Program-made: the position numbers and the translations under genes
Notes under the pieces: generated by a model
What the model was told of the DNA's origin: nothing
The model's input: only the letters and a program-made list of their open reading frames with translations
The model's database searches: none
DNA from: an uncultured Methanoregulaceae archaeon
Lineage (GTDB): Archaea; Halobacteriota; Methanomicrobia; Methanomicrobiales; Methanospirillaceae
Direction of reading: 5' to 3'
Assembly: GCA_963737635.1 (NCBI GenBank)
Contig: CAVTTL010000001.1
Coordinates: 1,920,001 to 1,984,000, forward strand
DNA length: 64,000 bases
In this document: one piece after another, positions 1 through 64,000 of the stretch
Numbering within the stretch: the first letter of the stretch is position 1
Layout: each line of letters opens with the position of its first letter

Positions 1-1740
1 TCTGTTGCCCTTGCGGTCGGGATGGTGCCCGAACTTCTCCCGATGATACTTTCCCTCAACCTTTCAAAGGGCGCCATTGCGATGTCAGAGAAGGGAGCTA
101 TCGTCAAACACCCGGCATCGATCCAGAACTTCGGGAGCATGGACGTGCTATGTACCGACAAGACCGGCACACTGACCGAGAACCAGATTGCCCTTGTCTG
201 CCACCTCGATACTGAAGGAAACGACAGCGAGACGGTGCTCACCTATTCGTATATCAACAGCGTTTTCAGCACCGGGCTCAAAAGCCCACTCGATGAAGCA
301 GTGCTCCGGTTCCGGCACCTCGATATCAGCGATTGTACCAAGATCGACGAGATCCCGTTCGATTTTGTCCGGAAGAGAGTATCTGTCGTTGCAACGACGA
401 AAGATGGTGCAATCATCGTCTCCAAAGGGGCACCAGAGGAGGTCCTGCGCATCTGCACGGCAGAAGAGCGGGGAGGTATCGTCCAGCCGCTTGACGATCA
501 GGCCAGAACACGGATCCAGCAGATCTATGAAAAACAGAGTGAGCAGGGGTTCCGGACGCTCGCGGTCTGTTACCGGAAGCTCAAGACTGCCCAGACCGTC
601 TTTTCCGTCGATGATGAAAAAGAGATGGTCCTTGTGGGCCTCATCACCTTTATTGACCCCCCCAAGGAGAGCGCCAAAGAATCCATTGAACTTCTTGCCC
701 GGTCCCGGATCGAACTCAAGATCCTCACCGGGGACAACGAACTCGTGACCCGCAAGACCTGCGAACTGATCGGGCTTCCGGTAAAAGGGGTCCTTACCGG
801 TGCCGAGATCGAAAACCTCGATACCGAGGGACTCGCCCGGGTGGTTGATGGCATAACCATATTCTCCCGGATGACGCCGGTCCAGAAAAACCGGGTCATG
901 AATGCCTTCAAGCGCAACGGCCACGTTGTCGGGTTCATGGGCGACGGGATCAATGATGCCCCTTCAATCAGGGAAGCAGACGTCGGTATCTCGGTCGCAA
1001 ACGCGGTCGACATTGCAAAAGAATCCGCCGACATCATCCTGTTGAAAAACGATCTCTGCATCCTCCACGACGGGGTTATAGAAGGGAGAAAGACCGTCGG
1101 CAATACCATGAAGTATATCCTGATGAATACGAGTTCCAATTTCGGGAACATGTTCAGTGTGGCGGGGGCATCACTTTTCCTTCCCTTCCTTCCGATGCTG
1201 CCGATCCAGATCCTGCTCAACAACCTTCTCTACAGTATTTCGCAGGTAGCCATTCCCACGGACAATGTGGATCCTGTCTATACCGCTTCTCCCAAGACAT
1301 GGGATATCAGGTTCATCAAGGATTTCACGATATTATTTGGCCCGCTCAGTTCGGTCTTCGATTTTATCACCTTTTTCGTCCTGCTCTATATTTTCGAGGC
1401 GAATTCTGCCCTCTTCCAGACCTCCTGGTTTATCGAATCCATCTGTACCCAGACGCTGATCGTCTTTGTCATCAGGACGCGGCTGGTACCGTTTTACAAG
1501 AGTAAACCGAGCCGGCTGTTAATCCTCTGTGCGGTTGTAATTACCGCTGTCGGTTGCATACTGCCCTTTACTATACTCGGGGCGTTCTTTGGCTTCGTAC
1601 AGCCCCCGCTTGCATTCTTTGGCGTGCTGATCTGCCTTGTGCTCGGATACATTCTCCTTGTTGAATTGGCGAAGGTGTGGTTCTACCGGAGATATGCCGT
1701 TTTTATTGAAAAGAAAAAACCTGCCGCCATCCCACAGTAA
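1..1740 (+). CDS. mgtA: Mg2+-transporting P-type ATPase (5' part outside window)
   Basis: VPELLP, DKTGTLT phosphorylation motif, PFDFVRKR, KGAPEE, TGDN, GDGINDAP and SSNFGNMFS motifs typical of MgtA/MgtB; the frame is open to the window edge. Confidence 0.92.
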   Translation, partial: SVALAVGMVPELLPMILSLNLSKGAIAMSEKGAIVKHPASIQNFGSMDVLCTDKTGTLTENQIALVCHLDTEGNDSETVLTYSYINSVFSTGLKSPLDEAVLRFRHLDISDCTKIDEIPFDFVRKRVSVVATTKDGAIIVSKGAPEEVLRICTAEERGGIVQPLDDQARTRIQQIYEKQSEQGFRTLAVCYRKLKTAQTVFSVDDEKEMVLVGLITFIDPPKESAKESIELLARSRIELKILTGDNELVTRKTCELIGLPVKGVLTGAEIENLDTEGLARVVDGITIFSRMTPVQKNRVMNAFKRNGHVVGFMGDGINDAPSIREADVGISVANAVDIAKESADIILLKNDLCILHDGVIEGRKTVGNTMKYILMNTSSNFGNMFSVAGASLFLPFLPMLPIQILLNNLLYSISQVAIPTDNVDPVYTASPKTWDIRFIKDFTILFGPLSSVFDFITFFVLLYIFEANSALFQTSWFIESICTQTLIVFVIRTRLVPFYKSKPSRLLILCAVVITAVGCILPFTILGAFFGFVQPPLAFFGVLICLVLGYILLVELAKVWFYRRYAVFIEKKKPAAIPQ

Positions 1741-1795
1741 CTCCGGCATACCCTTTTTTATTAGGCGAACATTAAAAAACCGGCACGATCTACCT

Positions 1796-1813
1796 ATTGA
1801 CTGACCAGTCAAT
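1796..1813. promoter_or_regulatory. Palindromic operator ATTGACTG-AC-CAGTCAAT, probable binding site of the downstream TetR regulator
   Basis: Perfect 8-bp inverted repeat about 25 nt downstream of a TATA-like ATTAAAAA (1771) and 20 nt upstream of the aldo/keto reductase ATG; TetR gene follows in the same orientation. Confidence 0.6.
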
Positions 1814-1833
1814 TCAGAAAGTAAGGTGTTCCC

Positions 1834-3072
1834 ATGCTCTATGGTACTGTTCCAAAAACCGGTGACAAGCTCTCCATCCTCGGCTTCGGCTGCATGCGCT
1901 ACCCGTCGAAAAACCGGGGCATTGATGAAGAGCGGACGATCCGCCAGATCCGCCACGCGATCGATAACGGCGTCAATTATTTCGACACTGCCCCGGTCTA
2001 CCACCTGGGAAAAAGCGAACCGCTCCTTGCAAAGGCGCTCCAGGACGGGTACCGTGAGAAGGTGAAGATCGCAACAAAACTCCCGCCTTGGTCGGTGCGG
2101 GAGCGAACCGACATGGACCGGATTCTCGCAAAGCAGCTGGCCACGCTCCAGACCGATCATATCGACTATTACCTGCTCCACGGTCTTGCAGGAGAGAGCT
2201 GGGAGAAACTCCTGCGGCTCGGCGTGCTCGAATTCCTCGAAAAGGCTCAGGCATCCGGGAAGATCAAAAATGCCGGTTTCTCGTTCCACGGGAATTTCGA
2301 TGCCTTCAAAACGATCGTAGATGCGTACGACTGGCAGTTCTGCCAGATCCAGTACAATCTCCTTGATGAGAACAACCAGGCCGGAACAGCCGGGCTCCGG
2401 TATGCCGCAGAAAAGAAGCTCGCTGTTATGGTAATGGAACCGCTGCGGGGGGGCAGCCTTGCCGGCCATGTACCTGAAGAAGTACAGAAGATCTATGATC
2501 AGGCTCCGGTAAAAAGATCGGCGGCCGAATGGGCCCTGCGCTGGGTACTTGACCACCCGGAGGTGACCGTCGTCCTCTCGGGCATGAACGATGAGTCCCA
2601 CATAGATGAGAATATCCGCATGGCGGGTACTGCCCTTCCCCAGTCACTCTCACCCGAAGACTGTGCCGTCCTTGATACGGCAAAAGCAGCATTCAAGCGG
2701 CTCATGAAAGTCGGCTGCACCGGATGCGGGTACTGCATGCCCTGCCCGGCAGGAGTCGACATCCCGGGCTGTTTTGCACTCTACAATGACCGCCACCTTT
2801 TCCCAAAAGACAAAAGTCCGCGTTTCCAGTACATCGGCCATCACGGCGGCCTCTTAAACAAACCCTCGAACGCCGGCCTCTGCAGGGATTGCGGGAAGTG
2901 CGAGAAAGCCTGTCCCCAGCACCTGCCGATCCCGGGTCTGCTCAAGGACGTGAAGGCCGATATGGAGGGCATGATGATGGTGATCGTACCGGTCCTCAAA
3001 GGAGGCCTGTGGTGCATGAGCACGGCATCACGCGTTCGTTCGTTCTTCTCCCGGGAGAAGGCCCATGGATGA
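1834..3072 (+). CDS. Aldo/keto reductase with C-terminal 4Fe-4S dicluster domain
   Basis: LGFGCMR, GVNYFDTAPVY, IDYYLLH, MEPLRGG; CTGCGYCMPCP and CRDCGKCEKACP ferredoxin motifs. Confidence 0.92.
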   Translation: MLYGTVPKTGDKLSILGFGCMRYPSKNRGIDEERTIRQIRHAIDNGVNYFDTAPVYHLGKSEPLLAKALQDGYREKVKIATKLPPWSVRERTDMDRILAKQLATLQTDHIDYYLLHGLAGESWEKLLRLGVLEFLEKAQASGKIKNAGFSFHGNFDAFKTIVDAYDWQFCQIQYNLLDENNQAGTAGLRYAAEKKLAVMVMEPLRGGSLAGHVPEEVQKIYDQAPVKRSAAEWALRWVLDHPEVTVVLSGMNDESHIDENIRMAGTALPQSLSPEDCAVLDTAKAAFKRLMKVGCTGCGYCMPCPAGVDIPGCFALYNDRHLFPKDKSPRFQYIGHHGGLLNKPSNAGLCRDCGKCEKACPQHLPIPGLLKDVKADMEGMMMVIVPVLKGGLWCMSTASRVRSFFSREKAHG

Positions 3073-3135
3073 GTCTTTCGGGGCATCTGTCTCTACGGTC
3101 ATCCCGTCTGACCAAGGAGAGGAGGCGTCTCTTTG

Positions 3136-3786
3136 GTGAAGCACGCGGAACCGGCACCCGACAAACGGGACGCTATTCTTGAAACCGCACTCGTACTCTT
3201 CTGCGAACGTGGGTTTTACGGCACGCCAACCTCGCTGATCTCGCGGGAGGCCGGCGTCGCGACCGGGACCCTCTTTTTCTATTTCCCCACAAAGGAAGAG
3301 CTGATCGATACCTTGTACCGGCAGATCAAGAGTGAAGCCGGTAAAGCCCTCAGGGCCGGCGTAGACCAAGAGCCAACCACAAAAGAAAAACTGTGCAGGG
3401 TCTGGGAGAATGCAGTCGCGTGGGCACTGGAAAATCCGCAGCGGTGCAGGTTCATGGAGCAGTTCGCTCACTCGCCGTTTGTCTCCTCGACCGCACAGGA
3501 AGAAGGCATGTCGCATTTCCTTTTCATGCTTGAGCTGGTTCGGGACGGGATAGAGGAAGGGATCATCCGGGACTACGACCCGCTCCTCCTCTGCTCGATC
3601 TTGGCGGCCTCTCTTTCCGCTCTCGCTCCCCAGATCATAGCGACGCCGGACCCGGAGAAACGAGTTCTCCTTATCCGGCAGGGGTACGCGTTTCTCTGGA
3701 ACGGCATCGCAACCGATTCCACAACCGGGAAACCCCGCACCCATGGCCATGTGACGGTAAAGAAAAAGAGGAGCCGGCAACCATGA
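3136..3786 (+). CDS. TetR/AcrR family transcriptional regulator
   Basis: N-terminal HTH: ILETALVLFCERGFYGT..ISREAGVATGTLFFYFPTKEELI; start codon uncertain. Confidence 0.9.
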   Translation: MKHAEPAPDKRDAILETALVLFCERGFYGTPTSLISREAGVATGTLFFYFPTKEELIDTLYRQIKSEAGKALRAGVDQEPTTKEKLCRVWENAVAWALENPQRCRFMEQFAHSPFVSSTAQEEGMSHFLFMLELVRDGIEEGIIRDYDPLLLCSILAASLSALAPQIIATPDPEKRVLLIRQGYAFLWNGIATDSTTGKPRTHGHVTVKKKRSRQP

Positions 3787-3948
3787 CTGAGATAACGATC
3801 CGGACTTTGACCGCACACTATCACCCATATACCACTCTGGTGAACCACCCATGATTGACTCTGCTTATCTCTCCACTTCCCGGGAAGCATATCCCGGATA
3901 CCTGTCCTGCACGCTGATTCCATGCTTTGTGTCCACCGGAGGCCGGCC

Positions 3949-4677
3949 ATGACCGAGCTCGTCATAGCGGCAAAAGGTCTTACAAAAATGTACGGTGACC
4001 TGACCGCCGTCGACCACGTCGACCTCTCGGTTGAAAAGGGAGCGCTCTTTGGGCTGCTGGGCCCGAACGGCTCCGGCAAATCGACCATGATCAAGATGCT
4101 GACCGGCCAGATCCGGCCGACTGCCGGCACAGCAACCGTGCTCGGCCTTGATGTACAACAGGACCCTATCGGTGTCCGGGAACGGGTCGGTATCATCCCT
4201 GAGCAGGAGACGCCACCGAGTTTTCTTACCGCGACCGAGTACCTCAGGTTCGTGGGCGCGATCCGGAAGATCCCCGATATCAATGAGCGGGCCGCGTGGT
4301 GGTTTGACTTCCTTGATTTCAAGGACAAAAAAGATGTGCTCTGTAAAGACCTCTCGCGGGGGACACGGCAGAAACTGATGTTTGCCCAGGCATTTATCCA
4401 CAAACCAACTCTTGCGCTTATCGATGAACCACTCATCAACTTCGACCCGATCATGCAACGCGTCGTCAAGGATTATCTTATAGAATACGTAAAAGCCGGT
4501 AACACGGTCTTCCTCTCTACCCATATCCTTGAAGTAGCCGAGGAGATCTGCTCGGGTTTTGCGATCCTGCACAAAGGAAACCTCCTCTATTCCGGGAAGG
4601 TCTGCGATCTTACTGCAGAAGACCGTCACCTTGACGACTTCTTCCTTGCGCTCGTGCAGAGGGGCGGCAATGTTTGA
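3949..4677 (+). CDS. ABC transporter ATP-binding protein (ABC-2 type)
   Basis: Walker A GPNGSGKS, signature LSRGTRQK, Walker B LIDEP, STH switch. Confidence 0.92.
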   Translation: MTELVIAAKGLTKMYGDLTAVDHVDLSVEKGALFGLLGPNGSGKSTMIKMLTGQIRPTAGTATVLGLDVQQDPIGVRERVGIIPEQETPPSFLTATEYLRFVGAIRKIPDINERAAWWFDFLDFKDKKDVLCKDLSRGTRQKLMFAQAFIHKPTLALIDEPLINFDPIMQRVVKDYLIEYVKAGNTVFLSTHILEVAEEICSGFAILHKGNLLYSGKVCDLTAEDRHLDDFFLALVQRGGNV

Positions 4678-6077
4678 ACTCTTCATCGCGATGGTCAAGG
4701 AAGAGTGGCGGATCCACTCGACGATGTTTGGGAGCCTCTCGTTTGCGCTTTTTCCGGCCCTCATTTTCTGGATCGCGTTCATGGGATCGTTTCTTCTCCC
4801 GCTGATGCGAAAGAGCCTGCCTTCCGGGGAACTCTCGCTTGTGCTCCACGCAAACTACCTGATGCTTGGCTTTATGGTGGGGGCTTTTGGCCTTATGGGG
4901 GCCGAAGTCATGAACCGCCGGTTCGGGCAGGCAAGCCTGCTTCCCTACGCTGCCCGGAGCCTGCCGCTCTCTGAACGATTTATCTTCGCAAACTTTGTCG
5001 TAAAGGACACCCTCTATTATTTCGTCCTCTGGGTGCTCCCGCTTTCGCTTGGCTTCCTGCTTGCCTCACCCTTCATTGGCGTCCCGGTCACGCTTCCGCT
5101 GCTGCTATCCCTTACCCTCACGCTCTCGTTCCTTTTTGGTCTCTGTGCCGTCTTTTTCCTCTCCTCTTTATATTCGCGATCGAAATCTGCGCTTGCGGCT
5201 GTCCTTATCGCTCTTGTGGCTGCTGCAGCTGCTCTTGCCCTCCTGACCGGCCAGGACCCGGCCCGGTACTTCCCCCCGCTGATGCTCTTTACCGCGTTTT
5301 CGTGGTTGAATCTTATCTTCTCGTGTGCGGCACTTGCGGTTCTCTTTTCTGTCTCGATCTGGCTTTTTTCACCCGAGACGACCGGGACGACAAAACACTA
5401 TGCCGATATGCTTACGCCTCTGTCCGGAAAACTGTCTTTCTTTCCCACGCCGCCTCTTGCCGCAAAGGACCTCATCGATATGTACCGGAGCGGGGGTATG
5501 GTGGGCCAGACGCTTTTTTCCTTTGTCATCCCGCTCGTAGTGATCTGGTTTTTCCTCTCGCTGCTCAACGGCTACCTCCCTTCATATGGCGTGCTCTTGG
5601 AATTTGCGCTTGTAACAGGCGTAATCGCGTCGACGATGTATACATGGCTTACGATGTTTGACACATTTGGCGCCTATGCCTGCCTGCCGGTCAGTGTCCG
5701 CACCGTCATAAAAAGCAAAATAGCGAGCTTCTCGGTCCTCCAGTCTGATTCCTGCGGTCTTTGTTGCTCTTGCCGCCCTGCTCTCCGGGCAGGTGTTCTA
5801 CCTGCTCCCGGCGGTCGTGCTCTGCCTTTCGGTCTCGTTCTACAGCCTCGGGATTACGATCTGGCTGACCGGTCTTGCGCCCAGCGTCCTTGTCTATAAT
5901 GTAAAGGTGATGGTGACGTACCTTGTCCTGATCGGAATAGTACTCGTCACTCTCTCCGCAGTTGCGTTTGCGACACCTTTTGCCGCCCTTGGCGCTATCA
6001 TCCTCTTTGTCCCCGCCGCTTTTTTTGCCCGGCTGGGCTTTGCGAAGTGGGAGGCACGCGAGCAGCCCGGGTTCTGA
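4670..6077 (+). CDS. ABC-2-type multi-pass membrane permease (frameshift near 5745, probably sequencing error)
   Basis: Overlaps the ATPase stop; many TM helices; removing one base at ~5744 joins the 4559..5899 and 5793..6077 ORFs into a continuous hydrophobic protein. Confidence 0.75.
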
Positions 6078-6150
6078 TCTCCTTTTTTTCGCCCGGGGTT
6101 TCCCGGTATAGGAGCAAATCTTTGTATTATTTGCAGACAATAGCAGCATA

Positions 6151-7191
6151 ATGACGTTTCCTGAGACCCACTCCGGTACCGAGCGCCTCCTGTTCCTCCT
6201 TGCCCTTTTTGTGATCATCATTATTGGCATCAGGATAATCGAAACGCCCATAACTATTGTCCTGGTTTCACTGGTGCTTACGCTGCTGCTTTATCCTGCG
6301 ACGCTCTGGCTCCGCACAAAAGGCCTTTCAGCGGCAGCTGCGGTCGGCGTGGTGACGGTGGTCTCGATAGTCTGCATCATTTTTGTCCTGGTCCTGACCG
6401 TCTCATCGTTCAACGTGATCATTGCCGACCTGCCGCAATACCAGAGCGATCTGGCTCTCCGGTTATCAGACATCACGGCTTTCCTCTCGGTACACGGCAT
6501 TAATCCCGGGCGTCTTTTCGCTGCAACCCCCCTTCTCGCAAATAACATCCCGGCGCTGGCCTCATCTCTCATGGATCTCGGCGAGGATATCGTCGACGTC
6601 TTTTTTGTTGCCGTTACGACGTTTTTCATGCTGCTTGCGGCACCACAGATGATCGAAAGAGTCGAATCGCTCTTGCACGATCAGCCGGGAAAACTCCGTC
6701 ATCTCTCGCGGATGAGCGGTTTTGTGGTCGATTTTATGGTCGTACGCACGGAGACTAACTTCGTCCACAGTGTGCTTTTTGGGGGCGTGCTTGCCATTAT
6801 GGGCGTCCACGCCGCGATCCTCTGGGGGGTACTGACGTTTGTCCTGTGCTACATCCCGTATTTTGGCCTCATTCTTGCAGCGATCCCGGCAATCTTCTTT
6901 GCCTGGCTCCAGTTTGGGGTCTGGGGGGCAGTCGCGGTCATTGCCGTGGTCTGCATCCTCAACCTGATCGTAGAGAACCCGGTCTTCTCGTACCTTGCGG
7001 CACGCAGGTTTGAGATACCGGCGCTTGTAGTGATCCTCTCGGTAATTTTCTGGGGCTGGCTGTTTGGCTTTGCCGGGTTGCTTTTCTCGGTTCCCTTTAC
7101 CCTGATGACGGTCACCCTCATTGAATTCAGCGACGACCTCCGCTGGGTCAACACGTTGCTTGGCTTTGAGCATTTGTTTGAAGAGAAATAG
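6151..7191 (+). CDS. AI-2E (PerM/TqsA) family transporter
   Basis: AILWGVLTFVLCYIPYFG, IVENPV..P and SVIFWGWLFGFAGLLFSVP motifs. Confidence 0.9.
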   Translation: MTFPETHSGTERLLFLLALFVIIIIGIRIIETPITIVLVSLVLTLLLYPATLWLRTKGLSAAAAVGVVTVVSIVCIIFVLVLTVSSFNVIIADLPQYQSDLALRLSDITAFLSVHGINPGRLFAATPLLANNIPALASSLMDLGEDIVDVFFVAVTTFFMLLAAPQMIERVESLLHDQPGKLRHLSRMSGFVVDFMVVRTETNFVHSVLFGGVLAIMGVHAAILWGVLTFVLCYIPYFGLILAAIPAIFFAWLQFGVWGAVAVIAVVCILNLIVENPVFSYLAARRFEIPALVVILSVIFWGWLFGFAGLLFSVPFTLMTVTLIEFSDDLRWVNTLLGFEHLFEEK

Positions 7192-7198
7192 ATCGAAT
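7067..7198 (+). repeat. Direct repeat copy 1: 3' end of the AI-2E gene (att-like)
   Basis: Aligns by eye to 11492..11622 with about 15 differences in ~132 nt. Confidence 0.9.
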
Positions 7199-7368
7199 GG
7201 ATCAGACCTAGGTCCGGGGGTATCTGTCTCGGCACCAAAAGAGAGGGAAAGGTCGGATAAACTCCGGCTTTTTTTTATTTATCCGGCGATCACTAGGACA
7301 GAACAGCGAGGCTGCCATTGCGTGAAATATTCCAGGCACTCTTGGCCAGAGAATGTAAAAGGAGGAAG

Positions 7369-8283
7369 TCACGGTAGTTTCTCGAGAAAGACTTCTGCGT
7401 TTCCACCAGCGTCCAGTATTCTTATCAGTTCTTCGTAGGTTGGGTCACGTTCACCATACCCCGCATACCCGAACTTTTTGCCGATCCAATTGAGAAGCCC
7501 CATGGATGTATAATTCCACGACTCAGGTTCGCAAAACATTTTTTTAATAACAAATCCGTTCGCTTTCAGGGTACGTATCATTTCATCACGGTCATCTCTT
7601 GGCATACTTGGTGAAGCGTGAAACTCGATAAAGAGTCTGAGACGAGGGAGTTTCAACGTTTCAGATGCGCCTTTGATAATATGGTATTCATACCCCTCAA
7701 CGTCCATCCGCACGAACGTCGGTTGCGGTATGCCGTAGTCCCAGATAAGGGTGTCAAGAGTACGCATTTCAACTCGCTCGTGACCGATAATATTAGCCTC
7801 ATCTTGTATCGTAAACGATGACCAGTTGGATTGGTTGGTAAGGGTTATGTCATCATACCCATTAAAACTCCCAACGGCACAGTGGATCGTTTCGATCTTC
7901 ATGTTGTTGAGCGCGATATTCGTTTTTAGCCGTTGGTGATTGGCTGAAACCGGTTCGATTGCATAAATGGTTTTACACTGCGGTGCTTCAAGGAGGGCAT
8001 AGTACCCGATATTCACTCCAATGTCAATAACCACGTCATCCTCTTTCACTGTTGATTTCACATACTCAACCGAAAAAAATTCCCGATTTCTTATGAAAAG
8101 CAGATCCTTTGAAAGTCCCGGATCGGTCAGATCTAATTTCACGATGTAGTTGTGGATATGGATAATCGGATCCTCATGATGAATCCTTGTATAAAACCAA
8201 AAACGAAAATCATTCCACACCCGGTTCTTAACATAAACCAGCGAAAATACGTTCTTCCAGAATTTTTTTGAGATATCATCCAC
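7369..8283 (-). CDS. FkbM family SAM-dependent methyltransferase
   Basis: VIDIGVNIGYY, AIEP, TLD, RMDVEGYEYHIIKGA, IEFH motifs. Confidence 0.9.
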   Translation of the reverse strand: MDDISKKFWKNVFSLVYVKNRVWNDFRFWFYTRIHHEDPIIHIHNYIVKLDLTDPGLSKDLLFIRNREFFSVEYVKSTVKEDDVVIDIGVNIGYYALLEAPQCKTIYAIEPVSANHQRLKTNIALNNMKIETIHCAVGSFNGYDDITLTNQSNWSSFTIQDEANIIGHERVEMRTLDTLIWDYGIPQPTFVRMDVEGYEYHIIKGASETLKLPRLRLFIEFHASPSMPRDDRDEMIRTLKANGFVIKKMFCEPESWNYTSMGLLNWIGKKFGYAGYGERDPTYEELIRILDAGGNAEVFLEKLP

Positions 8284-8515
8284 TGTTTCACTTCCACGAT
8301 TGCAAAAATTGGTGAGTTGTTTTTTGATCGCATGACTTTTTGATTATCATATGAGACATAATGTTATTTATAATTTACAAAAAGAATGCTTTTGCATCTA
8401 TCATTGGCAGTGAATTTTTCACTTCCGGATCCGGACAATAATTCCGGCATTTCCCTTCGGAAGACATAAACTTATAAAAGGATTTGTCCTCTTCTAAGGA
8501 AAGGTGCGCCTCATC

Positions 8516-9718
8516 ATGATCTCGGTTCTCTATGTCGATGATATGCCCGCCCTGCTTGAGATCGGCAAACACTTTCTTGAGGAGAGCGGTCAGTTCGATG
8601 TTGATGTTATTTCCTCTGCACCGGCCGCACTTGCTCGGCTGAAAACAAAGACCTACGATGCCATCATCTCGGATTACCAGATGCCGGAGATGGATGGCAT
8701 CGAATTTTTGAAAAACGTCAGGGATTCGGAAAATACCATCCCGTTTATCCTTTTCACCGGCCGGGGTCGGGAAGAAGTTGTCATCCAGGCCCTGAATGAA
8801 GGGGCAGATTTCTATCTTCAGAAAGGTGGGGAGCCGGTATCCCAGTTCGCCGAGCTCGCACATAAGGTCCGCCAGTCTGTCCAGCAGAGACAAGCAGAGG
8901 CGAACATACGTGACCTTGAACGCCGGGAAGCAGATATCATCAACTTCCTGCCGGATGCCACGTTTGCTATCGATACTAACGGCGTGGTGATCGCCTGGAA
9001 TCAAGCGATGGAGAAGATGACCGGCATCAGAGCCGACGAAATGCTCGGAAAAGGGAATTACGAGTACGCGATCCCCTTCTATGGAAAGAGGCAGCCGATC
9101 CTGATCGATTTGATCTATGAATCTGACGAGGTTATTGATAAGCACTATTCGAATATCATTCACGAGAACGACACCCTTATTGCCGATACTACGACCCCTA
9201 GGCCGAACGGGAAGTCGCTTACCTTTATGGGCAAGGCAAGCCCGCTCTACAACCGGCAAGGCGATATTATCGGTGCGATCGAGTCCATCCGCGATATCAC
9301 GGAATTAAAAAGGGCTGAAGAAGCCTTACGCCATGCAAAAAGAGACTGGGAAATTATCTTCCGTACTATCGGCAGTCCCGTGATGGTTCTCGATGCAAAT
9401 AATGGGATCATCGATGCCAACGATGCGACACTCAACGTTGCCGGAAAGACGCTTGACGATCTGAAGGGAAAACGCTGCTACGAAGTGTTCCATACGCAGG
9501 ACCCCCGGCCTCCCGACAACTGTCCGTTCGAGCAGCTCAAGAAGACGGGCAGAACTGAGATTTCGGCTACGGACATCAATGCATTAAACGGCTACTATGT
9601 GGTGAATTGCACGCCGGTCTATGATACCGCCGGCCATCTTGAAAAGGTGATCCATATTGTCACGGATGTGACCGAGCGCAGACTCGCTGAGAACAAACTC
9701 AAAAATACTCGCGAATAG
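8516..9718 (+). CDS. Response regulator receiver + two PAS domains (no kinase domain)
   Basis: VLYVDD, ISDYQMPEMDG, FTGRGREE, QKGG receiver; PAS/PAC ending AIESIRDITE; second PAS with CYEVFH..CP motif. Confidence 0.88.
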   Translation: MISVLYVDDMPALLEIGKHFLEESGQFDVDVISSAPAALARLKTKTYDAIISDYQMPEMDGIEFLKNVRDSENTIPFILFTGRGREEVVIQALNEGADFYLQKGGEPVSQFAELAHKVRQSVQQRQAEANIRDLERREADIINFLPDATFAIDTNGVVIAWNQAMEKMTGIRADEMLGKGNYEYAIPFYGKRQPILIDLIYESDEVIDKHYSNIIHENDTLIADTTTPRPNGKSLTFMGKASPLYNRQGDIIGAIESIRDITELKRAEEALRHAKRDWEIIFRTIGSPVMVLDANNGIIDANDATLNVAGKTLDDLKGKRCYEVFHTQDPRPPDNCPFEQLKKTGRTEISATDINALNGYYVVNCTPVYDTAGHLEKVIHIVTDVTERRLAENKLKNTRE

Positions 9719-9835
9719 CTTGTCGCTTCCGCAGGATGGGGTTGAACCAGGGACTTGAAAAGGTAGGTATGGAGAAGCACATTTTCAAAAAAGGTTGCTC
9801 TTTGTGCCCCGACAATGCAAAGAGCACCCGGCAGC

Positions 9836-11304
9836 CTATACTGCATAAAATTGCCCGTGAAGGCCGGGAGGGATGTAAGCGGGAATTTCTGCTTCGGCAA
9901 TCTCCTGCAGGTTTCTGGCGTCCAGCACGAGAAGCCGGGTTACCCCCGCGCCCGGTTCCGATACCATGCTGAGCAGAACACCATCGTCTTCAGTAACCGC
10001 ACCAGGGCGCTCAACGAACACGGGTTCGGTCGGGTAACACCCTTCCCGTGACCATGTGCACGCATTTCCGGTCACCAGATCGGCTTTCACCAGCTGGTTC
10101 ACAAAGGGATTTTGTTTTTCATGGAGGAGCCCGGCGCCATAGACATACCTGTACTCGCAGAAGGTATAGTGCGGGTTGAACCGCGGGAGATCGAGAGGAC
10201 ATTCAGCGAGACGGCTTTCATTCGCTGTCTTCTTAACGAGGTCGAGCGTAACCCTGGTTAAGCGGCTGGTCTCCCTTGCATCGAGGCCATGGTTGCCGAG
10301 GCTGTCAAGGTAAAAGGAGCGGTTGATTGAGAAATCGTCAAAACGACAGAGATCGATTACGATAGTCTGATCGTCCGGCTGGAACGCATTTACGGTATGG
10401 AAGAAAAAGAATGCCGGACCGGTAATGGTCTGCACCTGCCCGGTCCGCCGGTCGCAGATGTGGTAGCGGTTCCCGATTTTCGGTTCCCAGTGGAAGTTTT
10501 CTATGTACGGCCGGTTGTAAAGCCGGGCGAAGATGAGTCCAAGCACATCAAGCTGCAATGGCTGTTCAATCACGATGACATAGTTCCTTGTCAGGGCGAT
10601 GCTGTGGAAGTAGACCGGCCGAGGAATGCGAATACTGCAGAGTACTTCGCGGTTCGGAGAGCCGCTCCGCAACCGGTACACGTACACGTTTCCCGTTCGT
10701 CCCGGAGGCTCAAGCACGTTGAAGATCTCGGCGGTCTCCGGGTCGACCGAGGGGTGGGCAGCGCTCAGCATAAACTTCGGGCCGAATACATCGGCAAAAC
10801 GGAAAGTCCCCTTGGTCGCGAGCGTTTCCGGGTCGAATTCGACCATGGTCGAAAAATCCGACAGCGCAAGCATGCTCGTTCCCAGCCGAAAGATATTGAC
10901 ATTGGTATTGTCGGGTGTTTTTTGCCGGAAGGCGCTGAAAAATTTTGTCAATGCGGATTCCCGGGATCCGGGAGCGTACCCCACTGCGGACCCAGCACTC
11001 TTCCAGCGGCCTTATCCCTGCGGAAGTCTTCGCTTTCGAGGAACCGGTTCCGGTACGTAACCCCTCCATCGTGTATCCTGAACCGGTGCAGGAGTGCATA
11101 ACCGTCGAACCAGTGGTTCATGATGCTGGTGCCGGCGCAGAACCGGGCCGGGCCGTTCCGCAGGAAGTTTCCCTTAAGCCATCCCGGAATGTCCCCCCTA
11201 ATGTTCAGTTCGATCGGTCCGGTCTCCTGCATCACTGATGCAAATATCCCTCCAGCCCGGGTCAGGCTTTCGCGATACGAGATTCTGCCGGTTCCGTTGT
11301 CCAT
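9836..11304 (-). CDS. Carotenoid oxygenase (RPE65/CCD/lignostilbene dioxygenase) family protein; frameshift near 10960
   Basis: GxIPxWLxGxxLRNGP, HWFDG, YRNRFL, DNTNVN; four Fe-ligand His (AHP, FHS, FHTVNAF, GLHG); EPVFV..P..EDDG. The N-terminus lies in ORF 10948..11490 and the rest in 9836..10984. Confidence 0.88.
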
Positions 11305-11491
11305 GAGACAATCTTGATCCTCACAAAACAGATAACCGTTTCGATGTGACCAAATGTATAACCGGATATGGTGAAATAAAAAATAGGTCCGTGAGGCTCT
11401 GATAAGTTGGCGGGTTCTGTTACGTCTATGGTTGATACGCAAATTCTTCCGAAGTGAAAAATCTGTCATCAACCGAAGATGCAACAGCACT

Positions 11492-11622
11492 GCTTTGCCG
11501 GGGTTCTCTTTTCGGTTCCCTTCACCAAATGGCAGTCACCCTCATTGAATTCAGCGACGACCTCCGCTGGATTAACACGTTGTTTGGCTTTGAGCATTTA
11601 TTTGAAAAGAAATAGATCGAAT
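11492..11622 (+). repeat. Direct repeat copy 2: displaced, slightly decayed 3' end of an AI-2E gene
   Basis: Encodes FAGVLFSVPFT..VTLIEFSDDLRWINTLFGFEHLFEKK* with a 1-nt deletion; matches 7067..7198. Confidence 0.9.
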
Positions 11623-11623
11623 A

Positions 11624-11731
11624 GTTTCGAACCGACTAGGTTGGATGTTTTCCTCGAAGGGCCGGCTCTACCTTTACCGCGAGATCTATATGAGGTTTCA
11701 ATCCTCGTTTTCCTGGATGTTTTCCTCGAAG
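11624..11731 (-). CRISPR. Orphan CRISPR mini-array: one full 37-nt repeat (11695-11731), 35-nt spacer (11660-11694), one degenerate repeat (11624-11659)
   Basis: Repeat on the minus strand is CTTCGAGGAAAACATCCAGGAAAACGAGGATTGAAAC with the canonical ATTGAAAC 3' handle; the second copy shares TGGATGTTTTCCTCGAAG exactly and begins GTTTC at the right spacing; no cas genes in the window. Confidence 0.75.
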
Positions 11732-11791
11732 TAAAAGACGGCACCGAAATATAGGGATGATACGGATAAATGTTCAATTCAAAAACAAGAA

Positions 11792-12143
11792 CGTGAGTGG
11801 GAGGAGTAAGCCTCCTTCTGTTCATGCGGCATTCAGCTCTGCGCCAAACCCGGGCGGATACCGAGCGATCCATTGCCCTGTTCTGGCTTGCACCCGCAGG
11901 GATTCGCCGTTTCATCGTATCCTGTTCCGTAAAAGCGCTCAGCGGGTTACTCGCGCGGACACGTCCGCACTTCTCGCCCCGAAGGGCTCAGCCGCATCAT
12001 AACTGGGAACAGGCCGTGTCGTTTCTGTGCCATTGCCGTGACTCTCGCCACCCATACTTGTGTATGGCTGCGTGCCCGGTGGGTGGGGGGACTTTCCTCA
12101 GCGGCCATCAAAGGCCACCGTCAGCCGCTCTCTCCCTCTCACG
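11792..12143 (-). ncRNA. rnpB: RNase P RNA
   Basis: Minus strand has GAGGAAAGTCC near the 5' end and AACAGAAGGAGGCTTA near the 3' end (P4); the ends pair (GTGAGAGGGAG / CTCCCACTCAC, P1); ~350 nt; T-rich tract after the 3' end. Confidence 0.95.
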
Positions 12144-12163
12144 ACAACATATGCGCCAACGAT

Positions 12164-12173
12164 CCTTAATAAT
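12164..12173 (-). promoter_or_regulatory. Probable TATA box of rnpB
   Basis: ATTATTAAGG on the minus strand about 25 nt upstream of the RNA 5' end. Confidence 0.5.
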
Positions 12174-12261
12174 GGCACAGATGGAAACAGGGACTCATCG
12201 GTCACGAGGCATAACTAATTAAACGCCTTCTGCAGAATGTGTCACACAAGAGGTACGTGTC

Positions 12262-12837
12262 ATGCAGCTCCTGACTCCTGATGAGGGTATCCTTGCTGTC
12301 CGGCTTGCCCGGGGGACCCTCGAATATACGATCGCGAAAAAACCGAAGCCCATGGTCCACCTGACCCCGGTCTTTGACGAAAAACGGGGTGTTTTCGTAA
12401 CCCTGACAAGAAACGGCCAGCTCCGGGGCTGCATTGGCTTTCCTTACCCCGTCATGCCTCTCGGGGATGCCATTGAAAATGCTGCGGTTGCAGCAGCCCT
12501 TGAAGATCCCCGTTTCCCTCAGGTAAGAAAAGACGAACTCGGCTCCCTTGACTTTGAAGTTACGGTTCTTACCCCTCCGGTTCCTCTCGAATGCGAACCG
12601 GAGGAGCGTCCCGCTCATATCGAAATCGGACGTCACGGTCTCATTGCCCGTGGTATGGGCACGAGCGGCCTTCTGCTCCCCCAGGTGGCGACTGAATATA
12701 ACTGGGATGCAAAAACGTTTCTCGATCACACCTGCGACAAGGCCGGGTTACCTAGTTCGTGCTGGACCCGGAAAAACGTGGAGATCCTCACGTTCGAAGG
12801 CCAGATATTCTGCGGCTCCTTTAAGGGATCGGTTTAA
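12262..12837 (+). CDS. AMMECR1 domain protein (AmmeMemoRadiSam protein A / TIGR00296-like)
   Basis: GVFVTL...LRGCIG, DPRF, G.LLPQVATE motifs. Confidence 0.92.
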   Translation: MQLLTPDEGILAVRLARGTLEYTIAKKPKPMVHLTPVFDEKRGVFVTLTRNGQLRGCIGFPYPVMPLGDAIENAAVAAALEDPRFPQVRKDELGSLDFEVTVLTPPVPLECEPEERPAHIEIGRHGLIARGMGTSGLLLPQVATEYNWDAKTFLDHTCDKAGLPSSCWTRKNVEILTFEGQIFCGSFKGSV

Positions 12838-12884
12838 CGTAAAGAGACCGCTAATCAACTAGGAACAGGAGCACTTTCGCAGGC

Positions 12885-14333
12885 ATGGCGATTACGTTCG
12901 AGAGTCTGGACAGCGATATTGCAGGACGCACCGGGAAACTGGGTGCCGGGAAAAAGGTAATACGGACACCGGCACTGCTCCCGGTTATCAACCCGCACCT
13001 GATGCTTGTTACCCCAAAAGAGCTCAGGGCCATGGGGGTCGAGGCACTGATCACCAACGCCTATATTTTTTCCCAGAGCCGGCAGTACAGTGAGCGGGTG
13101 AAGGAAGAAGGGCTCCATCGGTTGCTCGATTTCGATGGCCTGATCATGACCGACTCCGGCTCGTTCCAGCTCTCGGTCTATGGTGAAGTCTCAATAACCA
13201 ACGAGCAGACCCTTTCGTACCAGCGGGATATCGGCAGTGATATCTGGGTGCCGCTCGATATCCCCACCTCACCGGATGCGGACCGGATGACTGCCGAACG
13301 GGAACTCGCCATCACCATGGAACGGCTCAGGGAAGCAAAAGAACTCTTCGGGAATGATGCACCTCTTGCCGGGCCGGTGCAGGGTGGCATCTACCCGGAC
13401 CTCCGCGAACAGGCTGGGAAAGCGGTCGGCGATCTCGGCTTCTCGTTCTGCCCTATAGGTGCGGTTGTGCCGCTCATGGAAGCGTACCGGTACCGGGACC
13501 TCGTGGACGTCGTTATGGCCGCAAAACGCACGATCCCGCGTTCCGCATGCGTTCATCTCTTCGGTGCTGGTCACCCGGCCATGTTTGCGCTTGCCACCGC
13601 GATGGGCTGCGATCTCTTTGATTCTGCGGCGTACGCTTTGTATGCGAAAGAAGGGCGGTACCTTACTACGCACGGGAGTTTTAAGATCGATGAACTGAGC
13701 GATCTTCCGTGTGCATGCGCAGTCTGCCGCAGCCACACCGCTGGAGAGCTGCGCACTGCACCGGACCGCACCCGGCTTTTAGCACTTCATAATCTTGCGG
13801 TAACTCTTGCCGAAATTTCACGGATCCGGCAGGCAATCACGGATGGGACACTGTGGGAACTGGTCGATGACCGGTGCCGGAACCACCCGCAGCTTCTTTC
13901 CGGATATTGGGAACTTCTGGGGCACAACGCGGAACTCGAACCCTTTGACCGGGCCTCCAAACGCCGGTTCTTTTACCGGGGCGATGAGAACTGTGCCCGC
14001 ACCGAGGTCCTGAGGTACCAGCGGCAGCTGGCCCGGTTACGTCTTGGGGAGAACGTGCTGGTTGCCTGTGATGCCGGGCACCGTGAGGGTTACGACGATG
14101 TGCTCTTTTTCAAACCACCATTCGGGCCATACCCTGTTGAGTTAAAGGAGACTTTTCCCATCGGCCCGACCGAGATTCCCCCGTGGAATGCCGCGATGGT
14201 GCGGCAGGGGTGCCTGGGCATCAGGATGCTTGCCGAAAGTCATAAAGAATGCAGGATCCAAGTGGCAGGACTCGGCAACTGGACTAAGATCTTCTACGAA
14301 GAAGTAGGGGATGCTGCGGAGCTGATCGATTGA
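12885..14333 (+). CDS. tgtA: tRNA-guanine(15) transglycosylase (ArcTGT)
   Basis: [44 protein letters not shown], Zn CxCxxC..HNL. Confidence 0.95.
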
Positions 14334-15971
14334 TCCGGTTTGACATCAAAAAGAGGGATGGCTTGGCCCGGACAGGTCTCATGAGCGGCGACGAAGTACC
14401 GGGGGCACCGGTACCTTTCCCGGCCGTGATCGATATAGAATCACTCTTTCCTGCGCTTGCATCACGGGGTTGTACCAATGTCCCTCTTTCTGCGCCGCCG
14501 GAGTTTGCAAAGACCTACGTTCCCACGGGAGCTGGCATGCCGGTCACCATCCATCCGGCTCTTGAGAACCCTGCTATAAGCGGGGATGTGGTCATGGCAG
14601 CCAACTGGTACACAGCGCTTGCCAACCCCCGGCAGTATGTCGCATGGTTCAAGGCGCTCAGGGAAAAGACACCGCCCGATACCCTCTGGTATGCGCCGGC
14701 CGCAACGCTGCCTTCAACGGTCCACATCCTCTGTTATACCGGTTTTGGCCTCTTTGATTACACCGGTGTTGATCTCAAATCCGCACAGGGACTTTTCTGC
14801 ACACCAGAAGGTGAGTTCCCGGCCGATGCATGGGACAAAGGCATCTGCAGCTGTGAAGGCTGCAGGAACGGGGACCTGAAACTGCATAACCGGCATGCCT
14901 TGGAGCACGAGATTGCGCTCGTCCGGTATTTTATCGGACAATCCAAACTCCGGGAACTCGTCGAGGCCCGGTGCCGGATGAATGCAAACCACGTCGCTAT
15001 CATGCGCCATTTCGATGCAGATTACGCGTGGTCGGAACTCTATGCACCTGTTGCCCGCAGTGGTGTAATGCGGGCAAACTCCGGGGAATCGATGCAGCGG
15101 GTTGAGGTGCGCAGGTTTGCGGAACGGCTCCTTACCCGGTACCGGCCGCCCAAGGCAACCGTCGCGGTCCTCCTGCCCTGCTCGGCAAAAAAACCGTATT
15201 CGCTCTCGCAGAGCCATCGCCGGTTCCAGGAGGCAATCGCCGGCCGGGCCCATGAGCTGATCATCACCTCCCCGCTCGGTCTTGTCCCTCGCGAACTCGA
15301 ATGCGTGTACCCGGCGATGCACTATGATGTCCCGGTTACCGGTTACTGGGATGCTGAAGAATGTGCGTATATCTCGAACGTTGTCGCCCGGTACTTTTCA
15401 TTGCATGCATACGATCGCGTGATCGCCCATCTTGAGGGCGGTGCGCTGAAAGTTGCGGAGATGGCGGCAGCAACCTGCGGGATCACACTCGAGCATTCCT
15501 GCAGGGACCACCCTGCTGCTGACGCAGCTCTTGCGCAGCTCAGCCAGGCCCTCAATTGCGAACGCAAAGTCAAGGATGACCGGCTCCACGGGATGCTTTC
15601 GTATCAGTTCGGCTGCGAGGCAGACACAAAAGGCATGCTTTCCCGGGGCCATTTCCCCGAACTGTTTTACACACGGAACAACCAGCAGACTCTTCTCGAT
15701 CGATACTGGCACCGGCCTGTTACGCCCCACCTTCGAGGGATGGGACCTTATCCCTCAGGGCTACCGGGTTACGATCAGCGATTTCATTCCCGAAGGCGAT
15801 GTGCTTGTCCCGGGCGTTGCAGAGGCCGATCCCGCTATCCGCGAAGGTGACGAAGTACTCGTTGTCGGGCCAAAGGCATACGCCACCGGAAGAGCGGCAA
15901 TGTCCGCAGCGGAGATGAAAGGGTCCAAACGCGGCGTGGCCGTTCGTGTGCGTAAAATAAAGAAGTTGTAG
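14330..15971 (+). CDS. arcS: Archaeosine synthase subunit alpha with PUA domain; frameshift near 15690
   Basis: [38 protein letters not shown]; the PUA domain ([17 protein letters not shown]) continues in the 15453..15971 frame. Confidence 0.9.
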
Positions 15972-16051
15972 GTTTCACATTTTAGGATACAATTGCAGAG
16001 TATCTATGGAGTGAAGTACTTGTTTTATGGTTATGCGAACGGACGGGCCCG

Positions 16052-17203
16052 GTGGGAAATGTGACGTCCCCCATCGTGATTGCCGTCCCAAAAGAGCTCA
16101 CGCCCGGAGAACAGCGGGTGGCGACAGTGCCGGAAGTAATCCGGAATCTTATCAAATGGGGATGCGATGTACGGGTCGAGCACGATGCCGGGGCAGGAGC
16201 CTATTACCCGGACAGCGGTTTTGCAGCAGCAGGTGCAAACGTTGTTGAAAGAGCCGGGCTCTTCGGTGGTGCCCGGATAGTGCTGCGGGTCCAGCCGCCG
16301 ACCGTTGCCGATATCGAAAACCTTACCGAAGGTACCATTATAGTCGGGTTCATGAACGCGGCAAACAACCTTGACGCTATCAGGAAGATGCGCGACCGGA
16401 AGATCACCGCCTTCTCTCTTGAACTCGTGCCCCGGATCTCCCGCGCCCAGAGTATGGATGCGCTCAGCTCGCAGGCAACGGCAGGCGGGTATGTCGCGGT
16501 TATCCTCGGGGCCGAAAACTGCCCGAAATTCCTCCCGATGCTGACTACCGCCGCGGGCACGATACGCCCTTCAAGGGTTCTTATACTGGGTGCCGGTATC
16601 GCAGGGCTCATGGCCATTGCAACGGCAAAGCGGCTGGGGGCCCTTGTCGAGGCGTACGATGTCCGGCGCGCTGCCGGCGAGCAGGTTAGGAGCCTCGGTG
16701 CAAAGTTCCTCGAACTCGAGATCAATGCCGAGGGACAAGGGGGATACGCCCGGGAGCTCACGGCAGAGGAGAAGGTAAAGGAGCAGGAAATGGTCTCGGC
16801 TGCGGTCGCACGGGCAGATATTATTATTACAACGGCGGCTATTCCCGGCCGTAAGGCGCCCGTTCTGATCACCAAAGAGACGGTTGCGACGATGCAGCCG
16901 GGTGCGGTCATCATCGACATGGCCGCTGAATCCGGTGGTAACTGTGAGCTGACAAGGGCAGGTAAGACCGTCCGGGAGCACGGCGTTACGATTATCGGCC
17001 CGCAGAACCTCCCGGCCCGGGTCCCGTTCCACGCAAGCCAGATGTACGCGAAGAACCTGCAATCATTCCTTTCGCTCCTCATCAACGAGAACGGCGCTCT
17101 CGTGACCGAATTCACCGACGAGATCCTGGCCGCAAGCCTGCTTGTCCATGACGGGACGGTGCGGCACCAGCCAACGCGCGATCTCCTGGAGGCAAAACCA
17201 TGA
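16052..17203 (+). CDS. pntA: NAD(P) transhydrogenase alpha subunit part 1 (NAD-binding domain I)
   Basis: VPKE..GEQRVA, ISRAQSMDALSSQ, GAGIAG, GGYAREL, DMAAESGGNC. Confidence 0.93.
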   Translation: MGNVTSPIVIAVPKELTPGEQRVATVPEVIRNLIKWGCDVRVEHDAGAGAYYPDSGFAAAGANVVERAGLFGGARIVLRVQPPTVADIENLTEGTIIVGFMNAANNLDAIRKMRDRKITAFSLELVPRISRAQSMDALSSQATAGGYVAVILGAENCPKFLPMLTTAAGTIRPSRVLILGAGIAGLMAIATAKRLGALVEAYDVRRAAGEQVRSLGAKFLELEINAEGQGGYARELTAEEKVKEQEMVSAAVARADIIITTAAIPGRKAPVLITKETVATMQPGAVIIDMAAESGGNCELTRAGKTVREHGVTIIGPQNLPARVPFHASQMYAKNLQSFLSLLINENGALVTEFTDEILAASLLVHDGTVRHQPTRDLLEAKP

Positions 17204-17511
17204 TAGATATAACCACGTTCTGGACGGCGATCTATATCGCGATGCTTGCTGCTTTCACCGGCTATGTTGTCATCAGCCGGGTTCCGGTTATCCTCCACAC
17301 GCCGCTGATGAGCGGTTCAAACTTTATCCACGGGATCGTGCTTGTCGGCGCCATGGTTGCTCTGGGCCTTGCCACAACGCCGCTCGAACAGGCTATAGGG
17401 TTTATCGCGGTGATCCTTGGTGCTGCAAACGTCACCGGCGGCTACGTTGTCACGGAGCGTATTCTCCAGATGTTTGACCGTAGCGGCAAGAAGCCAAAGA
17501 AGGAGGCATAA
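17200..17511 (+). CDS. pntA: NAD(P) transhydrogenase alpha subunit part 2 (membrane)
   Basis: LHTPLMSGSNFIHG, NVTGGYVVTERILQMF. Confidence 0.93.
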   Translation: MIDITTFWTAIYIAMLAAFTGYVVISRVPVILHTPLMSGSNFIHGIVLVGAMVALGLATTPLEQAIGFIAVILGAANVTGGYVVTERILQMFDRSGKKPKKEA

Positions 17512-17512
17512 G

Positions 17513-18895
17513 ATGATCGACTTTTCCGTGATCATCAATCTGGTCTATATCGCGACGATCTTCTTCTTTATCGTCGGCATGTACCGGATGAGCCACCCGC
17601 TTACAGCCCGCAGCGGGATTGTCTGGGCCGGGGCCGCGATGCTGATCGCGACGCTCGTTACGTTCCTGACCCCGAACCTCACCAATTTTGCGCTGATGGC
17701 AATAGGAATCGTCATCGGCGGCGGTTTTGGCTATATCGCAGCAAAGCGCGTCGCGATGACCGGCATGCCCCAGATGGTAGCGCTCTTTAATGGTATGGGT
17801 GGCGGCGCGGCAGCCGGGATCTCGGCTGTTGAGCTCCTCGGCACCATCAACGCTACAAGTTCCCTTGCCGTTATCGGCGGTATTATCGGTGCCGTATCAT
17901 TTGCAGGCAGCATTATCGCGTTTTCAAAGCTTCAGGGCTGGATGAAATCGCGGCCGATCACCTTCCCGGGCCAGCAGATCGTAAACACGACAGTCCTTGT
18001 GCTCGCGGTTCTTTCCGGGGCGTTCATCGTCCTGAACCCGGTATGGATCCCTATCAGTATTGCCATGTACCTTCCGCTGTTCTTTGTCCTCTCGCTGGTC
18101 TTTGGGGTTCTCATGACCCTTCCAATTGGCGGCGCTGATATGCCGGTCGTAATCTCGATGTACAACGCCTTCACGGGCCTTGCCGTCGCTCTTGACGGTT
18201 TCTCGTTTGCCACTCCCAACTACGCAATGGTCATCGCCGGTATCATTGTCGGCGCGGCAGGTTCGCTCCTGACCCTCCAGATGGCAAAGGCGATGAACCG
18301 CTCTATTGCCAACGTCTTCTTCGGCGCATTTGGTGCGACCGAAGAAAGCGGCGTGCAGATCCAGGGCAGCATGAAGCCGATCGAAGCCGATGATGTCGCC
18401 GTGATGCTTGCGTACGCAAATAAGGTGATCATCGCCCCCGGCTACGGCATGGCAGTCGCCCAGGCCCAGCAAAAAGTCGAGGAGCTTACCGATCTGCTCG
18501 AAGACAGGGACATCCCGGTGAAGTTTGCGATCCACCCGGTTGCGGGAAGAATGCCAGGACATATGAACGTCCTCTTGGCTGAGGCAGGCGTTGCCTACGA
18601 CCACCTCTTCGACCGGGACGAGATCAACCCGGAATTCCCCGGTACTGACGTCGTCCTTGTTATCGGGGCAAATGACACGGTGAACCCGGCAGCGCACCGG
18701 CAGGGAAGCCCGCTCTACGGCATGCCCATTCTCGATGTCGAACAGGCAAAGAACGTTATTGTTCTCAAACGGGGTCAGGGAAAGGGTTTTGCCGGAATAG
18801 AAAACGATCTGTTCTACCGGGACAACACGCGGATGCTCTATGGCGACGCCCAGGAGACCGTCGGGAAAGTCGTGCAGGCTCTCAAGAAACTGTAA
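17513..18895 (+). CDS. pntB: NAD(P) transhydrogenase beta subunit
   Basis: MPQMVALFNGMGG, IGGADMPVVIS, PGYGMAVAQAQ, HPVAGRMPGHMNVLLAEA, GANDTVNPAA. Confidence 0.95.
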   Translation: MIDFSVIINLVYIATIFFFIVGMYRMSHPLTARSGIVWAGAAMLIATLVTFLTPNLTNFALMAIGIVIGGGFGYIAAKRVAMTGMPQMVALFNGMGGGAAAGISAVELLGTINATSSLAVIGGIIGAVSFAGSIIAFSKLQGWMKSRPITFPGQQIVNTTVLVLAVLSGAFIVLNPVWIPISIAMYLPLFFVLSLVFGVLMTLPIGGADMPVVISMYNAFTGLAVALDGFSFATPNYAMVIAGIIVGAAGSLLTLQMAKAMNRSIANVFFGAFGATEESGVQIQGSMKPIEADDVAVMLAYANKVIIAPGYGMAVAQAQQKVEELTDLLEDRDIPVKFAIHPVAGRMPGHMNVLLAEAGVAYDHLFDRDEINPEFPGTDVVLVIGANDTVNPAAHRQGSPLYGMPILDVEQAKNVIVLKRGQGKGFAGIENDLFYRDNTRMLYGDAQETVGKVVQALKKL

Positions 18896-19043
18896 GGCAC
18901 CAATCGGTTGCTCAGGTTACAAAAACCGTCCCTTTTTTGAGTTCCTATCTAATAAATGTTAAAACAAATACGACTCCTTCCACCACATTTAAGAACAAAT
19001 ATCGCTAAAATGTAGAGAAAAACAGTACGAGGAGTGTATAAAA

Positions 19044-19315
19044 ATGGACTTTGGAAATCTCGGCGGTCTTGGCGGCTCGCTTGTCGGTTTTATCGCCACA
19101 CCTGAAGGTCAGGCAGCAGTAAAGAATTTTCTTGCAACGCCGGATGGAACAAACCTGCTTAAGACTTTTGCGACATCAGCCCAGGGCCAGCAGGTCATCA
19201 TGAGCATCCTCCCGGAGGTATCGACTCGATGAACCTGCCCGGGCCGGTCAAAGATATGATTAAAAGTGCTCTTCCGGCAGGCGGCAGCAGCACCACCACA
19301 CCTACCTCACAGTAG
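19044..19315 (+). CDS. Small hypothetical protein (~90 aa), frameshift near 19220
   Basis: GAGGAG RBS; three FxxTPxG-like repeats; the frame continues as IDSMNLPGPVKDMIKSALP...TSQ* followed by a T-tract. Confidence 0.55.
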
Positions 19316-19458
19316 AGGTGTCCCTTTTTTCTTTTGCACGCACGAGTGCTCACTTTACGACGTTTCAGATCTCCACATTGACCGGCTGACCGGTGATCTT
19401 ATATTGTAGCCGGTTAGATTGTGTACCAAAGATAGACGGGGGAATTTTTATCGATGAT

Positions 19459-20172
19459 GTGATTCCGATCCCTGACGGCCAGGTAGCACGCAAACAACTG
19501 CATTTTTTCTGGCTTGCTGACTGCTCCGACTCGATGAGGGGAAAGAAGATTGCAACCCTTAACCAAGCTATCCGGGAGGCATTGCCTGAAATTCAGAAAG
19601 CAGTCGCCGCATACCCACAAGTTGATATCCGGATGCGGGCAATAAAATTCTCCAACGATGCGGCATGGCACGTCGGCCCGGACCCAGTCCCGTTAAGTGA
19701 ATTTACCTGGCCCGAGCTGGAAACCAGCGGCCTGACTGCGACCGCAAAAGCTATCAGGCTTCTGACCGAAGAACTCAGCATCGAGCGCATGCCTCGCCGG
19801 GGACTCCCGCCGGTCTGCATCCTTATCTCTGATGGTTTCTGCACCGATCCCCGGGAAGAATATGACGCCGCTATTGCAGAACTCGGGAAGATCCCGTGGG
19901 GTATCAAAGCGGTCAGGCTTGCCATTGCTATCGGCGATGAATCCGATTACAATGCACCCGAACTGCTCAAGTTCACCAATCAGGAATCAGTCGGCCTTCT
20001 CAAGGCACATTCCCCCGAGGAACTGGTCGCGTATATCAAGTGGGCTTCGGTCAGTGCATCGGTTGCATCCTCCCGGGGACGGAGCCGGGGCGTTCCGGCC
20101 GGGGACGATATATCCAATGTTGCCCTCGATTCCCCGCCGCAGATGATTACTTCCAACACCGATCTGTTCTAG
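19459..20172 (+). CDS. TerY-like von Willebrand factor A domain protein
   Basis: MIDAS DCSDSM, P.CILISDG..TD, RLAIAIG, YIKWASVS; start codon uncertain. Confidence 0.88.
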   Translation: MIPIPDGQVARKQLHFFWLADCSDSMRGKKIATLNQAIREALPEIQKAVAAYPQVDIRMRAIKFSNDAAWHVGPDPVPLSEFTWPELETSGLTATAKAIRLLTEELSIERMPRRGLPPVCILISDGFCTDPREEYDAAIAELGKIPWGIKAVRLAIAIGDESDYNAPELLKFTNQESVGLLKAHSPEELVAYIKWASVSASVASSRGRSRGVPAGDDISNVALDSPPQMITSNTDLF

Positions 20173-20179
20173 CACGATC

Positions 20180-21097
20180 ATGCCTTTGCCGGAAGAGTTC
20201 TCCTGTACCTGCGATACCGGCCTTGGCTGGGCATTCGGGTGCAGCAGGACCGGCGCAGCGCACCTTCGGGCTGGCCGGCCCTGCGAAGACGCGTACACGC
20301 TCTGGAGCGGATCTGCCGGGGCTGAGCCCTGCATTGCATGTGCTGTCGCTGACGGCCATGGCGACCCCCGCCACGACCGGAGCAGGACCGGTGCTGCGCT
20401 TGCGGTGGACGCTGCCATCGGTGAACTGGTCGCCTTCCACCGGTCCTATGCTGACGGGAATATCCCCCGGCAGCAGTTCCGTGCCGGTTTCAAGACCGAT
20501 TTTCCCCGCCTTGTCACCCGGCGCTGGCGGGAGCTGGTCATTCGGGACGTTAACCGGCAGGAAAATATACCTTTTTCGAGCCAGCAGGCACCCGGGACAG
20601 AACAGGTATTCACCCGGTACGGGACGACACTCCTCGCCGCACTCGTCGTCAATGATGGTATACTTCTTGGCCAGATCGGCGACGGCGACCTCCTGCTGGT
20701 AAGGCCCGGCGGCAGTATCGAGGCCCCTCTGCCCCGGGACCCGGTTATAGCAGGAAATGAGACGCATTCGCTCTCGTCTGCAGACGCCCACCTGCTCTGG
20801 CGGACGGCAACCATTGACCGGGAGGATGGAGGTATCCTTCTCGGGGCAACCGACGGCATCTCTGATTCATTCAATGGATCCGAGAGCGAGGAATTTTCTG
20901 TCTTTGTCCGTAGTCTTGCCGATCGCATCCGCACCTACGGTACCGAAGCTGTTGCCGCGGCTATGGGCGGATGGCTCGACCGTTTCTCGGCGATTGCAAG
21001 CGGCGACGATATGACGCTTGTCTGGGCCTGTATCAGACCAGAAGACCTATGGCAAAAGGATAAAGGTACACTTCTGGATCCAGAGAAGGGGTGGTAA
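20180..21097 (+). CDS. PP2C-like (PP2C_2) protein phosphatase
   Basis: G.AH....PCED, AVADGHG, YGTTLL, QIGDG, ATDG, GDDMT. Confidence 0.9.
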   Translation: MPLPEEFSCTCDTGLGWAFGCSRTGAAHLRAGRPCEDAYTLWSGSAGAEPCIACAVADGHGDPRHDRSRTGAALAVDAAIGELVAFHRSYADGNIPRQQFRAGFKTDFPRLVTRRWRELVIRDVNRQENIPFSSQQAPGTEQVFTRYGTTLLAALVVNDGILLGQIGDGDLLLVRPGGSIEAPLPRDPVIAGNETHSLSSADAHLLWRTATIDREDGGILLGATDGISDSFNGSESEEFSVFVRSLADRIRTYGTEAVAAAMGGWLDRFSAIASGDDMTLVWACIRPEDLWQKDKGTLLDPEKGW

Positions 21098-21101
21098 GCT
21101 T

Positions 21102-22451
21102 TTGCCTCTCCCCATCGGCCAGCGCCTCCATGCGAGGCAGCTCCAGACAACCCTGCAGGTGATAAAAAAAATCGGCGAAGGGACACAGGGAGAGGTTTAC
21201 CTCGTGGACGGTCCCCAGGGGTACCAGACGGTAAAATGGTATAAGCCCGAACAGGCGACGCCTGACCAGCAGGATGCAATCTCCTATCTTGTCAGGACCG
21301 GGCCGCCTTACGGTGCAGCAGGGCAACGGTTCATCTGGCCGCTCGATCTGGTCACTGCTGAGGGATCAAAACAGTTCGGGTACCTGATGGCCATGATCGA
21401 TACGCAACGATTCGCCGAGCTGGGTGAGGTCTGGGCTCATTTAAAACCGGTTCCGGGAATTGCCGCACTGTGCGAGATCTCGTACCAGCTTGCAAACAGC
21501 TACCGGGCGCTTCATCTCTCCGGCCACTGCTACCGGGATATCTCGGCTGGCAACCTGATGTTTGATCCGAAAACCGGTGACGTTCTCATCTGTGACAACG
21601 ACAATGTCGGTGTCAACCGCCAGTCCCCTTCCCAAGTCTGGGGAACTCTCGAATACATGGCTCCGGAACTGATCCGGGAAGAGAGCGATCCGTCGACTGA
21701 GACCGATCTCCATGCGCTTGCCGTCCTTCTCTTCTATCTCTGGGTCTGGCACCACCCCCTTCACGGCGAGATGGAATACCGGTACCACTGCTGGGACATC
21801 CCGGCCAAGAAACAGGTCTACGGGATCGCTCCGGTCTTTGTATTTGATCCCGGTAACCCGGCAAACCAGCTGCCCAACGACCCGGATTATGCGATTGCAC
21901 GCGACCGCTGGGAGATTTGCCCCCCCGAACTCAAAGTGATGTTCATCCGGGCTTTTACCGAGGGTCTTGGAAATCCGGGCCGAAGAATCACCGAGGGTGA
22001 GTGGCAGAACCTCTTTGTCTCCCTTAAGGACCGCCTGGTGCCCTGCCCGCGGTGTCGGGCGGAAAATGTGATTGCAGAGGGCCAGTCGAATCTTACCTGC
22101 TGGCACTGCCACAGCACTATTCCTCCGACACCTTTTCTGGCAGTCCGCCGCCCGGGGGGGAATTCCCGCCTTGCGCTTTCGCTGGGCGCGACGATCCGGT
22201 CTCTTCATATCACTCCGGGGGCAGGCCAGGATAACGGGACCCAGGAGATCGGCAGGGTCGTGCCCCACCCATCCATCCCGGGCGCTGCCGGGATACGGAA
22301 TCTTTCCGGCAGTACCTGGAAGGTGACGTTTCCCGATGGCACAACAGCCGATGTATCTCCGGGACGGGCCGTACCTCTCAATCCGAAAACTTCCATAACC
22401 ATTGACGGCATATCCTGTACCATCATGCCGCCATCCGGGGAACTGCCATGA
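21102..22451 (+). CDS. Ser/Thr protein kinase with C-terminal zinc ribbon (TerY-P type)
   Basis: GEGTQGEVY, VKWY, YRDISAGN, CDNDN, YMAPE, HHPLHG; CPRC..CWHC; probable TTG start after a GGGGTGG RBS. Confidence 0.9.
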   Translation: MPLPIGQRLHARQLQTTLQVIKKIGEGTQGEVYLVDGPQGYQTVKWYKPEQATPDQQDAISYLVRTGPPYGAAGQRFIWPLDLVTAEGSKQFGYLMAMIDTQRFAELGEVWAHLKPVPGIAALCEISYQLANSYRALHLSGHCYRDISAGNLMFDPKTGDVLICDNDNVGVNRQSPSQVWGTLEYMAPELIREESDPSTETDLHALAVLLFYLWVWHHPLHGEMEYRYHCWDIPAKKQVYGIAPVFVFDPGNPANQLPNDPDYAIARDRWEICPPELKVMFIRAFTEGLGNPGRRITEGEWQNLFVSLKDRLVPCPRCRAENVIAEGQSNLTCWHCHSTIPPTPFLAVRRPGGNSRLALSLGATIRSLHITPGAGQDNGTQEIGRVVPHPSIPGAAGIRNLSGSTWKVTFPDGTTADVSPGRAVPLNPKTSITIDGISCTIMPPSGELP

Positions 22452-23284
22452 ACGATACCGCAAGGACTGTCCTCACACATCTCGTGGCCAGGCATGGGGT
22501 CTCTCTGACTCACGACCCGAACCGGTGTGAGGGGCTGCTCCGCGATACCTGCCCGGAGTGCAACCGCGAGATCTTCGTCCTCACCCATGCGGTGCGCCAG
22601 CACGTGACCGACGATCTCCTCTCACCCCGCCACACACTTCCCCTTGCACTGACCGAGGCTTTTCTGGTCAAGCGGCTGGAAGATGAGCTGGGTTTTTCCG
22701 GCGAAGCGGCACGGTGGGCGGTAACCAGCTGGGCAGAAGCCCTTGGCCGTGCTGACCCAGCCCCGACGCAGGCCAGAACAGAAGAACGGGCTCCCCCGAT
22801 ATCGATGCCACAGATGACAGAATCCGGCGATTCGCGCACAATGGGCAGAGAACCTCATCCGTGCGACGCGTTCTGTCCGGCTTGGTATCATTGCAAACCT
22901 TGTAGGTACCCGGATCCCGGGAATATCCGGTTGCTCATCAGCGCTCTCGAAAACGATGACTGGGCAGTACGGAGTGCGGCATTCGACGCCCTTGCCAATC
23001 CAAAGACCGGAGGTTTACCTCTTCTTATTGATGCATTGCGCGAAGCAAAAGACAATCTCGCATGGCGCATCACCCTGATCCTCGGAACCCTGCATGCCCC
23101 GGACGCTGCTGCGGTCTTGCTTCCCCTGCTTGACCGGGCACCGGTTGTCCGCGATGCTGCTATCTGGTCGCTGGGTGAGATCGGGGATAAACGGGCAGTA
23201 ACACCGCTGATGAAATTGCTTAACCAAGCCGACAACCATGTCGCACGGGAAGCAGAAGAAGCGCTCAAAAAGATCGGGAACTAA
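22448..23284 (+). CDS. HEAT-repeat protein with uncharacterised N-terminal helical domain
   Basis: ATGA overlap with the kinase; HEAT/PBS repeats (VRSAAFDALA, VRDAAIWSLGEIGDKRAV); probable compensating frameshift pair at ~22830-22910. Confidence 0.8.
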   Translation: MNDTARTVLTHLVARHGVSLTHDPNRCEGLLRDTCPECNREIFVLTHAVRQHVTDDLLSPRHTLPLALTEAFLVKRLEDELGFSGEAARWAVTSWAEALGRADPAPTQARTEERAPPISMPQMTESGDSRTMGREPHPCDAFCPAWYHCKPCRYPDPGNIRLLISALENDDWAVRSAAFDALANPKTGGLPLLIDALREAKDNLAWRITLILGTLHAPDAAAVLLPLLDRAPVVRDAAIWSLGEIGDKRAVTPLMKLLNQADNHVAREAEEALKKIGN

Positions 23285-23369
23285 TAGTTCATCTGTTGCA
23301 TGGGTCCCAGATTTTGTCTTTGGAAAACAAATCGTAACGAACAAATAATCGGCTAATAATTATCATCCT

Positions 23370-23852
23370 ATGAAAATCAATGCGTCCATTATGGCCATAT
23401 TCCTGATCTTTTGTGCCATCGCTGTCGCTGGCTGTACCAGTTCGCAGTCCACGGCATCAGGCAGCACGCCAGGTACCAGCGGAACCCCAGCTCCCGGCTC
23501 CACGCTCACGACAAGCCCGACCGATGTGATGCCTGCTGATATTGCGGTCACAATCACGGTGGGTGAAAAGGATTATCTTGGTAATATCCCGGTAACGTTT
23601 GATGGAGGTCCCGGGCAGGGCAACGTACACACGATACAGGTTGTCCTGACACGGGTAGATGGATCGACTGATACAGAAACGCTCGGCTCCGACAAGGGTG
23701 ATGTGGTCAATCTTGCCGGAACGCGGGGAACCGGTAACCTTGCCGGACAATCCGATCGCGTGCAGGTCATGGTGACCATGAATAATGGACAGACGTACAC
23801 AGTGGCAGATGTCCTGAGGGAATACCGGTCCCGAGGAGAGACCGGGCAATAA
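23370..23852 (+). CDS. Putative lipoprotein / surface protein
   Basis: Signal peptide with lipobox-like VAGC, Ser/Thr/Pro-rich linker, beta-rich domain. Confidence 0.75.
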   Translation: MKINASIMAIFLIFCAIAVAGCTSSQSTASGSTPGTSGTPAPGSTLTTSPTDVMPADIAVTITVGEKDYLGNIPVTFDGGPGQGNVHTIQVVLTRVDGSTDTETLGSDKGDVVNLAGTRGTGNLAGQSDRVQVMVTMNNGQTYTVADVLREYRSRGETGQ

Positions 23853-23892
23853 ACAGTGAAGATTTTTTTTCACGTACGTGCGTACCCATGAC

Positions 23893-24972
23893 ATGCTGGT
23901 AAACTGGCGGGAGATCCCTGCTGCACGGAATTCATACGCTGTTATTGAGGCGGCGTGTGAGACCACCGGGTGGCATCTGCACCAGGTGGTACAGCCACAC
24001 GCCGACATTACCTGTTACTCGCTGAATTCGATCAACGAATGCCAGTATCGCTATGAAATCGCCGCGGCCGACTGCATCACGATTGCCGGCGGACCACATG
24101 CTACAGCTTGCTGGCGGGAAATGGTCGCATATGCGGATTATGTTATTGTTGGGGAGGGCGAATACACTCTTCCGCTTCTTCTTGCCGATCTCGAGTCCGG
24201 AGGTTGTGGTCACCTTCCCGGTGTCGCGACCGGCTCCTGGTACGAACCAGCAGTAACCACGGTCCGGCTTGATGCCTATCCTGCATTCTCCGATGTAAAG
24301 GGATACGTCGAGATCTCCCGCGGCTGCCCCTTCGCCTGCGGGTACTGCCAGACCCCGCAGATATTCGGGCACTGTATGCGGCACCGGTCGATCGATGAGA
24401 TCGCGAAGTATGCAAACCGGTACGGGCAGGCCAGATTTGTCAGTCCCAACGCGTTTGCCTATGGATCGGACGGGGTCCATCCCCGGTTCGATAAGATCGA
24501 ACATCTCCTGAAGAAAATAACCAGGGAGATTTTTTTCGGGACGTTCCCCTGTGAGGTCAGGCCCGAGTTCATCTGTGAAGAGTCACTTGATCTGGTTCTC
24601 GATTACTGTACCAATACAAAACTGCATTTTGGTGCCCAGTCGGGGAGCGATGCCGTACTTGCCCAGTTGCACCGGGGACACACAATCGCCGATGCGATCC
24701 ACGCGGCGGAACTGTGTTCTGATGCCGGGATTACACCAATAATCGATTTCATTGTCGGGTTCCCGTTTGAGACTGATGATGAACAGCAAAAAACGGTCTC
24801 CGCTATCCGGGAACTGGCACGGATTGGGAAAATTCATGTCCACCAGTTCATTCCTCTCCCCGGCACGGAGCTCGTCGGGACCTGCGCGCGATCACTCCTC
24901 TCCGAGACCAAAAAAACCTGCGGAGAACTCGCTCTCGGCGGAAAACTGACGGGCTCATGGATCCGGTCCTGA
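23893..24972 (+). CDS. B12-binding-like / radical SAM protein (MJ1487 / TIGR04013-like)
   Basis: GGPHAT, VGEGE, EISRGCPFACGYCQ, SPNAFAYGS, GTFPCEVRPE, GAQSGSD. Confidence 0.85.
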   Translation: MLVNWREIPAARNSYAVIEAACETTGWHLHQVVQPHADITCYSLNSINECQYRYEIAAADCITIAGGPHATACWREMVAYADYVIVGEGEYTLPLLLADLESGGCGHLPGVATGSWYEPAVTTVRLDAYPAFSDVKGYVEISRGCPFACGYCQTPQIFGHCMRHRSIDEIAKYANRYGQARFVSPNAFAYGSDGVHPRFDKIEHLLKKITREIFFGTFPCEVRPEFICEESLDLVLDYCTNTKLHFGAQSGSDAVLAQLHRGHTIADAIHAAELCSDAGITPIIDFIVGFPFETDDEQQKTVSAIRELARIGKIHVHQFIPLPGTELVGTCARSLLSETKKTCGELALGGKLTGSWIRS

Positions 24973-24997
24973 TCGCTGACTGACCGGGGTATATATA

Positions 24998-25572
24998 TCA
25001 CAGGATATAGGGAATCAGGGCTTTTACTTCTCGCTTGAACTGGATATATTCCTCGCCGAACTTCTCGTGCAGGATCTCCTCTTCTGCCTTTATTTTCAAC
25101 CACAGTCCGATACCTATGATACCGACTACGACAAACGCCAGCAGTTCGCCAATGGCAATCGCAGCCCCTACGAATGCTGCAAGCATTCCCGTATACATCG
25201 GATTGCGAATGATCCGGTACGGGCCGGTCCTGATGAGATGGTGGCCGGTTTTGACCATCACCATGCTGCTCCAGAATTTCCCGAGGTCAATTCGTGCCCA
25301 GGCAGCGAACGCGAGGCCGGCAGTGGTTATTATAATGCCCGTCACTTGGGTCAGCATAGTGTCGGGAACGACTCGAAGGATAAGGAAGCCGGGCTCGAAT
25401 CGCCGGATTACAATAATTGCGATAATTGCAAGGATAAAAAGCAAAACAGATCGCTGGATATACCATTTTGAAATCTGCTCGGCCTTTCCGCCGTAGAAAA
25501 AACCGAGTGAAAAGATAAACACAAAAAAAAAACGATCCATTCACCGGCGATTATGTAAAGCGCAGTATCCAT
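24998..25572 (-). CDS. Isoprenylcysteine carboxyl methyltransferase (ICMT/PEMT) family membrane protein; frameshift at the A10 tract ~25525
   Basis: WARIDLGKFWS, HHLIRTGPYRIIRNPMYTG, EEEILHEKFGEEY; an upstream ATG at 25572 is out of frame across the homopolymer. Confidence 0.82.
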
Positions 25573-25792
25573 AATGTTTCCCTTTTAATGCATTTCACCG
25601 CGAGACGAATTAAATATGTCTGTAGGCGGAAAAACCCCGTGGCTCCGGGATATGCTCACCCACCTGTCAGTAATAAAGAAGTTGTTGGCCAGACATTTGA
25701 ATTACGAATATTTCATAACAATAGACAGGAAAATATTTCCAATTAATATTGGTTAATGTCCGGCGGGGTAACACCGGGCGGAGTGCGATATC

Positions 25793-27478
25793 GTGTGGAC
25801 GCCTGATTTGAGAACCCTTTTCCTTGTCCTCTTTCTCGTCAACGTCTTTCTCACGCTGATGCTCTTTTCCTTCTGGAAGACCCAGAAGACCTATCGCGGA
25901 TTCAAGACATGGATGCTCAGCCTGCTGGTCATATCCTGCGGGTATTTTCTGTACATGCTCAGCGGATCCGTGCCTGTTCTGCTCTCTACCATTGTAGGAG
26001 ATCTTTTGATCCCGCTCTCGGTCATGATGCGGCTTGACAGTACCAGGAAGTATTTCTTGTCACGGGCGCTCTCCCCGACAATCTACAGCACCCTTATTCC
26101 GTCCGCTCTTCTGCTCCTCTATTTTACGTACCGTATAGAGTCAGAGGTCAGCCGTGGTGTGATTATAGGGCTGCTCATTGTTCCCTGCTTTCTTACAACC
26201 TCTTTCATCGCGGTACGATTCCGGGAACCGGAAACCAGGTCGCTCAGGTACGGCTTTGCCGCGGCTCAGCTCGTTACGGCACTTTTCTGGACCGTGATAA
26301 TCGTTAGAGCGATTATCACCCCCGGGGATCACTCTCTTTCAGGCCCAGACCCCATAAATCCCATCTTTTTTACCGTCACTATCCTCATGGATATCGTCGC
26401 CACGGTTTTCTTCCTGTTACTCAATATGGCCCGGTCCCAGACAGAACTCCGGCAAAGTGAGGAGCGGTACCGTAACCTTGCAGATAACCTCCCTGACTAT
26501 ATTCTCATCCATGATGGGGAGTTCATCCGGTATGCCAACCCGGAAGTGGCCCGCCTCATGGGATTGTCACAGGAAGCCCTTATTGGACAATCGATCGATT
26601 CCAACCTGACTGCTACGAGCGCCGGCGGCGCTTCGCGGGATTTTATCAATGCAATCCATAGCGGAGATGCCGCGGCTCCTCTCCACGAGCTTGATGTCCG
26701 GCTCAGGGACGACACCGTCAGGCACTGTATAGTCAAGACGGTGGCGATCAATGACCGGGGTGAACCGGCATTCCTTTCTGTGATCACCGATATCACCGAG
26801 CGGAAGGCAGCAGGGGACGCACTCTCCCGGGCAAATAAAAAGCTCACCATTCTCTCGTCAATAACCCGACATGACATCAAGAACCAGCTCCTTGCCCTCA
26901 CAGAATATCTCGAACTATCAAAAGAAACCCTGGACCGTGTCTCGGTCACCTCGGCATACCTTGAAAAAGAGATGAGTATTGCTAAAACAATCGAAAGCCA
27001 GATCGACTTCACGAAGGCCTACGAAGATATGGGAGAAACGGCACCTGTCTGGCAGAAGATCGGTGAGAGCGTCCAGCGGGCGACTGCCGCTCTTCCCATG
27101 AGGGACGTACGGGTGGAGGTTGACCGGACGGACCTGTCGGTTTATGCTGACCCATTGTTCGAGAAGGTCTTCTATAACCTGATCGACAATGCCCTGAAAT
27201 ATGGCGGTGAGGCAATGACGACTATCCGCATTGCATCATATGAAACCGGCGCGGGGCTCGTGATCGCCTGCGAGGATGACGGGGCCGGGATCACTGGCGA
27301 GGATAAAATACACCTATTCGAGCAGGGCTACGGGAAACATACCGGTCTTGGCCTTTTCCTCTCCCGCGAGATCCTCTCGATTACCGGTATAACTATCACA
27401 GAGACAGGTGAGCCGGGGAAAGGGGCACGTTTCGAGATAGTTGTGCCAAAAGGGACGTACCGGCTCTCCGGTGTATAG
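25793..27478 (+). CDS. Membrane-bound PAS sensor histidine kinase
   Basis: About seven N-terminal TM helices, PAS, ITRHDIKNQL H-box, NLIDNA, DDGAGI, GLGLFL. Confidence 0.92.
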   Translation: MWTPDLRTLFLVLFLVNVFLTLMLFSFWKTQKTYRGFKTWMLSLLVISCGYFLYMLSGSVPVLLSTIVGDLLIPLSVMMRLDSTRKYFLSRALSPTIYSTLIPSALLLLYFTYRIESEVSRGVIIGLLIVPCFLTTSFIAVRFREPETRSLRYGFAAAQLVTALFWTVIIVRAIITPGDHSLSGPDPINPIFFTVTILMDIVATVFFLLLNMARSQTELRQSEERYRNLADNLPDYILIHDGEFIRYANPEVARLMGLSQEALIGQSIDSNLTATSAGGASRDFINAIHSGDAAAPLHELDVRLRDDTVRHCIVKTVAINDRGEPAFLSVITDITERKAAGDALSRANKKLTILSSITRHDIKNQLLALTEYLELSKETLDRVSVTSAYLEKEMSIAKTIESQIDFTKAYEDMGETAPVWQKIGESVQRATAALPMRDVRVEVDRTDLSVYADPLFEKVFYNLIDNALKYGGEAMTTIRIASYETGAGLVIACEDDGAGITGEDKIHLFEQGYGKHTGLGLFLSREILSITGITITETGEPGKGARFEIVVPKGTYRLSGV

Positions 27479-27723
27479 GGGATGATAAGCGACTCCTGGG
27501 CGAATTCTATTGGCATCCATATCGTAATATGATATCCACGCTTTTGCATGGCGTGCGCGGTGATATTCCCCGTTTACGCCCATAAAATCCCTAAAAATGG
27601 TATCTTACGACGATACTATGAGTATCCAGCATGGATAGGAAAGAACACGCCAAAATTCACGTCTGTTCTCTTCCTGTTAACCGGGCGGTAAGGTTTTTTA
27701 GACGGCATTTGAAATGATATATC

Positions 27724-28365
27724 ATGAAAGATGTGCTTTTGATAGCAGATCTCCATGGTCAATTCGGTAAAATTGATTCATTTCTGGAACTGAATCCGGA
27801 AGCTGTATTTATCGCCGGCGATATCACCAATATGGGTCCGGTGGACGCAGTTGACGATGTGCTCTCGCGCATCGATGTACCCTGTTTTGCGATACCGGGC
27901 AACTGTGACCCCAAAGAGATCCTCGATACGCTTGAACATTCAGATGCAGTCTGTCTCCACGGAGCCCAGATCAATTTAGGATCCATGTCGATTGTTGGTG
28001 TTGGCGGTTCCAACCCCACACCGTTTAATACCCCCTTTGAGCTGACCGATAAACAGATCGATGACGTGCTTCACCAGGGAATGGCAAAAATGGAGAGGAC
28101 TGTCCACAACATCCTTGTCTGCCATGCCCCTCCGTACGAGACGCTCGATCTTGTCAACGGCGAGCGCGTGGGCAGCCAGAGCATCCGACGTCATATAAAT
28201 GACTTCGATCTGGTCTGTTGCGCTCATATTCATGAACAGCGGGGCGTTACGGATGTCAATGGGGTAAAAATCATAAACCCCGGTCCCGCAATGGACGGCT
28301 ACTGTGCCATGCTCCATTTCGGGAACGAAGCAAAAGACATCAAGGTCGAACTGCTCACTGTTTAG
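27724..28365 (+). CDS. Metallophosphoesterase (Icc-like)
   Basis: DLHG, GD, GNCD, HAPP, HIHE. Confidence 0.9.
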   Translation: MKDVLLIADLHGQFGKIDSFLELNPEAVFIAGDITNMGPVDAVDDVLSRIDVPCFAIPGNCDPKEILDTLEHSDAVCLHGAQINLGSMSIVGVGGSNPTPFNTPFELTDKQIDDVLHQGMAKMERTVHNILVCHAPPYETLDLVNGERVGSQSIRRHINDFDLVCCAHIHEQRGVTDVNGVKIINPGPAMDGYCAMLHFGNEAKDIKVELLTV

Positions 28366-28882
28366 CCAGGAGTAATTCGAGATATGAGGCGAGTATCGGC
28401 TCGCCGGTAATTCCCATCTCTTTTGCAAATTTGATAATTTTCCCGGTTGCATCGGTACTCGTGTTTTCTGCCATGATCTCTATTTCGACAAAGGTGCCGA
28501 GGCCTTCCACGAGATCCAGTGCAAACGAGGCGTCTTCAAGCCGGTAATTCTCCCGCCATTTGTTGACCTCGGTTACCTTTTTGAACCCGAGCCGATCGAG
28601 GATCTGTTCGAAAACTTCCCCGGATTCTACCGTCGTATTGAGCTCTTCACGTGCCTTTAGCCCAAGCTCGCGAAGCTTCTTTCCTTTATAGGTGATGAGT
28701 GCAGGGCCGTTGGTGTACCGTACTCGAAGGGCCTCATCTGTGGACCCGAAATCGCGGTGGGGAGCGTTGTAATAAATATCATGTTCGTGTTGTTTTCCAA
28801 GAAACTCCGCATGTCGGGCAAGAAGGTTCTGCCGGATAGGTTCGAGGGAATCTACCCGTACTTTAAGTTCTATTTCGAGCAT
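28355..28882 (-). CDS. cyaB: Class IV adenylate cyclase / CYTH domain protein
   Basis: EIELK, DIYY, ALRVR, TYKG, REE, LGTFVEIE, SYLELL. Confidence 0.9.
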   Translation of the reverse strand: MLEIELKVRVDSLEPIRQNLLARHAEFLGKQHEHDIYYNAPHRDFGSTDEALRVRYTNGPALITYKGKKLRELGLKAREELNTTVESGEVFEQILDRLGFKKVTEVNKWRENYRLEDASFALDLVEGLGTFVEIEIMAENTSTDATGKIIKFAKEMGITGEPILASYLELLLAKQ

Positions 28883-28938
28883 TATCGTGCCACACTTTTA
28901 TCTGTCATTGTTGCGATTTAATATAGTCAGGTGAAGTT

Positions 28939-29616
28939 ATGGGAATAAAGGAAGGAGATTTTGTTAAACTCAGTTATACAGGAACCGCAAACGGTATCGT
29001 TTTCGATACCACTGATGAAGACGAAGCAAAGAAGGCCGATATCCACAGCACAGCAGCGATCTACGGCCCTGTTACCATCTGCGTCGGCCAGAAGCATGTT
29101 ATTACCGGCCTCGATGAAGAACTGGTCGGTAAGGATGCCGGCACCGAAGCCGATGTCATCGTTCCGCCGGAGAAGGCCTTTGGCGAACGCGACCCCAAAA
29201 AAGTCCAGTCCTACCAGAAAAACAAGTTCAAAGACAAGCCGGTCCGCGGGATGCGCATCAATGTTGAGGATCAGGGCGAAGGTGTAGTCGTTGACGTTAT
29301 CGGTGCCCGGGTCATCGTCGATTTCAATGCACCGCTTGCCGGCCAGGAACTGACCTATCATTACAAGATCGAAGAGATCGTGACCGAACCCCTGGAGGAA
29401 CTCAAGGGAATTATCCGGCTCTATGCCGGGAAAGACATGGAAGTTACTCTTGACGATGGAAAGGCAACCATTATCCTCCCTCCCGGGATTAATTACGACC
29501 GGCGCTGGCTCCTGTGGCGTGGCCGTGTCATCCATGAAGGTTTTGAGGCGATCGATGGTATCTCTGAGATCACCCTCGTCGAGACCTATAAAAGACCAGA
29601 AAAGAAGGAAGAATAA
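28939..29616 (+). CDS. Long-type archaeal FKBP peptidyl-prolyl isomerase (SlyD-like)
   Basis: GDFVKLSYTG, FDTT, PPEKAFGERD, VDFNAPLAG. Confidence 0.92.
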   Translation: MGIKEGDFVKLSYTGTANGIVFDTTDEDEAKKADIHSTAAIYGPVTICVGQKHVITGLDEELVGKDAGTEADVIVPPEKAFGERDPKKVQSYQKNKFKDKPVRGMRINVEDQGEGVVVDVIGARVIVDFNAPLAGQELTYHYKIEEIVTEPLEELKGIIRLYAGKDMEVTLDDGKATIILPPGINYDRRWLLWRGRVIHEGFEAIDGISEITLVETYKRPEKKEE

Positions 29617-29838
29617 TCCTCTTCTGGAAAATTATTTTTTGCCTCCGGAAAAGCCGGCAGGAAATCTTTTTTATTGTTTTTGAGACTCTTTCCCCTTTTA
29701 ACCCGCATGTATGTGGCCATAAACAGGGAGTGATAATGCCAAAATGTAGTACTCTGTGGCGCAACCTGTATACGGAGGAACAGGAGCACCAGATTGGTTC
29801 ACATCAGGATTAAATAATGCAAAAGGCAAAAATATAAT

Positions 29839-31126
29839 TTGACGGCGGGTGTTTTCAATAGCTTCGATAAAATCTTCCAGAAAAGGAAAACGCCAGAAAA
29901 AACCGGAGCATTCGCCACGTACCGGAATGTTTGGAAAACGATATTTGTACTATTGTGCCTCTCCTTACTTGCGCTGACAGCATACCAGTTTTATGTGATA
30001 TCTCAGGACCCCTCGAGCCGGCTGGGATTACCGGGTTTTTGAGGGGGCCATCCAGGCGCTCAATCACGCGCAGAATCCCTACGTTCTTGCCAATATCAAC
30101 CAGTATGTAGAACAGTATACCGGGGGGAACCTTCCTTTTACTTATCCGCCACACACCTTGTATTTCTTCTGGATTCTTGATCACTTCTTCGTGTTCGAAA
30201 ATATCGTGATATACTATTCACTGTTAGTGATACTCCTGATTATCAGCGGATATCTAATTGTGACTTTGGATCAAGAGCCGCACTATCTCTTCCTGATTAC
30301 CCTGCTCGTAACCGGCTTTATGGCCACTGCCTGGAATTTTGGTACCGGGAATAAAGATTTTTTCTTCCTGTTTTTATTTGCCCTCACATTCGTGCTGCTG
30401 ATAAAAGAAAAATACTGGGAGTCTGCCATCGTGATGGGTCTTACGGCAGCCGTTTCGCTTATTACAGCCCCGTTTGCAGCTCTCTATCTGGTTGTCAAAC
30501 GCCCCATTACTCTTCGTCTGGCATATATATTCCTGTCCGGTGGTGTAGTTGCGGCCCTTTTTGTAGTGAGTTATGTTGTCAATCCGACCTATCTTGTCTC
30601 CTATATCGGCACCCTGCAGGGGAATAGCACGAGCCCCCTGTATGATGTGGGCGGATTAAACACACCTACACCATACCTGATGTTTAACGATCTCTTAAAC
30701 GGTGTAAATATCAATGGTATTCTCCCGGTTGCCGTTGTTGCATGCGTGTATGTCGGTCTTATCCTGTTTGCGACGAGAAACTACTGGATCAACAATAAAG
30801 AGGATACGTTGAAAAATTATTCAATCGTTTTCCTCGCGATATTCATGATGCTGCCACGAATAAAGCCCTATGACTTTATCATGGTCGCCATCCCTGTTTA
30901 CTTTTTATGCAAAGACCTCAGTGACCGGATGAAATGCCTGCTGTTTGCGGTGATTTCTTTGCCGCTCTTTTTCTGGTACCTTAACTTTGTCGTCTACACG
31001 ACGGGATTTCCCTTCCTGGCGGGGGTGTACACCCAGACGTACAGCCTGATCCTTGTCTTTGTTATGATAATCCTGTACGATCGCCAGAAACAGGTATCGT
31101 GTCCCGGAGAGGACACTACCACATAA
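29839..31126 (+). CDS. GT87/DUF2029-like polytopic membrane glycosyltransferase; frameshift near 30025
   Basis: The joined frames give DYRVFEGAIQALNHAQNPY...PFTYPP followed by multiple TM helices and a PYD motif. Confidence 0.6.
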
Positions 31127-31218
31127 ATGAGATGCTCCGGAGAGGACAGATCAGAACTGATGTATGTGTTCGATTGACGATCGGTTGTCTCGAACAATCA
31201 GAAGTTTTCAGCTACGCC

Positions 31219-32244
31219 TCATCCCATCTTATACCTGAGCAGTGCTGCGATTCCCCCGAGGGCTACCAGACGCTCGCCGGGTTCGAATTCTGTTGAAAGT
31301 ACAACAACACTAGCCTGCATCTTTTCTGCGCCTTCGATCAGGGGCACGATCGTCAAGTCCCGGAGCAGGGTATCGGCAAGCAGTATTTCGTCAACAGCGC
31401 CGTACTCAATTGCGGTCTGCACCGCTTTTTTCCCGTAGGCAACTGCCCCGTCTTGGGCAATACGCAGGAGTACCTCGTCCATCAGCCTGACTTCACGCGA
31501 GAGCTGGAGATCCCCGATCAGTTTTTCAAGGGTTCCCGCACCGATCACGTCTTGTACTGCACCCCTGCCAATCCTCCGGGTTTCAACAACAAGCGCCCTC
31601 CCAGCAGGTACGCTGTTTTTATTTTTAGCATATTTGACAAAATCTTCCTTGATAAAACCCGGCCCGGCAATAATAAGCGGGCCGGAAATCTCCGCGATAC
31701 TCTTAAGAACCACATCAAAAAAACCGGTCCGCGTCTCCGTCTCCCCGCCCTTTCCGCTTCCCGCCGTGATGGTGATCACGCTCTCCGGGCCGTACTGCCG
31801 GAGCCGGAAGAGCTCGGCTTCCCCTTCCTCAAGGGTCAGGATATGGATTACCCCGAAAACCGATGCTTTCACTGCACGTTTGATCCGTTCGAGATCGACC
31901 GGCCTCCACCGCCTGATGATCGAGATCTCGTATCCTGTCTCGACATTAATCGTGTGGTATGCACCGGCATCCATGCCGTGCTCGATAATCCCGGTGATTC
32001 GGAGCCGTACCCCATGCTCGGAGAACTCCACTTTTTCGGCACGGATTCCAAGCCTGACCGGCCGTTTCTCCACCTTTTCCGGACGGATCTTATCGGTCGC
32101 GGACTCTACGCTCCGGAATGTGGTGGCAAATACCAGATCGCCTGGAGCGATCAGGTGCTGGAGATGCCAGAGGTCATCGATACTCTCCGGGAAAAGCCGG
32201 ATTTCGCCTGCGTTATCCTTGAGCTCGCCGTACTCCGCTTTCAT
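31219..32244 (-). CDS. pelA: mRNA surveillance protein pelota
   Basis: PESIDDLWHL, AYHTINV, AGPGFIKE, AVAYG, LGGIAALLRY. Confidence 0.95.
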   Translation of the reverse strand: MKAEYGELKDNAGEIRLFPESIDDLWHLQHLIAPGDLVFATTFRSVESATDKIRPEKVEKRPVRLGIRAEKVEFSEHGVRLRITGIIEHGMDAGAYHTINVETGYEISIIRRWRPVDLERIKRAVKASVFGVIHILTLEEGEAELFRLRQYGPESVITITAGSGKGGETETRTGFFDVVLKSIAEISGPLIIAGPGFIKEDFVKYAKNKNSVPAGRALVVETRRIGRGAVQDVIGAGTLEKLIGDLQLSREVRLMDEVLLRIAQDGAVAYGKKAVQTAIEYGAVDEILLADTLLRDLTIVPLIEGAEKMQASVVVLSTEFEPGERLVALGGIAALLRYKMG

Positions 32245-34145
32245 GGCGTCTCCGAAATATCAGAACCCCCGGGAGGAACAAATGCCGCAACAGATTCGGT
32301 GTTCAGGACCCCCTTGAGCAGTTTTTCTTCATCAGGTGTTATATTCTGCCGCAGGAGACGCAGCACTTTCTTTGCGACATCGTTTGGCTCAAACTGGCCG
32401 GGTTTCAATTCAGCGTAAGCCTTGGTCCGCGAACGGATCACGGCAGGCGGGCCACCGATGACGGCAGCCTGCGGTTCCAGAACAAGGCCGATTCCCACCG
32501 CAAGAGGAACATCGCGATAATAAGTACGCTCACCCCGGACAATAAAAGAACCGCGGGTGACGAATTCACCGGACTGGGGGGTCTTGCTGACTTGGGTTGG
32601 CTGTGCACTATATACGTCGGCAGAAAAATGCCCGCTTCGCCATGCCCCCGAATACGACGCGGCAAACTGTGCCACCTCATCCATCCTTTCCGTTTTACCC
32701 TTGACGATCACAACACTCGCGCCATGGACATCAGCATGGACAAACAGATCTCCCCCGGTCATGTACTTCTTGACCAGTTCCTCGTTCTGCGATGCGTCCC
32801 GGCCTCCCAGAACCACGATACCGTCGCTGGTCACAAACCACCGGAACCGGTGGTACCAGAGTTTCTTCATTGGCACGATATCATGCCGGATTATCTTTTT
32901 CTTCGGCTTGACCGTTTTCATGGCAAGAAGGGCGCCTTCTTTTTTCTTCCTGAATTTTTTTATAATATCATAATACCGGCCGGCATTCTGCTCCACACTC
33001 TCGTGAACAAAAATTTTCACTTTTTTTCCTATATCTATCTCGACTGCTGCCTCACTGGGATGGAAGGCAACTATCCGTTTTGCATCGGTTGTTGAAGTAT
33101 CGCGGAGATGGTGCTCGATTTCCTGCCAGGACAGGCGTTTGCTTGCGGCATCAAGAGACGATATCACCTGTGCAACAAACCGGTAATTCTCGTAGATCGC
33201 CGCAACAATCTCTTCGGTTTTCTGGATCTTCTCATCAAATTTTTTTATTGCCGCTGCCTGATACTTGTGGATCCGCTCCCCCTCAGAAAGTTTGGGTTTT
33301 GCTGCAACCCGGACTTTCTCTGCCTTAGTCATGGGATAGAATGCCTCAAGCGCCTCGGAAAAACCAGAGAATCGGGCTTCTTCTCCCGGTAGGCATTCGG
33401 ATTCCGGGGCCAATAAGACCGGTTCGCAGCTGGTGGCGGACAGGACCGGGTGCACCTGGTGCTGTACCTGTTCAAAAAGGGAGGTGATTGCAGTAAACAG
33501 CGTTCCTGGATCCGCTTTTGATGCCGGAATGGCTTTATCGATACCGGCAATTCTGCACACGTATTCTGCATACGTACCACCAAGCATACATGCTATAGCT
33601 AGGGCACGCACCAGATCCCGATCGTCACCAGCAAGGGTGGCCGCAAGATTTTCTCCTGACGCGGTTGGATCGGTGCCGCTCATCGCATAGATTGCATCGG
33701 GAACGATGTCCCGATCCTTGAACCGGTGATGGCGGAGCGGTTTTATGATCTTGTAGGATTCGTCTGTGAGGATCACATTTCCCTCGTCGAAGAGTTCGAT
33801 AATGAGGCGGTAGGTAAGCGTCCCTTTCCCGATGTCGAAAATAAGGATCCGTTCCAGCCCATGCTGCCGGATCGAAAGCACCTTTCCGCCGGAGATGTAT
33901 TTACGCAGGAGCATGGCAAACTGCGGAGGGTTTTTGGGGGGGGCAGGAAAATTTTTAACCAGATGTACCCGCCTCCCTGCTTCGACGAGCAGCTGGTACT
34001 TTGCATGCGCTTCACCGTTCAGGCGGATTCCAAGGGTACGGGTTTCGAACTGGTAGATCTTATCGATCCACAGCGGCAGCTTGTCACAGAGTTCGTACAC
34101 CACCGCCCGTACGTCAATCCCACTCATGCCCTGTGCAGTCGCCAT
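32241..34145 (-). CDS. rqcH: Ribosome quality control protein aRqcH (NFACT family)
   Basis: FAMLLRKY, IELFDEGNVIL, WYHRFRWF, GGRDASQNE, HADVHGA, GSFIVRGER. Confidence 0.93.
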   Translation of the reverse strand: MATAQGMSGIDVRAVVYELCDKLPLWIDKIYQFETRTLGIRLNGEAHAKYQLLVEAGRRVHLVKNFPAPPKNPPQFAMLLRKYISGGKVLSIRQHGLERILIFDIGKGTLTYRLIIELFDEGNVILTDESYKIIKPLRHHRFKDRDIVPDAIYAMSGTDPTASGENLAATLAGDDRDLVRALAIACMLGGTYAEYVCRIAGIDKAIPASKADPGTLFTAITSLFEQVQHQVHPVLSATSCEPVLLAPESECLPGEEARFSGFSEALEAFYPMTKAEKVRVAAKPKLSEGERIHKYQAAAIKKFDEKIQKTEEIVAAIYENYRFVAQVISSLDAASKRLSWQEIEHHLRDTSTTDAKRIVAFHPSEAAVEIDIGKKVKIFVHESVEQNAGRYYDIIKKFRKKKEGALLAMKTVKPKKKIIRHDIVPMKKLWYHRFRWFVTSDGIVVLGGRDASQNEELVKKYMTGGDLFVHADVHGASVVIVKGKTERMDEVAQFAASYSGAWRSGHFSADVYSAQPTQVSKTPQSGEFVTRGSFIVRGERTYYRDVPLAVGIGLVLEPQAAVIGGPPAVIRSRTKAYAELKPGQFEPNDVAKKVLRLLRQNITPDEEKLLKGVLNTESVAAFVPPGGSDISETP

Positions 34146-34206
34146 GGATTATACCAAATTACATATGGCTTGCGCACTAAAAAATAAGACTACCGGGTGA
34201 ATCAGG

Positions 34207-34560
34207 TTGGCCGAAGATGTCCATGAAGAAGAACAAACCTCACTTTCCAGAAAAAAGAAAACCAAACTGGAAAAGCAGGCCGAACACATAATCCGTATTA
34301 AAAAGACCTTGGTTGCCTGCATCGCGGGCATCTTTGTTGGTATTCTATCCTATTACCTGCAGGTTACGATAAAAAACGATATAGGGCTTCTTGCATTCAT
34401 GCTGATGCTCGCCGGTGTGGTGCTCCAGCGGCATATCTTTGTACTGATGCATATTGACAGCTCAAAACTGGGTGCAAAAGACTGGCTCTACCAAGGATTC
34501 ATGACTTTTGCATTCTGGTTCATGTCCTGGACTCTCCTGCTCTCGACAATGTCGCATTGA
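34207..34560 (+). CDS. Archaeal EMC6-like small membrane protein
   Basis: Three TM helices, KDWLYQGFMTFAFWFMSWTLL C-terminus, upstream of ABCE1. Confidence 0.7.
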   Translation: MAEDVHEEEQTSLSRKKKTKLEKQAEHIIRIKKTLVACIAGIFVGILSYYLQVTIKNDIGLLAFMLMLAGVVLQRHIFVLMHIDSSKLGAKDWLYQGFMTFAFWFMSWTLLLSTMSH

Positions 34561-34579
34561 TCTTTTTTCCCTGATGACC

Positions 34580-36355
34580 ATGAGAATCAGCTATTGTCCA
34601 TAAGGATCGCTGCCACGCAAAAAAGTGCGGGACTGAGTGTATCATCTACTGTCCCCGGGTTAGGACCGGCGACGAGACCGTGGTCATCGGCAAAGAGGGA
34701 AAAGCGATCATATCCGAAGAGGCTCTGTGTTGGTTGCGGCATCTGCATCAAGAAGTGCCCGTTTGATGCTATCGATATCGTCAGCCTTCCCGAAGAACTC
34801 GAGCATCCCACCCACCGGTACGGGAAAAACGGGTTTGCCCTCTACGGGCTGCCTATACCAGTGCAGGGGAAGGTTACCGGTATTCTTGGTGCGAACGGTA
34901 TCGGGAAAAGCACGGCCGTAAAGATCCTCTCCGGGCAACTCCGCCCTAACCTGGGGAATTTTGATGCTGATGTCGCTTGGGAAGAGATCCTGAAACGTTA
35001 TGCCGGGACGGAACTCTTCGATTACCTTCAGACCGTCTCAAAGAAGAGCAAAAAGATCGCGGTCAAGCCCCAGTACATCGATTTCATCCCCAAACTTTAT
35101 TCGGGGACGACTCTTGACCTGCTCAAAACAACTGACGAGCGGGGCAGACTTGAAGAGCTTATCCCCGCGCTCAAACTCGATGCAATACTCGATCACCAGA
35201 TCGGTACGCTGAGCGGGGGAGAGCTCCAGAGAGTGGCAATAACTGCCTGCCTTGCACGAAATGCCGATCTCTATTTTCTCGACGAAATTACACCCTTTCT
35301 GGATATCTACCAGCGTATTTCTGCCGCCAAACTGATTCGTGAATTAGCGGTGGAACACCCGGTCGTGATTGTAGAACACGATCTTGCTATCCTTGACATG
35401 CTTGCCGATACCGTACATATCGGGTACGGTAGGCCGGCGGTCTTTGGGGTTATCACCCGGCCAAAAGGTGTACGGGTCGGCATTAACCAGTATCTTGAAG
35501 GATATCTCGCAGAGGAGAACGTACGGTTCCGGGACACTCAGGTGGTCTTTGAGAAGAGAGCACACGAGAAAGGTTCAAAACGTGAGGATCTGGTGGAGGT
35601 TCCTCCGCTTACCAAGAACTACGATACGTTCCGGCTCACAATTACAGGTGGCACGATAAAGGCCGGTGAAGTGCTTGGGGTCATTGGTGCAAATGGTATG
35701 GGGAAGAGTACCTTTGCGAAGCTTCTTGCCGGTGTGGAGAAACCTGACTCCGGTACTATGGACACGACACTCCGGATCTCCTATAAGCCACAATATATCA
35801 AACCGGAGACGTCGGATTCGGTCGAAATGTTCCTGCGCCGATGCACTAGTAAATTCGACAGTTCCTATTACCAGCATGAGATACTCGAACCACTCTCACT
35901 CCAGGCCATTCTCCAGTCGCCGGTTGATTCTCTGAGCGGTGGGGAACTCCAGAGGGTGGCGATCGCTTCCTGCCTCTCACGCGATGCAGATCTCTATATC
36001 CTTGACGAACCAAGTGCCCATCTCGATGTTGAACAACGCGTGAAAGTAACCCGGCTCATCAAGCACCACGCAGAAGGAAAGGAAGTGGCCATTCTTGTTA
36101 TCGATCACGACATTTATCTTATCGATATGATCAGTGAACGGATCCTTGTCTTTGAGGGTGAGCCAGGTATTAAGGGTATCTGCAGCCGGCCCCTTTGCAA
36201 TGCGTGACGGTATGAACCGGTTTTTAAAAGCGTTAGATGTTACGTTTCGCAGGGATCAGACCGGCCGGCCAAGGATTAACAAACCCGATTCATTCCTGGA
36301 CCGGGAACAGAAAAGCCGTGGCGAGTATTATTACTATGCCGCAGATGACGAATAG
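34580..36355 (+). CDS. rli: Ribosome recycling ATPase ABCE1/Rli1; apparent frameshifts at ~34588, ~34721, ~36180
   Basis: Fe-S domain reconstructed as [28 protein letters not shown]; two NBDs with LSGGELQR; C-terminal TFRRD..GRPRINK..EYYY in the 36134..36355 frame. Confidence 0.95.
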
Positions 36356-36403
36356 ATTCCGGCACCCTTGGCACAGCGGGTATTCCCTGCAGGAAAACTG
36401 TTT

Positions 36404-37624
36404 TCAGTGAGAAGGGTGAAGGAACGGCATAAATCCGGCAAAGAAACTCATTATGCGGTCGAGGGCTGATGTATCACCCGGTTGCGTTTCTTCCGCAATA
36501 GGGGATATCGTCTGCGAGATGTTCTGAGGCACAGGGACCGGCGTCAGAGTGGAGGCCGGGGTCATAGTCTCAATGACAATAAGAGGGGCTGTTGATACGT
36601 CCCCGGTGTAATATCCGACAATATCCAGCGTAGAAAACCAGAGCCGGTCGCCCGCATCGATATAAATCGTTTTGACACGGTGCGAGTTGCCGGCAATTCC
36701 TTCAAACATTCCCATATGACGGATTATCGCACCATTTTTCCAGACATAAATGCCGTTGTCGGTGGCTACATACAAGGTTCCATCGGATCCCCCGGCTACA
36801 TCATTGATAGCATATGGCCCACCGTAAAAATCCCCTGAGGAAAGGATCTGGGTAAAACCGGTGACTGCACTATAATGTGCCACTTCGGTCGAATTAAAGA
36901 AGTAAACTCCGCCAAGAGGATCCCGGCGCACGTGACCGAGCAAACCGTAAAGATCTTTTTTATCCTCAATTTTGTTAAAGAGGATTGTACTGTTAGATGA
37001 GATTACCTGCCAGAGCCCTTCATGAGCGGTACCTACAAGAAGTGTATCGGTTGCGCTGTCAAGCGCCATGCTGTCGACCTCAAAGAAACCTGGTCCACCC
37101 GGGGAGAAGGGCGGGAACCAGGTCCAGTTACCATTGTGGTACCGGCTCAGCGCAGTGTTCCCGGTTGCAATCCACATATCGTCATTCCAGCGCTGGAGAG
37201 CCCTGATCTGGAGACTTTTTAAAAGTTCCTGATCAATGACATTTTGAAAGTCGTTCCCGTTATAGATCTGGATCCCCCCCGCGAATCCAATCCAGAGGTT
37301 GCCGGAGTTATCATAGGCAAGCGCCGTCACAAAATTGTCCAGAAGACCGCTGGAGAGATTGTCCCTGTTAATATGCTGTGTGCTCCAGCTTCCGTCATAC
37401 GTTGAAAGGCCAAGAGGGGTGCCAATAAGGACCTCCCCATGCAAACCATTAACGATTGCGTTAACTTGTGCGGATGGAATCGAATCCGATGATGGACGAA
37501 AAAGGAATACTGATCCGGTCTGCTGCTGGCCCGGCGAGATATTCCCTATCGAAGTATTGGCAGCCACCGCAACCGGAGTAAGGCAAACCACGAGAAAAAG
37601 ATAAAAAACAAAATTATATTTCAT
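36404..37624 (-). CDS. Secreted beta-propeller protein (two-component regulator propeller-like repeats)
   Basis: Signal peptide; repeats such as L.DNFVTALAYDNSGNLWIG and VKTIYIDAGDRLWF; Pro/Thr-rich tail. Confidence 0.75.
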   Translation of the reverse strand: MKYNFVFYLFLVVCLTPVAVAANTSIGNISPGQQQTGSVFLFRPSSDSIPSAQVNAIVNGLHGEVLIGTPLGLSTYDGSWSTQHINRDNLSSGLLDNFVTALAYDNSGNLWIGFAGGIQIYNGNDFQNVIDQELLKSLQIRALQRWNDDMWIATGNTALSRYHNGNWTWFPPFSPGGPGFFEVDSMALDSATDTLLVGTAHEGLWQVISSNSTILFNKIEDKKDLYGLLGHVRRDPLGGVYFFNSTEVAHYSAVTGFTQILSSGDFYGGPYAINDVAGGSDGTLYVATDNGIYVWKNGAIIRHMGMFEGIAGNSHRVKTIYIDAGDRLWFSTLDIVGYYTGDVSTAPLIVIETMTPASTLTPVPVPQNISQTISPIAEETQPGDTSALDRIMSFFAGFMPFLHPSH

Positions 37625-38105
37625 GTGCGGCGCCATCCGCGCTTCTGACAGTAACTTTTCCATTTTCTCCCGGATAAAACGACACGGTCCTGCCGGATTT
37701 TCCGCCGACTTCCTCTGCACTTATCCGGAGACGATTCTGTGCAAGGATAACGCGCAGTCGTTCAACGTTCCTCTCGCCGATATTGAGATTATTACCAAAA
37801 TATTCAAACATACTCGCCCCACCGGCCATCTTTACCACGAGGGATGAACGTTGGGAACCTCGTTCTGTCAATTTACTAAGGAGAAGAGGGACTGCGGTGT
37901 CCGCGTATTTTCCTGGTCGATCAGTGCGCCCGGAACTTTCGGGCAGCATGATATGAACCATAGCCCCTATGCGAAGGTCACGGTCATAGATCGTCAGACC
38001 AATACAGGATCCCAGACCAATAGTCATCATGGGAGAGGACCCTACAAAGTACTCACCGATACCTATCATGACTGGGACTTTTTCTTGGGAGGCGGGTTCA
38101 GGCAT
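37614..38105 (-). CDS. cheD: Chemoreceptor glutamine deamidase CheD
   Basis: GLGSCIG, HIMLP, KYAD, KMAGGA, IGERN, GGKSGR. Confidence 0.95.
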   Translation of the reverse strand: MPEPASQEKVPVMIGIGEYFVGSSPMMTIGLGSCIGLTIYDRDLRIGAMVHIMLPESSGRTDRPGKYADTAVPLLLSKLTERGSQRSSLVVKMAGGASMFEYFGNNLNIGERNVERLRVILAQNRLRISAEEVGGKSGRTVSFYPGENGKVTVRSADGAAHEI

Positions 38106-38120
38106 TCCGGATCCGGGAGA

Positions 38121-38732
38121 TCAGCTGGATTTCATCAGGTTTTCCAAGCGCTCGACAAACGTTTTGAGCATGTGAACCTCAGGCATCATGATGATATCGC
38201 TGTCGATCCTGTGCTCTTCACAGACCAGTTCGGTCGAGAATAACATAACCTCGTCAATCTCCTCCTGCATCTGAGCAATAAGGGATTGCATAGCTGCATG
38301 CGCCATATCGATGATGAGCGCCGGGGGAGAAGGTAGCATAACAAACCCGAGGAGTTCAGCAGTTGCATCGAGAAATGCTGAAGCCATAATATTACCGATC
38401 TCAATAAGGGCACTTTCATCCATCTCGTTGAGTGGACGATCAGGATCGGTAAGGCCGAGCATCGTGTTGGTCAGGCGCACGGCCGATTTCCGGGAAATAT
38501 AAACAATAATATAACCTCCGTGAGGAATCTCGCCCTGCAGCTCAAAGACCACAAGCGCGGCTGGCTCTCCTCCGATATGTTCAGCCAGCTGCGCCACGTC
38601 CACTACCCTGATTTTGGGTACACTCATCTCCACAGCGCTTGACAGCATCTGGGAAAGCGTGGTCGCAGCGTGCGCTGCTCCGATGTTTCCCAGTTCCTGC
38701 ATCGCATCTACCTGAACTGATGATAGTTTCAT
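38121..38732 (-). CDS. cheC: CheY-P phosphatase CheC
   Basis: DAMQELGNIG and SALIEIGNI motifs. Confidence 0.93.
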   Translation of the reverse strand: MKLSSVQVDAMQELGNIGAAHAATTLSQMLSSAVEMSVPKIRVVDVAQLAEHIGGEPAALVVFELQGEIPHGGYIIVYISRKSAVRLTNTMLGLTDPDRPLNEMDESALIEIGNIMASAFLDATAELLGFVMLPSPPALIIDMAHAAMQSLIAQMQEEIDEVMLFSTELVCEEHRIDSDIIMMPEVHMLKTFVERLENLMKSS

Positions 38733-38739
38733 GGCTTGT

Positions 38740-40701
38740 TCATTCCTGCATCGTGTTTACATCAAGAACCGGCACTACATCACCATCACCGAGAATAGTG
38801 ACCCCACTGATCCCTTTGGTGGTTCCAATAAAACTGCTCAACGGCTTTACAACTACTTCCTGCTTACCTTCAACGGCATCTACAGGAATACAGCACTTCC
38901 TTTTCTGGTACTGAACGACAATAAGGATCTCGCACCGGTCCGAGCTTCCGACCATATCATTAAGCCAGAGAATCTGGAGCACTTCATCCCGGATCAAAGT
39001 CACCTCTCCTTTCCCAATATGGTGCATCCCTTCCTTTTTGAAGTTCGCTACTTCAACAATGCTGCTGATGGGGATCGCCAAGCGCTTGCGGTTGATTCTT
39101 ACAATCATGACATCCACAATTGCCATGGTGGGAGGTAGGAGCAGCTCAAAAACACTCCCCTGCCCGGGTATAGTTTCAACTTTTATAGTACCTTTGAGCG
39201 ATTCAATCGATCGTTTTACTACATCAAGGCCGACACCTCTTCCTGAGATATCAGTTATAGTATCGGCAGTGGAAAAGCCCGGTTGGAAGAGCAGGTCAAT
39301 GGCTTCGTCTTGGGTGAGGGTGGCCGCGATCTCAGGTGAGATCAGGCCTTTTTCTATGGCTTTCTTCTTTACTTTCTCCACGTTAATACCGGCACCGTCA
39401 TCCTTGAGTTTGATAATAACGTTATCGCGGTCCCGGTGTGCAGTAAGTCTGACAAGACCTTTTGCAGGTTTTCCTGCTTTTAGCCTGGTTGCCGGATCTT
39501 CGATGCCATGGTTTACCGCATTCCTTATCAGATGAAGCAGCGGATCATTGAGGCCATCCATAACACTCCGGTCAAGTTCGGTCTCGCCGCCTTCCATAGT
39601 GAACTCAACCTCTTTATGATCGTACTGGGCGACATCACGGACAACCCGGGGCAGGCGGTTGAAGATATGGGAGAGCGGGATCATACGGATGGCCATCATC
39701 AGGTTCTGGAGCTCAGAGACCGATCGCTCTACCATGCTGATCGCCTCGTCCATCTCTTTTATCTTTTTCTCATCGGCGATCTGCTTGAGCCGGCCCCTGT
39801 TGATCACCAGATCTTCGACAAGATTCATGATATGATCGAGCTGGGAAATATCCACCCGGAGATTTTTTATTTCCCGGTTCTTTTCTGGTGCCGCTGCCTG
39901 CTTCCGGTCAGATTCCGCTGGTTTTTTTCCTGAACCGGGTTCTGTCAGCACAGCAGAAGGCACTTCTGTCGGATGGATCTCGACAGAGGCGATCTCACTT
40001 CCCTGCGCTGCAGTCCTGAGTGCTTCTTCTCCTGCATCACTCGCAATCGTGAGATGAGCTGTCCCGTCGAATTTCCCTTCATCGATCTCATTTTTTGAAG
40101 GCTGTAATGACCGGATCATCCCCAGAGCCTCAAGGTTCTGGATCGCAATCATCGCACGGACATCTTTCATCATGCATTCAGGAGCTACGATGATGGTCAT
40201 CGCATATTCAGTTCCGGTGCATTGTTGGGGATTCTCCTCTTCGAGGATTCCCTCCGGAGTACATGATTCCGTCTCTTGCCGGGCACTTGCTTCATCTTTC
40301 TCCGGTCCGCTGGCACTCTGATGTTGCAGCCAGTCGCGCAAAGCCTGGACCTGCTTATCCGGGTTCTTGGAGGAAGAATCCCCGCCAGCCTCGACATCGT
40401 CGAGCATTTCCTCGATGAGATCGGTACAGGAAAAGATGATGTTCCCCAGCTCCTCAGACATTTCAACATTGCCGCCTCGGATAAGCTGCAACACATCCTC
40501 CATTGTGTGACAGAGGCGTTCCATATCAGCAAAACCCATGGATGCAGAAGCACCTTTGAGCGTATGGATCGATCTGAAGATCTCGTCAATAGCGTTCTGG
40601 TCTGCGCCTTTCTCCAGAACAAGAAGATTGTTTACCAGATTTTCATGGTTTTCACGGGATTCCGCAACAAACAGCGACCGGTACTGCTCAAAATCACCCA
40701 T
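38740..40701 (-). CDS. cheA: Chemotaxis histidine kinase CheA
   Basis: IFRSIHTLKG Hpt, P2, HLIRNAVNHGIE, SGRGVGLDVV, CheW-like domain. Confidence 0.96.
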   Translation of the reverse strand: MGDFEQYRSLFVAESRENHENLVNNLLVLEKGADQNAIDEIFRSIHTLKGASASMGFADMERLCHTMEDVLQLIRGGNVEMSEELGNIIFSCTDLIEEMLDDVEAGGDSSSKNPDKQVQALRDWLQHQSASGPEKDEASARQETESCTPEGILEEENPQQCTGTEYAMTIIVAPECMMKDVRAMIAIQNLEALGMIRSLQPSKNEIDEGKFDGTAHLTIASDAGEEALRTAAQGSEIASVEIHPTEVPSAVLTEPGSGKKPAESDRKQAAAPEKNREIKNLRVDISQLDHIMNLVEDLVINRGRLKQIADEKKIKEMDEAISMVERSVSELQNLMMAIRMIPLSHIFNRLPRVVRDVAQYDHKEVEFTMEGGETELDRSVMDGLNDPLLHLIRNAVNHGIEDPATRLKAGKPAKGLVRLTAHRDRDNVIIKLKDDGAGINVEKVKKKAIEKGLISPEIAATLTQDEAIDLLFQPGFSTADTITDISGRGVGLDVVKRSIESLKGTIKVETIPGQGSVFELLLPPTMAIVDVMIVRINRKRLAIPISSIVEVANFKKEGMHHIGKGEVTLIRDEVLQILWLNDMVGSSDRCEILIVVQYQKRKCCIPVDAVEGKQEVVVKPLSSFIGTTKGISGVTILGDGDVVPVLDVNTMQE

Positions 40702-41743
40702 GGGAATCCTCCGTCATCTTTAGCACAAGTCGCTCAATAGCTTCAGGGATCTTTGCAAGAGGGAGCACCTGATCCACCGCATTTTTCTGGATGGCGGATC
40801 GCGCCATTCCATAGACAAGGCAGTCTTTCTGATCGCATATGATACTTGTTCCACCGGCCTCTTTGACTGCCGCTGCCCCTGCACCGGCATCATTTCCCAT
40901 CCCGCTCAAAATGACCGATACGATATTTTTCCCAAAAACCTGTGCAGCCGATTCAAACGTCTTATCCACTGCGGGCCGAACACCATGAAGCGGCGGTGCG
41001 TTAGAATGAATGATCCTTCCTGTTCGTTTCCCATCCGGGGTCATCGCTGCACCTATCATGGTATGAACCCCAGCCTTTGAGAGGAACACCGTGCCCGTCT
41101 TAATCAGATCCCCATTCTCAGTCTCCTTTACAGGCATGTGGGCGATCCGGTTAAATCGTGCTGCAAGCGGTGCAGTAAAGCCAACGGGCATATGCTGGGT
41201 AATAACCACACCGCCGGTAGATCTGCGGATAGTTTTGAAAGGATGGAATCGAGCATAGGCGGGCCACCGGCTGATGACCCGATTAGGTACTACACGGTCG
41301 ACATTTACCTCTTTCTGCTTGATGATTCTGGGCTCTTTGAGAGGAGAGGGAGAGGCACTTGTGAGATGATGAATCGTTGCAATAAGTTCCTTCGCGATAA
41401 GCCTGAGCTGGGGGGCATCTTTTGGTTTAAGCATGAAATCGTCAGCGCCCAGGTTGATTGCCTCGGTAGTCATCTCCGCACCTTCTGAGGTAAGCGAACT
41501 AAACATGAGGGTTTTCGGGTGCCAGGATGCATTCCTGAGTTCACGCAGCACCTCAAGGCCATTCATCCGGGGCATCTCGATATCCAGAGTGATAAGATCA
41601 GGCTTAAGGGTCTTGATCTTCTCAAGCGCCTCGATGCCATTTGAGGCGGTTCCCACTATTTCAAGTGAGGGATCCTTTTGAAGCATGTCCCGGATGACTG
41701 TCCGCATGAATACGGAGTCATCGACTATGAGAACCTTTGGCAT
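40694..41743 (-). CDS. cheB: Chemotaxis methylesterase CheB (compensating frameshift pair ~41212-41287)
   Basis: Receiver domain; QHMP, RPAVD, LSGMGNDA, YGMA; the catalytic GSSAGG motif reads in the alternative frame between the two indels. Confidence 0.92.
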   Translation of the reverse strand: MPKVLIVDDSVFMRTVIRDMLQKDPSLEIVGTASNGIEALEKIKTLKPDLITLDIEMPRMNGLEVLRELRNASWHPKTLMFSSLTSEGAEMTTEAINLGADDFMLKPKDAPQLRLIAKELIATIHHLTSASPSPLKEPRIIKQKEVNVDRVVPNRVISRWPAYARFHPFKTIRRSTGGVVITQHMPVGFTAPLAARFNRIAHMPVKETENGDLIKTGTVFLSKAGVHTMIGAAMTPDGKRTGRIIHSNAPPLHGVRPAVDKTFESAAQVFGKNIVSVILSGMGNDAGAGAAAVKEAGGTSIICDQKDCLVYGMARSAIQKNAVDQVLPLAKIPEAIERLVLKMTEDSHG

Positions 41744-41748
41744 AACAA

Positions 41749-42111
41749 TTAGGACGCAAGCACGTTTTTGACTTCTTCAAGAACCTTTGGCGCCTGGAAG
41801 GGTTTTACGATATATCCTTTGGCGCCACTTTTTATAGCCAGCTTAACCATCTGTTCCTGCCCGACAGCAGTGCACATAATGATGCGAGCTGCAGGATCCA
41901 GTTGCTTGATTGCCTTTAACGCTTCGATCCCATTCACCTTGGGCATGACTACATCCATAGTGACAAGATCAGGTTTCAGTTCCTTGTATTTTGCTATCGC
42001 CTCTTCTCCGTTTGAAGCCTCACCTGCAATTGTGTGACCTCCCGAGAAGAGGATATTTTTAAGAAGAGTTCTCATGAAGAGCGTATCATCCACGATAAGA
42101 ATAGTTCCCAT
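41749..42111 (-). CDS. cheY: Chemotaxis response regulator CheY
   Basis: IVDD, MDVVMP, CTAVGQ, IVKPF; position within the che operon. Confidence 0.93.
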   Translation of the reverse strand: MGTILIVDDTLFMRTLLKNILFSGGHTIAGEASNGEEAIAKYKELKPDLVTMDVVMPKVNGIEALKAIKQLDPAARIIMCTAVGQEQMVKLAIKSGAKGYIVKPFQAPKVLEEVKNVLAS

Positions 42112-42178
42112 GGAGTATCAGCCAAAGTATTTGAGTTTCCTGCTATAAAACGGTAATGATGGTAAAACTGCCATTATT

Positions 42179-42989
42179 TCAGTTTGTTTGTGTTTTTGTG
42201 GCATCTGAAATATATCTGACACCTTTTGTTGTCAGCTGGACTTCACGCCGGATTGTCACCACTTCTGCTATTCCAAGCTTGATAATCCGGTCATAAATCT
42301 CATCGAGCTGTTTATGGGGGAGACTCAGGCATGTTCTCGATGGCATGGGAGTCCATTCCAGAATACACCAGCATCGCCACCTGCTGGTCAATGGCATCCA
42401 GTTCATTGCCATTCATATCCATTCCCTTTGTAGCGTCTTTGAGGAAATTGGTAAGTACCTGGAGCGTGGAGAGAGGACAGAGGACGAGACTTGACACAAC
42501 CTCACCGGACTCAACATGATCGATCCTTACAACGTCGGTCTGCTTTCCCTGAACATCCCGTTTGGTCAGTTCGATCGCTGCGACATCCTTTAACGGAACA
42601 CAGATCTGTTTTACCGCACTGACAAACCAGATGCCGGTCTTTACGACCACGATGCTGCCTTTTTCCCATTGCGCATCCTTGGCAAGTACTCCTCCCCGGA
42701 TTGCCGGAGACATAAAATATGCCATGAGACGATACGCATTGCAATTGGCAAGAATAAGACGTTTTAAAACAATGAGGACTTTTTCAACGCTTGCGATACG
42801 AACGATGGCATCCGGGTTTCCTTTGAAGGTAATAATGAGAACGTTCTTTTTTTCCTCAAGGTTAAACACAGATTTGAAAAGAACCTCTTTATTGACCGGT
42901 GCGGGTAATGTAATCCGGTCTTCGTCGAGCGAAGCCTGAATAACAATCCATTTACCTTCATGTTCAATTTTCAACGGGACTTCTTTCAT
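42179..42989 (-). CDS. cheF: Archaeal chemotaxis adaptor CheF; frameshift near 42315
   Basis: PAIRGGV...WEKG, VLYSG-like and RREVQLT.KG motifs across two frames. Confidence 0.88.
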
Positions 42990-43058
42990 GGGACACACGC
43001 GCGATGTTTTTGTCAGGTTTGATAATTTCCGTAGTACCGGATTTGATACCGTGCAGAT

Positions 43059-44297
43059 CTACTTTATTCCCTGAACTGACGGATTTTTCTTCTCTGCTCC
43101 TTTGCTTGCGATATTGAACTGCTCCGAAATATCTGATAGTTCCTTTTCTATATCTGTTGCCGGAGCCTTAAAATCTTTTAATTCGCGAAGCAGACTGACA
43201 TCCTTCTCTTTTTTAATTTGTTTGATGTCGCTCGCTAGCGAACTGAGCATATCGTCGTCGCTGGTTGGGGTAGTACCTGATGCAAATGAAGAAATATCCG
43301 ACTGGTCCTCCATGCCGAACTCAGGAGCCCCGGCCGGTGTTATGGGGGTAGCGGGAATGAGGCTGCTCGACCCCGGTGCTGGCCCGGCGGCGGGTTGAGG
43401 CGCCGCGGCAGGTGTTTCCATAACACTGTTGTCATCCCCAAGATCGATTTCATCAAGATTTATACTGTCCAGATCCCCCAGATTTTCGCCAAGACCGTCC
43501 CCTCCTTCGGTTTCGTCTGCAATGTCCTCAGCATTTGCTGCGAGAATCGCGCTCGCTTCGTCAGTAGTTTCTTCAGGCAGGGGCGGCATTTCCACATCTG
43601 GCAGGGAAATGCCGGAATCATCAACTTGTTGTACACCGTGGGTATCCGGTGACGGGGCTGATAATTCCGGTTCATCCAGACCGTCCAGCAGACCTGTTTC
43701 GAGTTCTTCACCGGAAAGTGAGAGGAACGGATCGATCTCCTTCCCGCTCCCTCCCGGGAGAGCTCCTCCGGCACCACCTCGGGATCCGATCGCAGCCGGC
43801 ACCGTTCCGGCACTCTCAAGCGCAGAACTCCTGCTGACTCTTTCGCTTATGGTATGATCCAGCAGCTTATCGATCTCTTCCACTTTTTTTCTGGGTTTTC
43901 TGCGTTCGGTAAGAATCTTTCCCAGCGATTCAACAGATGATGCCAGTAACGAGAGATGGGCACGGATACCACCAGATTTTTCCACGGTCTTTACCGGGAG
44001 TTTCTTTTCAACCTTTTTTCCTCCAGTATTTTTCTGGGCCGCAGGTGTTTTTTCGGTAATCTGCCGGGATTCAGGCTTCTGCAAAGCAGGTTTTTTGCGT
44101 TTACTGGTAATAGAGAGCGTTGAAGTAGCTTCTTTTATCTCTGCTACCGTGATTGCCCCAAGCAGGATCAAAAGGAGAAGACCGACTGCCACAATCAGGA
44201 GCAACATGTAGATAAGAGGGATATTTACCAGAATCATGGCAGAGCCAAGTCCCACGATCGTAACAAAAATAACCAGTCTGCGGACACTGTCTTTCAT
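43059..44297 (-). CDS. Hypothetical membrane-anchored acidic protein in the arl/che operon
   Basis: Two N-terminal TM helices, basic segment, long Asp/Glu/Pro-rich region, conserved-looking C-terminus (SLLRELKDF); abuts arlJ. Confidence 0.75.
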   Translation of the reverse strand: MKDSVRRLVIFVTIVGLGSAMILVNIPLIYMLLLIVAVGLLLLILLGAITVAEIKEATSTLSITSKRKKPALQKPESRQITEKTPAAQKNTGGKKVEKKLPVKTVEKSGGIRAHLSLLASSVESLGKILTERRKPRKKVEEIDKLLDHTISERVSRSSALESAGTVPAAIGSRGGAGGALPGGSGKEIDPFLSLSGEELETGLLDGLDEPELSAPSPDTHGVQQVDDSGISLPDVEMPPLPEETTDEASAILAANAEDIADETEGGDGLGENLGDLDSINLDEIDLGDDNSVMETPAAAPQPAAGPAPGSSSLIPATPITPAGAPEFGMEDQSDISSFASGTTPTSDDDMLSSLASDIKQIKKEKDVSLLRELKDFKAPATDIEKELSDISEQFNIASKGAEKKNPSVQGIK

Positions 44298-44298
44298 A

Positions 44299-45936
44299 TT
44301 ATACACCCGTTCCTGATACTCCACCGCCTATGCTCGTCAGCGCCTGCACACTGAAAAAGAGACCCACTACCATTGGTGCCACCATAAGAATAAGTCCGGT
44401 TAATGTGCAGAATATTGCCGCGTAGAAATAATACATGTATCGATCCCCTCCGCCCACGATACGTGCAGCGATAATGTTGGACATAGTGAGAATGGTGAGC
44501 GTTATGATGACATAAGTCTGCATCGCCGCTGCCGGGAAATTGGAGAAGAGGTTCAGGCCGCCGCTAAATACACTCCCCACGGAGATACCAGCACTCTCGC
44601 CCCCGGATGCTGCAGACAGGTTCTGGAACTGGCTCATCATGGTCGACACGGATCCGGTGAGCACGAGAAGAATCTGGTATAACGCGACAAAAAGGCCGAT
44701 CATGGCGACATGCATCGGTACCAGAAGAACGATAAAACCTCGTGCAAGCATATCTTTTTTCTCCCTGAGAAGCGTCTGTTCAAGCATCGAAGATCCCACG
44801 ACAGTTCCAATGGGTTCCGGCGGTCCCCCGAGTGCCACGGTGTCCCGGTAAATGTTGAGATACTTATAGATGAGGTTGCTTCCGGCCTCCCCGATAAACT
44901 TGTCCCAGCACTGTTTTTCATCGAGTCCGAGATTGAGTTTTGAATACACAGAATTTATCAGGGGTTCAAGGGCGGAAAGAGATTTCCGGTCGATTCTCCC
45001 TAACGCATACACGGCAGTGGTTCCCTGCCCCCCCATCACCGCGCCAAAACTCCTTATAAACACGGAAAAATCGTTGTCCCGTAGAGTAATGTTGTGGTCA
45101 TCAATATAACCGATGATGCCGAGCGGGGCCATCAGAACACCTGCAAGAATAAAGATCAGGCTTGCTGAGATCCCGAGAACTGCAAGAATGACAACAATGG
45201 CAAGCGTAACCGGGACAATAATCCGTTCCATGGCATGGATAGTCCCCTGCTCCTTTGAAGTACGCTCAGAGAGCCCGTGACTTTTGGGGTCGTCGGGGAC
45301 TGACGTATACATAAGGACAATACCAAATACAGAGATTGCAAGGATAACAGAGTATGAGATATCGAATGTCGTCTGGATATCTGTGGGGGTATAGATCACG
45401 ACCGACATCATTATGATGACAGCGATAACAGTTCCCGAGAGGAGCATGGCAACATAGGCGTCCCCCCATTTCTGCAGCATGGACATTCCCTGCTCCAGCT
45501 GGTTCCGGTAGACGCTGCGAACCGTTGCGAGTTCGTTAGTTAAGAAATCCTCATCCGGGACACCGGAATCGATAGAGTTGGAATACCGGTTCAGCATGCT
45601 CTTGAGAATTTCGTTCTGCGTTCGTTCGGCAACAATGGACATGCTTTCCGAATAACTATAATTCCACTTTTTCACAAACGTATCCACTTTTGCGATGTAC
45701 CTTGCTGAAATGTACTCGTGGCGTTTTGCTGCAAAGGAAAAAATCTCGGGACGCGTAGCATTGGCTATCGCAAGCGACGCCATATAGGTCGTCATGAACA
45801 GAAGATCCGCGCCCATCTTTTTGTTCTCCCGGAGATTCGCGAGCCTCTCTTTTAGTCCCTGGATTTGGGAGGCAAAAGGAGGCGATCGGGCTGGTTGCGC
45901 TTGGGAAGCGTTCGGGAGGGCGGTCTCATCAGGCAT
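44299..45936 (-). CDS. arlJ: Archaellum assembly membrane protein ArlJ/FlaJ
   Basis: DLLFMTTYMAS, WNYSYSE, SIDSG; multiple TM helices; follows arlI. Confidence 0.93.
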   Translation of the reverse strand: MPDETALPNASQAQPARSPPFASQIQGLKERLANLRENKKMGADLLFMTTYMASLAIANATRPEIFSFAAKRHEYISARYIAKVDTFVKKWNYSYSESMSIVAERTQNEILKSMLNRYSNSIDSGVPDEDFLTNELATVRSVYRNQLEQGMSMLQKWGDAYVAMLLSGTVIAVIIMMSVVIYTPTDIQTTFDISYSVILAISVFGIVLMYTSVPDDPKSHGLSERTSKEQGTIHAMERIIVPVTLAIVVILAVLGISASLIFILAGVLMAPLGIIGYIDDHNITLRDNDFSVFIRSFGAVMGGQGTTAVYALGRIDRKSLSALEPLINSVYSKLNLGLDEKQCWDKFIGEAGSNLIYKYLNIYRDTVALGGPPEPIGTVVGSSMLEQTLLREKKDMLARGFIVLLVPMHVAMIGLFVALYQILLVLTGSVSTMMSQFQNLSAASGGESAGISVGSVFSGGLNLFSNFPAAAMQTYVIITLTILTMSNIIAARIVGGGDRYMYYFYAAIFCTLTGLILMVAPMVVGLFFSVQALTSIGGGVSGTGV

Positions 45937-45937
45937 G

Positions 45938-47803
45938 TTATGAACCGATGGTTAGGAGACCCTGTTTTTTAATTTTGGTCATCATGTGAAAGAGATCCCA
46001 GAATTTTACGTAACCGGCCTTGTGCAGGCGTTCAAGGATCTTTGCGCGTTTCTCCACTTCAAGGTAAATCTCTGATTTCCTGTTGTCCGGTATACCAAGC
46101 ATGGTAGCGATCTTGCTTTCGAGAAGAAATGAGCTGCCCTTCCCGGACCAGACAAATGTATCGGACACCGGTTCCCAGGTAAACATCTGGACAAACGTAA
46201 ATCCGCCGGTCTCCGCATTATATCCAACCAGTTCGTTGCAGCTGATCATCCGGCGTACGGTCTGACCATCGGGTCGTTTGACAGCACTCTGGATGATGAC
46301 CAGATTGAGATTGTCGACATACGTTTTGGGGATATTGATGGGATCGCCGCAGAGACGCTGGATCAATTTCTCCACGGATGCCGCATGGAAGGTACTCATC
46401 ACGGGGTGACCGGTCTGCATCGCGCCGAATGCAACACTCCCTTCGACACCACGGATCTCACCGACAAGAATCTGGTTGGGGCGCTGACGCAGTGCGGCTT
46501 TGAGAAGATCGAACATGGTAACCTCTCCACCTGAGCCAGTCCCTTCACCCTTACCCTTCGCAAGTGCTACCTCCCGTACCCAGTTCCGGTGTGGGACACT
46601 GAGCTCCGGAGTGTCTTCAATACTAACGATTTTGTTTTCCGGAGGGATGAAGGTGGTAATCGCATTCAAAAGCGTGGTCTTTCCGCTTGCAGTTTCACCG
46701 CTCACGAATAGCGACATCCCATATTCAACGCAAATCCAGAGATACGCAGCGGCCGTGTAATCGATACCATTACTCTCAACGATGTTGAGGATGGAAAGCG
46801 GCACCTCATTGACTTTTCGTATAGAGAAGTTGCTGCCATGTTTACTGATCTCGGTGCCGTAGACGATGTTGATACGGGAACCATCCGGGAGGGTTGCATC
46901 AACTATGGGGCTCCGGTACGTGATGGGCCTTTTTATCCGTTCCGCTACCTTGATCACAAATTCGTCCAGTTCGCTCGATACCTTGAACTCAATAACCGAT
47001 TTCAGCCCCTTGAAGATCTTGTGTTCTATGAAGATCGGCCCGACTCCGTCACAGGAGATATCTTCAATATAGGGATCGGAAAGGAACGGCTTGAGCACCC
47101 CCATATCTATTTTATCCCGGACAAGAAGATATTCGATTGCCTTATACTCGTAATTGGTCAGGATGATTTTACCATCAGGAGTGATGGGAAGGTTCCTACT
47201 CTTTTTATTGGATTTCATCTTGTTCTGGGCCGTGAAATCCGTGTTAAGGAACGTAACCAGTTTAGAGGCTGCACCTTCTTGTTTTTCCGTCCTCGTCAGG
47301 CTTGCCATATCCACACCTGGAGGCTTGATCACTGCTACAGTGGCGAGCATCTTTTTTATGACGTCTGTCCTTTCCTTGTCCGTTGTCGGATCTGTTTCAA
47401 GGCCGTCAATGAGATCTATGAGCTTGGTCTCAATAGCAGGAAGGATATCGCTTACGCTGTGCAGGAAGGAGGGTTCAATGGGGATGTAGAAGTTCCTGAC
47501 GTCATCAGGGTCCGGAAGAATATGGACGAAGGTGGTATCGTTCACCGGGTAGATGATGTTAGGATTCTTCATGGAACGAACGTCCTTTTTTAATTCGGAT
47601 AAAAAGAGGGGTATCCCGTAGGTATTTACTGGAAACATATGGAGGTATTCGAGAAGATGGGGGCTGTTCTGGACATATTCCTTAGCATTTGCCGGTAACA
47701 TCTTGAACAAGGCATCCGATTCGAGGTCCGCATAGAGATCGACATCTACAGCGACCGGTTCAGGTTTGAACGGTAGGTTTACTGCAACGGACAGGGAACC
47801 CAT
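45938..47803 (-). CDS. arlI: Archaellum motor ATPase ArlI/FlaI
   Basis: PHLLEYL, DPYIEDISCDG, GETASGKTT, RQRPNQILVGEIRG, QTGH. Confidence 0.95.
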   Translation of the reverse strand: MGSLSVAVNLPFKPEPVAVDVDLYADLESDALFKMLPANAKEYVQNSPHLLEYLHMFPVNTYGIPLFLSELKKDVRSMKNPNIIYPVNDTTFVHILPDPDDVRNFYIPIEPSFLHSVSDILPAIETKLIDLIDGLETDPTTDKERTDVIKKMLATVAVIKPPGVDMASLTRTEKQEGAASKLVTFLNTDFTAQNKMKSNKKSRNLPITPDGKIILTNYEYKAIEYLLVRDKIDMGVLKPFLSDPYIEDISCDGVGPIFIEHKIFKGLKSVIEFKVSSELDEFVIKVAERIKRPITYRSPIVDATLPDGSRINIVYGTEISKHGSNFSIRKVNEVPLSILNIVESNGIDYTAAAYLWICVEYGMSLFVSGETASGKTTLLNAITTFIPPENKIVSIEDTPELSVPHRNWVREVALAKGKGEGTGSGGEVTMFDLLKAALRQRPNQILVGEIRGVEGSVAFGAMQTGHPVMSTFHAASVEKLIQRLCGDPINIPKTYVDNLNLVIIQSAVKRPDGQTVRRMISCNELVGYNAETGGFTFVQMFTWEPVSDTFVWSGKGSSFLLESKIATMLGIPDNRKSEIYLEVEKRAKILERLHKAGYVKFWDLFHMMTKIKKQGLLTIGS

Positions 47804-47804
47804 A

Positions 47805-48539
47805 TCAGATCCTCGCAAAACTCATCGGTATGACTTTCATGCCATAGCCCGGATGTACTTCAAAACTGACGAGGTTTCCGGTTGTTTTTCGTGCACCGCG
47901 GACCTTGACAACTTCCATGACCATAACGTACTTATCCCCAACAAGGGCTTTTTTCATATTCAGATGGGCATCGCAGATTGACCTGATCCTGACCAGGGTA
48001 TCTTCCTCAAATGCATAGGTATGGAGCGTGATAAGGATAGTCTTACCATGATCGACAAGTGACTTGCAATTGGTAAAAAAGGTGAGTATAGTATCCGTCT
48101 CAGCGTATTCGGTAAAAAGTGTCAGCGCGTCGATGACTGCGACCTGTGCCGGGCTGTTTTTAATGTAGGAAATCAAGCGGATCAGAATCCCCTCCATCTC
48201 CTCTTTTTTCCATTCAAAACCGACTACGTGGAGGGGAAATACCTTGAGATATCCCCAGGAAAAATAATCGGCGATATCAAGGCTCATTGATTCCATTTGC
48301 TTAATAAAGCTCTTGCTGGTGTTTTCCGTAGTGAACAGATCTACGGACAACCCCTGCTTCATAGCACCCCAAACAATTTGCTGGGTAAGAACACTCTTAC
48401 CGGTATCATTCTCCCCTTCAATAAGAGTCAGCGAACCCACCGGAAGACCATCGGCCATCTTCTTATCCAGTTCATTATTGCCAGTAGAGATGATTTGCCG
48501 GTCCTCGCCACCCATCAAATCGGAAAGTTCAACTGCCAT
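47805..48539 (-). CDS. arlH: Archaellum KaiC-like ATPase ArlH/FlaH
   Basis: GENDTGKS, TTEN, ITLH, SICDAH. Confidence 0.93.
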   Translation of the reverse strand: MAVELSDLMGGEDRQIISTGNNELDKKMADGLPVGSLTLIEGENDTGKSVLTQQIVWGAMKQGLSVDLFTTENTSKSFIKQMESMSLDIADYFSWGYLKVFPLHVVGFEWKKEEMEGILIRLISYIKNSPAQVAVIDALTLFTEYAETDTILTFFTNCKSLVDHGKTILITLHTYAFEEDTLVRIRSICDAHLNMKKALVGDKYVMVMEVVKVRGARKTTGNLVSFEVHPGYGMKVIPMSFARI

Positions 48540-48553
48540 TTTCTCTTTCCCCT

Positions 48554-49042
48554 TCAAAGAAATGCTGAAGCATAGACCCCGTTCGCTGTAGTAATCTGGA
48601 ACCAGTGGGGGGATAAACCCGTTGTTACAACCAGAATCCTGAATGTTTCGCCAGGATCCAGTTCAGAGGAATGGATAACATAAGTTCCCTGGTTAGTAAT
48701 TGTCCAGGTGCCGGGAGGTTGAGGTTGTGTTGTTGAATAGGTATACAACTGGTAGTTATTGGTATCGTTATCGTAGACGATAACATCCATATGCGTGAAA
48801 TCCGAGATGACTTCGTTTCCAGTATTAGTAATCGTGCAGTTGATATTCTCAGTATTCAGGTCAATACCTGTTTGACCGATGGTAAAGTCGGTTTTGAGTT
48901 GTTTTTCTTCGAGCAGGCTAGCGGATTTTTGTGCATTGTTGACAATCTGGGCAGTGGAAATAACACTCGCAACGAGGAGGTACGCAACGATCACCAGAAG
49001 GATTACCCCAACTGCCGCCCCTATAAGATCTGCAACAGCCAT
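48554..49042 (-). CDS. arlF: Archaellum stator protein ArlF/FlaF
   Basis: N-terminal TM, NTG, DPGE, TANG; lies between arlG and arlH. Confidence 0.8.
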   Translation of the reverse strand: MAVADLIGAAVGVILLVIVAYLLVASVISTAQIVNNAQKSASLLEEKQLKTDFTIGQTGIDLNTENINCTITNTGNEVISDFTHMDVIVYDNDTNNYQLYTYSTTQPQPPGTWTITNQGTYVIHSSELDPGETFRILVVTTGLSPHWFQITTANGVYASAFL

Positions 49043-49056
49043 CCCGGAACACCTTT

Positions 49057-49564
49057 TTAGGGAGTGGTAGTCACCGTAAACTGGTCAGAAGTCGAGATTC
49101 CATTGGGCAGGCTGAACTGGAAATATACCGGATTTGCCGTGTTTATCGTAGTGGTATATGCGTCGATCTCCAGCGTTTCACCGGGATCCCAGTAATTATT
49201 GTTATTGAGATCGCTTAACATGTATGACCATTGCCCATTGTTCAGGGGAGCGGACGTATTATCCAACGTCAAACGGTTGAAATTTCCTGCATCGCCGCAG
49301 ATGACATCGGATCGCTGGATATCGGCAACGAGCTATCCGTTCACTCCCCGTATTTTTCATCCAGACCTTGACGTACTGGCTTTGATTTGCAACATCCAGA
49401 ATAATCTGGATATTGGTCCGAAGCTGCACGTCAGATGTATGTCCGGCTGAAGAAAACGTCCCGGTCATCTGGTAGAAAACCGGGAATATGGCACTGATGA
49501 GTACACCCGCAGCTATGACTGCTGTTATCAGGAAGAGTGCTGTCGTGAATGTATCGGCGGACAT
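49057..49564 (-). CDS. arlG: Archaellum stator protein ArlG/FlaG; frameshift near 49333
   Basis: N-terminal TM, VWMKNTGS, WDPGETLEI, LPNG across two frames. Confidence 0.85.
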
Positions 49565-49567
49565 CGG

Positions 49568-50470
49568 TTAGATCCTGTCCGGCAGGTTCATCCACTCTTC
49601 GTCTTTTCTGGCAGGCTTTGAAGGTTCCCGTTCTTTAGAGGGTAATTCAGGAGCCTCAGATCTTTCATTTGCCGGTAATGTCTGCTGGCGCTGTTCCATC
49701 ATGACCTCAATCATGTCCCGGTCAAGAGAGGAATCATTGGGAGACAGGATCCGGTTGAGTGCATACAGTTCAGAGACGAATTCATCCGGTCCAACCTCAT
49801 GTTCGTCCCCAAGATTTGCAGGCATCAGGCGAGAGATCTCCTTGATCTCGTCACAGGACTCCCGCGAGATATACCCCATGATACGATACGATTCGAGAAT
49901 GATATCAAGACGGTCGTGCCCGAATTTGCGAATGGCAGCATTGGTCCACTTGAAAAGTTTGTACACTTTCTGGAGCCGGAGTTTTTCATTGGCAAGCGCA
50001 TTCGGGCCGCCTTTATATCCGTTAGTCAGGAGCTGGGTCTTTATACGAGATATCATCTGCTCGTCCGGTATGTGTCTTTCCTCACTGGCAAGTTTGGAAA
50101 CTACTCCGGATTTTGATTCCTGATCTCCTTTTTTATTCGCCGCTTCAATGTTTTCCGTTTCCTGTTTAGCTTTTGCGGCGTCAAGTGTGGATTCCCGTGC
50201 CTCCAACGCCGCCTCTTTTGCATCCAGTGCTGCCTTTTTTGCGGCGTCTACGGAATCAGACGCTCCCCCTGACTCGGGAGTTCCTCCGGATGTGGTAAGG
50301 GTAAACGGATTCTCCATCTCATTCATCCGTTCCCTGATATCCATTAACAGACGCTTGATGGAGGTTTTAATAAGATCGACTTCCCGTTCGAGGTTCTGGA
50401 GCTTGACTTCGGGATCATCCTCAGAAGCTGCGGTGATGATATGGTCGACCTGTGTCTGATTTACCGCCAT
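49568..50470 (-). CDS. ArlD/E (FlaD/E)-like switch protein
   Basis: IKRLLMDIRERMNEMENPF coiled coil and W......G....ILESY..MGYIS segment resembling the FlaD/E C-terminal domain; operon position. Confidence 0.65.
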   Translation of the reverse strand: MAVNQTQVDHIITAASEDDPEVKLQNLEREVDLIKTSIKRLLMDIRERMNEMENPFTLTTSGGTPESGGASDSVDAAKKAALDAKEAALEARESTLDAAKAKQETENIEAANKKGDQESKSGVVSKLASEERHIPDEQMISRIKTQLLTNGYKGGPNALANEKLRLQKVYKLFKWTNAAIRKFGHDRLDIILESYRIMGYISRESCDEIKEISRLMPANLGDEHEVGPDEFVSELYALNRILSPNDSSLDRDMIEVMMEQRQQTLPANERSEAPELPSKEREPSKPARKDEEWMNLPDRI

Positions 50471-50594
50471 AGCATTTAATTATTTCCTGTTTTTAGTTAA
50501 TATACTTTCCTCAGAAGCACGAGGGTTTGCAGCGATTTTTTTCTGTTTTGGCGTTCAGAAACCGCTTTTTGGTAAATTCAATAAAAAAAAGAGA

Positions 50595-51200
50595 TTAGTA
50601 GAGTGGCTGGACTGCTGTCAGGCCACCGGGGATCGTCCTCTGAATCGGAAGGACTGCTCCTACTGACGGTTGGAAATTAATCGAGAAGATTGTGTTTGGT
50701 GTTGCCGTGGTAGGCAATCCAACCATCAGAATCATTTGAGCGTTGTTATCGAGCATGGCGCCCGTTGTTGCGTTATTAATTTTCTGTCCAATGCACCATG
50801 TGGAAGGAGCCGGTGTACCGGTAGTAGGACAGGTTCCGCTATCTGTCCCTATGCCTCCATAGGTCATATTTGCATTGTGGCCTCCGTTATTATCAGTATA
50901 GGATACCACCATTGTTGACAGATCGATGGGGGTGCCACCGGCAGTGAGTGCAACGGTGACATTCACATAGTCAAGATAGTCGTTACTTGTATCTTTAATC
51001 CCATAAGTATTCCCAACTTCTTGCAGGCTTGAACTGGCCTGTGCGACTCCCGTGTGGACTGTTGACTGTGCAGTCTGGGATGTGAAGAACCCGGCGCCGA
51101 GCACCACGTACGAGAATACAGCAGCAACGACTACGAATGCGATGAGAACGATGGCTGCTTCAAGTCCGGTGAATGCATTCTCTGAGTAAAGATTTCTCAT
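50595..51200 (-). CDS. arlB: Archaellin
   Basis: Class III signal: NA/FTGLEAAIVLIAFVVVAAVFSYVVLGAGFF. Confidence 0.95.
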   Translation of the reverse strand: MRNLYSENAFTGLEAAIVLIAFVVVAAVFSYVVLGAGFFTSQTAQSTVHTGVAQASSSLQEVGNTYGIKDTSNDYLDYVNVTVALTAGGTPIDLSTMVVSYTDNNGGHNANMTYGGIGTDSGTCPTTGTPAPSTWCIGQKINNATTGAMLDNNAQMILMVGLPTTATPNTIFSINFQPSVGAVLPIQRTIPGGLTAVQPLY

Positions 51201-51215
51201 TTTTTTCACCCTCCT

Positions 51216-51800
51216 TTAGTATACCTCATACCATGTATTTGCCGTCATTCCTGCAGGAACCGTCCTCGCAATCGGAAGCGCTGCACCGATCGGGGGATTC
51301 ACCTGAACAACAAATTGGGTATTGACACCCAGATCTGATGATCCGAGATTTGGTGCAACAGTTACAAGGACCATCTCACGGGGATTGAGTAATCCGGCAT
51401 GGGCAGTCTGACCGAGATCTATCGGGGTATTTTGTTGAACCCACGTGTAATTGACGCTAGCATTGGTAAAGGTCTCTACCTGTGTAGGAGTGGAAACCGT
51501 ATACGTCACTTTACTCATATCCACAGCATTACCACCCGCAGCAAGCTGAAGGTAGAAGGTAATATTCGCAATACCAGTACCATCACTGTCGGATTGTACA
51601 CTTACCGGCCCGGATGGTTCCACTGCCGATGTAGCCTGGCTAACACCTGTGTGGACAGTCTGCTGTGCCTTCTGCGTCGTGAAGAACCCGGCGCCAAGCA
51701 CTACGTATGAGAACACCGCCGCGACAACAACGAATGCGATGAGCACAATCGCTGCCTCGAGGCCAGTGAACCCTTCATCGTTATGTTTATACGAACTCAT
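51216..51800 (-). CDS. arlB: Archaellin
   Basis: Class III signal: EG/FTGLEAAIVLIAFVVVAAVFSYVVLGAGFFTTQK. Confidence 0.95.
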   Translation of the reverse strand: MSSYKHNDEGFTGLEAAIVLIAFVVVAAVFSYVVLGAGFFTTQKAQQTVHTGVSQATSAVEPSGPVSVQSDSDGTGIANITFYLQLAAGGNAVDMSKVTYTVSTPTQVETFTNASVNYTWVQQNTPIDLGQTAHAGLLNPREMVLVTVAPNLGSSDLGVNTQFVVQVNPPIGAALPIARTVPAGMTANTWYEVY

Positions 51801-52074
51801 GAATTCACCTTCGTAGATTAGTAGACACTAGTCGGTACCAGCGTCTCTTATTGTTAAAGAGTATTTAATCTATAAATAATTTTGCTGAAAATGAAAAAAC
51901 CCTTGTGCATTCTTTTTAAATTTTTATGCATATAAAACCGTAATTGGGGAGCTTTATGATGGGATTTTCTCATATATAATTTCTTTGAGCAACCCCAGTT
52001 AATTAAAAATGGGTATATCACGATTGTCACCTCTTTTTATTTATGAAACGATACAATATGAGAACACGGTACCC

Positions 52075-52926
52075 ATGGATAAGAAAGACATCACATATAT
52101 CATAGCCGCGTTCTGCATCATATTTATTATTGCATTTGTTATCAAACCAATAGCCACCGGTCAGCCGGTCAATACCGGACTTTCATCTGAAACACCGGTA
52201 CCTTCCGTGAACGTTACCCCTCTCGTGGTATACTCAAATATTACCAAGCTCCCCACTACAACCCATCCTACAACCACTCCTACTTCTGTACCGACATGGA
52301 ACCAGAAAGTCCAGACCATCGGATTTGTCAATCCCGGAACGTACCAAATCTCAAATAACCAGTCCCTGCCGCAGGGCGTCCGGATCAATGCTACCCAGCC
52401 GGATAACCGGCGAACCGTGTATGCGACCATATCGGGAACATCCAGCGGAACCACTCAGATTATAAACATCCCGTTTCCTTACTGGGAGATTTCCTATACT
52501 ATCCAGCCTCTTGCAGAATCCTCCGGATCTGCCATGGCTTCTTTCGCAATTACCCCGACCAACGGGAACAGTATCTCTATTAGCGGAGTCCAAGGCTCGT
52601 TTTCAACCACACAGCCACAATTTTCGATCCAGGTAATGGATGCAACCGACCCTAACCGGATCGTAAGAACCATCTCACCTCCCGGAGGAATTGACTTCAA
52701 TCTCTGGGAAGGGATTGCCTACCCAACACCGGCGGCAGATGTCACAACTTTCGAGAAGTACGCAACTATAGAACCAACTCCGACGGCAACTTCGACAGAT
52801 CCTAGGCCATGGCTTGAAAAATTCTACGAAGGTGGGAGAGGATATTATTTTGTCATTAATTCCCACTATATCGGTTCCTATACGATCAAGATTCTTGTCC
52901 CAACACAGGACCTCGGGAAATATTGA
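52075..52926 (+). CDS. Hypothetical membrane-anchored surface protein
   Basis: N-terminal TM, Thr/Pro-rich linker, several N-glycosylation sequons; divergent from the archaellins. Confidence 0.7.
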   Translation: MDKKDITYIIAAFCIIFIIAFVIKPIATGQPVNTGLSSETPVPSVNVTPLVVYSNITKLPTTTHPTTTPTSVPTWNQKVQTIGFVNPGTYQISNNQSLPQGVRINATQPDNRRTVYATISGTSSGTTQIINIPFPYWEISYTIQPLAESSGSAMASFAITPTNGNSISISGVQGSFSTTQPQFSIQVMDATDPNRIVRTISPPGGIDFNLWEGIAYPTPAADVTTFEKYATIEPTPTATSTDPRPWLEKFYEGGRGYYFVINSHYIGSYTIKILVPTQDLGKY

Positions 52927-52974
52927 TTTCAGATCGCATGTAAAACAAAAACTCCGGCTAACCGGTGAAAAGGG

Positions 52975-53005
52975 GTATTGAGTATTCGCCAGCGCTGCTC
53001 AATAC
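52975..53005. terminator. Hairpin between convergent genes
   Basis: GTATTGAGTA / TGCTCAATAC 10-bp stem (one G-U), 11-nt loop. Confidence 0.35.
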
Positions 53006-53109
53006 AACGAAAGTGTCTAGAAACCGAGCCTCATTACTAGATTGAAATTCCCTAAAAAAAGCCCGATAACAACAGGTAACAAAAAAATTATTGGGACTAT
53101 CCGACTCGA

Positions 53110-53487
53110 TCAGTCGAGTTTTTTCTTCCCCATGGATTCGATATACATGACCTCTTTTCCCACTTCGAGTTGTCCCTTCTTTTCGGCAGGAATGGCAATT
53201 TCAAAATTGGAATAATCTTTCATGTCCATAAGCTGTGCCATGTCCCCGGCAATAGAGATAACCTGCCCGCTTTTACGCTCGACAACGGGAACGTATGCCT
53301 TTGCTGACACCGGCTGAACAATAGAACGCTTGACGCCATCGAAAATACCAACTGCATCAATCCGTGCCTTGGCGGCCCCGTGTTTCCCGGGTTTTGAAGT
53401 GGCGAGACCTACTACTTTGCAGGGTTCATCATCCACTACGATATAGCGTCCTTCCTTTATCTTTCCGATTTCTGTCTGTTCTTTCAT
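53110..53487 (-). CDS. eif5a: Translation factor aIF5A
   Basis: SKPGKHGAAK hypusine motif. Confidence 0.96.
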   Translation of the reverse strand: MKEQTEIGKIKEGRYIVVDDEPCKVVGLATSKPGKHGAAKARIDAVGIFDGVKRSIVQPVSAKAYVPVVERKSGQVISIAGDMAQLMDMKDYSNFEIAIPAEKKGQLEVGKEVMYIESMGKKKLD

Positions 53488-53594
53488 TTGAGTTTCACAA
53501 CCTAAAACGTATCCTTATTTTAAGCGCAGATGTAATTTATCTTTATTGCCGTACATAAATACAACGCTGACCGCATTTAGAGGTTTTTATTGCC

Positions 53595-54372
53595 ATGAAC
53601 TTCCTTTCTGCCTGCAATGAAATGGCTGTATCTCGTCCGGGAAAATATCAGGCCGCTTGTGGGATCCCCGGCGGGTGGCCAAGTCATCCGCATGGGTGCC
53701 GATCACACACCGACGGAGAAGATCGATCAGGTGGCAGAGGACTGCGTGATCGGATATATCCGTGAACACAATCTGTGCTCAGTTCTTATCAGCGAGGAAT
53801 CCGGCAGGTTATCGATAGATGGCGGGAAAGGAACCATATTCCTTGATCCGGTGGATGGCACGTACAACGCAGTCACCGGTATTCCGTTCTACGGTCTTTC
53901 CCTGGCGTGGGCAAGTGAGGGGGTAGTTCAGAAGGCATTTGTCCAGGACCTCGCAACAGGAGAAACCTTCACAGCAATCCGGGGAAAATCTGCCCATTGT
54001 AACGGGAAAGCCATTCACGTCTCCCCGACCGTCCGGCTGGATAAATCTGCAATGAGTATATACGGCCGGAAATTTGATCCGACCCGGATGATGCAACTTG
54101 GTCACAAGATCCGGCGGTGGCGGCTTCTTGGCGCTTCTGCACTAGAGCTCTGTTATGTCGGTGCCGGGAGGATCGATGGTTTTGTCGATCTCAGAGGAAC
54201 CCTCAGGGTGACAGACGCAGCGGCGGGAATGCTCATCTGTACAGAAGCCGGCGGTGCTGTGACAGACTTAAACGGAGAATCTCTTGTGTTTCCCGAAGAG
54301 GTTACAGTAGGACGGTGCATTATTGCCACGAACGGTGTGTTGCACCACAAGGTGATAGAATACCTGCGGTGA
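53595..54372 (+). CDS. suhB: Bifunctional fructose-1,6-bisphosphatase / inositol monophosphatase; frameshift near 53630
   Basis: [36 protein letters not shown]. Confidence 0.9.
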
Positions 54373-54377
54373 TACCC

Positions 54378-55190
54378 ATGAAGTGTCTTCTTGTCTCCCG
54401 TATAGATTTGCCCGAAGCTCTTGACTGTGCACGAAGAATAAAGACTACGCTGGAAGGAAAAGGGCACGTGGTTCTCGTAGAGACAGATACGGCAGCCCAT
54501 CTTGGCGGGGCCGGCCTCCCCTGCAGCCAGGCCAAAGCGGATATCGTGATTGTAACCGGAGGCGATGGCACGATTCTTCGGACCGTTCAGCAGTTACAAG
54601 ATCAGATACCAATCATTGGGATCAATCACGGTGAGGTAGGTTTCCTTGCGGATCTCGAACCCGATGAGGCCGGAGATTTTATAAAATCGCTCGCCCCGGG
54701 ATTTGCCGTTGAGGAACGAATGCGTCTTTCCCTCATGAGGGACAACAAATCCCTTGGCGATGCTTTGAACGAAGGGCTCATCGTCACCACCCGCCCTGCA
54801 AAGATGCTGCGGTTCTCGATCTTAATTGACGGCGTAATTTCGGAACAGTTCCGTTCTGACGGTCTGCTCATCAGCACGCCAACCGGATCGACTGCATACG
54901 CGATGAGTGCGGGCGGGCCGATTGTGGATCCCCGGATCCAAGGTTTCCTTCTTGTTCCGCTGGCTCCATACCTGCTCTCATCCCGTCCCCACCTCATCAG
55001 CAGTAACCGCAGGCTCGAGATAAGGCTGGAAAGCTCAAAGCCTGCAAAGCTGGTCATCGACGGACAAAAAACGGTGGAACTGGGCAGTTCGACATCCCTT
55101 CTGGTGCAGAAGGCAGAAAAACCCGCACAATTTGTTGACGCACACCGGAATTTCTTCGAAAAAGTAGACCACAAACTCCGGAAGCTCTAA
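54378..55190 (+). CDS. nadK: NAD kinase
   Basis: [33 protein letters not shown]. Confidence 0.95.
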
Positions 55191-55267
55191 TTGATCCTTG
55201 CGGTGCGCAAAAAAAGAACAACCTTTTCTTGATGAGCGGATCTATTCTTGTTACTAAGGTGGTACGC

Positions 55268-55771
55268 GTGCAGGTTTCGATGAAGCTTGAGATGAAGGAT
55301 TCCCCCGGACAACTGGTCGCAGCCCTCAAACCGATCTCTGACGTAGGAGGGAATATCATCGCAGTCATTCACCAGCGCGACCCTGATTCCGGTCACCACA
55401 CCCTGAACGTTCAGATTGTACTTGCCCTGCCTGAAGGACGCCTCGATACCCTGGTAACGCTCTTAAAGGAACAGGGCGTCCATATCCAGAGGATAGGTAA
55501 AGAGCGCCTGCTCTACAAGCGAACCGTTATCTTGATCGGCCATCTCATGCATACTGACCTTTCTGATACAGTTGACCGGATTGATTCCACAGGTTTTGCT
55601 GAGGTCTGCGAGATCTCGGTGAGCATGCCGGCCATTAACGAACGTTCCACATCGAGGGTTACGATAAAGGCGACCAACAGGGCAGACATGGACGCCGCGA
55701 TTACCATTCTGCGTCAGGTTGCACACCAGAAATCGCTTCTCTTGATCGAGCCCTTGGAGGAGATCGCATGA
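55268..55771 (+). CDS. ACT-domain protein (homoserine dehydrogenase regulator type)
   Basis: KDSPGQL..ALKPIS..GGNI..VIH; overlaps the hom start; start codon uncertain. Confidence 0.85.
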   Translation: MQVSMKLEMKDSPGQLVAALKPISDVGGNIIAVIHQRDPDSGHHTLNVQIVLALPEGRLDTLVTLLKEQGVHIQRIGKERLLYKRTVILIGHLMHTDLSDTVDRIDSTGFAEVCEISVSMPAINERSTSRVTIKATNRADMDAAITILRQVAHQKSLLLIEPLEEIA

Positions 55772-56754
55772 AAGCAGCGCTGATCGGTCTTGGGTCAGTA
55801 GGACGCGGCGTTGGAGAGATGATTGCGAAAAAAAATCACGGCATCACGATCACAGGAGTTGCAGACTCAAAGAGCGGTTCTATCTGCGACGAAGGTATCG
55901 ATATCGAGGAAGTACTCGAACAAAAACGTACCAAAGGTATCTGCGGGAACCAAGCGATCACCGCAGTAGACGTAATCCAAAAAGCGGATTATGATGTCCT
56001 TATTGAAGTGACGCCGACAAATGCGCTTACCGGCGAACCGGCGCTCGGGTACATTCGGGCAGCTCTTGCACGAAAAAAACATATCGTTACCTCGAACAAA
56101 GGCCCAATCGCCCTCGCGTACCATGATTTGTCTGCCCTTGCAAAAAAGAATCACGTTGCACTCCGGTATGAGGCAACAGTCGGCGGCGCTATTCCCATCA
56201 TGCATACAATCGAAGACGGCCTTTCAGGTAACGAGATTCTCGCGATCTACGGGGTTCTCAATGGGACGTGTAATTATATCCTGACCCGGATGGCTGCCGA
56301 AGGTCTTACCTACGAGCAGGCACTCCTCGAGGCACAGGAAATGGGCTTTGCCGAAGCCGATCCGACGTATGATGTGAAGGGAATCGATGCCGCAATAAAA
56401 CTGGTAATCCTGGTTAATACCATCTGGGGAGATGGGATCACATTGTCCGACATTGACCTAACCGGTATCGATCTGCTCACGCCGGATGCACTGCGCCTTG
56501 CAGAAGAGGGCGATAGCACCATCCGGTTGATTGCCGAAGCAATCCCGAGAGAAAAGATCCTCCGTGTTTCACCCCGTCTTATCGAAAAAAGTCACCCCCT
56601 TGTAGTTGACGGTGCATTAAACGCACTTACCCTTGAGACCGACATGGCAAAGGAGATCACTTTGATTGGTAAAGGTGCAGGATCGATCGAAACGGCGAGC
56701 GCCATTATAGGCGATATTCTGTATATCCGCGACCATTATGGCAAGCGTGCTTGA
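55768..56754 (+). CDS. hom: Homoserine dehydrogenase
   Basis: GLGSVG, VTSNKGP, YEATVGGAIP, NGTCNYIL, AEADPTYDV.GIDAA.K, GAG..ETA. Confidence 0.95.
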   Translation: MKAALIGLGSVGRGVGEMIAKKNHGITITGVADSKSGSICDEGIDIEEVLEQKRTKGICGNQAITAVDVIQKADYDVLIEVTPTNALTGEPALGYIRAALARKKHIVTSNKGPIALAYHDLSALAKKNHVALRYEATVGGAIPIMHTIEDGLSGNEILAIYGVLNGTCNYILTRMAAEGLTYEQALLEAQEMGFAEADPTYDVKGIDAAIKLVILVNTIWGDGITLSDIDLTGIDLLTPDALRLAEEGDSTIRLIAEAIPREKILRVSPRLIEKSHPLVVDGALNALTLETDMAKEITLIGKGAGSIETASAIIGDILYIRDHYGKRA

Positions 56755-57845
56755 ACATCGGCGAGAATACCTGCGCCTGATGCGCCGGTTTACTCAGGAT
56801 GCCGGATTTTTTACCGTTACTGACATCCAGAAGGCGGCAGGAATCCCGAGAAGTACGGCCCAGGACTGGGTTACGCGACTTGTTCGGGAAGGATGCGTCC
56901 TTCTAAAAAAAGAGAGATCAGGAAGAGCTCCCGCCCGATATGCTGCCCTTTCTGCAATCCCGCAGAGTACCTGCCGGAGGATCTTTACCACGACGGATGG
57001 CAATCGAGTCGAGATCTTCCATGATTGCATGAGCGGTGCCTGTGCAGACTTTCTGCGGTTACCATCACACCCGTGCGGGGGGAGTGGTGACTGCAGTGAA
57101 ACGCGACGGGACGCTCCTGAGGGAGTGTGCCCGTATAGGCGATGCCCTGGTCTCTATTGGGCTTCCTCCGCATTCCGCCGTTGGGATCTCCGGCGTCAGC
57201 CATATAGGCGATCATATCGTCCAGCACATTCGTTGTATTGGTGGCCCGGCATACTCGCTTACCGATATGATGTCGCGGGCGGAGGGTGTTATTCAGGTTG
57301 AACTCAGTCAGGCCGGGGGAATAGTAGAAGGGAATGTCTGGACCCAGGCACTCACCCATCTTACCATTGGGGTTGATGATACCGATTCAAAGGCAGGCGG
57401 TGCGACGTTTGCCCTCGCGCTTGCACTGCTGACGCAGATATCGGCAGGAAGAACCGTGCTCCCGATAAGTCATCATGTCGTGATGCTTAACGAGAAACTC
57501 GTGAACAAAACTACCGGTAACTCGGCAAGTTACATCGAAGTCGCCGTTCACCCTTCCCGTATCGAGTGGGTAGTGGCAAAGAGCCGCGAGTTTGTTGAAA
57601 ACGAGACCCTTTCACCCGAGTGGGGGCTCGCGTTTCTTAAAGGAATGACTATTCCTTCAGACCTGAGAGAGTATGGAAGAAAGGTGAGGGAAGACGTGGT
57701 CGACCGCGCCGTGGCCGAGGTGGTGGCACAGCGATCCGGGGCAATGCTCTTCGGTGGCAACGGTGTTATCGGAGCACTCGGGGCCGTCGCTCTGGCCAGG
57801 CTGCCGCACGAGATCCAGCTGGATCCGGCAAGAACCGTTTTTTGA
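56738..57845 (+). CDS. Winged-HTH fused to a methanogenesis-marker-11/TiaS-like domain; frameshift near 57050
   Basis: N-terminal HTH (TVTDIQKAAGIPRSTAQDWVTRLVREG); Cys/His-rich middle; C-terminal IGVDDTDS..GGAT, KTTGN, GVIGALGA. Confidence 0.65.
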
Positions 57846-57859
57846 ATCATATGTTATGC

Positions 57860-58015
57860 GCTGTGTATTTCAATCCCACCCAGTGATCCATTATCGGAAG
57901 AATATGCGGTCCGAATACGGAGATAGGTGGCAAGTCTCCAGCAACAACATCGAAGTTACCCGTTTCCATCCGATTGCGATTAAAGTAATGAAAAAAATCG
58001 GGATCGGCATCCTCA
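57860..58015 (+). pseudogene. Decayed arsenate reductase (ArsC/LMW-PTP) fragment
   Basis: MRSEYGDRWQVSSNNIEVTRFHPIAIKVMKKIGIGI resembles the ArsC segment after the P-loop; the catalytic CX5R loop is not intact. Confidence 0.5.
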
Positions 58016-58151
58016 ACAACGTGACAAATTCCTGTAAAGAAGCGATTATATTCATGAAAAGGAATACACCTCGTATAACTCCAGCACTCACATAAGGCCG
58101 CGTTGGAATAGATTAAAAAAACGTGAAACCCTCGCGTTGTAGGTAGGAGGT

Positions 58152-58796
58152 ATGTTGAGCAGCAAATCCATGAATCTCCTCGTTCAATCCCTGATGGAAG
58201 GGAACCGCACGGATGCAATTAGCGAAGCGGATAAACTCATACGTGCTGGTGTTGGGCGCGAGGAGATTATTTCCGGTGGTATCGAGACGGCCATGAAACG
58301 TCTGGAAACGAAATGTACGCTCGATCAGTTTAATCTCCTTGAGATTATGGTTGCGGGCCGGGCCGTCATGGATGTTATGAAATTCCTGTACCCGGCAGGT
58401 GCCGCTCTTCCGTCCACTAAGGGCACTGTAGTGATTGCAACTCTTGAAGGGGATGTACATGATCTTGGAAAGAATATCCTCAGGTTTATTCTCATAACTG
58501 ATGGATACCGGGTCGTCGATTGCGGCCGGGACTGCCAAGTTGCGGCGCTCGCAGAGACTGCGGAGAAGGAGGGGGCCATAGCTGTTTGTGTCAGCGGCTT
58601 GATTACCACGGTTATCCCGGCAGTCAGACTGGTGAGAAGCAGCCTCGCCGCCCGTAGTCTCACCGGTGTACGGATTATCGCAGGAGGGGCAGCGCTCAAA
58701 CAGGCCTCTGCGAAGGCACTTAATGTGGATTTCGTTTGCGATTCGGCATTCGATGCGACCAACTGGCTCGATAGGATCCGGGAGGCGGATACGTGA
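58152..58796 (+). CDS. Corrinoid (B12-binding) protein, MtaC/MtbC-like
   Basis: Cap domain plus EGDVHDLGKNI base-off/His-on motif, SGL.TT, GGAA; GGAGG RBS. Confidence 0.92.
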   Translation: MLSSKSMNLLVQSLMEGNRTDAISEADKLIRAGVGREEIISGGIETAMKRLETKCTLDQFNLLEIMVAGRAVMDVMKFLYPAGAALPSTKGTVVIATLEGDVHDLGKNILRFILITDGYRVVDCGRDCQVAALAETAEKEGAIAVCVSGLITTVIPAVRLVRSSLAARSLTGVRIIAGGAALKQASAKALNVDFVCDSAFDATNWLDRIREADT

Positions 58797-59806
58797 ATAG
58801 TATTGAGCGCATCACCGCAACCGTGAATGGAAACTCGACCGACAGGGTGCCGGTCGTCGCGCAGGTCTTCGGCCATGCCGCTGCAATAAATGACGAAAAA
58901 CTCGGAGCATACCTTAGGGATGGGAGCACTCTTGCCCGGTGCCAGATCGCGGCTCTCGAACGGTACGGGTACGATGCCGTCTTTGCGCTCATGGACGTGT
59001 CAGTTGAAACCGAAGCCGCAGGATCCGTTCTCACCTATTTCGATGACCGGTATCCCGTTATCAAATCGTACGCTCTCACGGATGCCTGTCATCTTGACCG
59101 GCTCCACCAGCCGGATCCTGAACGAGATGGCCGGATGCCAGAGCTGATTCGGGCTGCACGAATACTCCGTGAAGAGGTTGGCGGGGAAACTCTTGTGGTG
59201 GGGTGCGTGCTCGGACCTCTTACGATAACCACCCAATTGCTCGGGATGGAGAAGGCATTATTCCTTGCCGTCGATGACCCGGACCTCTTTGAGGGGATTC
59301 TTGACTTTGCGACTGAAATTGCAATCTCGTTTGGCAAAATGCAGCTCGATGCTGGCGTGCATCTCCCCTTAGTCTTCGATCCTTCATCATCGCCGGTAGT
59401 AGTCCCGCCACAGTTCTTCCGGGAGTTTGAACTCCCCCGCCTCCGGAGGATCTTCTCTGCTTTTAGGACGAGCGGATCGGCAGCAAACTGGCTTCACATT
59501 GCCGGGCCGTCTGCTCCTCTCCTACCTTGGTACCCGGAGGCGGGCGTAGATATCGCGAACTTCGATTACCAAATCAGCGCTAAAGATGCTGCACATGCTC
59601 TTCCCGGAACCTGCCTTGATGGGAATATTAAATCCTACTCGTTTGTTTCTGCGTCCCCCCGCGAGATTGCTCTTGAATCACAGAACCTTCTTGATGCATT
59701 TTCCAAACGCCGGGGATTCATCCTCTCTTCGGGATGCGAAATTCCACCGGAGGCAAAGTCAGAAAACGTAGCCGCCATGGTCAGTGCCGTGCGGGAAAAA
59801 AGGTGA
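58793..59806 (+). CDS. Uroporphyrinogen decarboxylase fold methyltransferase (MtaA/CmuA-like)
   Basis: DRVPV, D.SVETEA.G, PDP..DGRMP, GP.T, FREF..P, GN, FILSSGCEIP. Confidence 0.88.
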   Translation: MNSIERITATVNGNSTDRVPVVAQVFGHAAAINDEKLGAYLRDGSTLARCQIAALERYGYDAVFALMDVSVETEAAGSVLTYFDDRYPVIKSYALTDACHLDRLHQPDPERDGRMPELIRAARILREEVGGETLVVGCVLGPLTITTQLLGMEKALFLAVDDPDLFEGILDFATEIAISFGKMQLDAGVHLPLVFDPSSSPVVVPPQFFREFELPRLRRIFSAFRTSGSAANWLHIAGPSAPLLPWYPEAGVDIANFDYQISAKDAAHALPGTCLDGNIKSYSFVSASPREIALESQNLLDAFSKRRGFILSSGCEIPPEAKSENVAAMVSAVREKR

Positions 59807-59809
59807 CCT

Positions 59810-61418
59810 GTGCCAGTCCTCATGGTTTGTTCCGGTGAACGGACAGTTGAGATAGATTTTACTCCCGGGTTGTCCCTGCGGGAGATACTCGAAGCAACAG
59901 AAATTCCGATACGGACCGGATGCAATGGGAATGGTTCCTGCGGCCTCTGCCGAGTCAGGATCACATCCGGCAAGGTACAGGATCCCTCGCAACAGGAGAT
60001 GCTGGTCATCAATAGCAGCCGTAGCGAGGCAAAGGACGTACGGCTGGCGTGCTACGTTCGTCCTGAACTCGATCTCGGGATCGAAATATGCGGGCCTGCC
60101 CAGGATGCGACATGGAAGATTTTTCCATGTAACCATACAGGGGATATGCTGGTAAAACCTGTATTGGCGGCAACAGAAATGGAAAGCGGCAACTGCAGGG
60201 GCGCATATGGCGTGGCTGTTGACCTTGGGACATCCCAAATCAGCATCTCCATTCTCGAATTAGATACCGGAAGAAGGATCGCGGGCCGGTACGGGACGAA
60301 TCCGCAGGCCGCTTTTGGCGCCGACGTAATGACCCGTCTGGTGGCAGCGACCGGCTCCGTGGAAAAAGCTCGAGCTCCTTCGCACCCGGGTCGTTCATGC
60401 CATCGGCGACGGGCTCGCGGACATCGCCAGCCGGAACGGGGTCGACCTCGCCCGGGTGACCCGACTTGTGCTCGTAGGAAATACAGCGATGCTTGCCCTG
60501 CTCTCTGGGAGAAACTACCCCCTCCTTATCCGGCGGATACGTGGACGGGTACGATCGATTGTCTCCCTGATGAGACAGCCCCTATGGCAGCTGAATGGGG
60601 GATTCATTCTGCAACGATAGATGTCCTGCCGCCGTTCGCCGGATTTGTCGGTTCGGATCTTCTCGCGGGAGTGCAGGCAACCCGGATGATGGAGCTTGAC
60701 AGGCCGGCACTCCTCATTGATTTTGGCACTAACTCCGAAATCGCCCTCTGGGACGGACACAACCTCTTCCTAACCTCAGCCGCCGGCGGACCAGCGTTCG
60801 AAGGGAGCGGCATGCAGTGCGGCATGCCGGCTGAGGCGGGTGCTATCTGCCAGGTCCGATTCCGGAGCCATGGAGCAGAATGCGCGACGATCGCTGGTGT
60901 TCCGGCCCGCGGGATCTGTGGTACCGGTCTCGTTGACCTTATTGCCAACCTTCTCAGAGCCGGGCATTCTGTCAGAGAGGGGCCGTTTCTCACCGGATCA
61001 CAACGGCGTTTTTGTCCTTATAAACGGTGATTTACCAATCGTTCTTACCGGAAAAGATGTCGACCTTTTCCAGCGGGCCAAAGCTGCAGTCGGTGCGGGT
61101 GTCCAGTATCTGATGGAGCGTGCAGGCATCAGCAGCGATGAACTCGAGCGTCTGTATGTCAGTGGAACGTTTGGCAGCAATCTCGATACTGGCAACGCCC
61201 GGACGATCGGCCTCCTCCCGATGATGAGGGATGACCGGATTCGGCTCTGCGGAAATACAGCTTCTGCCGGCTGCGAGCAGGTTCTCGTTGATCCGACAGC
61301 AGTCAGAAAACTGGAAACGGTCAGGCAATCGGCAAGAATCGAAAACCTCGCCGGACTCCCGGACTTCGACAATCTTTTCCTCGAGAATCTGTACCTGCGG
61401 CCGCTGGGGGGTGCCTGA
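59810..61418 (+). CDS. RACo/COG3894-type ATP-dependent corrinoid reductive activator (N-terminal 2Fe-2S + ASKHA); several frameshifts
   Basis: CNGNGSCGLC..RLAC, VDLGTS, FVGSD, DFGTNSE, SAAGGPAFEG, GICGTG, Q.AKAAV.AG, GNTA; the C-terminus is in the 60840..61418 frame. Confidence 0.88.
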
Positions 61419-61421
61419 ACC

Positions 61422-63679
61422 ATGGATAACCGTAGTCAAGATCATACTGATTATTTCAATACCTTCATCAGGACCGCCCAATATATTACGCACCTTACTC
61501 CACAGCAGGATATCCTAACTGAAACCGGGAATGCGCTTGTCAGGTTCTATGGAGCAAACACCGTCGGTTTCTTCGAGCAGCCCAACGGCAGGAAATTGAC
61601 CGGGCATCACTGGATTCTCCCCGATGGAATCGTGCCGGCACGGTTTATGACCCATGAGATCCAAGGTGTGGTCGCTGAAGTAATGGAGACCGGCTTCCTT
61701 GCAACCCACCGGATCGAGCCGGAGGGGTTATCAGCAGTTTTCCTTCCCATTATGTGGGAAAGTAAGATCATGGCCGTGATGACGGTCGCGCACAAAACAC
61801 CCGGTCCGTTGCAGGATGAGCTTCTCAACTCCTATCTCGCGATTTCAGGCCTTGTCAGCACTGCGGTCTCATCAGCGGTCGTATCCTTCAATACTATCGC
61901 CGAGAAAAAGCGTGCCGAAGAGTCCCTGAAAGTGGCTCGGGAGAATCTTGCATTCCTTGTCAAAAACACTCCTGCCATGCTTTACCGGTTCCATGCTTCG
62001 GGTGATCGCGCGGTGACATTCATATCAGAGAACGTCAGAGACCAGCTCGGGTGCGAGCCGGAAGCGTTCATGGACAACCCTGCATTCTTTGAATCACGCA
62101 TCCATCCGGACGATCGGGTACAGATCCAACAATGCGTAGAGAATGCACTTTCTGCCGGCGCGGCCACAGTCGAATACCGGTTCCTCAGAAATGATGGTAC
62201 ATGGCGCTGGATGCATGACGAGATGCGACCGATCAGAAGCAAAACCGGTGAACCCGCCGAACTTATCGGGTACTGGATTGACATCACCCAGAAGAAGAAA
62301 GTGGAGGAGACACTGGTCCGGAATAATGAGGAGCTCTCAGCGCTTAACGAGGAACTCAACGCGATCAACGAGGAACTCACTGCAACTCAGGAAGAATTGC
62401 GCCAAGCCAACGATGAACTTGCCAAGAACGAGCAGGATCTTCTCCGGAAGAACGATGATCTTAGAATGATTAATGAGGAACAAATCGCGATGCAGGAGGA
62501 ACTCCAGCAGAACAATGAAGAGCTCTTAAAGCTGAGCGTGCGCTCAGTGAGACAGGACAGTACCTGGACAACCTCATCAATTACGCAAACGCTCCTATTA
62601 TCGTATGGAACCCGCAGTTCCGGATCACCCGGTTCAACCACGCATTTGAGCGTCTGACCGGGCGAGCCGCTGAAACCGTAATCGGCCGGTCGCTTGATAT
62701 CCTCTTTCCCGAGGACCGGAAGATAGAGATGATGACGAAAATCCGCAGCACCATTTTGGGTGAGCAATGGGAGTCGGTCGAGATCCCAATTCGGCATTTC
62801 GATGAGAGTGTCCGGATTGTGCTCTGGAACTCCGCAACGCTTTTCCGTCCTGACGGGAAGTCTGTGTTGTCGGTCATCGCACAGGGCCAGGATATCACCT
62901 TAAGAAAACGTATCGAGGCGGATCTGGTACTAAAGAACAAGGAACTTACCGATGTAGAGCAGGAACTCCGGCAGAACGTCGACAAGCTTGCCGCAAGTGA
63001 GCGAATGCTCATAGAGAACGAGGCGAAACTGAGGGAGGCTCTTGCTGAAAAAGATGTTCTGCTTGCCGAAATCCATCACCGGGTCAAGAACAACCTCACG
63101 GCGTTCATCTCCCTGCTCAGTCTCGAAGGTTCTACAGAAGATACGCCCACCGGGAGGCTGCTCAGACAGGACCTGCAGAACCGGGCACGGAGCATGGCGC
63201 TCATCCATGAGACGCTCTACCGGACCAATAAGTTCGATGAAGTTGACGTGGGAGTTTACCTGACAACGCTTGTCGGCCAGATAGCAAATTCATTCAGAAC
63301 CACCCCATCCGTAAAAACACTCATTGACGCTCACGGCGTAATGCTCGATTTACCACGTGCGACACCATTGGGGTTAATTGTCAACGAATTGGTGACAAAC
63401 TCGTTCAAGTACGCATTCCCTGATTCCTTCGATGTTGAGGCAATCCGTAACGCTCCACCCACCATCGCGATCGCGCTTGCAAAAGAAGATGGGACGTATA
63501 TCCTGTCCTTCGGGGACAACGGTGTCGGGCTGCCTACCGGCATCGATCTCACAAAGACCCAGACCCTCGGTCTGAAACTGGTGAACTTCCTCGCGCGCCA
63601 CCAGCTCCGGGCAAAGATTGAGGTCAATTCAGAAAACGGGGTGGAGTTCGTGTTCAGATTCCGGGAAAACGGGGAGTAA
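61422..63679 (+). CDS. Cytoplasmic GAF-like/PAS/coiled-coil/PAS sensor histidine kinase (HisKA_2 type); frameshift near 62530
   Basis: IHPDDR PAS, NEEL heptads, a second PAS (LDNLINYANAPIIVWN) in the shifted frame, EIHHRVKNNL, NELVTNSFKYAF, DNGVG, TLGL.LV. Confidence 0.88.
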
Positions 63680-64000
63680 GGTAAGGTATGCGAACTACAT
63701 CCCTTCTCGCTGGGAAAGGTAACGGTCTGATTGCCATGCACCTGACCCCCTCGCACTGATTCAGCCATCACGTCAGGTTTTTCCTGTATTTTGTCAGCCG
63801 GAGATCCTTGACACTTAATTTCACGTCATTCCTTTAATACCCATGAAAAACTGCCCGCTCGGCAAATACGCGTGGATTTTTTCTCCAAAGAATGAAGGAG
63901 AGAACGCCAAGCCGGTCTTTTTTTTGTTTTACGCAATGAAGTCTTCGGCGATCATTCTGCAGAGCCGGTTACTCTCTGCAAGAAATCCCGGGGTTTCCCT

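Follow-up and report, generated by a model that had tools for sequence, protein, structure and literature searches.

Corrinoid methyltransferase kits are usually taken as catabolic, and in organisms that are not methylotrophic they appear puzzling or are scored, in surveys of metagenomes, as methylotrophy potential. One such kit lies in the window analysed here, a stretch of 64,000 nucleotides from an uncultured Methanoregulaceae archaeon, where a corrinoid carrier protein, a MtaA-like methyltransferase and a reductive activase are followed by a sensor histidine kinase. What does a methyl-transfer kit do in a non-methylotrophic methanogen, and what does it have to do with the signalling protein at its end?

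From the perspective of their arrangement, the four genes form a compact unit on the + strand, on which all features described below lie. The carrier protein (58152..58796, 214 aa) and the MtaA/CmuA-like methyltransferase with the UroD fold (58793..59806, 337 aa) are open reading frames identified through Pfam, and they overlap by 4 nt (58793/58796). The RACo/RamA-type reductive activase (59810..61418) starts 3 nt past the stop of the methyltransferase gene, and the kinase gene (61422..63679) starts at 61422, after the reading frame that ends at 61418. These four genes and their junctions (58793/58796, 59806/59810 and 61418/61422) had been described in an earlier note on this DNA, and all of them were reproduced in the open reading frame listing. 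Upstream, the intergenic region 57846..58151 contains no open reading frame of at least 150 aa on either strand and no coding-looking one on the + strand; it presents an A-rich stretch and a GGAGGT motif 4 nt 5' of the ATG at 58152, and is the probable promoter and ribosome-binding region of the unit. The earlier note also stated that the cluster lacks a substrate methyltransferase, and indeed none is found there by Pfam; additionally, the Pfam families MTTB, MtaB, MtmB and Dimeth_Pyl have no match in the 90%-complete genome of the window.

Two of the genes are interrupted in the assembly. The RACo sequence is spread over the frames 59810-61030 and 60840-61418, the latter pair having an internal 2->0->2 shift, and that of the kinase falls into two pieces, 61422-62657 and 62729-63679. 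The window was compared with Logan short-read contigs from four public metagenome runs belonging to four studies (X1, X2, X3 and X6). Relative to the window, the contigs of all four runs leave out one base at 60371, add a C at 60533, leave out one base at 60962 and add a T at 62523, and these positions coincide with the frameshift sites, three in RACo and one in the kinase. Once the four edits are applied, a single RACo frame of 535 aa (end 61418) and a single kinase frame of 752 aa (end 63679) are obtained. Because the contigs of four runs from four studies carry none of them, the four single-base indels are most likely assembly errors, the contig evidence being evidence for the existence of the intact form and not for the absence of the broken one. 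X1 may be the source sample of the window assembly.

The carrier protein matches Pfam B12-binding with 55 bits, while B12-binding_2 stays at 20.4 bits, under its cut-off of 23, and its closest solved structure is MtaC (2i2x_B, E 3.9e-19). Among 61 members of its family, G100-D101-x-H103-x-x-G106, S148-G149-L150 and G178-G179 are invariant, which we take to be the base-off/His-on motifs D-x-H-x-x-G, S-x-L and G-G of the B12-binding Rossmann domain, so that the domain and the three motifs typical of MtaC-type proteins are present. Also invariant in the 61 members is a cap motif (C55 T56 ... F60 N61 L62 L63 E64) that is specific to the family and that none of the three solved relatives in the alignment shows. 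Because the protein does not reach the curated cut-offs of TIGR02370 (pyl_corrinoid, 102.5 against 215.3 bits) or of the MtaC/MtbC/MtgC equivalogs (for MtaC_Meth, 94.7 against 420 bits), it is, by its sequence, a separate subfamily of MtaC-type carriers.

The same distance from characterised enzymes is seen in the MtaA-like protein. The UroD (TIM-barrel) fold is recognised by Pfam URO-D over residues 4-335 (224 bits), in what is the sole gene of that family in the genome of the window, and the nearest solved structure is MtaA itself (4ay7, E about 5e-25). The protein nevertheless stays under every cut-off compared: TIGR01463 (156 against 235 bits), PRK06252 (147 against 244), MtaA_Meth (113 against 400) and MtbA (100 against 600). 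The zinc ligands of MtaA, which activate the thiol of coenzyme M, are presumably those of a His-x-Cys ... Cys pattern. In the alignment to 4ay7, LHICG of MtaA corresponds to LHIAG, and at the H-x-C positions the family has H235 in 61 of 75 members (Asn in 12) and A237 in 70 of 75, with the distal Cys, C315, retained in 73 of 75; the zinc site of MtaA and MtbA is therefore incomplete, as its second ligand, a Cys, is missing. Other residues are particular to the family, namely H190 (75/75) and C274 (73/75). An identity as a coenzyme M methyltransferase was considered and rejected, given this replacement of the H-x-C Cys by Ala and the fact that the hosts are mostly bacteria. The RACo pieces, in turn, match Pfam Fer2, RACo_middle and RACo_C_ter, so that the corrected 535-aa frame holds a 2Fe-2S ferredoxin domain (Cys at residues 38, 44, 47 and 81), a middle domain and an ASKHA ATPase domain; the NCBIfam cut-offs of AcsV and RamA are not reached by these pieces.

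The kinase consists of a GAF-like N-terminal domain, hereafter hkN (61422..61946, which includes the start of its C-terminal helix), a PAS_3 domain (62016..62273, residues 199-284, Pfam 75 bits), a coiled coil, a second PAS-like region, a HisKA_2 phospho-acceptor domain (63068..63292, Pfam 75 bits, residues 114-188 of the frame 62729-63679) and a HATPase_c catalytic domain (63362..63667, Pfam 29.9 bits, residues 212-313 of the same frame). The succession of HisKA_2 and HATPase_c is that of HisKA_2/HWE-type kinases, and the sequence EIHHRVKNNL, presumably the H-box of the HisKA_2 family, is present. The first domain is the distinctive one. Pfam GAF, GAF_2 and GAF_3 have no match on residues 1-170 of the window kinase, and the hkN region is without any Pfam match in 67 of 68 homologues, the exception being a weak GAF match in one protein (L055, 3e-5). 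Its AlphaFold2 model (pLDDT 90.1, pTM 0.82) retrieves only GAF domains as top Foldseek matches in the PDB (E 3e-7 to 1e-4, TM about 0.6), and an ESM Atlas feature search returns GAF clusters at 0.95-0.97. As modelled, hkN is a divergent GAF fold that is specific to this family, which bears out the GAF-like domain proposed earlier. The kinase had also been called soluble, which is plausible: the highest 19-aa hydropathy, 1.62, falls on the C-terminal helix of the GAF domain.

Within hkN, Q20, Y21 and L139 are invariant and E34 is invariant or nearly so; the homologue alignment contains no conserved Cys. Because conservation is greatest on helices 1, 2 and 5, while the segment that usually covers the ligand pocket of GAF domains has the lowest conservation (0.85-1.4 bits) as well as insertions, the pattern weakly suggests a protein-contact surface more than a conserved small-molecule pocket. 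The domain is widespread: a library search found 408 cluster representatives at E<=1e-3 among 1.84 billion, and the 343 at E<=1e-10 are labelled just 'PAS domain' or 'ATP-binding' proteins.

The association between the kit and hkN was surveyed in both directions. Anchored on the MtaA-like gene, the survey covered 77 genome loci from at least nine named phyla, whose best-segment identity is 41-76%, and within 52-75% for 75 of the loci. In 74 loci the gene directly upstream of the anchor is the corrinoid gene, the remaining three being contig ends, and in 70 the gene directly downstream is RACo. By tblastn, hkN comes directly after the kit in 68 loci, and of the nine loci without such a match five lie at contig ends. 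Loci L072 and L073 have a divergent hkN after the kit (hhalign probability 99%), and at L048 another sensor domain with a GGDEF domain stands in its place. A signalling protein is thus found directly after the kit in 71 of 72 assessable loci, in 70 of these with hkN, and the distance from the previous stop to the start of the hkN gene has a median of 0 nt (quartiles -4 to +3). In the converse survey, anchored on hkN in 44 metagenome loci, the kit genes are directly upstream in 41, with one clear exception and two loci that could not be assessed. Copies of hkN apart from an intact kit are represented by the metagenome locus L113, where 6 kb upstream lack the kit, by an orphan second copy (L136) in a genome that also holds a complete cassette (L137), and by L139, where an N-terminal fragment of the corrinoid gene and a C-terminal fragment of RACo precede an open hkN kinase frame of 1782 aa. 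The earlier note had asked whether the three kit genes are regularly followed by signalling outputs sharing this N-terminal domain, and the answer is essentially yes in both directions; the pattern it named as contrary, kits mostly without a kinase or beside substrate methyltransferases, was not what the survey found.

Beyond the four genes, clustering of all open reading frames in the 77 loci showed every further gene family to be limited to 15 loci or fewer, and the seven annotated representatives of these smaller families (efflux, racemase, cytochrome c and QueG-like proteins and one without a Pfam match) are unrelated. Neither a substrate methyltransferase, a response regulator or a DNA-binding regulator nor a transporter, a methyl-acceptor enzyme or a demethylating enzyme is conserved near these loci. 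Two fusions occur: MtaA-like protein and RACo form one 885-aa protein at L048, and in P0086 hkN is joined to a RACo-like ferredoxin domain. Of the 68 hkN proteins, 26 are kinases and another 7 are hybrid kinases that also have a receiver domain; 13 have GGDEF and 12 HD-GYP outputs, and 10 are truncated or have no recognised output. The library representatives also include SpoIIE phosphatases and one protein with both GGDEF and HD-GYP. On the MtaA tree the output class changes at least five times (57 of its 71 rows counted). Among the relatives of the window genome the cassette is rare, as a search of 401 Methanomicrobiales genomes found hkN in 7, and the figure for the genus of the window genome is 4 of 103 with that genome included. 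Judging by record titles and one protein name, the cultured or enriched hosts are Sulfuricella sp. T08, Candidatus Chloroploca asiatica B7-9, Methanosphaerula palustris and Candidatus Dichloromethanomonas elyunquensis.

The location of the kit directly before an hkN signalling protein in unrelated microbes points to a so far undescribed form of B12-based environmental sensing, and no account of this four-gene cassette was found in the literature searched. The favoured reading, to which we give a probability of about 0.5, is that the kit is a sensory input, that the GAF domain of hkN reads the state of the corrinoid protein, and that the four genes are one conserved cassette spread horizontally. 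The earlier note had suggested the cobalt state of the corrinoid protein as an input to the kinase, reporting redox state or a methyl donor, and the survey partly supports this suggestion. The MtaA-like enzyme would move a methyl group between a small molecule and the cobalt of the carrier, and RACo would spend ATP and draw on low-potential electrons to bring Co(II), the oxidised form, back to Co(I). Given such transfer and reset, the share of the carrier in the methyl-Co(III), Co(I) and Co(II) states would report the supply of a methyl donor or acceptor together with the redox and energy state of the cell. The GAF domain would sense the state of the carrier, on which it would most likely dock in the manner of a methyltransferase, and the signal would pass along its long C-terminal helix to the output, here the HisKA_2 kinase, and elsewhere presumably the synthesis or breakdown of c-di-GMP or a PP2C phosphatase. 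In bacterial hosts, which are the majority, the kit does not feed methanogenesis for that very reason, and in the non-methylotrophic methanogen studied here the cassette would likewise be an accessory sensing device rather than a pathway of methanogenesis. It is a tentative proposal, at slightly less than even odds, that this constitutes a new class of sensory input, in which a B12 protein is written enzymatically and reset by ATP, its methylation and redox state is the signal, and a dedicated GAF adaptor reads it.

In favour of the sensory reading are the two-way synteny, the swapping of outputs, the lack of a partner pathway, the features that speak against a coenzyme M methyltransferase, the fusions, the intact genes in four sequencing runs and, weakly, the conservation pattern of hkN. 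A difficulty is the unloading of the methyl group, as there is one methyltransferase and no acceptor pathway; the hkN copies without an intact kit, the rarity among close relatives and the lack of a conserved response regulator also count against it, as does the fact that sensor kinases commonly adjoin the genes they regulate. In a rather unlikely alternative, the kit serves metabolism or detoxification on a small scale: its MtaA-like enzyme would turn over a methylated compound of the sulfur, selenium, halide or methoxy type, comparable to MtpA/MtpC, and the signalling protein would be its regulator or companion, with a GAF domain that binds substrate or product itself and does not read the corrinoid protein. 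GAF domains commonly bind small molecules, and many hosts belong by name to sulfur-cycling lineages. In the accounts concerned, a single MtaA homologue with a corrinoid protein suffices for the substrate half-reaction (MtpA, 10.1101/548461), mlp clusters have a proposed role in methyl-sulfur or methyl-selenide metabolism (PMC10418091), and kinase control of methyl-sulfide methyltransferase genes has a precedent in MsmS and RdmS (PMC6944256). GGDEF, HD-GYP and SpoIIE outputs, however, are not normally controllers of a single operon; across the 77 loci the regulators, transporter and methyl-acceptor enzyme expected of such a system are not conserved, the variable part of hkN is the very segment that would cover a ligand, and a two-way link across domains of life is tighter than the usual pairing of regulator and target.

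A further explanation takes damage to the cofactor, and not a methyl donor, as the stimulus. Methyl-Co(III) or Co(I) on the carrier might be destroyed by light, which photolyses the Co-C bond, or by oxidants (O2 or N2O, for instance), so that the GAF domain would report the loss and the methyltransferase and RACo would re-reduce and re-methylate the cofactor. Co(I) is indeed readily oxidised, and such a reset would need both a reductive activase and a methyltransferase. Several hosts (Oscillochloris and Candidatus Chloroploca) are anoxygenic phototrophs by name, and B12-binding domains are described as established light sensors and predicted in many signalling architectures (PMC8717448; PMC11796333). 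This damage sensing is nonetheless distinctly improbable, as the hosts, the methanogen of the window included, come mostly from records of dark, anoxic peat, soil and sediment, and the reset would still require a methyl donor; moreover, we know of no B12 photoreceptor that needs enzymes beside it. It is also conceivable, with a very low likelihood, that the methyl-corrinoid protein and the MtaA-like enzyme methylate a residue of the GAF domain itself, as a B12-dependent counterpart of chemotaxis receptor methylation: this domain is always found in the company of a methyl-transfer kit without an evident acceptor, and Q20, Y21 and E34, all invariant or nearly so, could be invoked. Thiolates, however, are the usual acceptors of methyl-cobalamin enzymes of the UroD fold, and hkN offers no conserved Cys, the MtaA-like enzyme has no thiol-activating H-x-C zinc motif and the loci share no demethylating enzyme.

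Whichever gene the survey starts from, and in bacteria as in archaea, the kit is linked to signalling proteins, and their outputs are interchangeable. Should the kit be a sensory input read by hkN, B12 chemistry would stand beside haem, flavin and bilin among the cofactors on which chemical or redox sensing is based, and corrinoid methyl-transfer chemistry would for the first time be seen to serve sensing instead of metabolism or light detection. One module would serve two-component, c-di-GMP and PP2C phosphatase signalling alike, in bacteria and archaea of at least nine phyla, the 343 closest hkN cluster representatives would be explained, and a handle would be gained on what anaerobes of peat, soil and freshwater sediment monitor. 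In Methanoregulaceae-like genomes, the MtaA-like gene of the cassette should not be counted as evidence of methylotrophic methanogenesis. The question can be tested directly, as the parts are small and soluble and record names point to cultured or enriched hosts.

Among known systems, a close enzymatic parallel is the MtpA/MtpC pair, whose counterpart in M. barkeri is MtsA/MtsB. MtpA from Methanosarcina acetivorans uses methylmercaptopropionate to methylate cob(I)alamin, and its complex with MtpC is stable (10.1101/548461); as described there, the pair resembles the present kit in joining one MtaA-family methyltransferase to one MtaC-type corrinoid protein with no MtaB/MttB-type partner. MtpA/MtpC, however, feed methanogenesis in methylotrophs, whereas the cassette is mostly bacterial and tied to a signalling protein, and its enzyme lacks the H-x-C Cys and stays under the MtaA/CmuA cut-offs. 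Type 1 mlp clusters (Kountz and Balskus, PMC10418091), as presented in that paper, contain by definition at least Mlp2 and Mlp3, are found to 73% in Firmicutes and are spread among anaerobes, non-methylotrophic methanogens included. The unit in the window falls outside this definition, with one UroD-fold gene in the cluster and only that one in the genome, and the main text of PMC10418091 does not contain 'GAF', 'sensor' or 'two-component' and uses 'kinase' just for metabolic enzymes.

With respect to the kinase, the methyltransferase-associated MsmS and RdmS of M. acetivorans, which are described as sensing via the haem or thiols of their own GAF domains (PMC6944256), are likewise soluble PAS/GAF kinases of a methanogen beside corrinoid methyltransferase genes. 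In that description they regulate methyl-sulfide genes, whereas hkN has no conserved Cys, belongs to a separate GAF family and occurs with at least four output types in bacteria and archaea. The mec cassette of anaerobic dichloromethane catabolism (mecA-J, ten genes; 10.1101/2021.08.30.458270) has, like the present unit, a methyltransferase of the MtaA/CmuA family, a corrinoid protein, an activator of the RACo type and a sensor kinase. According to that source, its ten genes include a PocR-domain kinase, a DNA-binding regulator, a MtrH-type methyltransferase and a transporter, none of which belongs to the four-gene unit, and mec-specific genes are not conserved nearby. The mec host Candidatus Dichloromethanomonas elyunquensis also bears the present cassette (L072).

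Signalling by B12 domains has its own precedents in CarH, AerR and the predicted photoglobin/B12-binding hubs, often with kinase, GGDEF, PAS or GAF domains (PMC8717448). In the systems covered there, an effector or a photoglobin is fused or adjacent to the B12 domain, which requires neither a methyltransferase nor an activase, whereas the carrier of the cassette is a methyl-transfer protein of the MtaC type. In H-NOX operons, a stand-alone sensor that bears a cofactor is encoded beside a kinase or a diguanylate cyclase, and the output type varies by species. A separate cofactor protein with a variable signalling partner is also the logic proposed for the cassette, in which, unlike in H-NOX, the presumed corrinoid sensor comes with its own methyltransferase and an ATP-dependent activase, and the receiver is a dedicated GAF domain.

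The four genes of the cassette, identified in the window by an ORF listing and by Pfam and NCBIfam scans, all lie on one strand. These include a corrinoid protein of 214 aa (58152-58796, +), matched by the Pfam families B12-binding (55 bits) and B12-binding_2 (20 bits), an MtaA/CmuA-like protein of 337 aa (58793-59806, +), which scores 224 bits with URO-D and 156 bits with TIGR01463 (cut-off 235), a RACo-type activase that starts at 59810 (+) and presents the domains Fer2, RACo_middle and RACo_C_ter, and a kinase that starts at 61422 (+), with PAS_3 followed by HisKA_2 and HATPase_c. The first three genes are referred to here as the kit, and the kit together with the downstream signalling protein as the cassette. 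The close packing of the genes described in the earlier note was confirmed by the ORF listing (an overlap of 4 nt, then gaps of 3 nt and 3 nt). In addition, two of the genes are interrupted in the window text by four assembly indels, three frame changes falling within RACo and one within the kinase.

No RNA dataset was found among the public runs. Comparison of the window (58100-63700) with Logan contigs from four public runs, belonging to four studies, revealed four single-base differences common to all four runs: one base is left out in the run contigs at 60371 and at 60962, a C is added at 60533 and a T at 62523. These positions are exactly the frame-shift points of RACo and the kinase, and when the four changes were applied by script, both genes were restored to single frames, RACo with 535 aa (end at 61418) and the kinase with 752 aa (end at 63679). 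Five further substitutions relative to the window are agreed among the runs, at 58497 (A>G), 58627-58628 (GA>AG) and 61263-61264 (TC>CT). A second RACo-like gene, about 10 kb past the window end (G000:C1:1994336-1995102 of the same contig, -), is split over three frames, while a third (C1:1769113-1769895) is intact, in an open frame of 640 aa. Given the run-consistent indels and substitutions, the splitting of the second RACo-like gene and a genome that is assembled in 4 contigs, yet 90% complete, the frame breaks are read as assembly consensus errors and not as decay. A relic operon with RACo and kinase pseudogenes was rejected, as the four indels are absent from the contigs of all four runs; these contigs attest the presence of the intact form, which does not by itself show that the broken form is absent, and one of the runs (X1) is possibly the source sample. 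Breaks of this kind probably affect further genes of the genome and may account for its 90% completeness despite the 4 contigs. Two overlapping ORFs in different frames (56738-57301 and 57036-57845, +), with a TrmB/IclR-type HTH in the first and a TiaS_TCKD match in the second, may likewise be a single gene split by another indel error.

Regarding the wider surroundings, a receiver-PAS-kinase hybrid gene is located 3.7 kb downstream of the cassette (67343-68806 on the window scale, +, thus past the window), and is not conserved at the other loci. Rfam scans of the window and four loci found no riboswitch at the cassette itself. The window contains an archaeal RNase P RNA (11795-12140, -; 209.8 bits), and a cobalamin riboswitch (105 bits) is present in a locus from a Nitrospiraceae genome (L035, 5925-6118, -), 3.3 kb upstream of the cassette and on the opposite strand; no cobalamin riboswitch was found in the window or in the three other loci scanned.

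A scan with the MtaA-like protein over one genome per prokaryotic species yielded 77 loci, 75 of which show best-segment identities of 52-75%, the outliers being L079 (41%) and L083 (76%, over 34 residues). Most hosts of this family are bacteria, which by record titles belong to the Nitrospirota, Thermodesulfobacteriota, Chloroflexota (including Oscillochloris and Candidatus Chloroploca), Pseudomonadota (Sulfuricella, Gallionellaceae and sulfur-oxidising gammaproteobacteria), Acidobacteriota, Bacillota (including Candidatus Dichloromethanomonas elyunquensis) and Campylobacterota, and the archaeal hosts are Promethearchaeota and Methanoregulaceae-like archaea. According to tblastn with the window's proteins, the corrinoid gene lies immediately upstream in 74 of the 77 loci, the remaining three being contig ends, and RACo immediately downstream in 70; five loci (L029, L030, L039, L044 and L050) lack a RACo match by tblastn despite available sequence. 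The family-specific N-terminal domain of the kinase, here called hkN, comes directly next in 68 loci. Five of the nine misses are contig ends, two (L072 and L073) are divergent hkN members by profile comparison (probability 99%; E 5e-20 and 2.5e-18), and another (L048) encodes a protein with a Tll0287-like domain and GGDEF in place of hkN, behind an MtaA-like protein fused to RACo (1838-4492, +; 885 aa with URO-D, Fer2, RACo_middle and RACo_C_ter). In the last one (L046), nothing recognisable was found behind the kit. A signalling protein thus stands right behind the kit in 71 of the 72 assessable loci, with hkN in 70 of them, and the projected hkN start is separated from the preceding stop codon by a median of 0 nt (quartiles -4 to +3).

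Clustering of the 3234 ORFs in the 77 loci showed no widespread family besides the kit and the signalling protein, the next one occurring in at most 15 loci; seven annotated representatives of the smaller families were lineage-specific (components of RND efflux systems, a racemase, a cytochrome c, a QueG-like protein and a protein that Pfam did not match). No substrate methyltransferase of the MtaB, MttB, MtmB or MtbB type, no transporter and no response regulator accompanies the kit in the 77 loci. In the window's genome (90% complete), the Pfam families MTTB, MtaB, MtmB and Dimeth_Pyl found no match, and the URO-D gene of the cluster is the only one.

The converse survey, in which metagenomes were scanned with an hkN alignment of 16 rows and which is biased towards the bacterial majority clade, gave 44 loci, in 41 of which kit genes lie directly upstream of hkN (the adjoining gene is RACo in 28 and the MtaA-like gene in 13). 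Of the other three, L113 has 6 kb of upstream sequence without the kit, L087 has just 131 nt in front of hkN, and the match in L127 spans 28 residues. The question posed in the earlier note, whether the trio is always followed by signalling proteins sharing this N-terminal domain, thus received an essentially positive answer in both directions. Among the Methanomicrobiales, hkN occurs in 7 of the 401 genomes searched, all seven in one family, and within the window's genus in 4 of 103 genomes, counting that of the window. A complete genome of 2.92 Mb (G113) encodes a full cassette (L137) and an orphan second hkN kinase (L136) with no kit within 6.6 kb upstream, so that a single kit might serve two signalling proteins. 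L139 (G362:C309) is a decayed cassette, in which an N-terminal fragment of the corrinoid gene abuts a C-terminal fragment of RACo (5820-6791), the MtaA-like gene is gone and an open hkN kinase frame of 1782 aa follows. In another genome of the window's genus (L142, G346:C11), two HisKA_2-type kinase paralogues lie just upstream of the cassette (334-3015); they are 52-67% identical to the catalytic part of the window's kinase, and tblastn indicates frame breaks in both.

The output modules behind hkN are diverse. Pfam analysis of the 68 hkN-bearing ORFs assigned 26 to histidine kinases (HisKA or HisKA_2 with HATPase_c), 7 to hybrid kinases with a receiver domain, 13 to GGDEF diguanylate cyclases and 12 to HD-GYP phosphodiesterases, the remaining 10 being cut off or containing only PAS domains. 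hkN and the output are often separated by PAS domains or by additional GAF domains of the canonical type. Among 1.84 billion cluster representatives, a profile search detected hkN in 408 at E<=1e-3, in 343 at <=1e-10 and in 235 at <=1e-30, almost always from residue 1, and such proteins carry generic source names throughout ('ATP-binding protein', 'PAS domain S-box protein', 'sensor histidine kinase', 'HD-GYP domain-containing protein'). The best 150 of the 408, classed with profiles built from the output segments of the 68-ORF set, comprise 69 with HATPase, 30 with HATPase and REC, 9 with GGDEF, 4 with HD-GYP, 1 with GGDEF and HD-GYP, and 37 with none; Pfam on 20 of these 37 yielded 3 SpoIIE phosphatases, 4 HisKA_2 or HisKA_3 kinases and mostly PAS-only fragments. 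On the MtaA-like tree, at least five changes among three output classes are needed (57 of 71 rows, including two distant outgroup rows that were added; six rows with X or stop characters excluded). The backbone of this tree is poorly resolved, with 21 of 68 inner branches open.

Residues 1-170 of the kinase matched no Pfam or NCBIfam family. The AlphaFold2 model of hkN, built from an alignment of 67 homologues, is confident (pLDDT 90.1, pTM 0.82), and every one of its top matches in a Foldseek comparison with the PDB is a GAF domain (E 3e-7 to 1e-4, TM about 0.6); a feature search of the ESM Atlas also returned GAF clusters (0.95-0.97). On this modelled fold hkN is classified as a divergent GAF family, in agreement with the 'GAF-like' label first given to it. 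Q20, Y21 and L139 are invariant, no cysteine is conserved in the alignment of homologues, and conservation is strongest where helix 1 ends, along helix 2 and over the initial part of the C-terminal helix. The least conserved segment is β2-α3 (0.85-1.4 bits, with insertions), which helps to cover the ligand pocket in canonical GAF domains. One cluster representative (P0086, 516 aa) has, fused immediately ahead of hkN (residues 120-289), a 2Fe-2S ferredoxin domain that shares 44% identity with the one at the N-terminus of the window's RACo, and another (P0100) seems to contain the tail of such a domain.

Within the kit, the base-off/His-on motifs of the corrinoid protein are invariant in the family, as is a family-specific cap motif with a cysteine (C55 T56 ... 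F60 N61 L62 L63 E64), which was not seen in three aligned relatives of solved structure. Along its full length, the MtaA-like enzyme can be aligned with MtaA (4ay7), where LHICG of MtaA corresponds to LHIAG. Among 75 family members, alanine takes the place of the H-x-C cysteine in 70, the histidine persists in 61 and gives way to Asn in 12, and the distal cysteine is kept in 73; H190 (75/75) and C274 (73/75) are new invariant residues. Judged by its sequences, the family therefore lacks the zinc motif expected of a coenzyme M methyltransferase.

Overall, the kit is linked tightly to one sensor-type domain, in both survey directions and across domains of life; the output behind this domain is exchanged freely, no metabolic partner is conserved and the genes are intact. 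We read this pattern as the mark of an input module of signal transduction, and the kit is therefore taken as the input. Of the interpretation in the earlier note, in which the state of the corrinoid informs the kinase, comparative genomics strongly supports the signalling link, and the mechanism based on the cobalt state is a hypothesis. Between them, the methyltransferase and RACo would determine the state of the carrier's cobalt, which the GAF domain would read, probably by docking on the carrier; we give this reading a probability of about one half. That the GAF domain contacts the carrier, which way the information flows and what the stimulus is are our inferences. Complex prediction for the corrinoid protein with GAF residues 1-160 returned 0.01, 0.41 and 0.33 in separate runs, and 0.15, 0.00 and 0.00 for controls, and is given no weight on either side. 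As to the stimulus, a methylated sulfur compound is a reasonable first guess and no more, since many cassette hosts are sulfur-cycling organisms by their record titles and MtaA relatives act on methylthiols, as described for MtpA (10.1101/548461).

The kit could instead be a small metabolic system whose substrate is sensed by the GAF protein itself, as in MsmS and RdmS, which are encoded beside methyl-sulfide methyltransferase genes (PMC6944256). This is rather unlikely: against it speak the outputs in c-di-GMP and phosphatase signalling, the absence of any conserved regulator or acceptor pathway, and the low conservation of the pocket region in the GAF domain. Less probable still is that the identical architecture detects the destruction of methyl-Co or Co(I) by light or by an oxidant, with the enzymes acting as a reset kit. 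Methylation of the GAF domain by the kit is very improbable, given a domain without a conserved cysteine. The reading of the kit as an input in which the carrier's cobalt state is monitored is preferred, and there is a substantial chance that such a mechanism is new in kind.

Several known systems were considered and rejected as identical to the cassette. A type 1 mlp cluster needs at least two Mlps (PMC10418091), and a single URO-D gene is found here. The mec cassette (10.1101/2021.08.30.458270) and the photoglobin/B12 hub (PMC8717448) are not the same system either. The MtaABC-type methylotrophy system was likewise rejected as the identity of the cassette, as was the methanol regulator of E. 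limosum, which is of the AraC type. No published description of the cassette was found in full-text searches of main texts, largely outside the subscription journals. Stand-alone haem sensor proteins are encoded beside kinases or cyclases, and the cassette pattern resembles theirs. Overall, the cassette is akin to known accessory-sensor-coupled signalling and to B12-based sensing.
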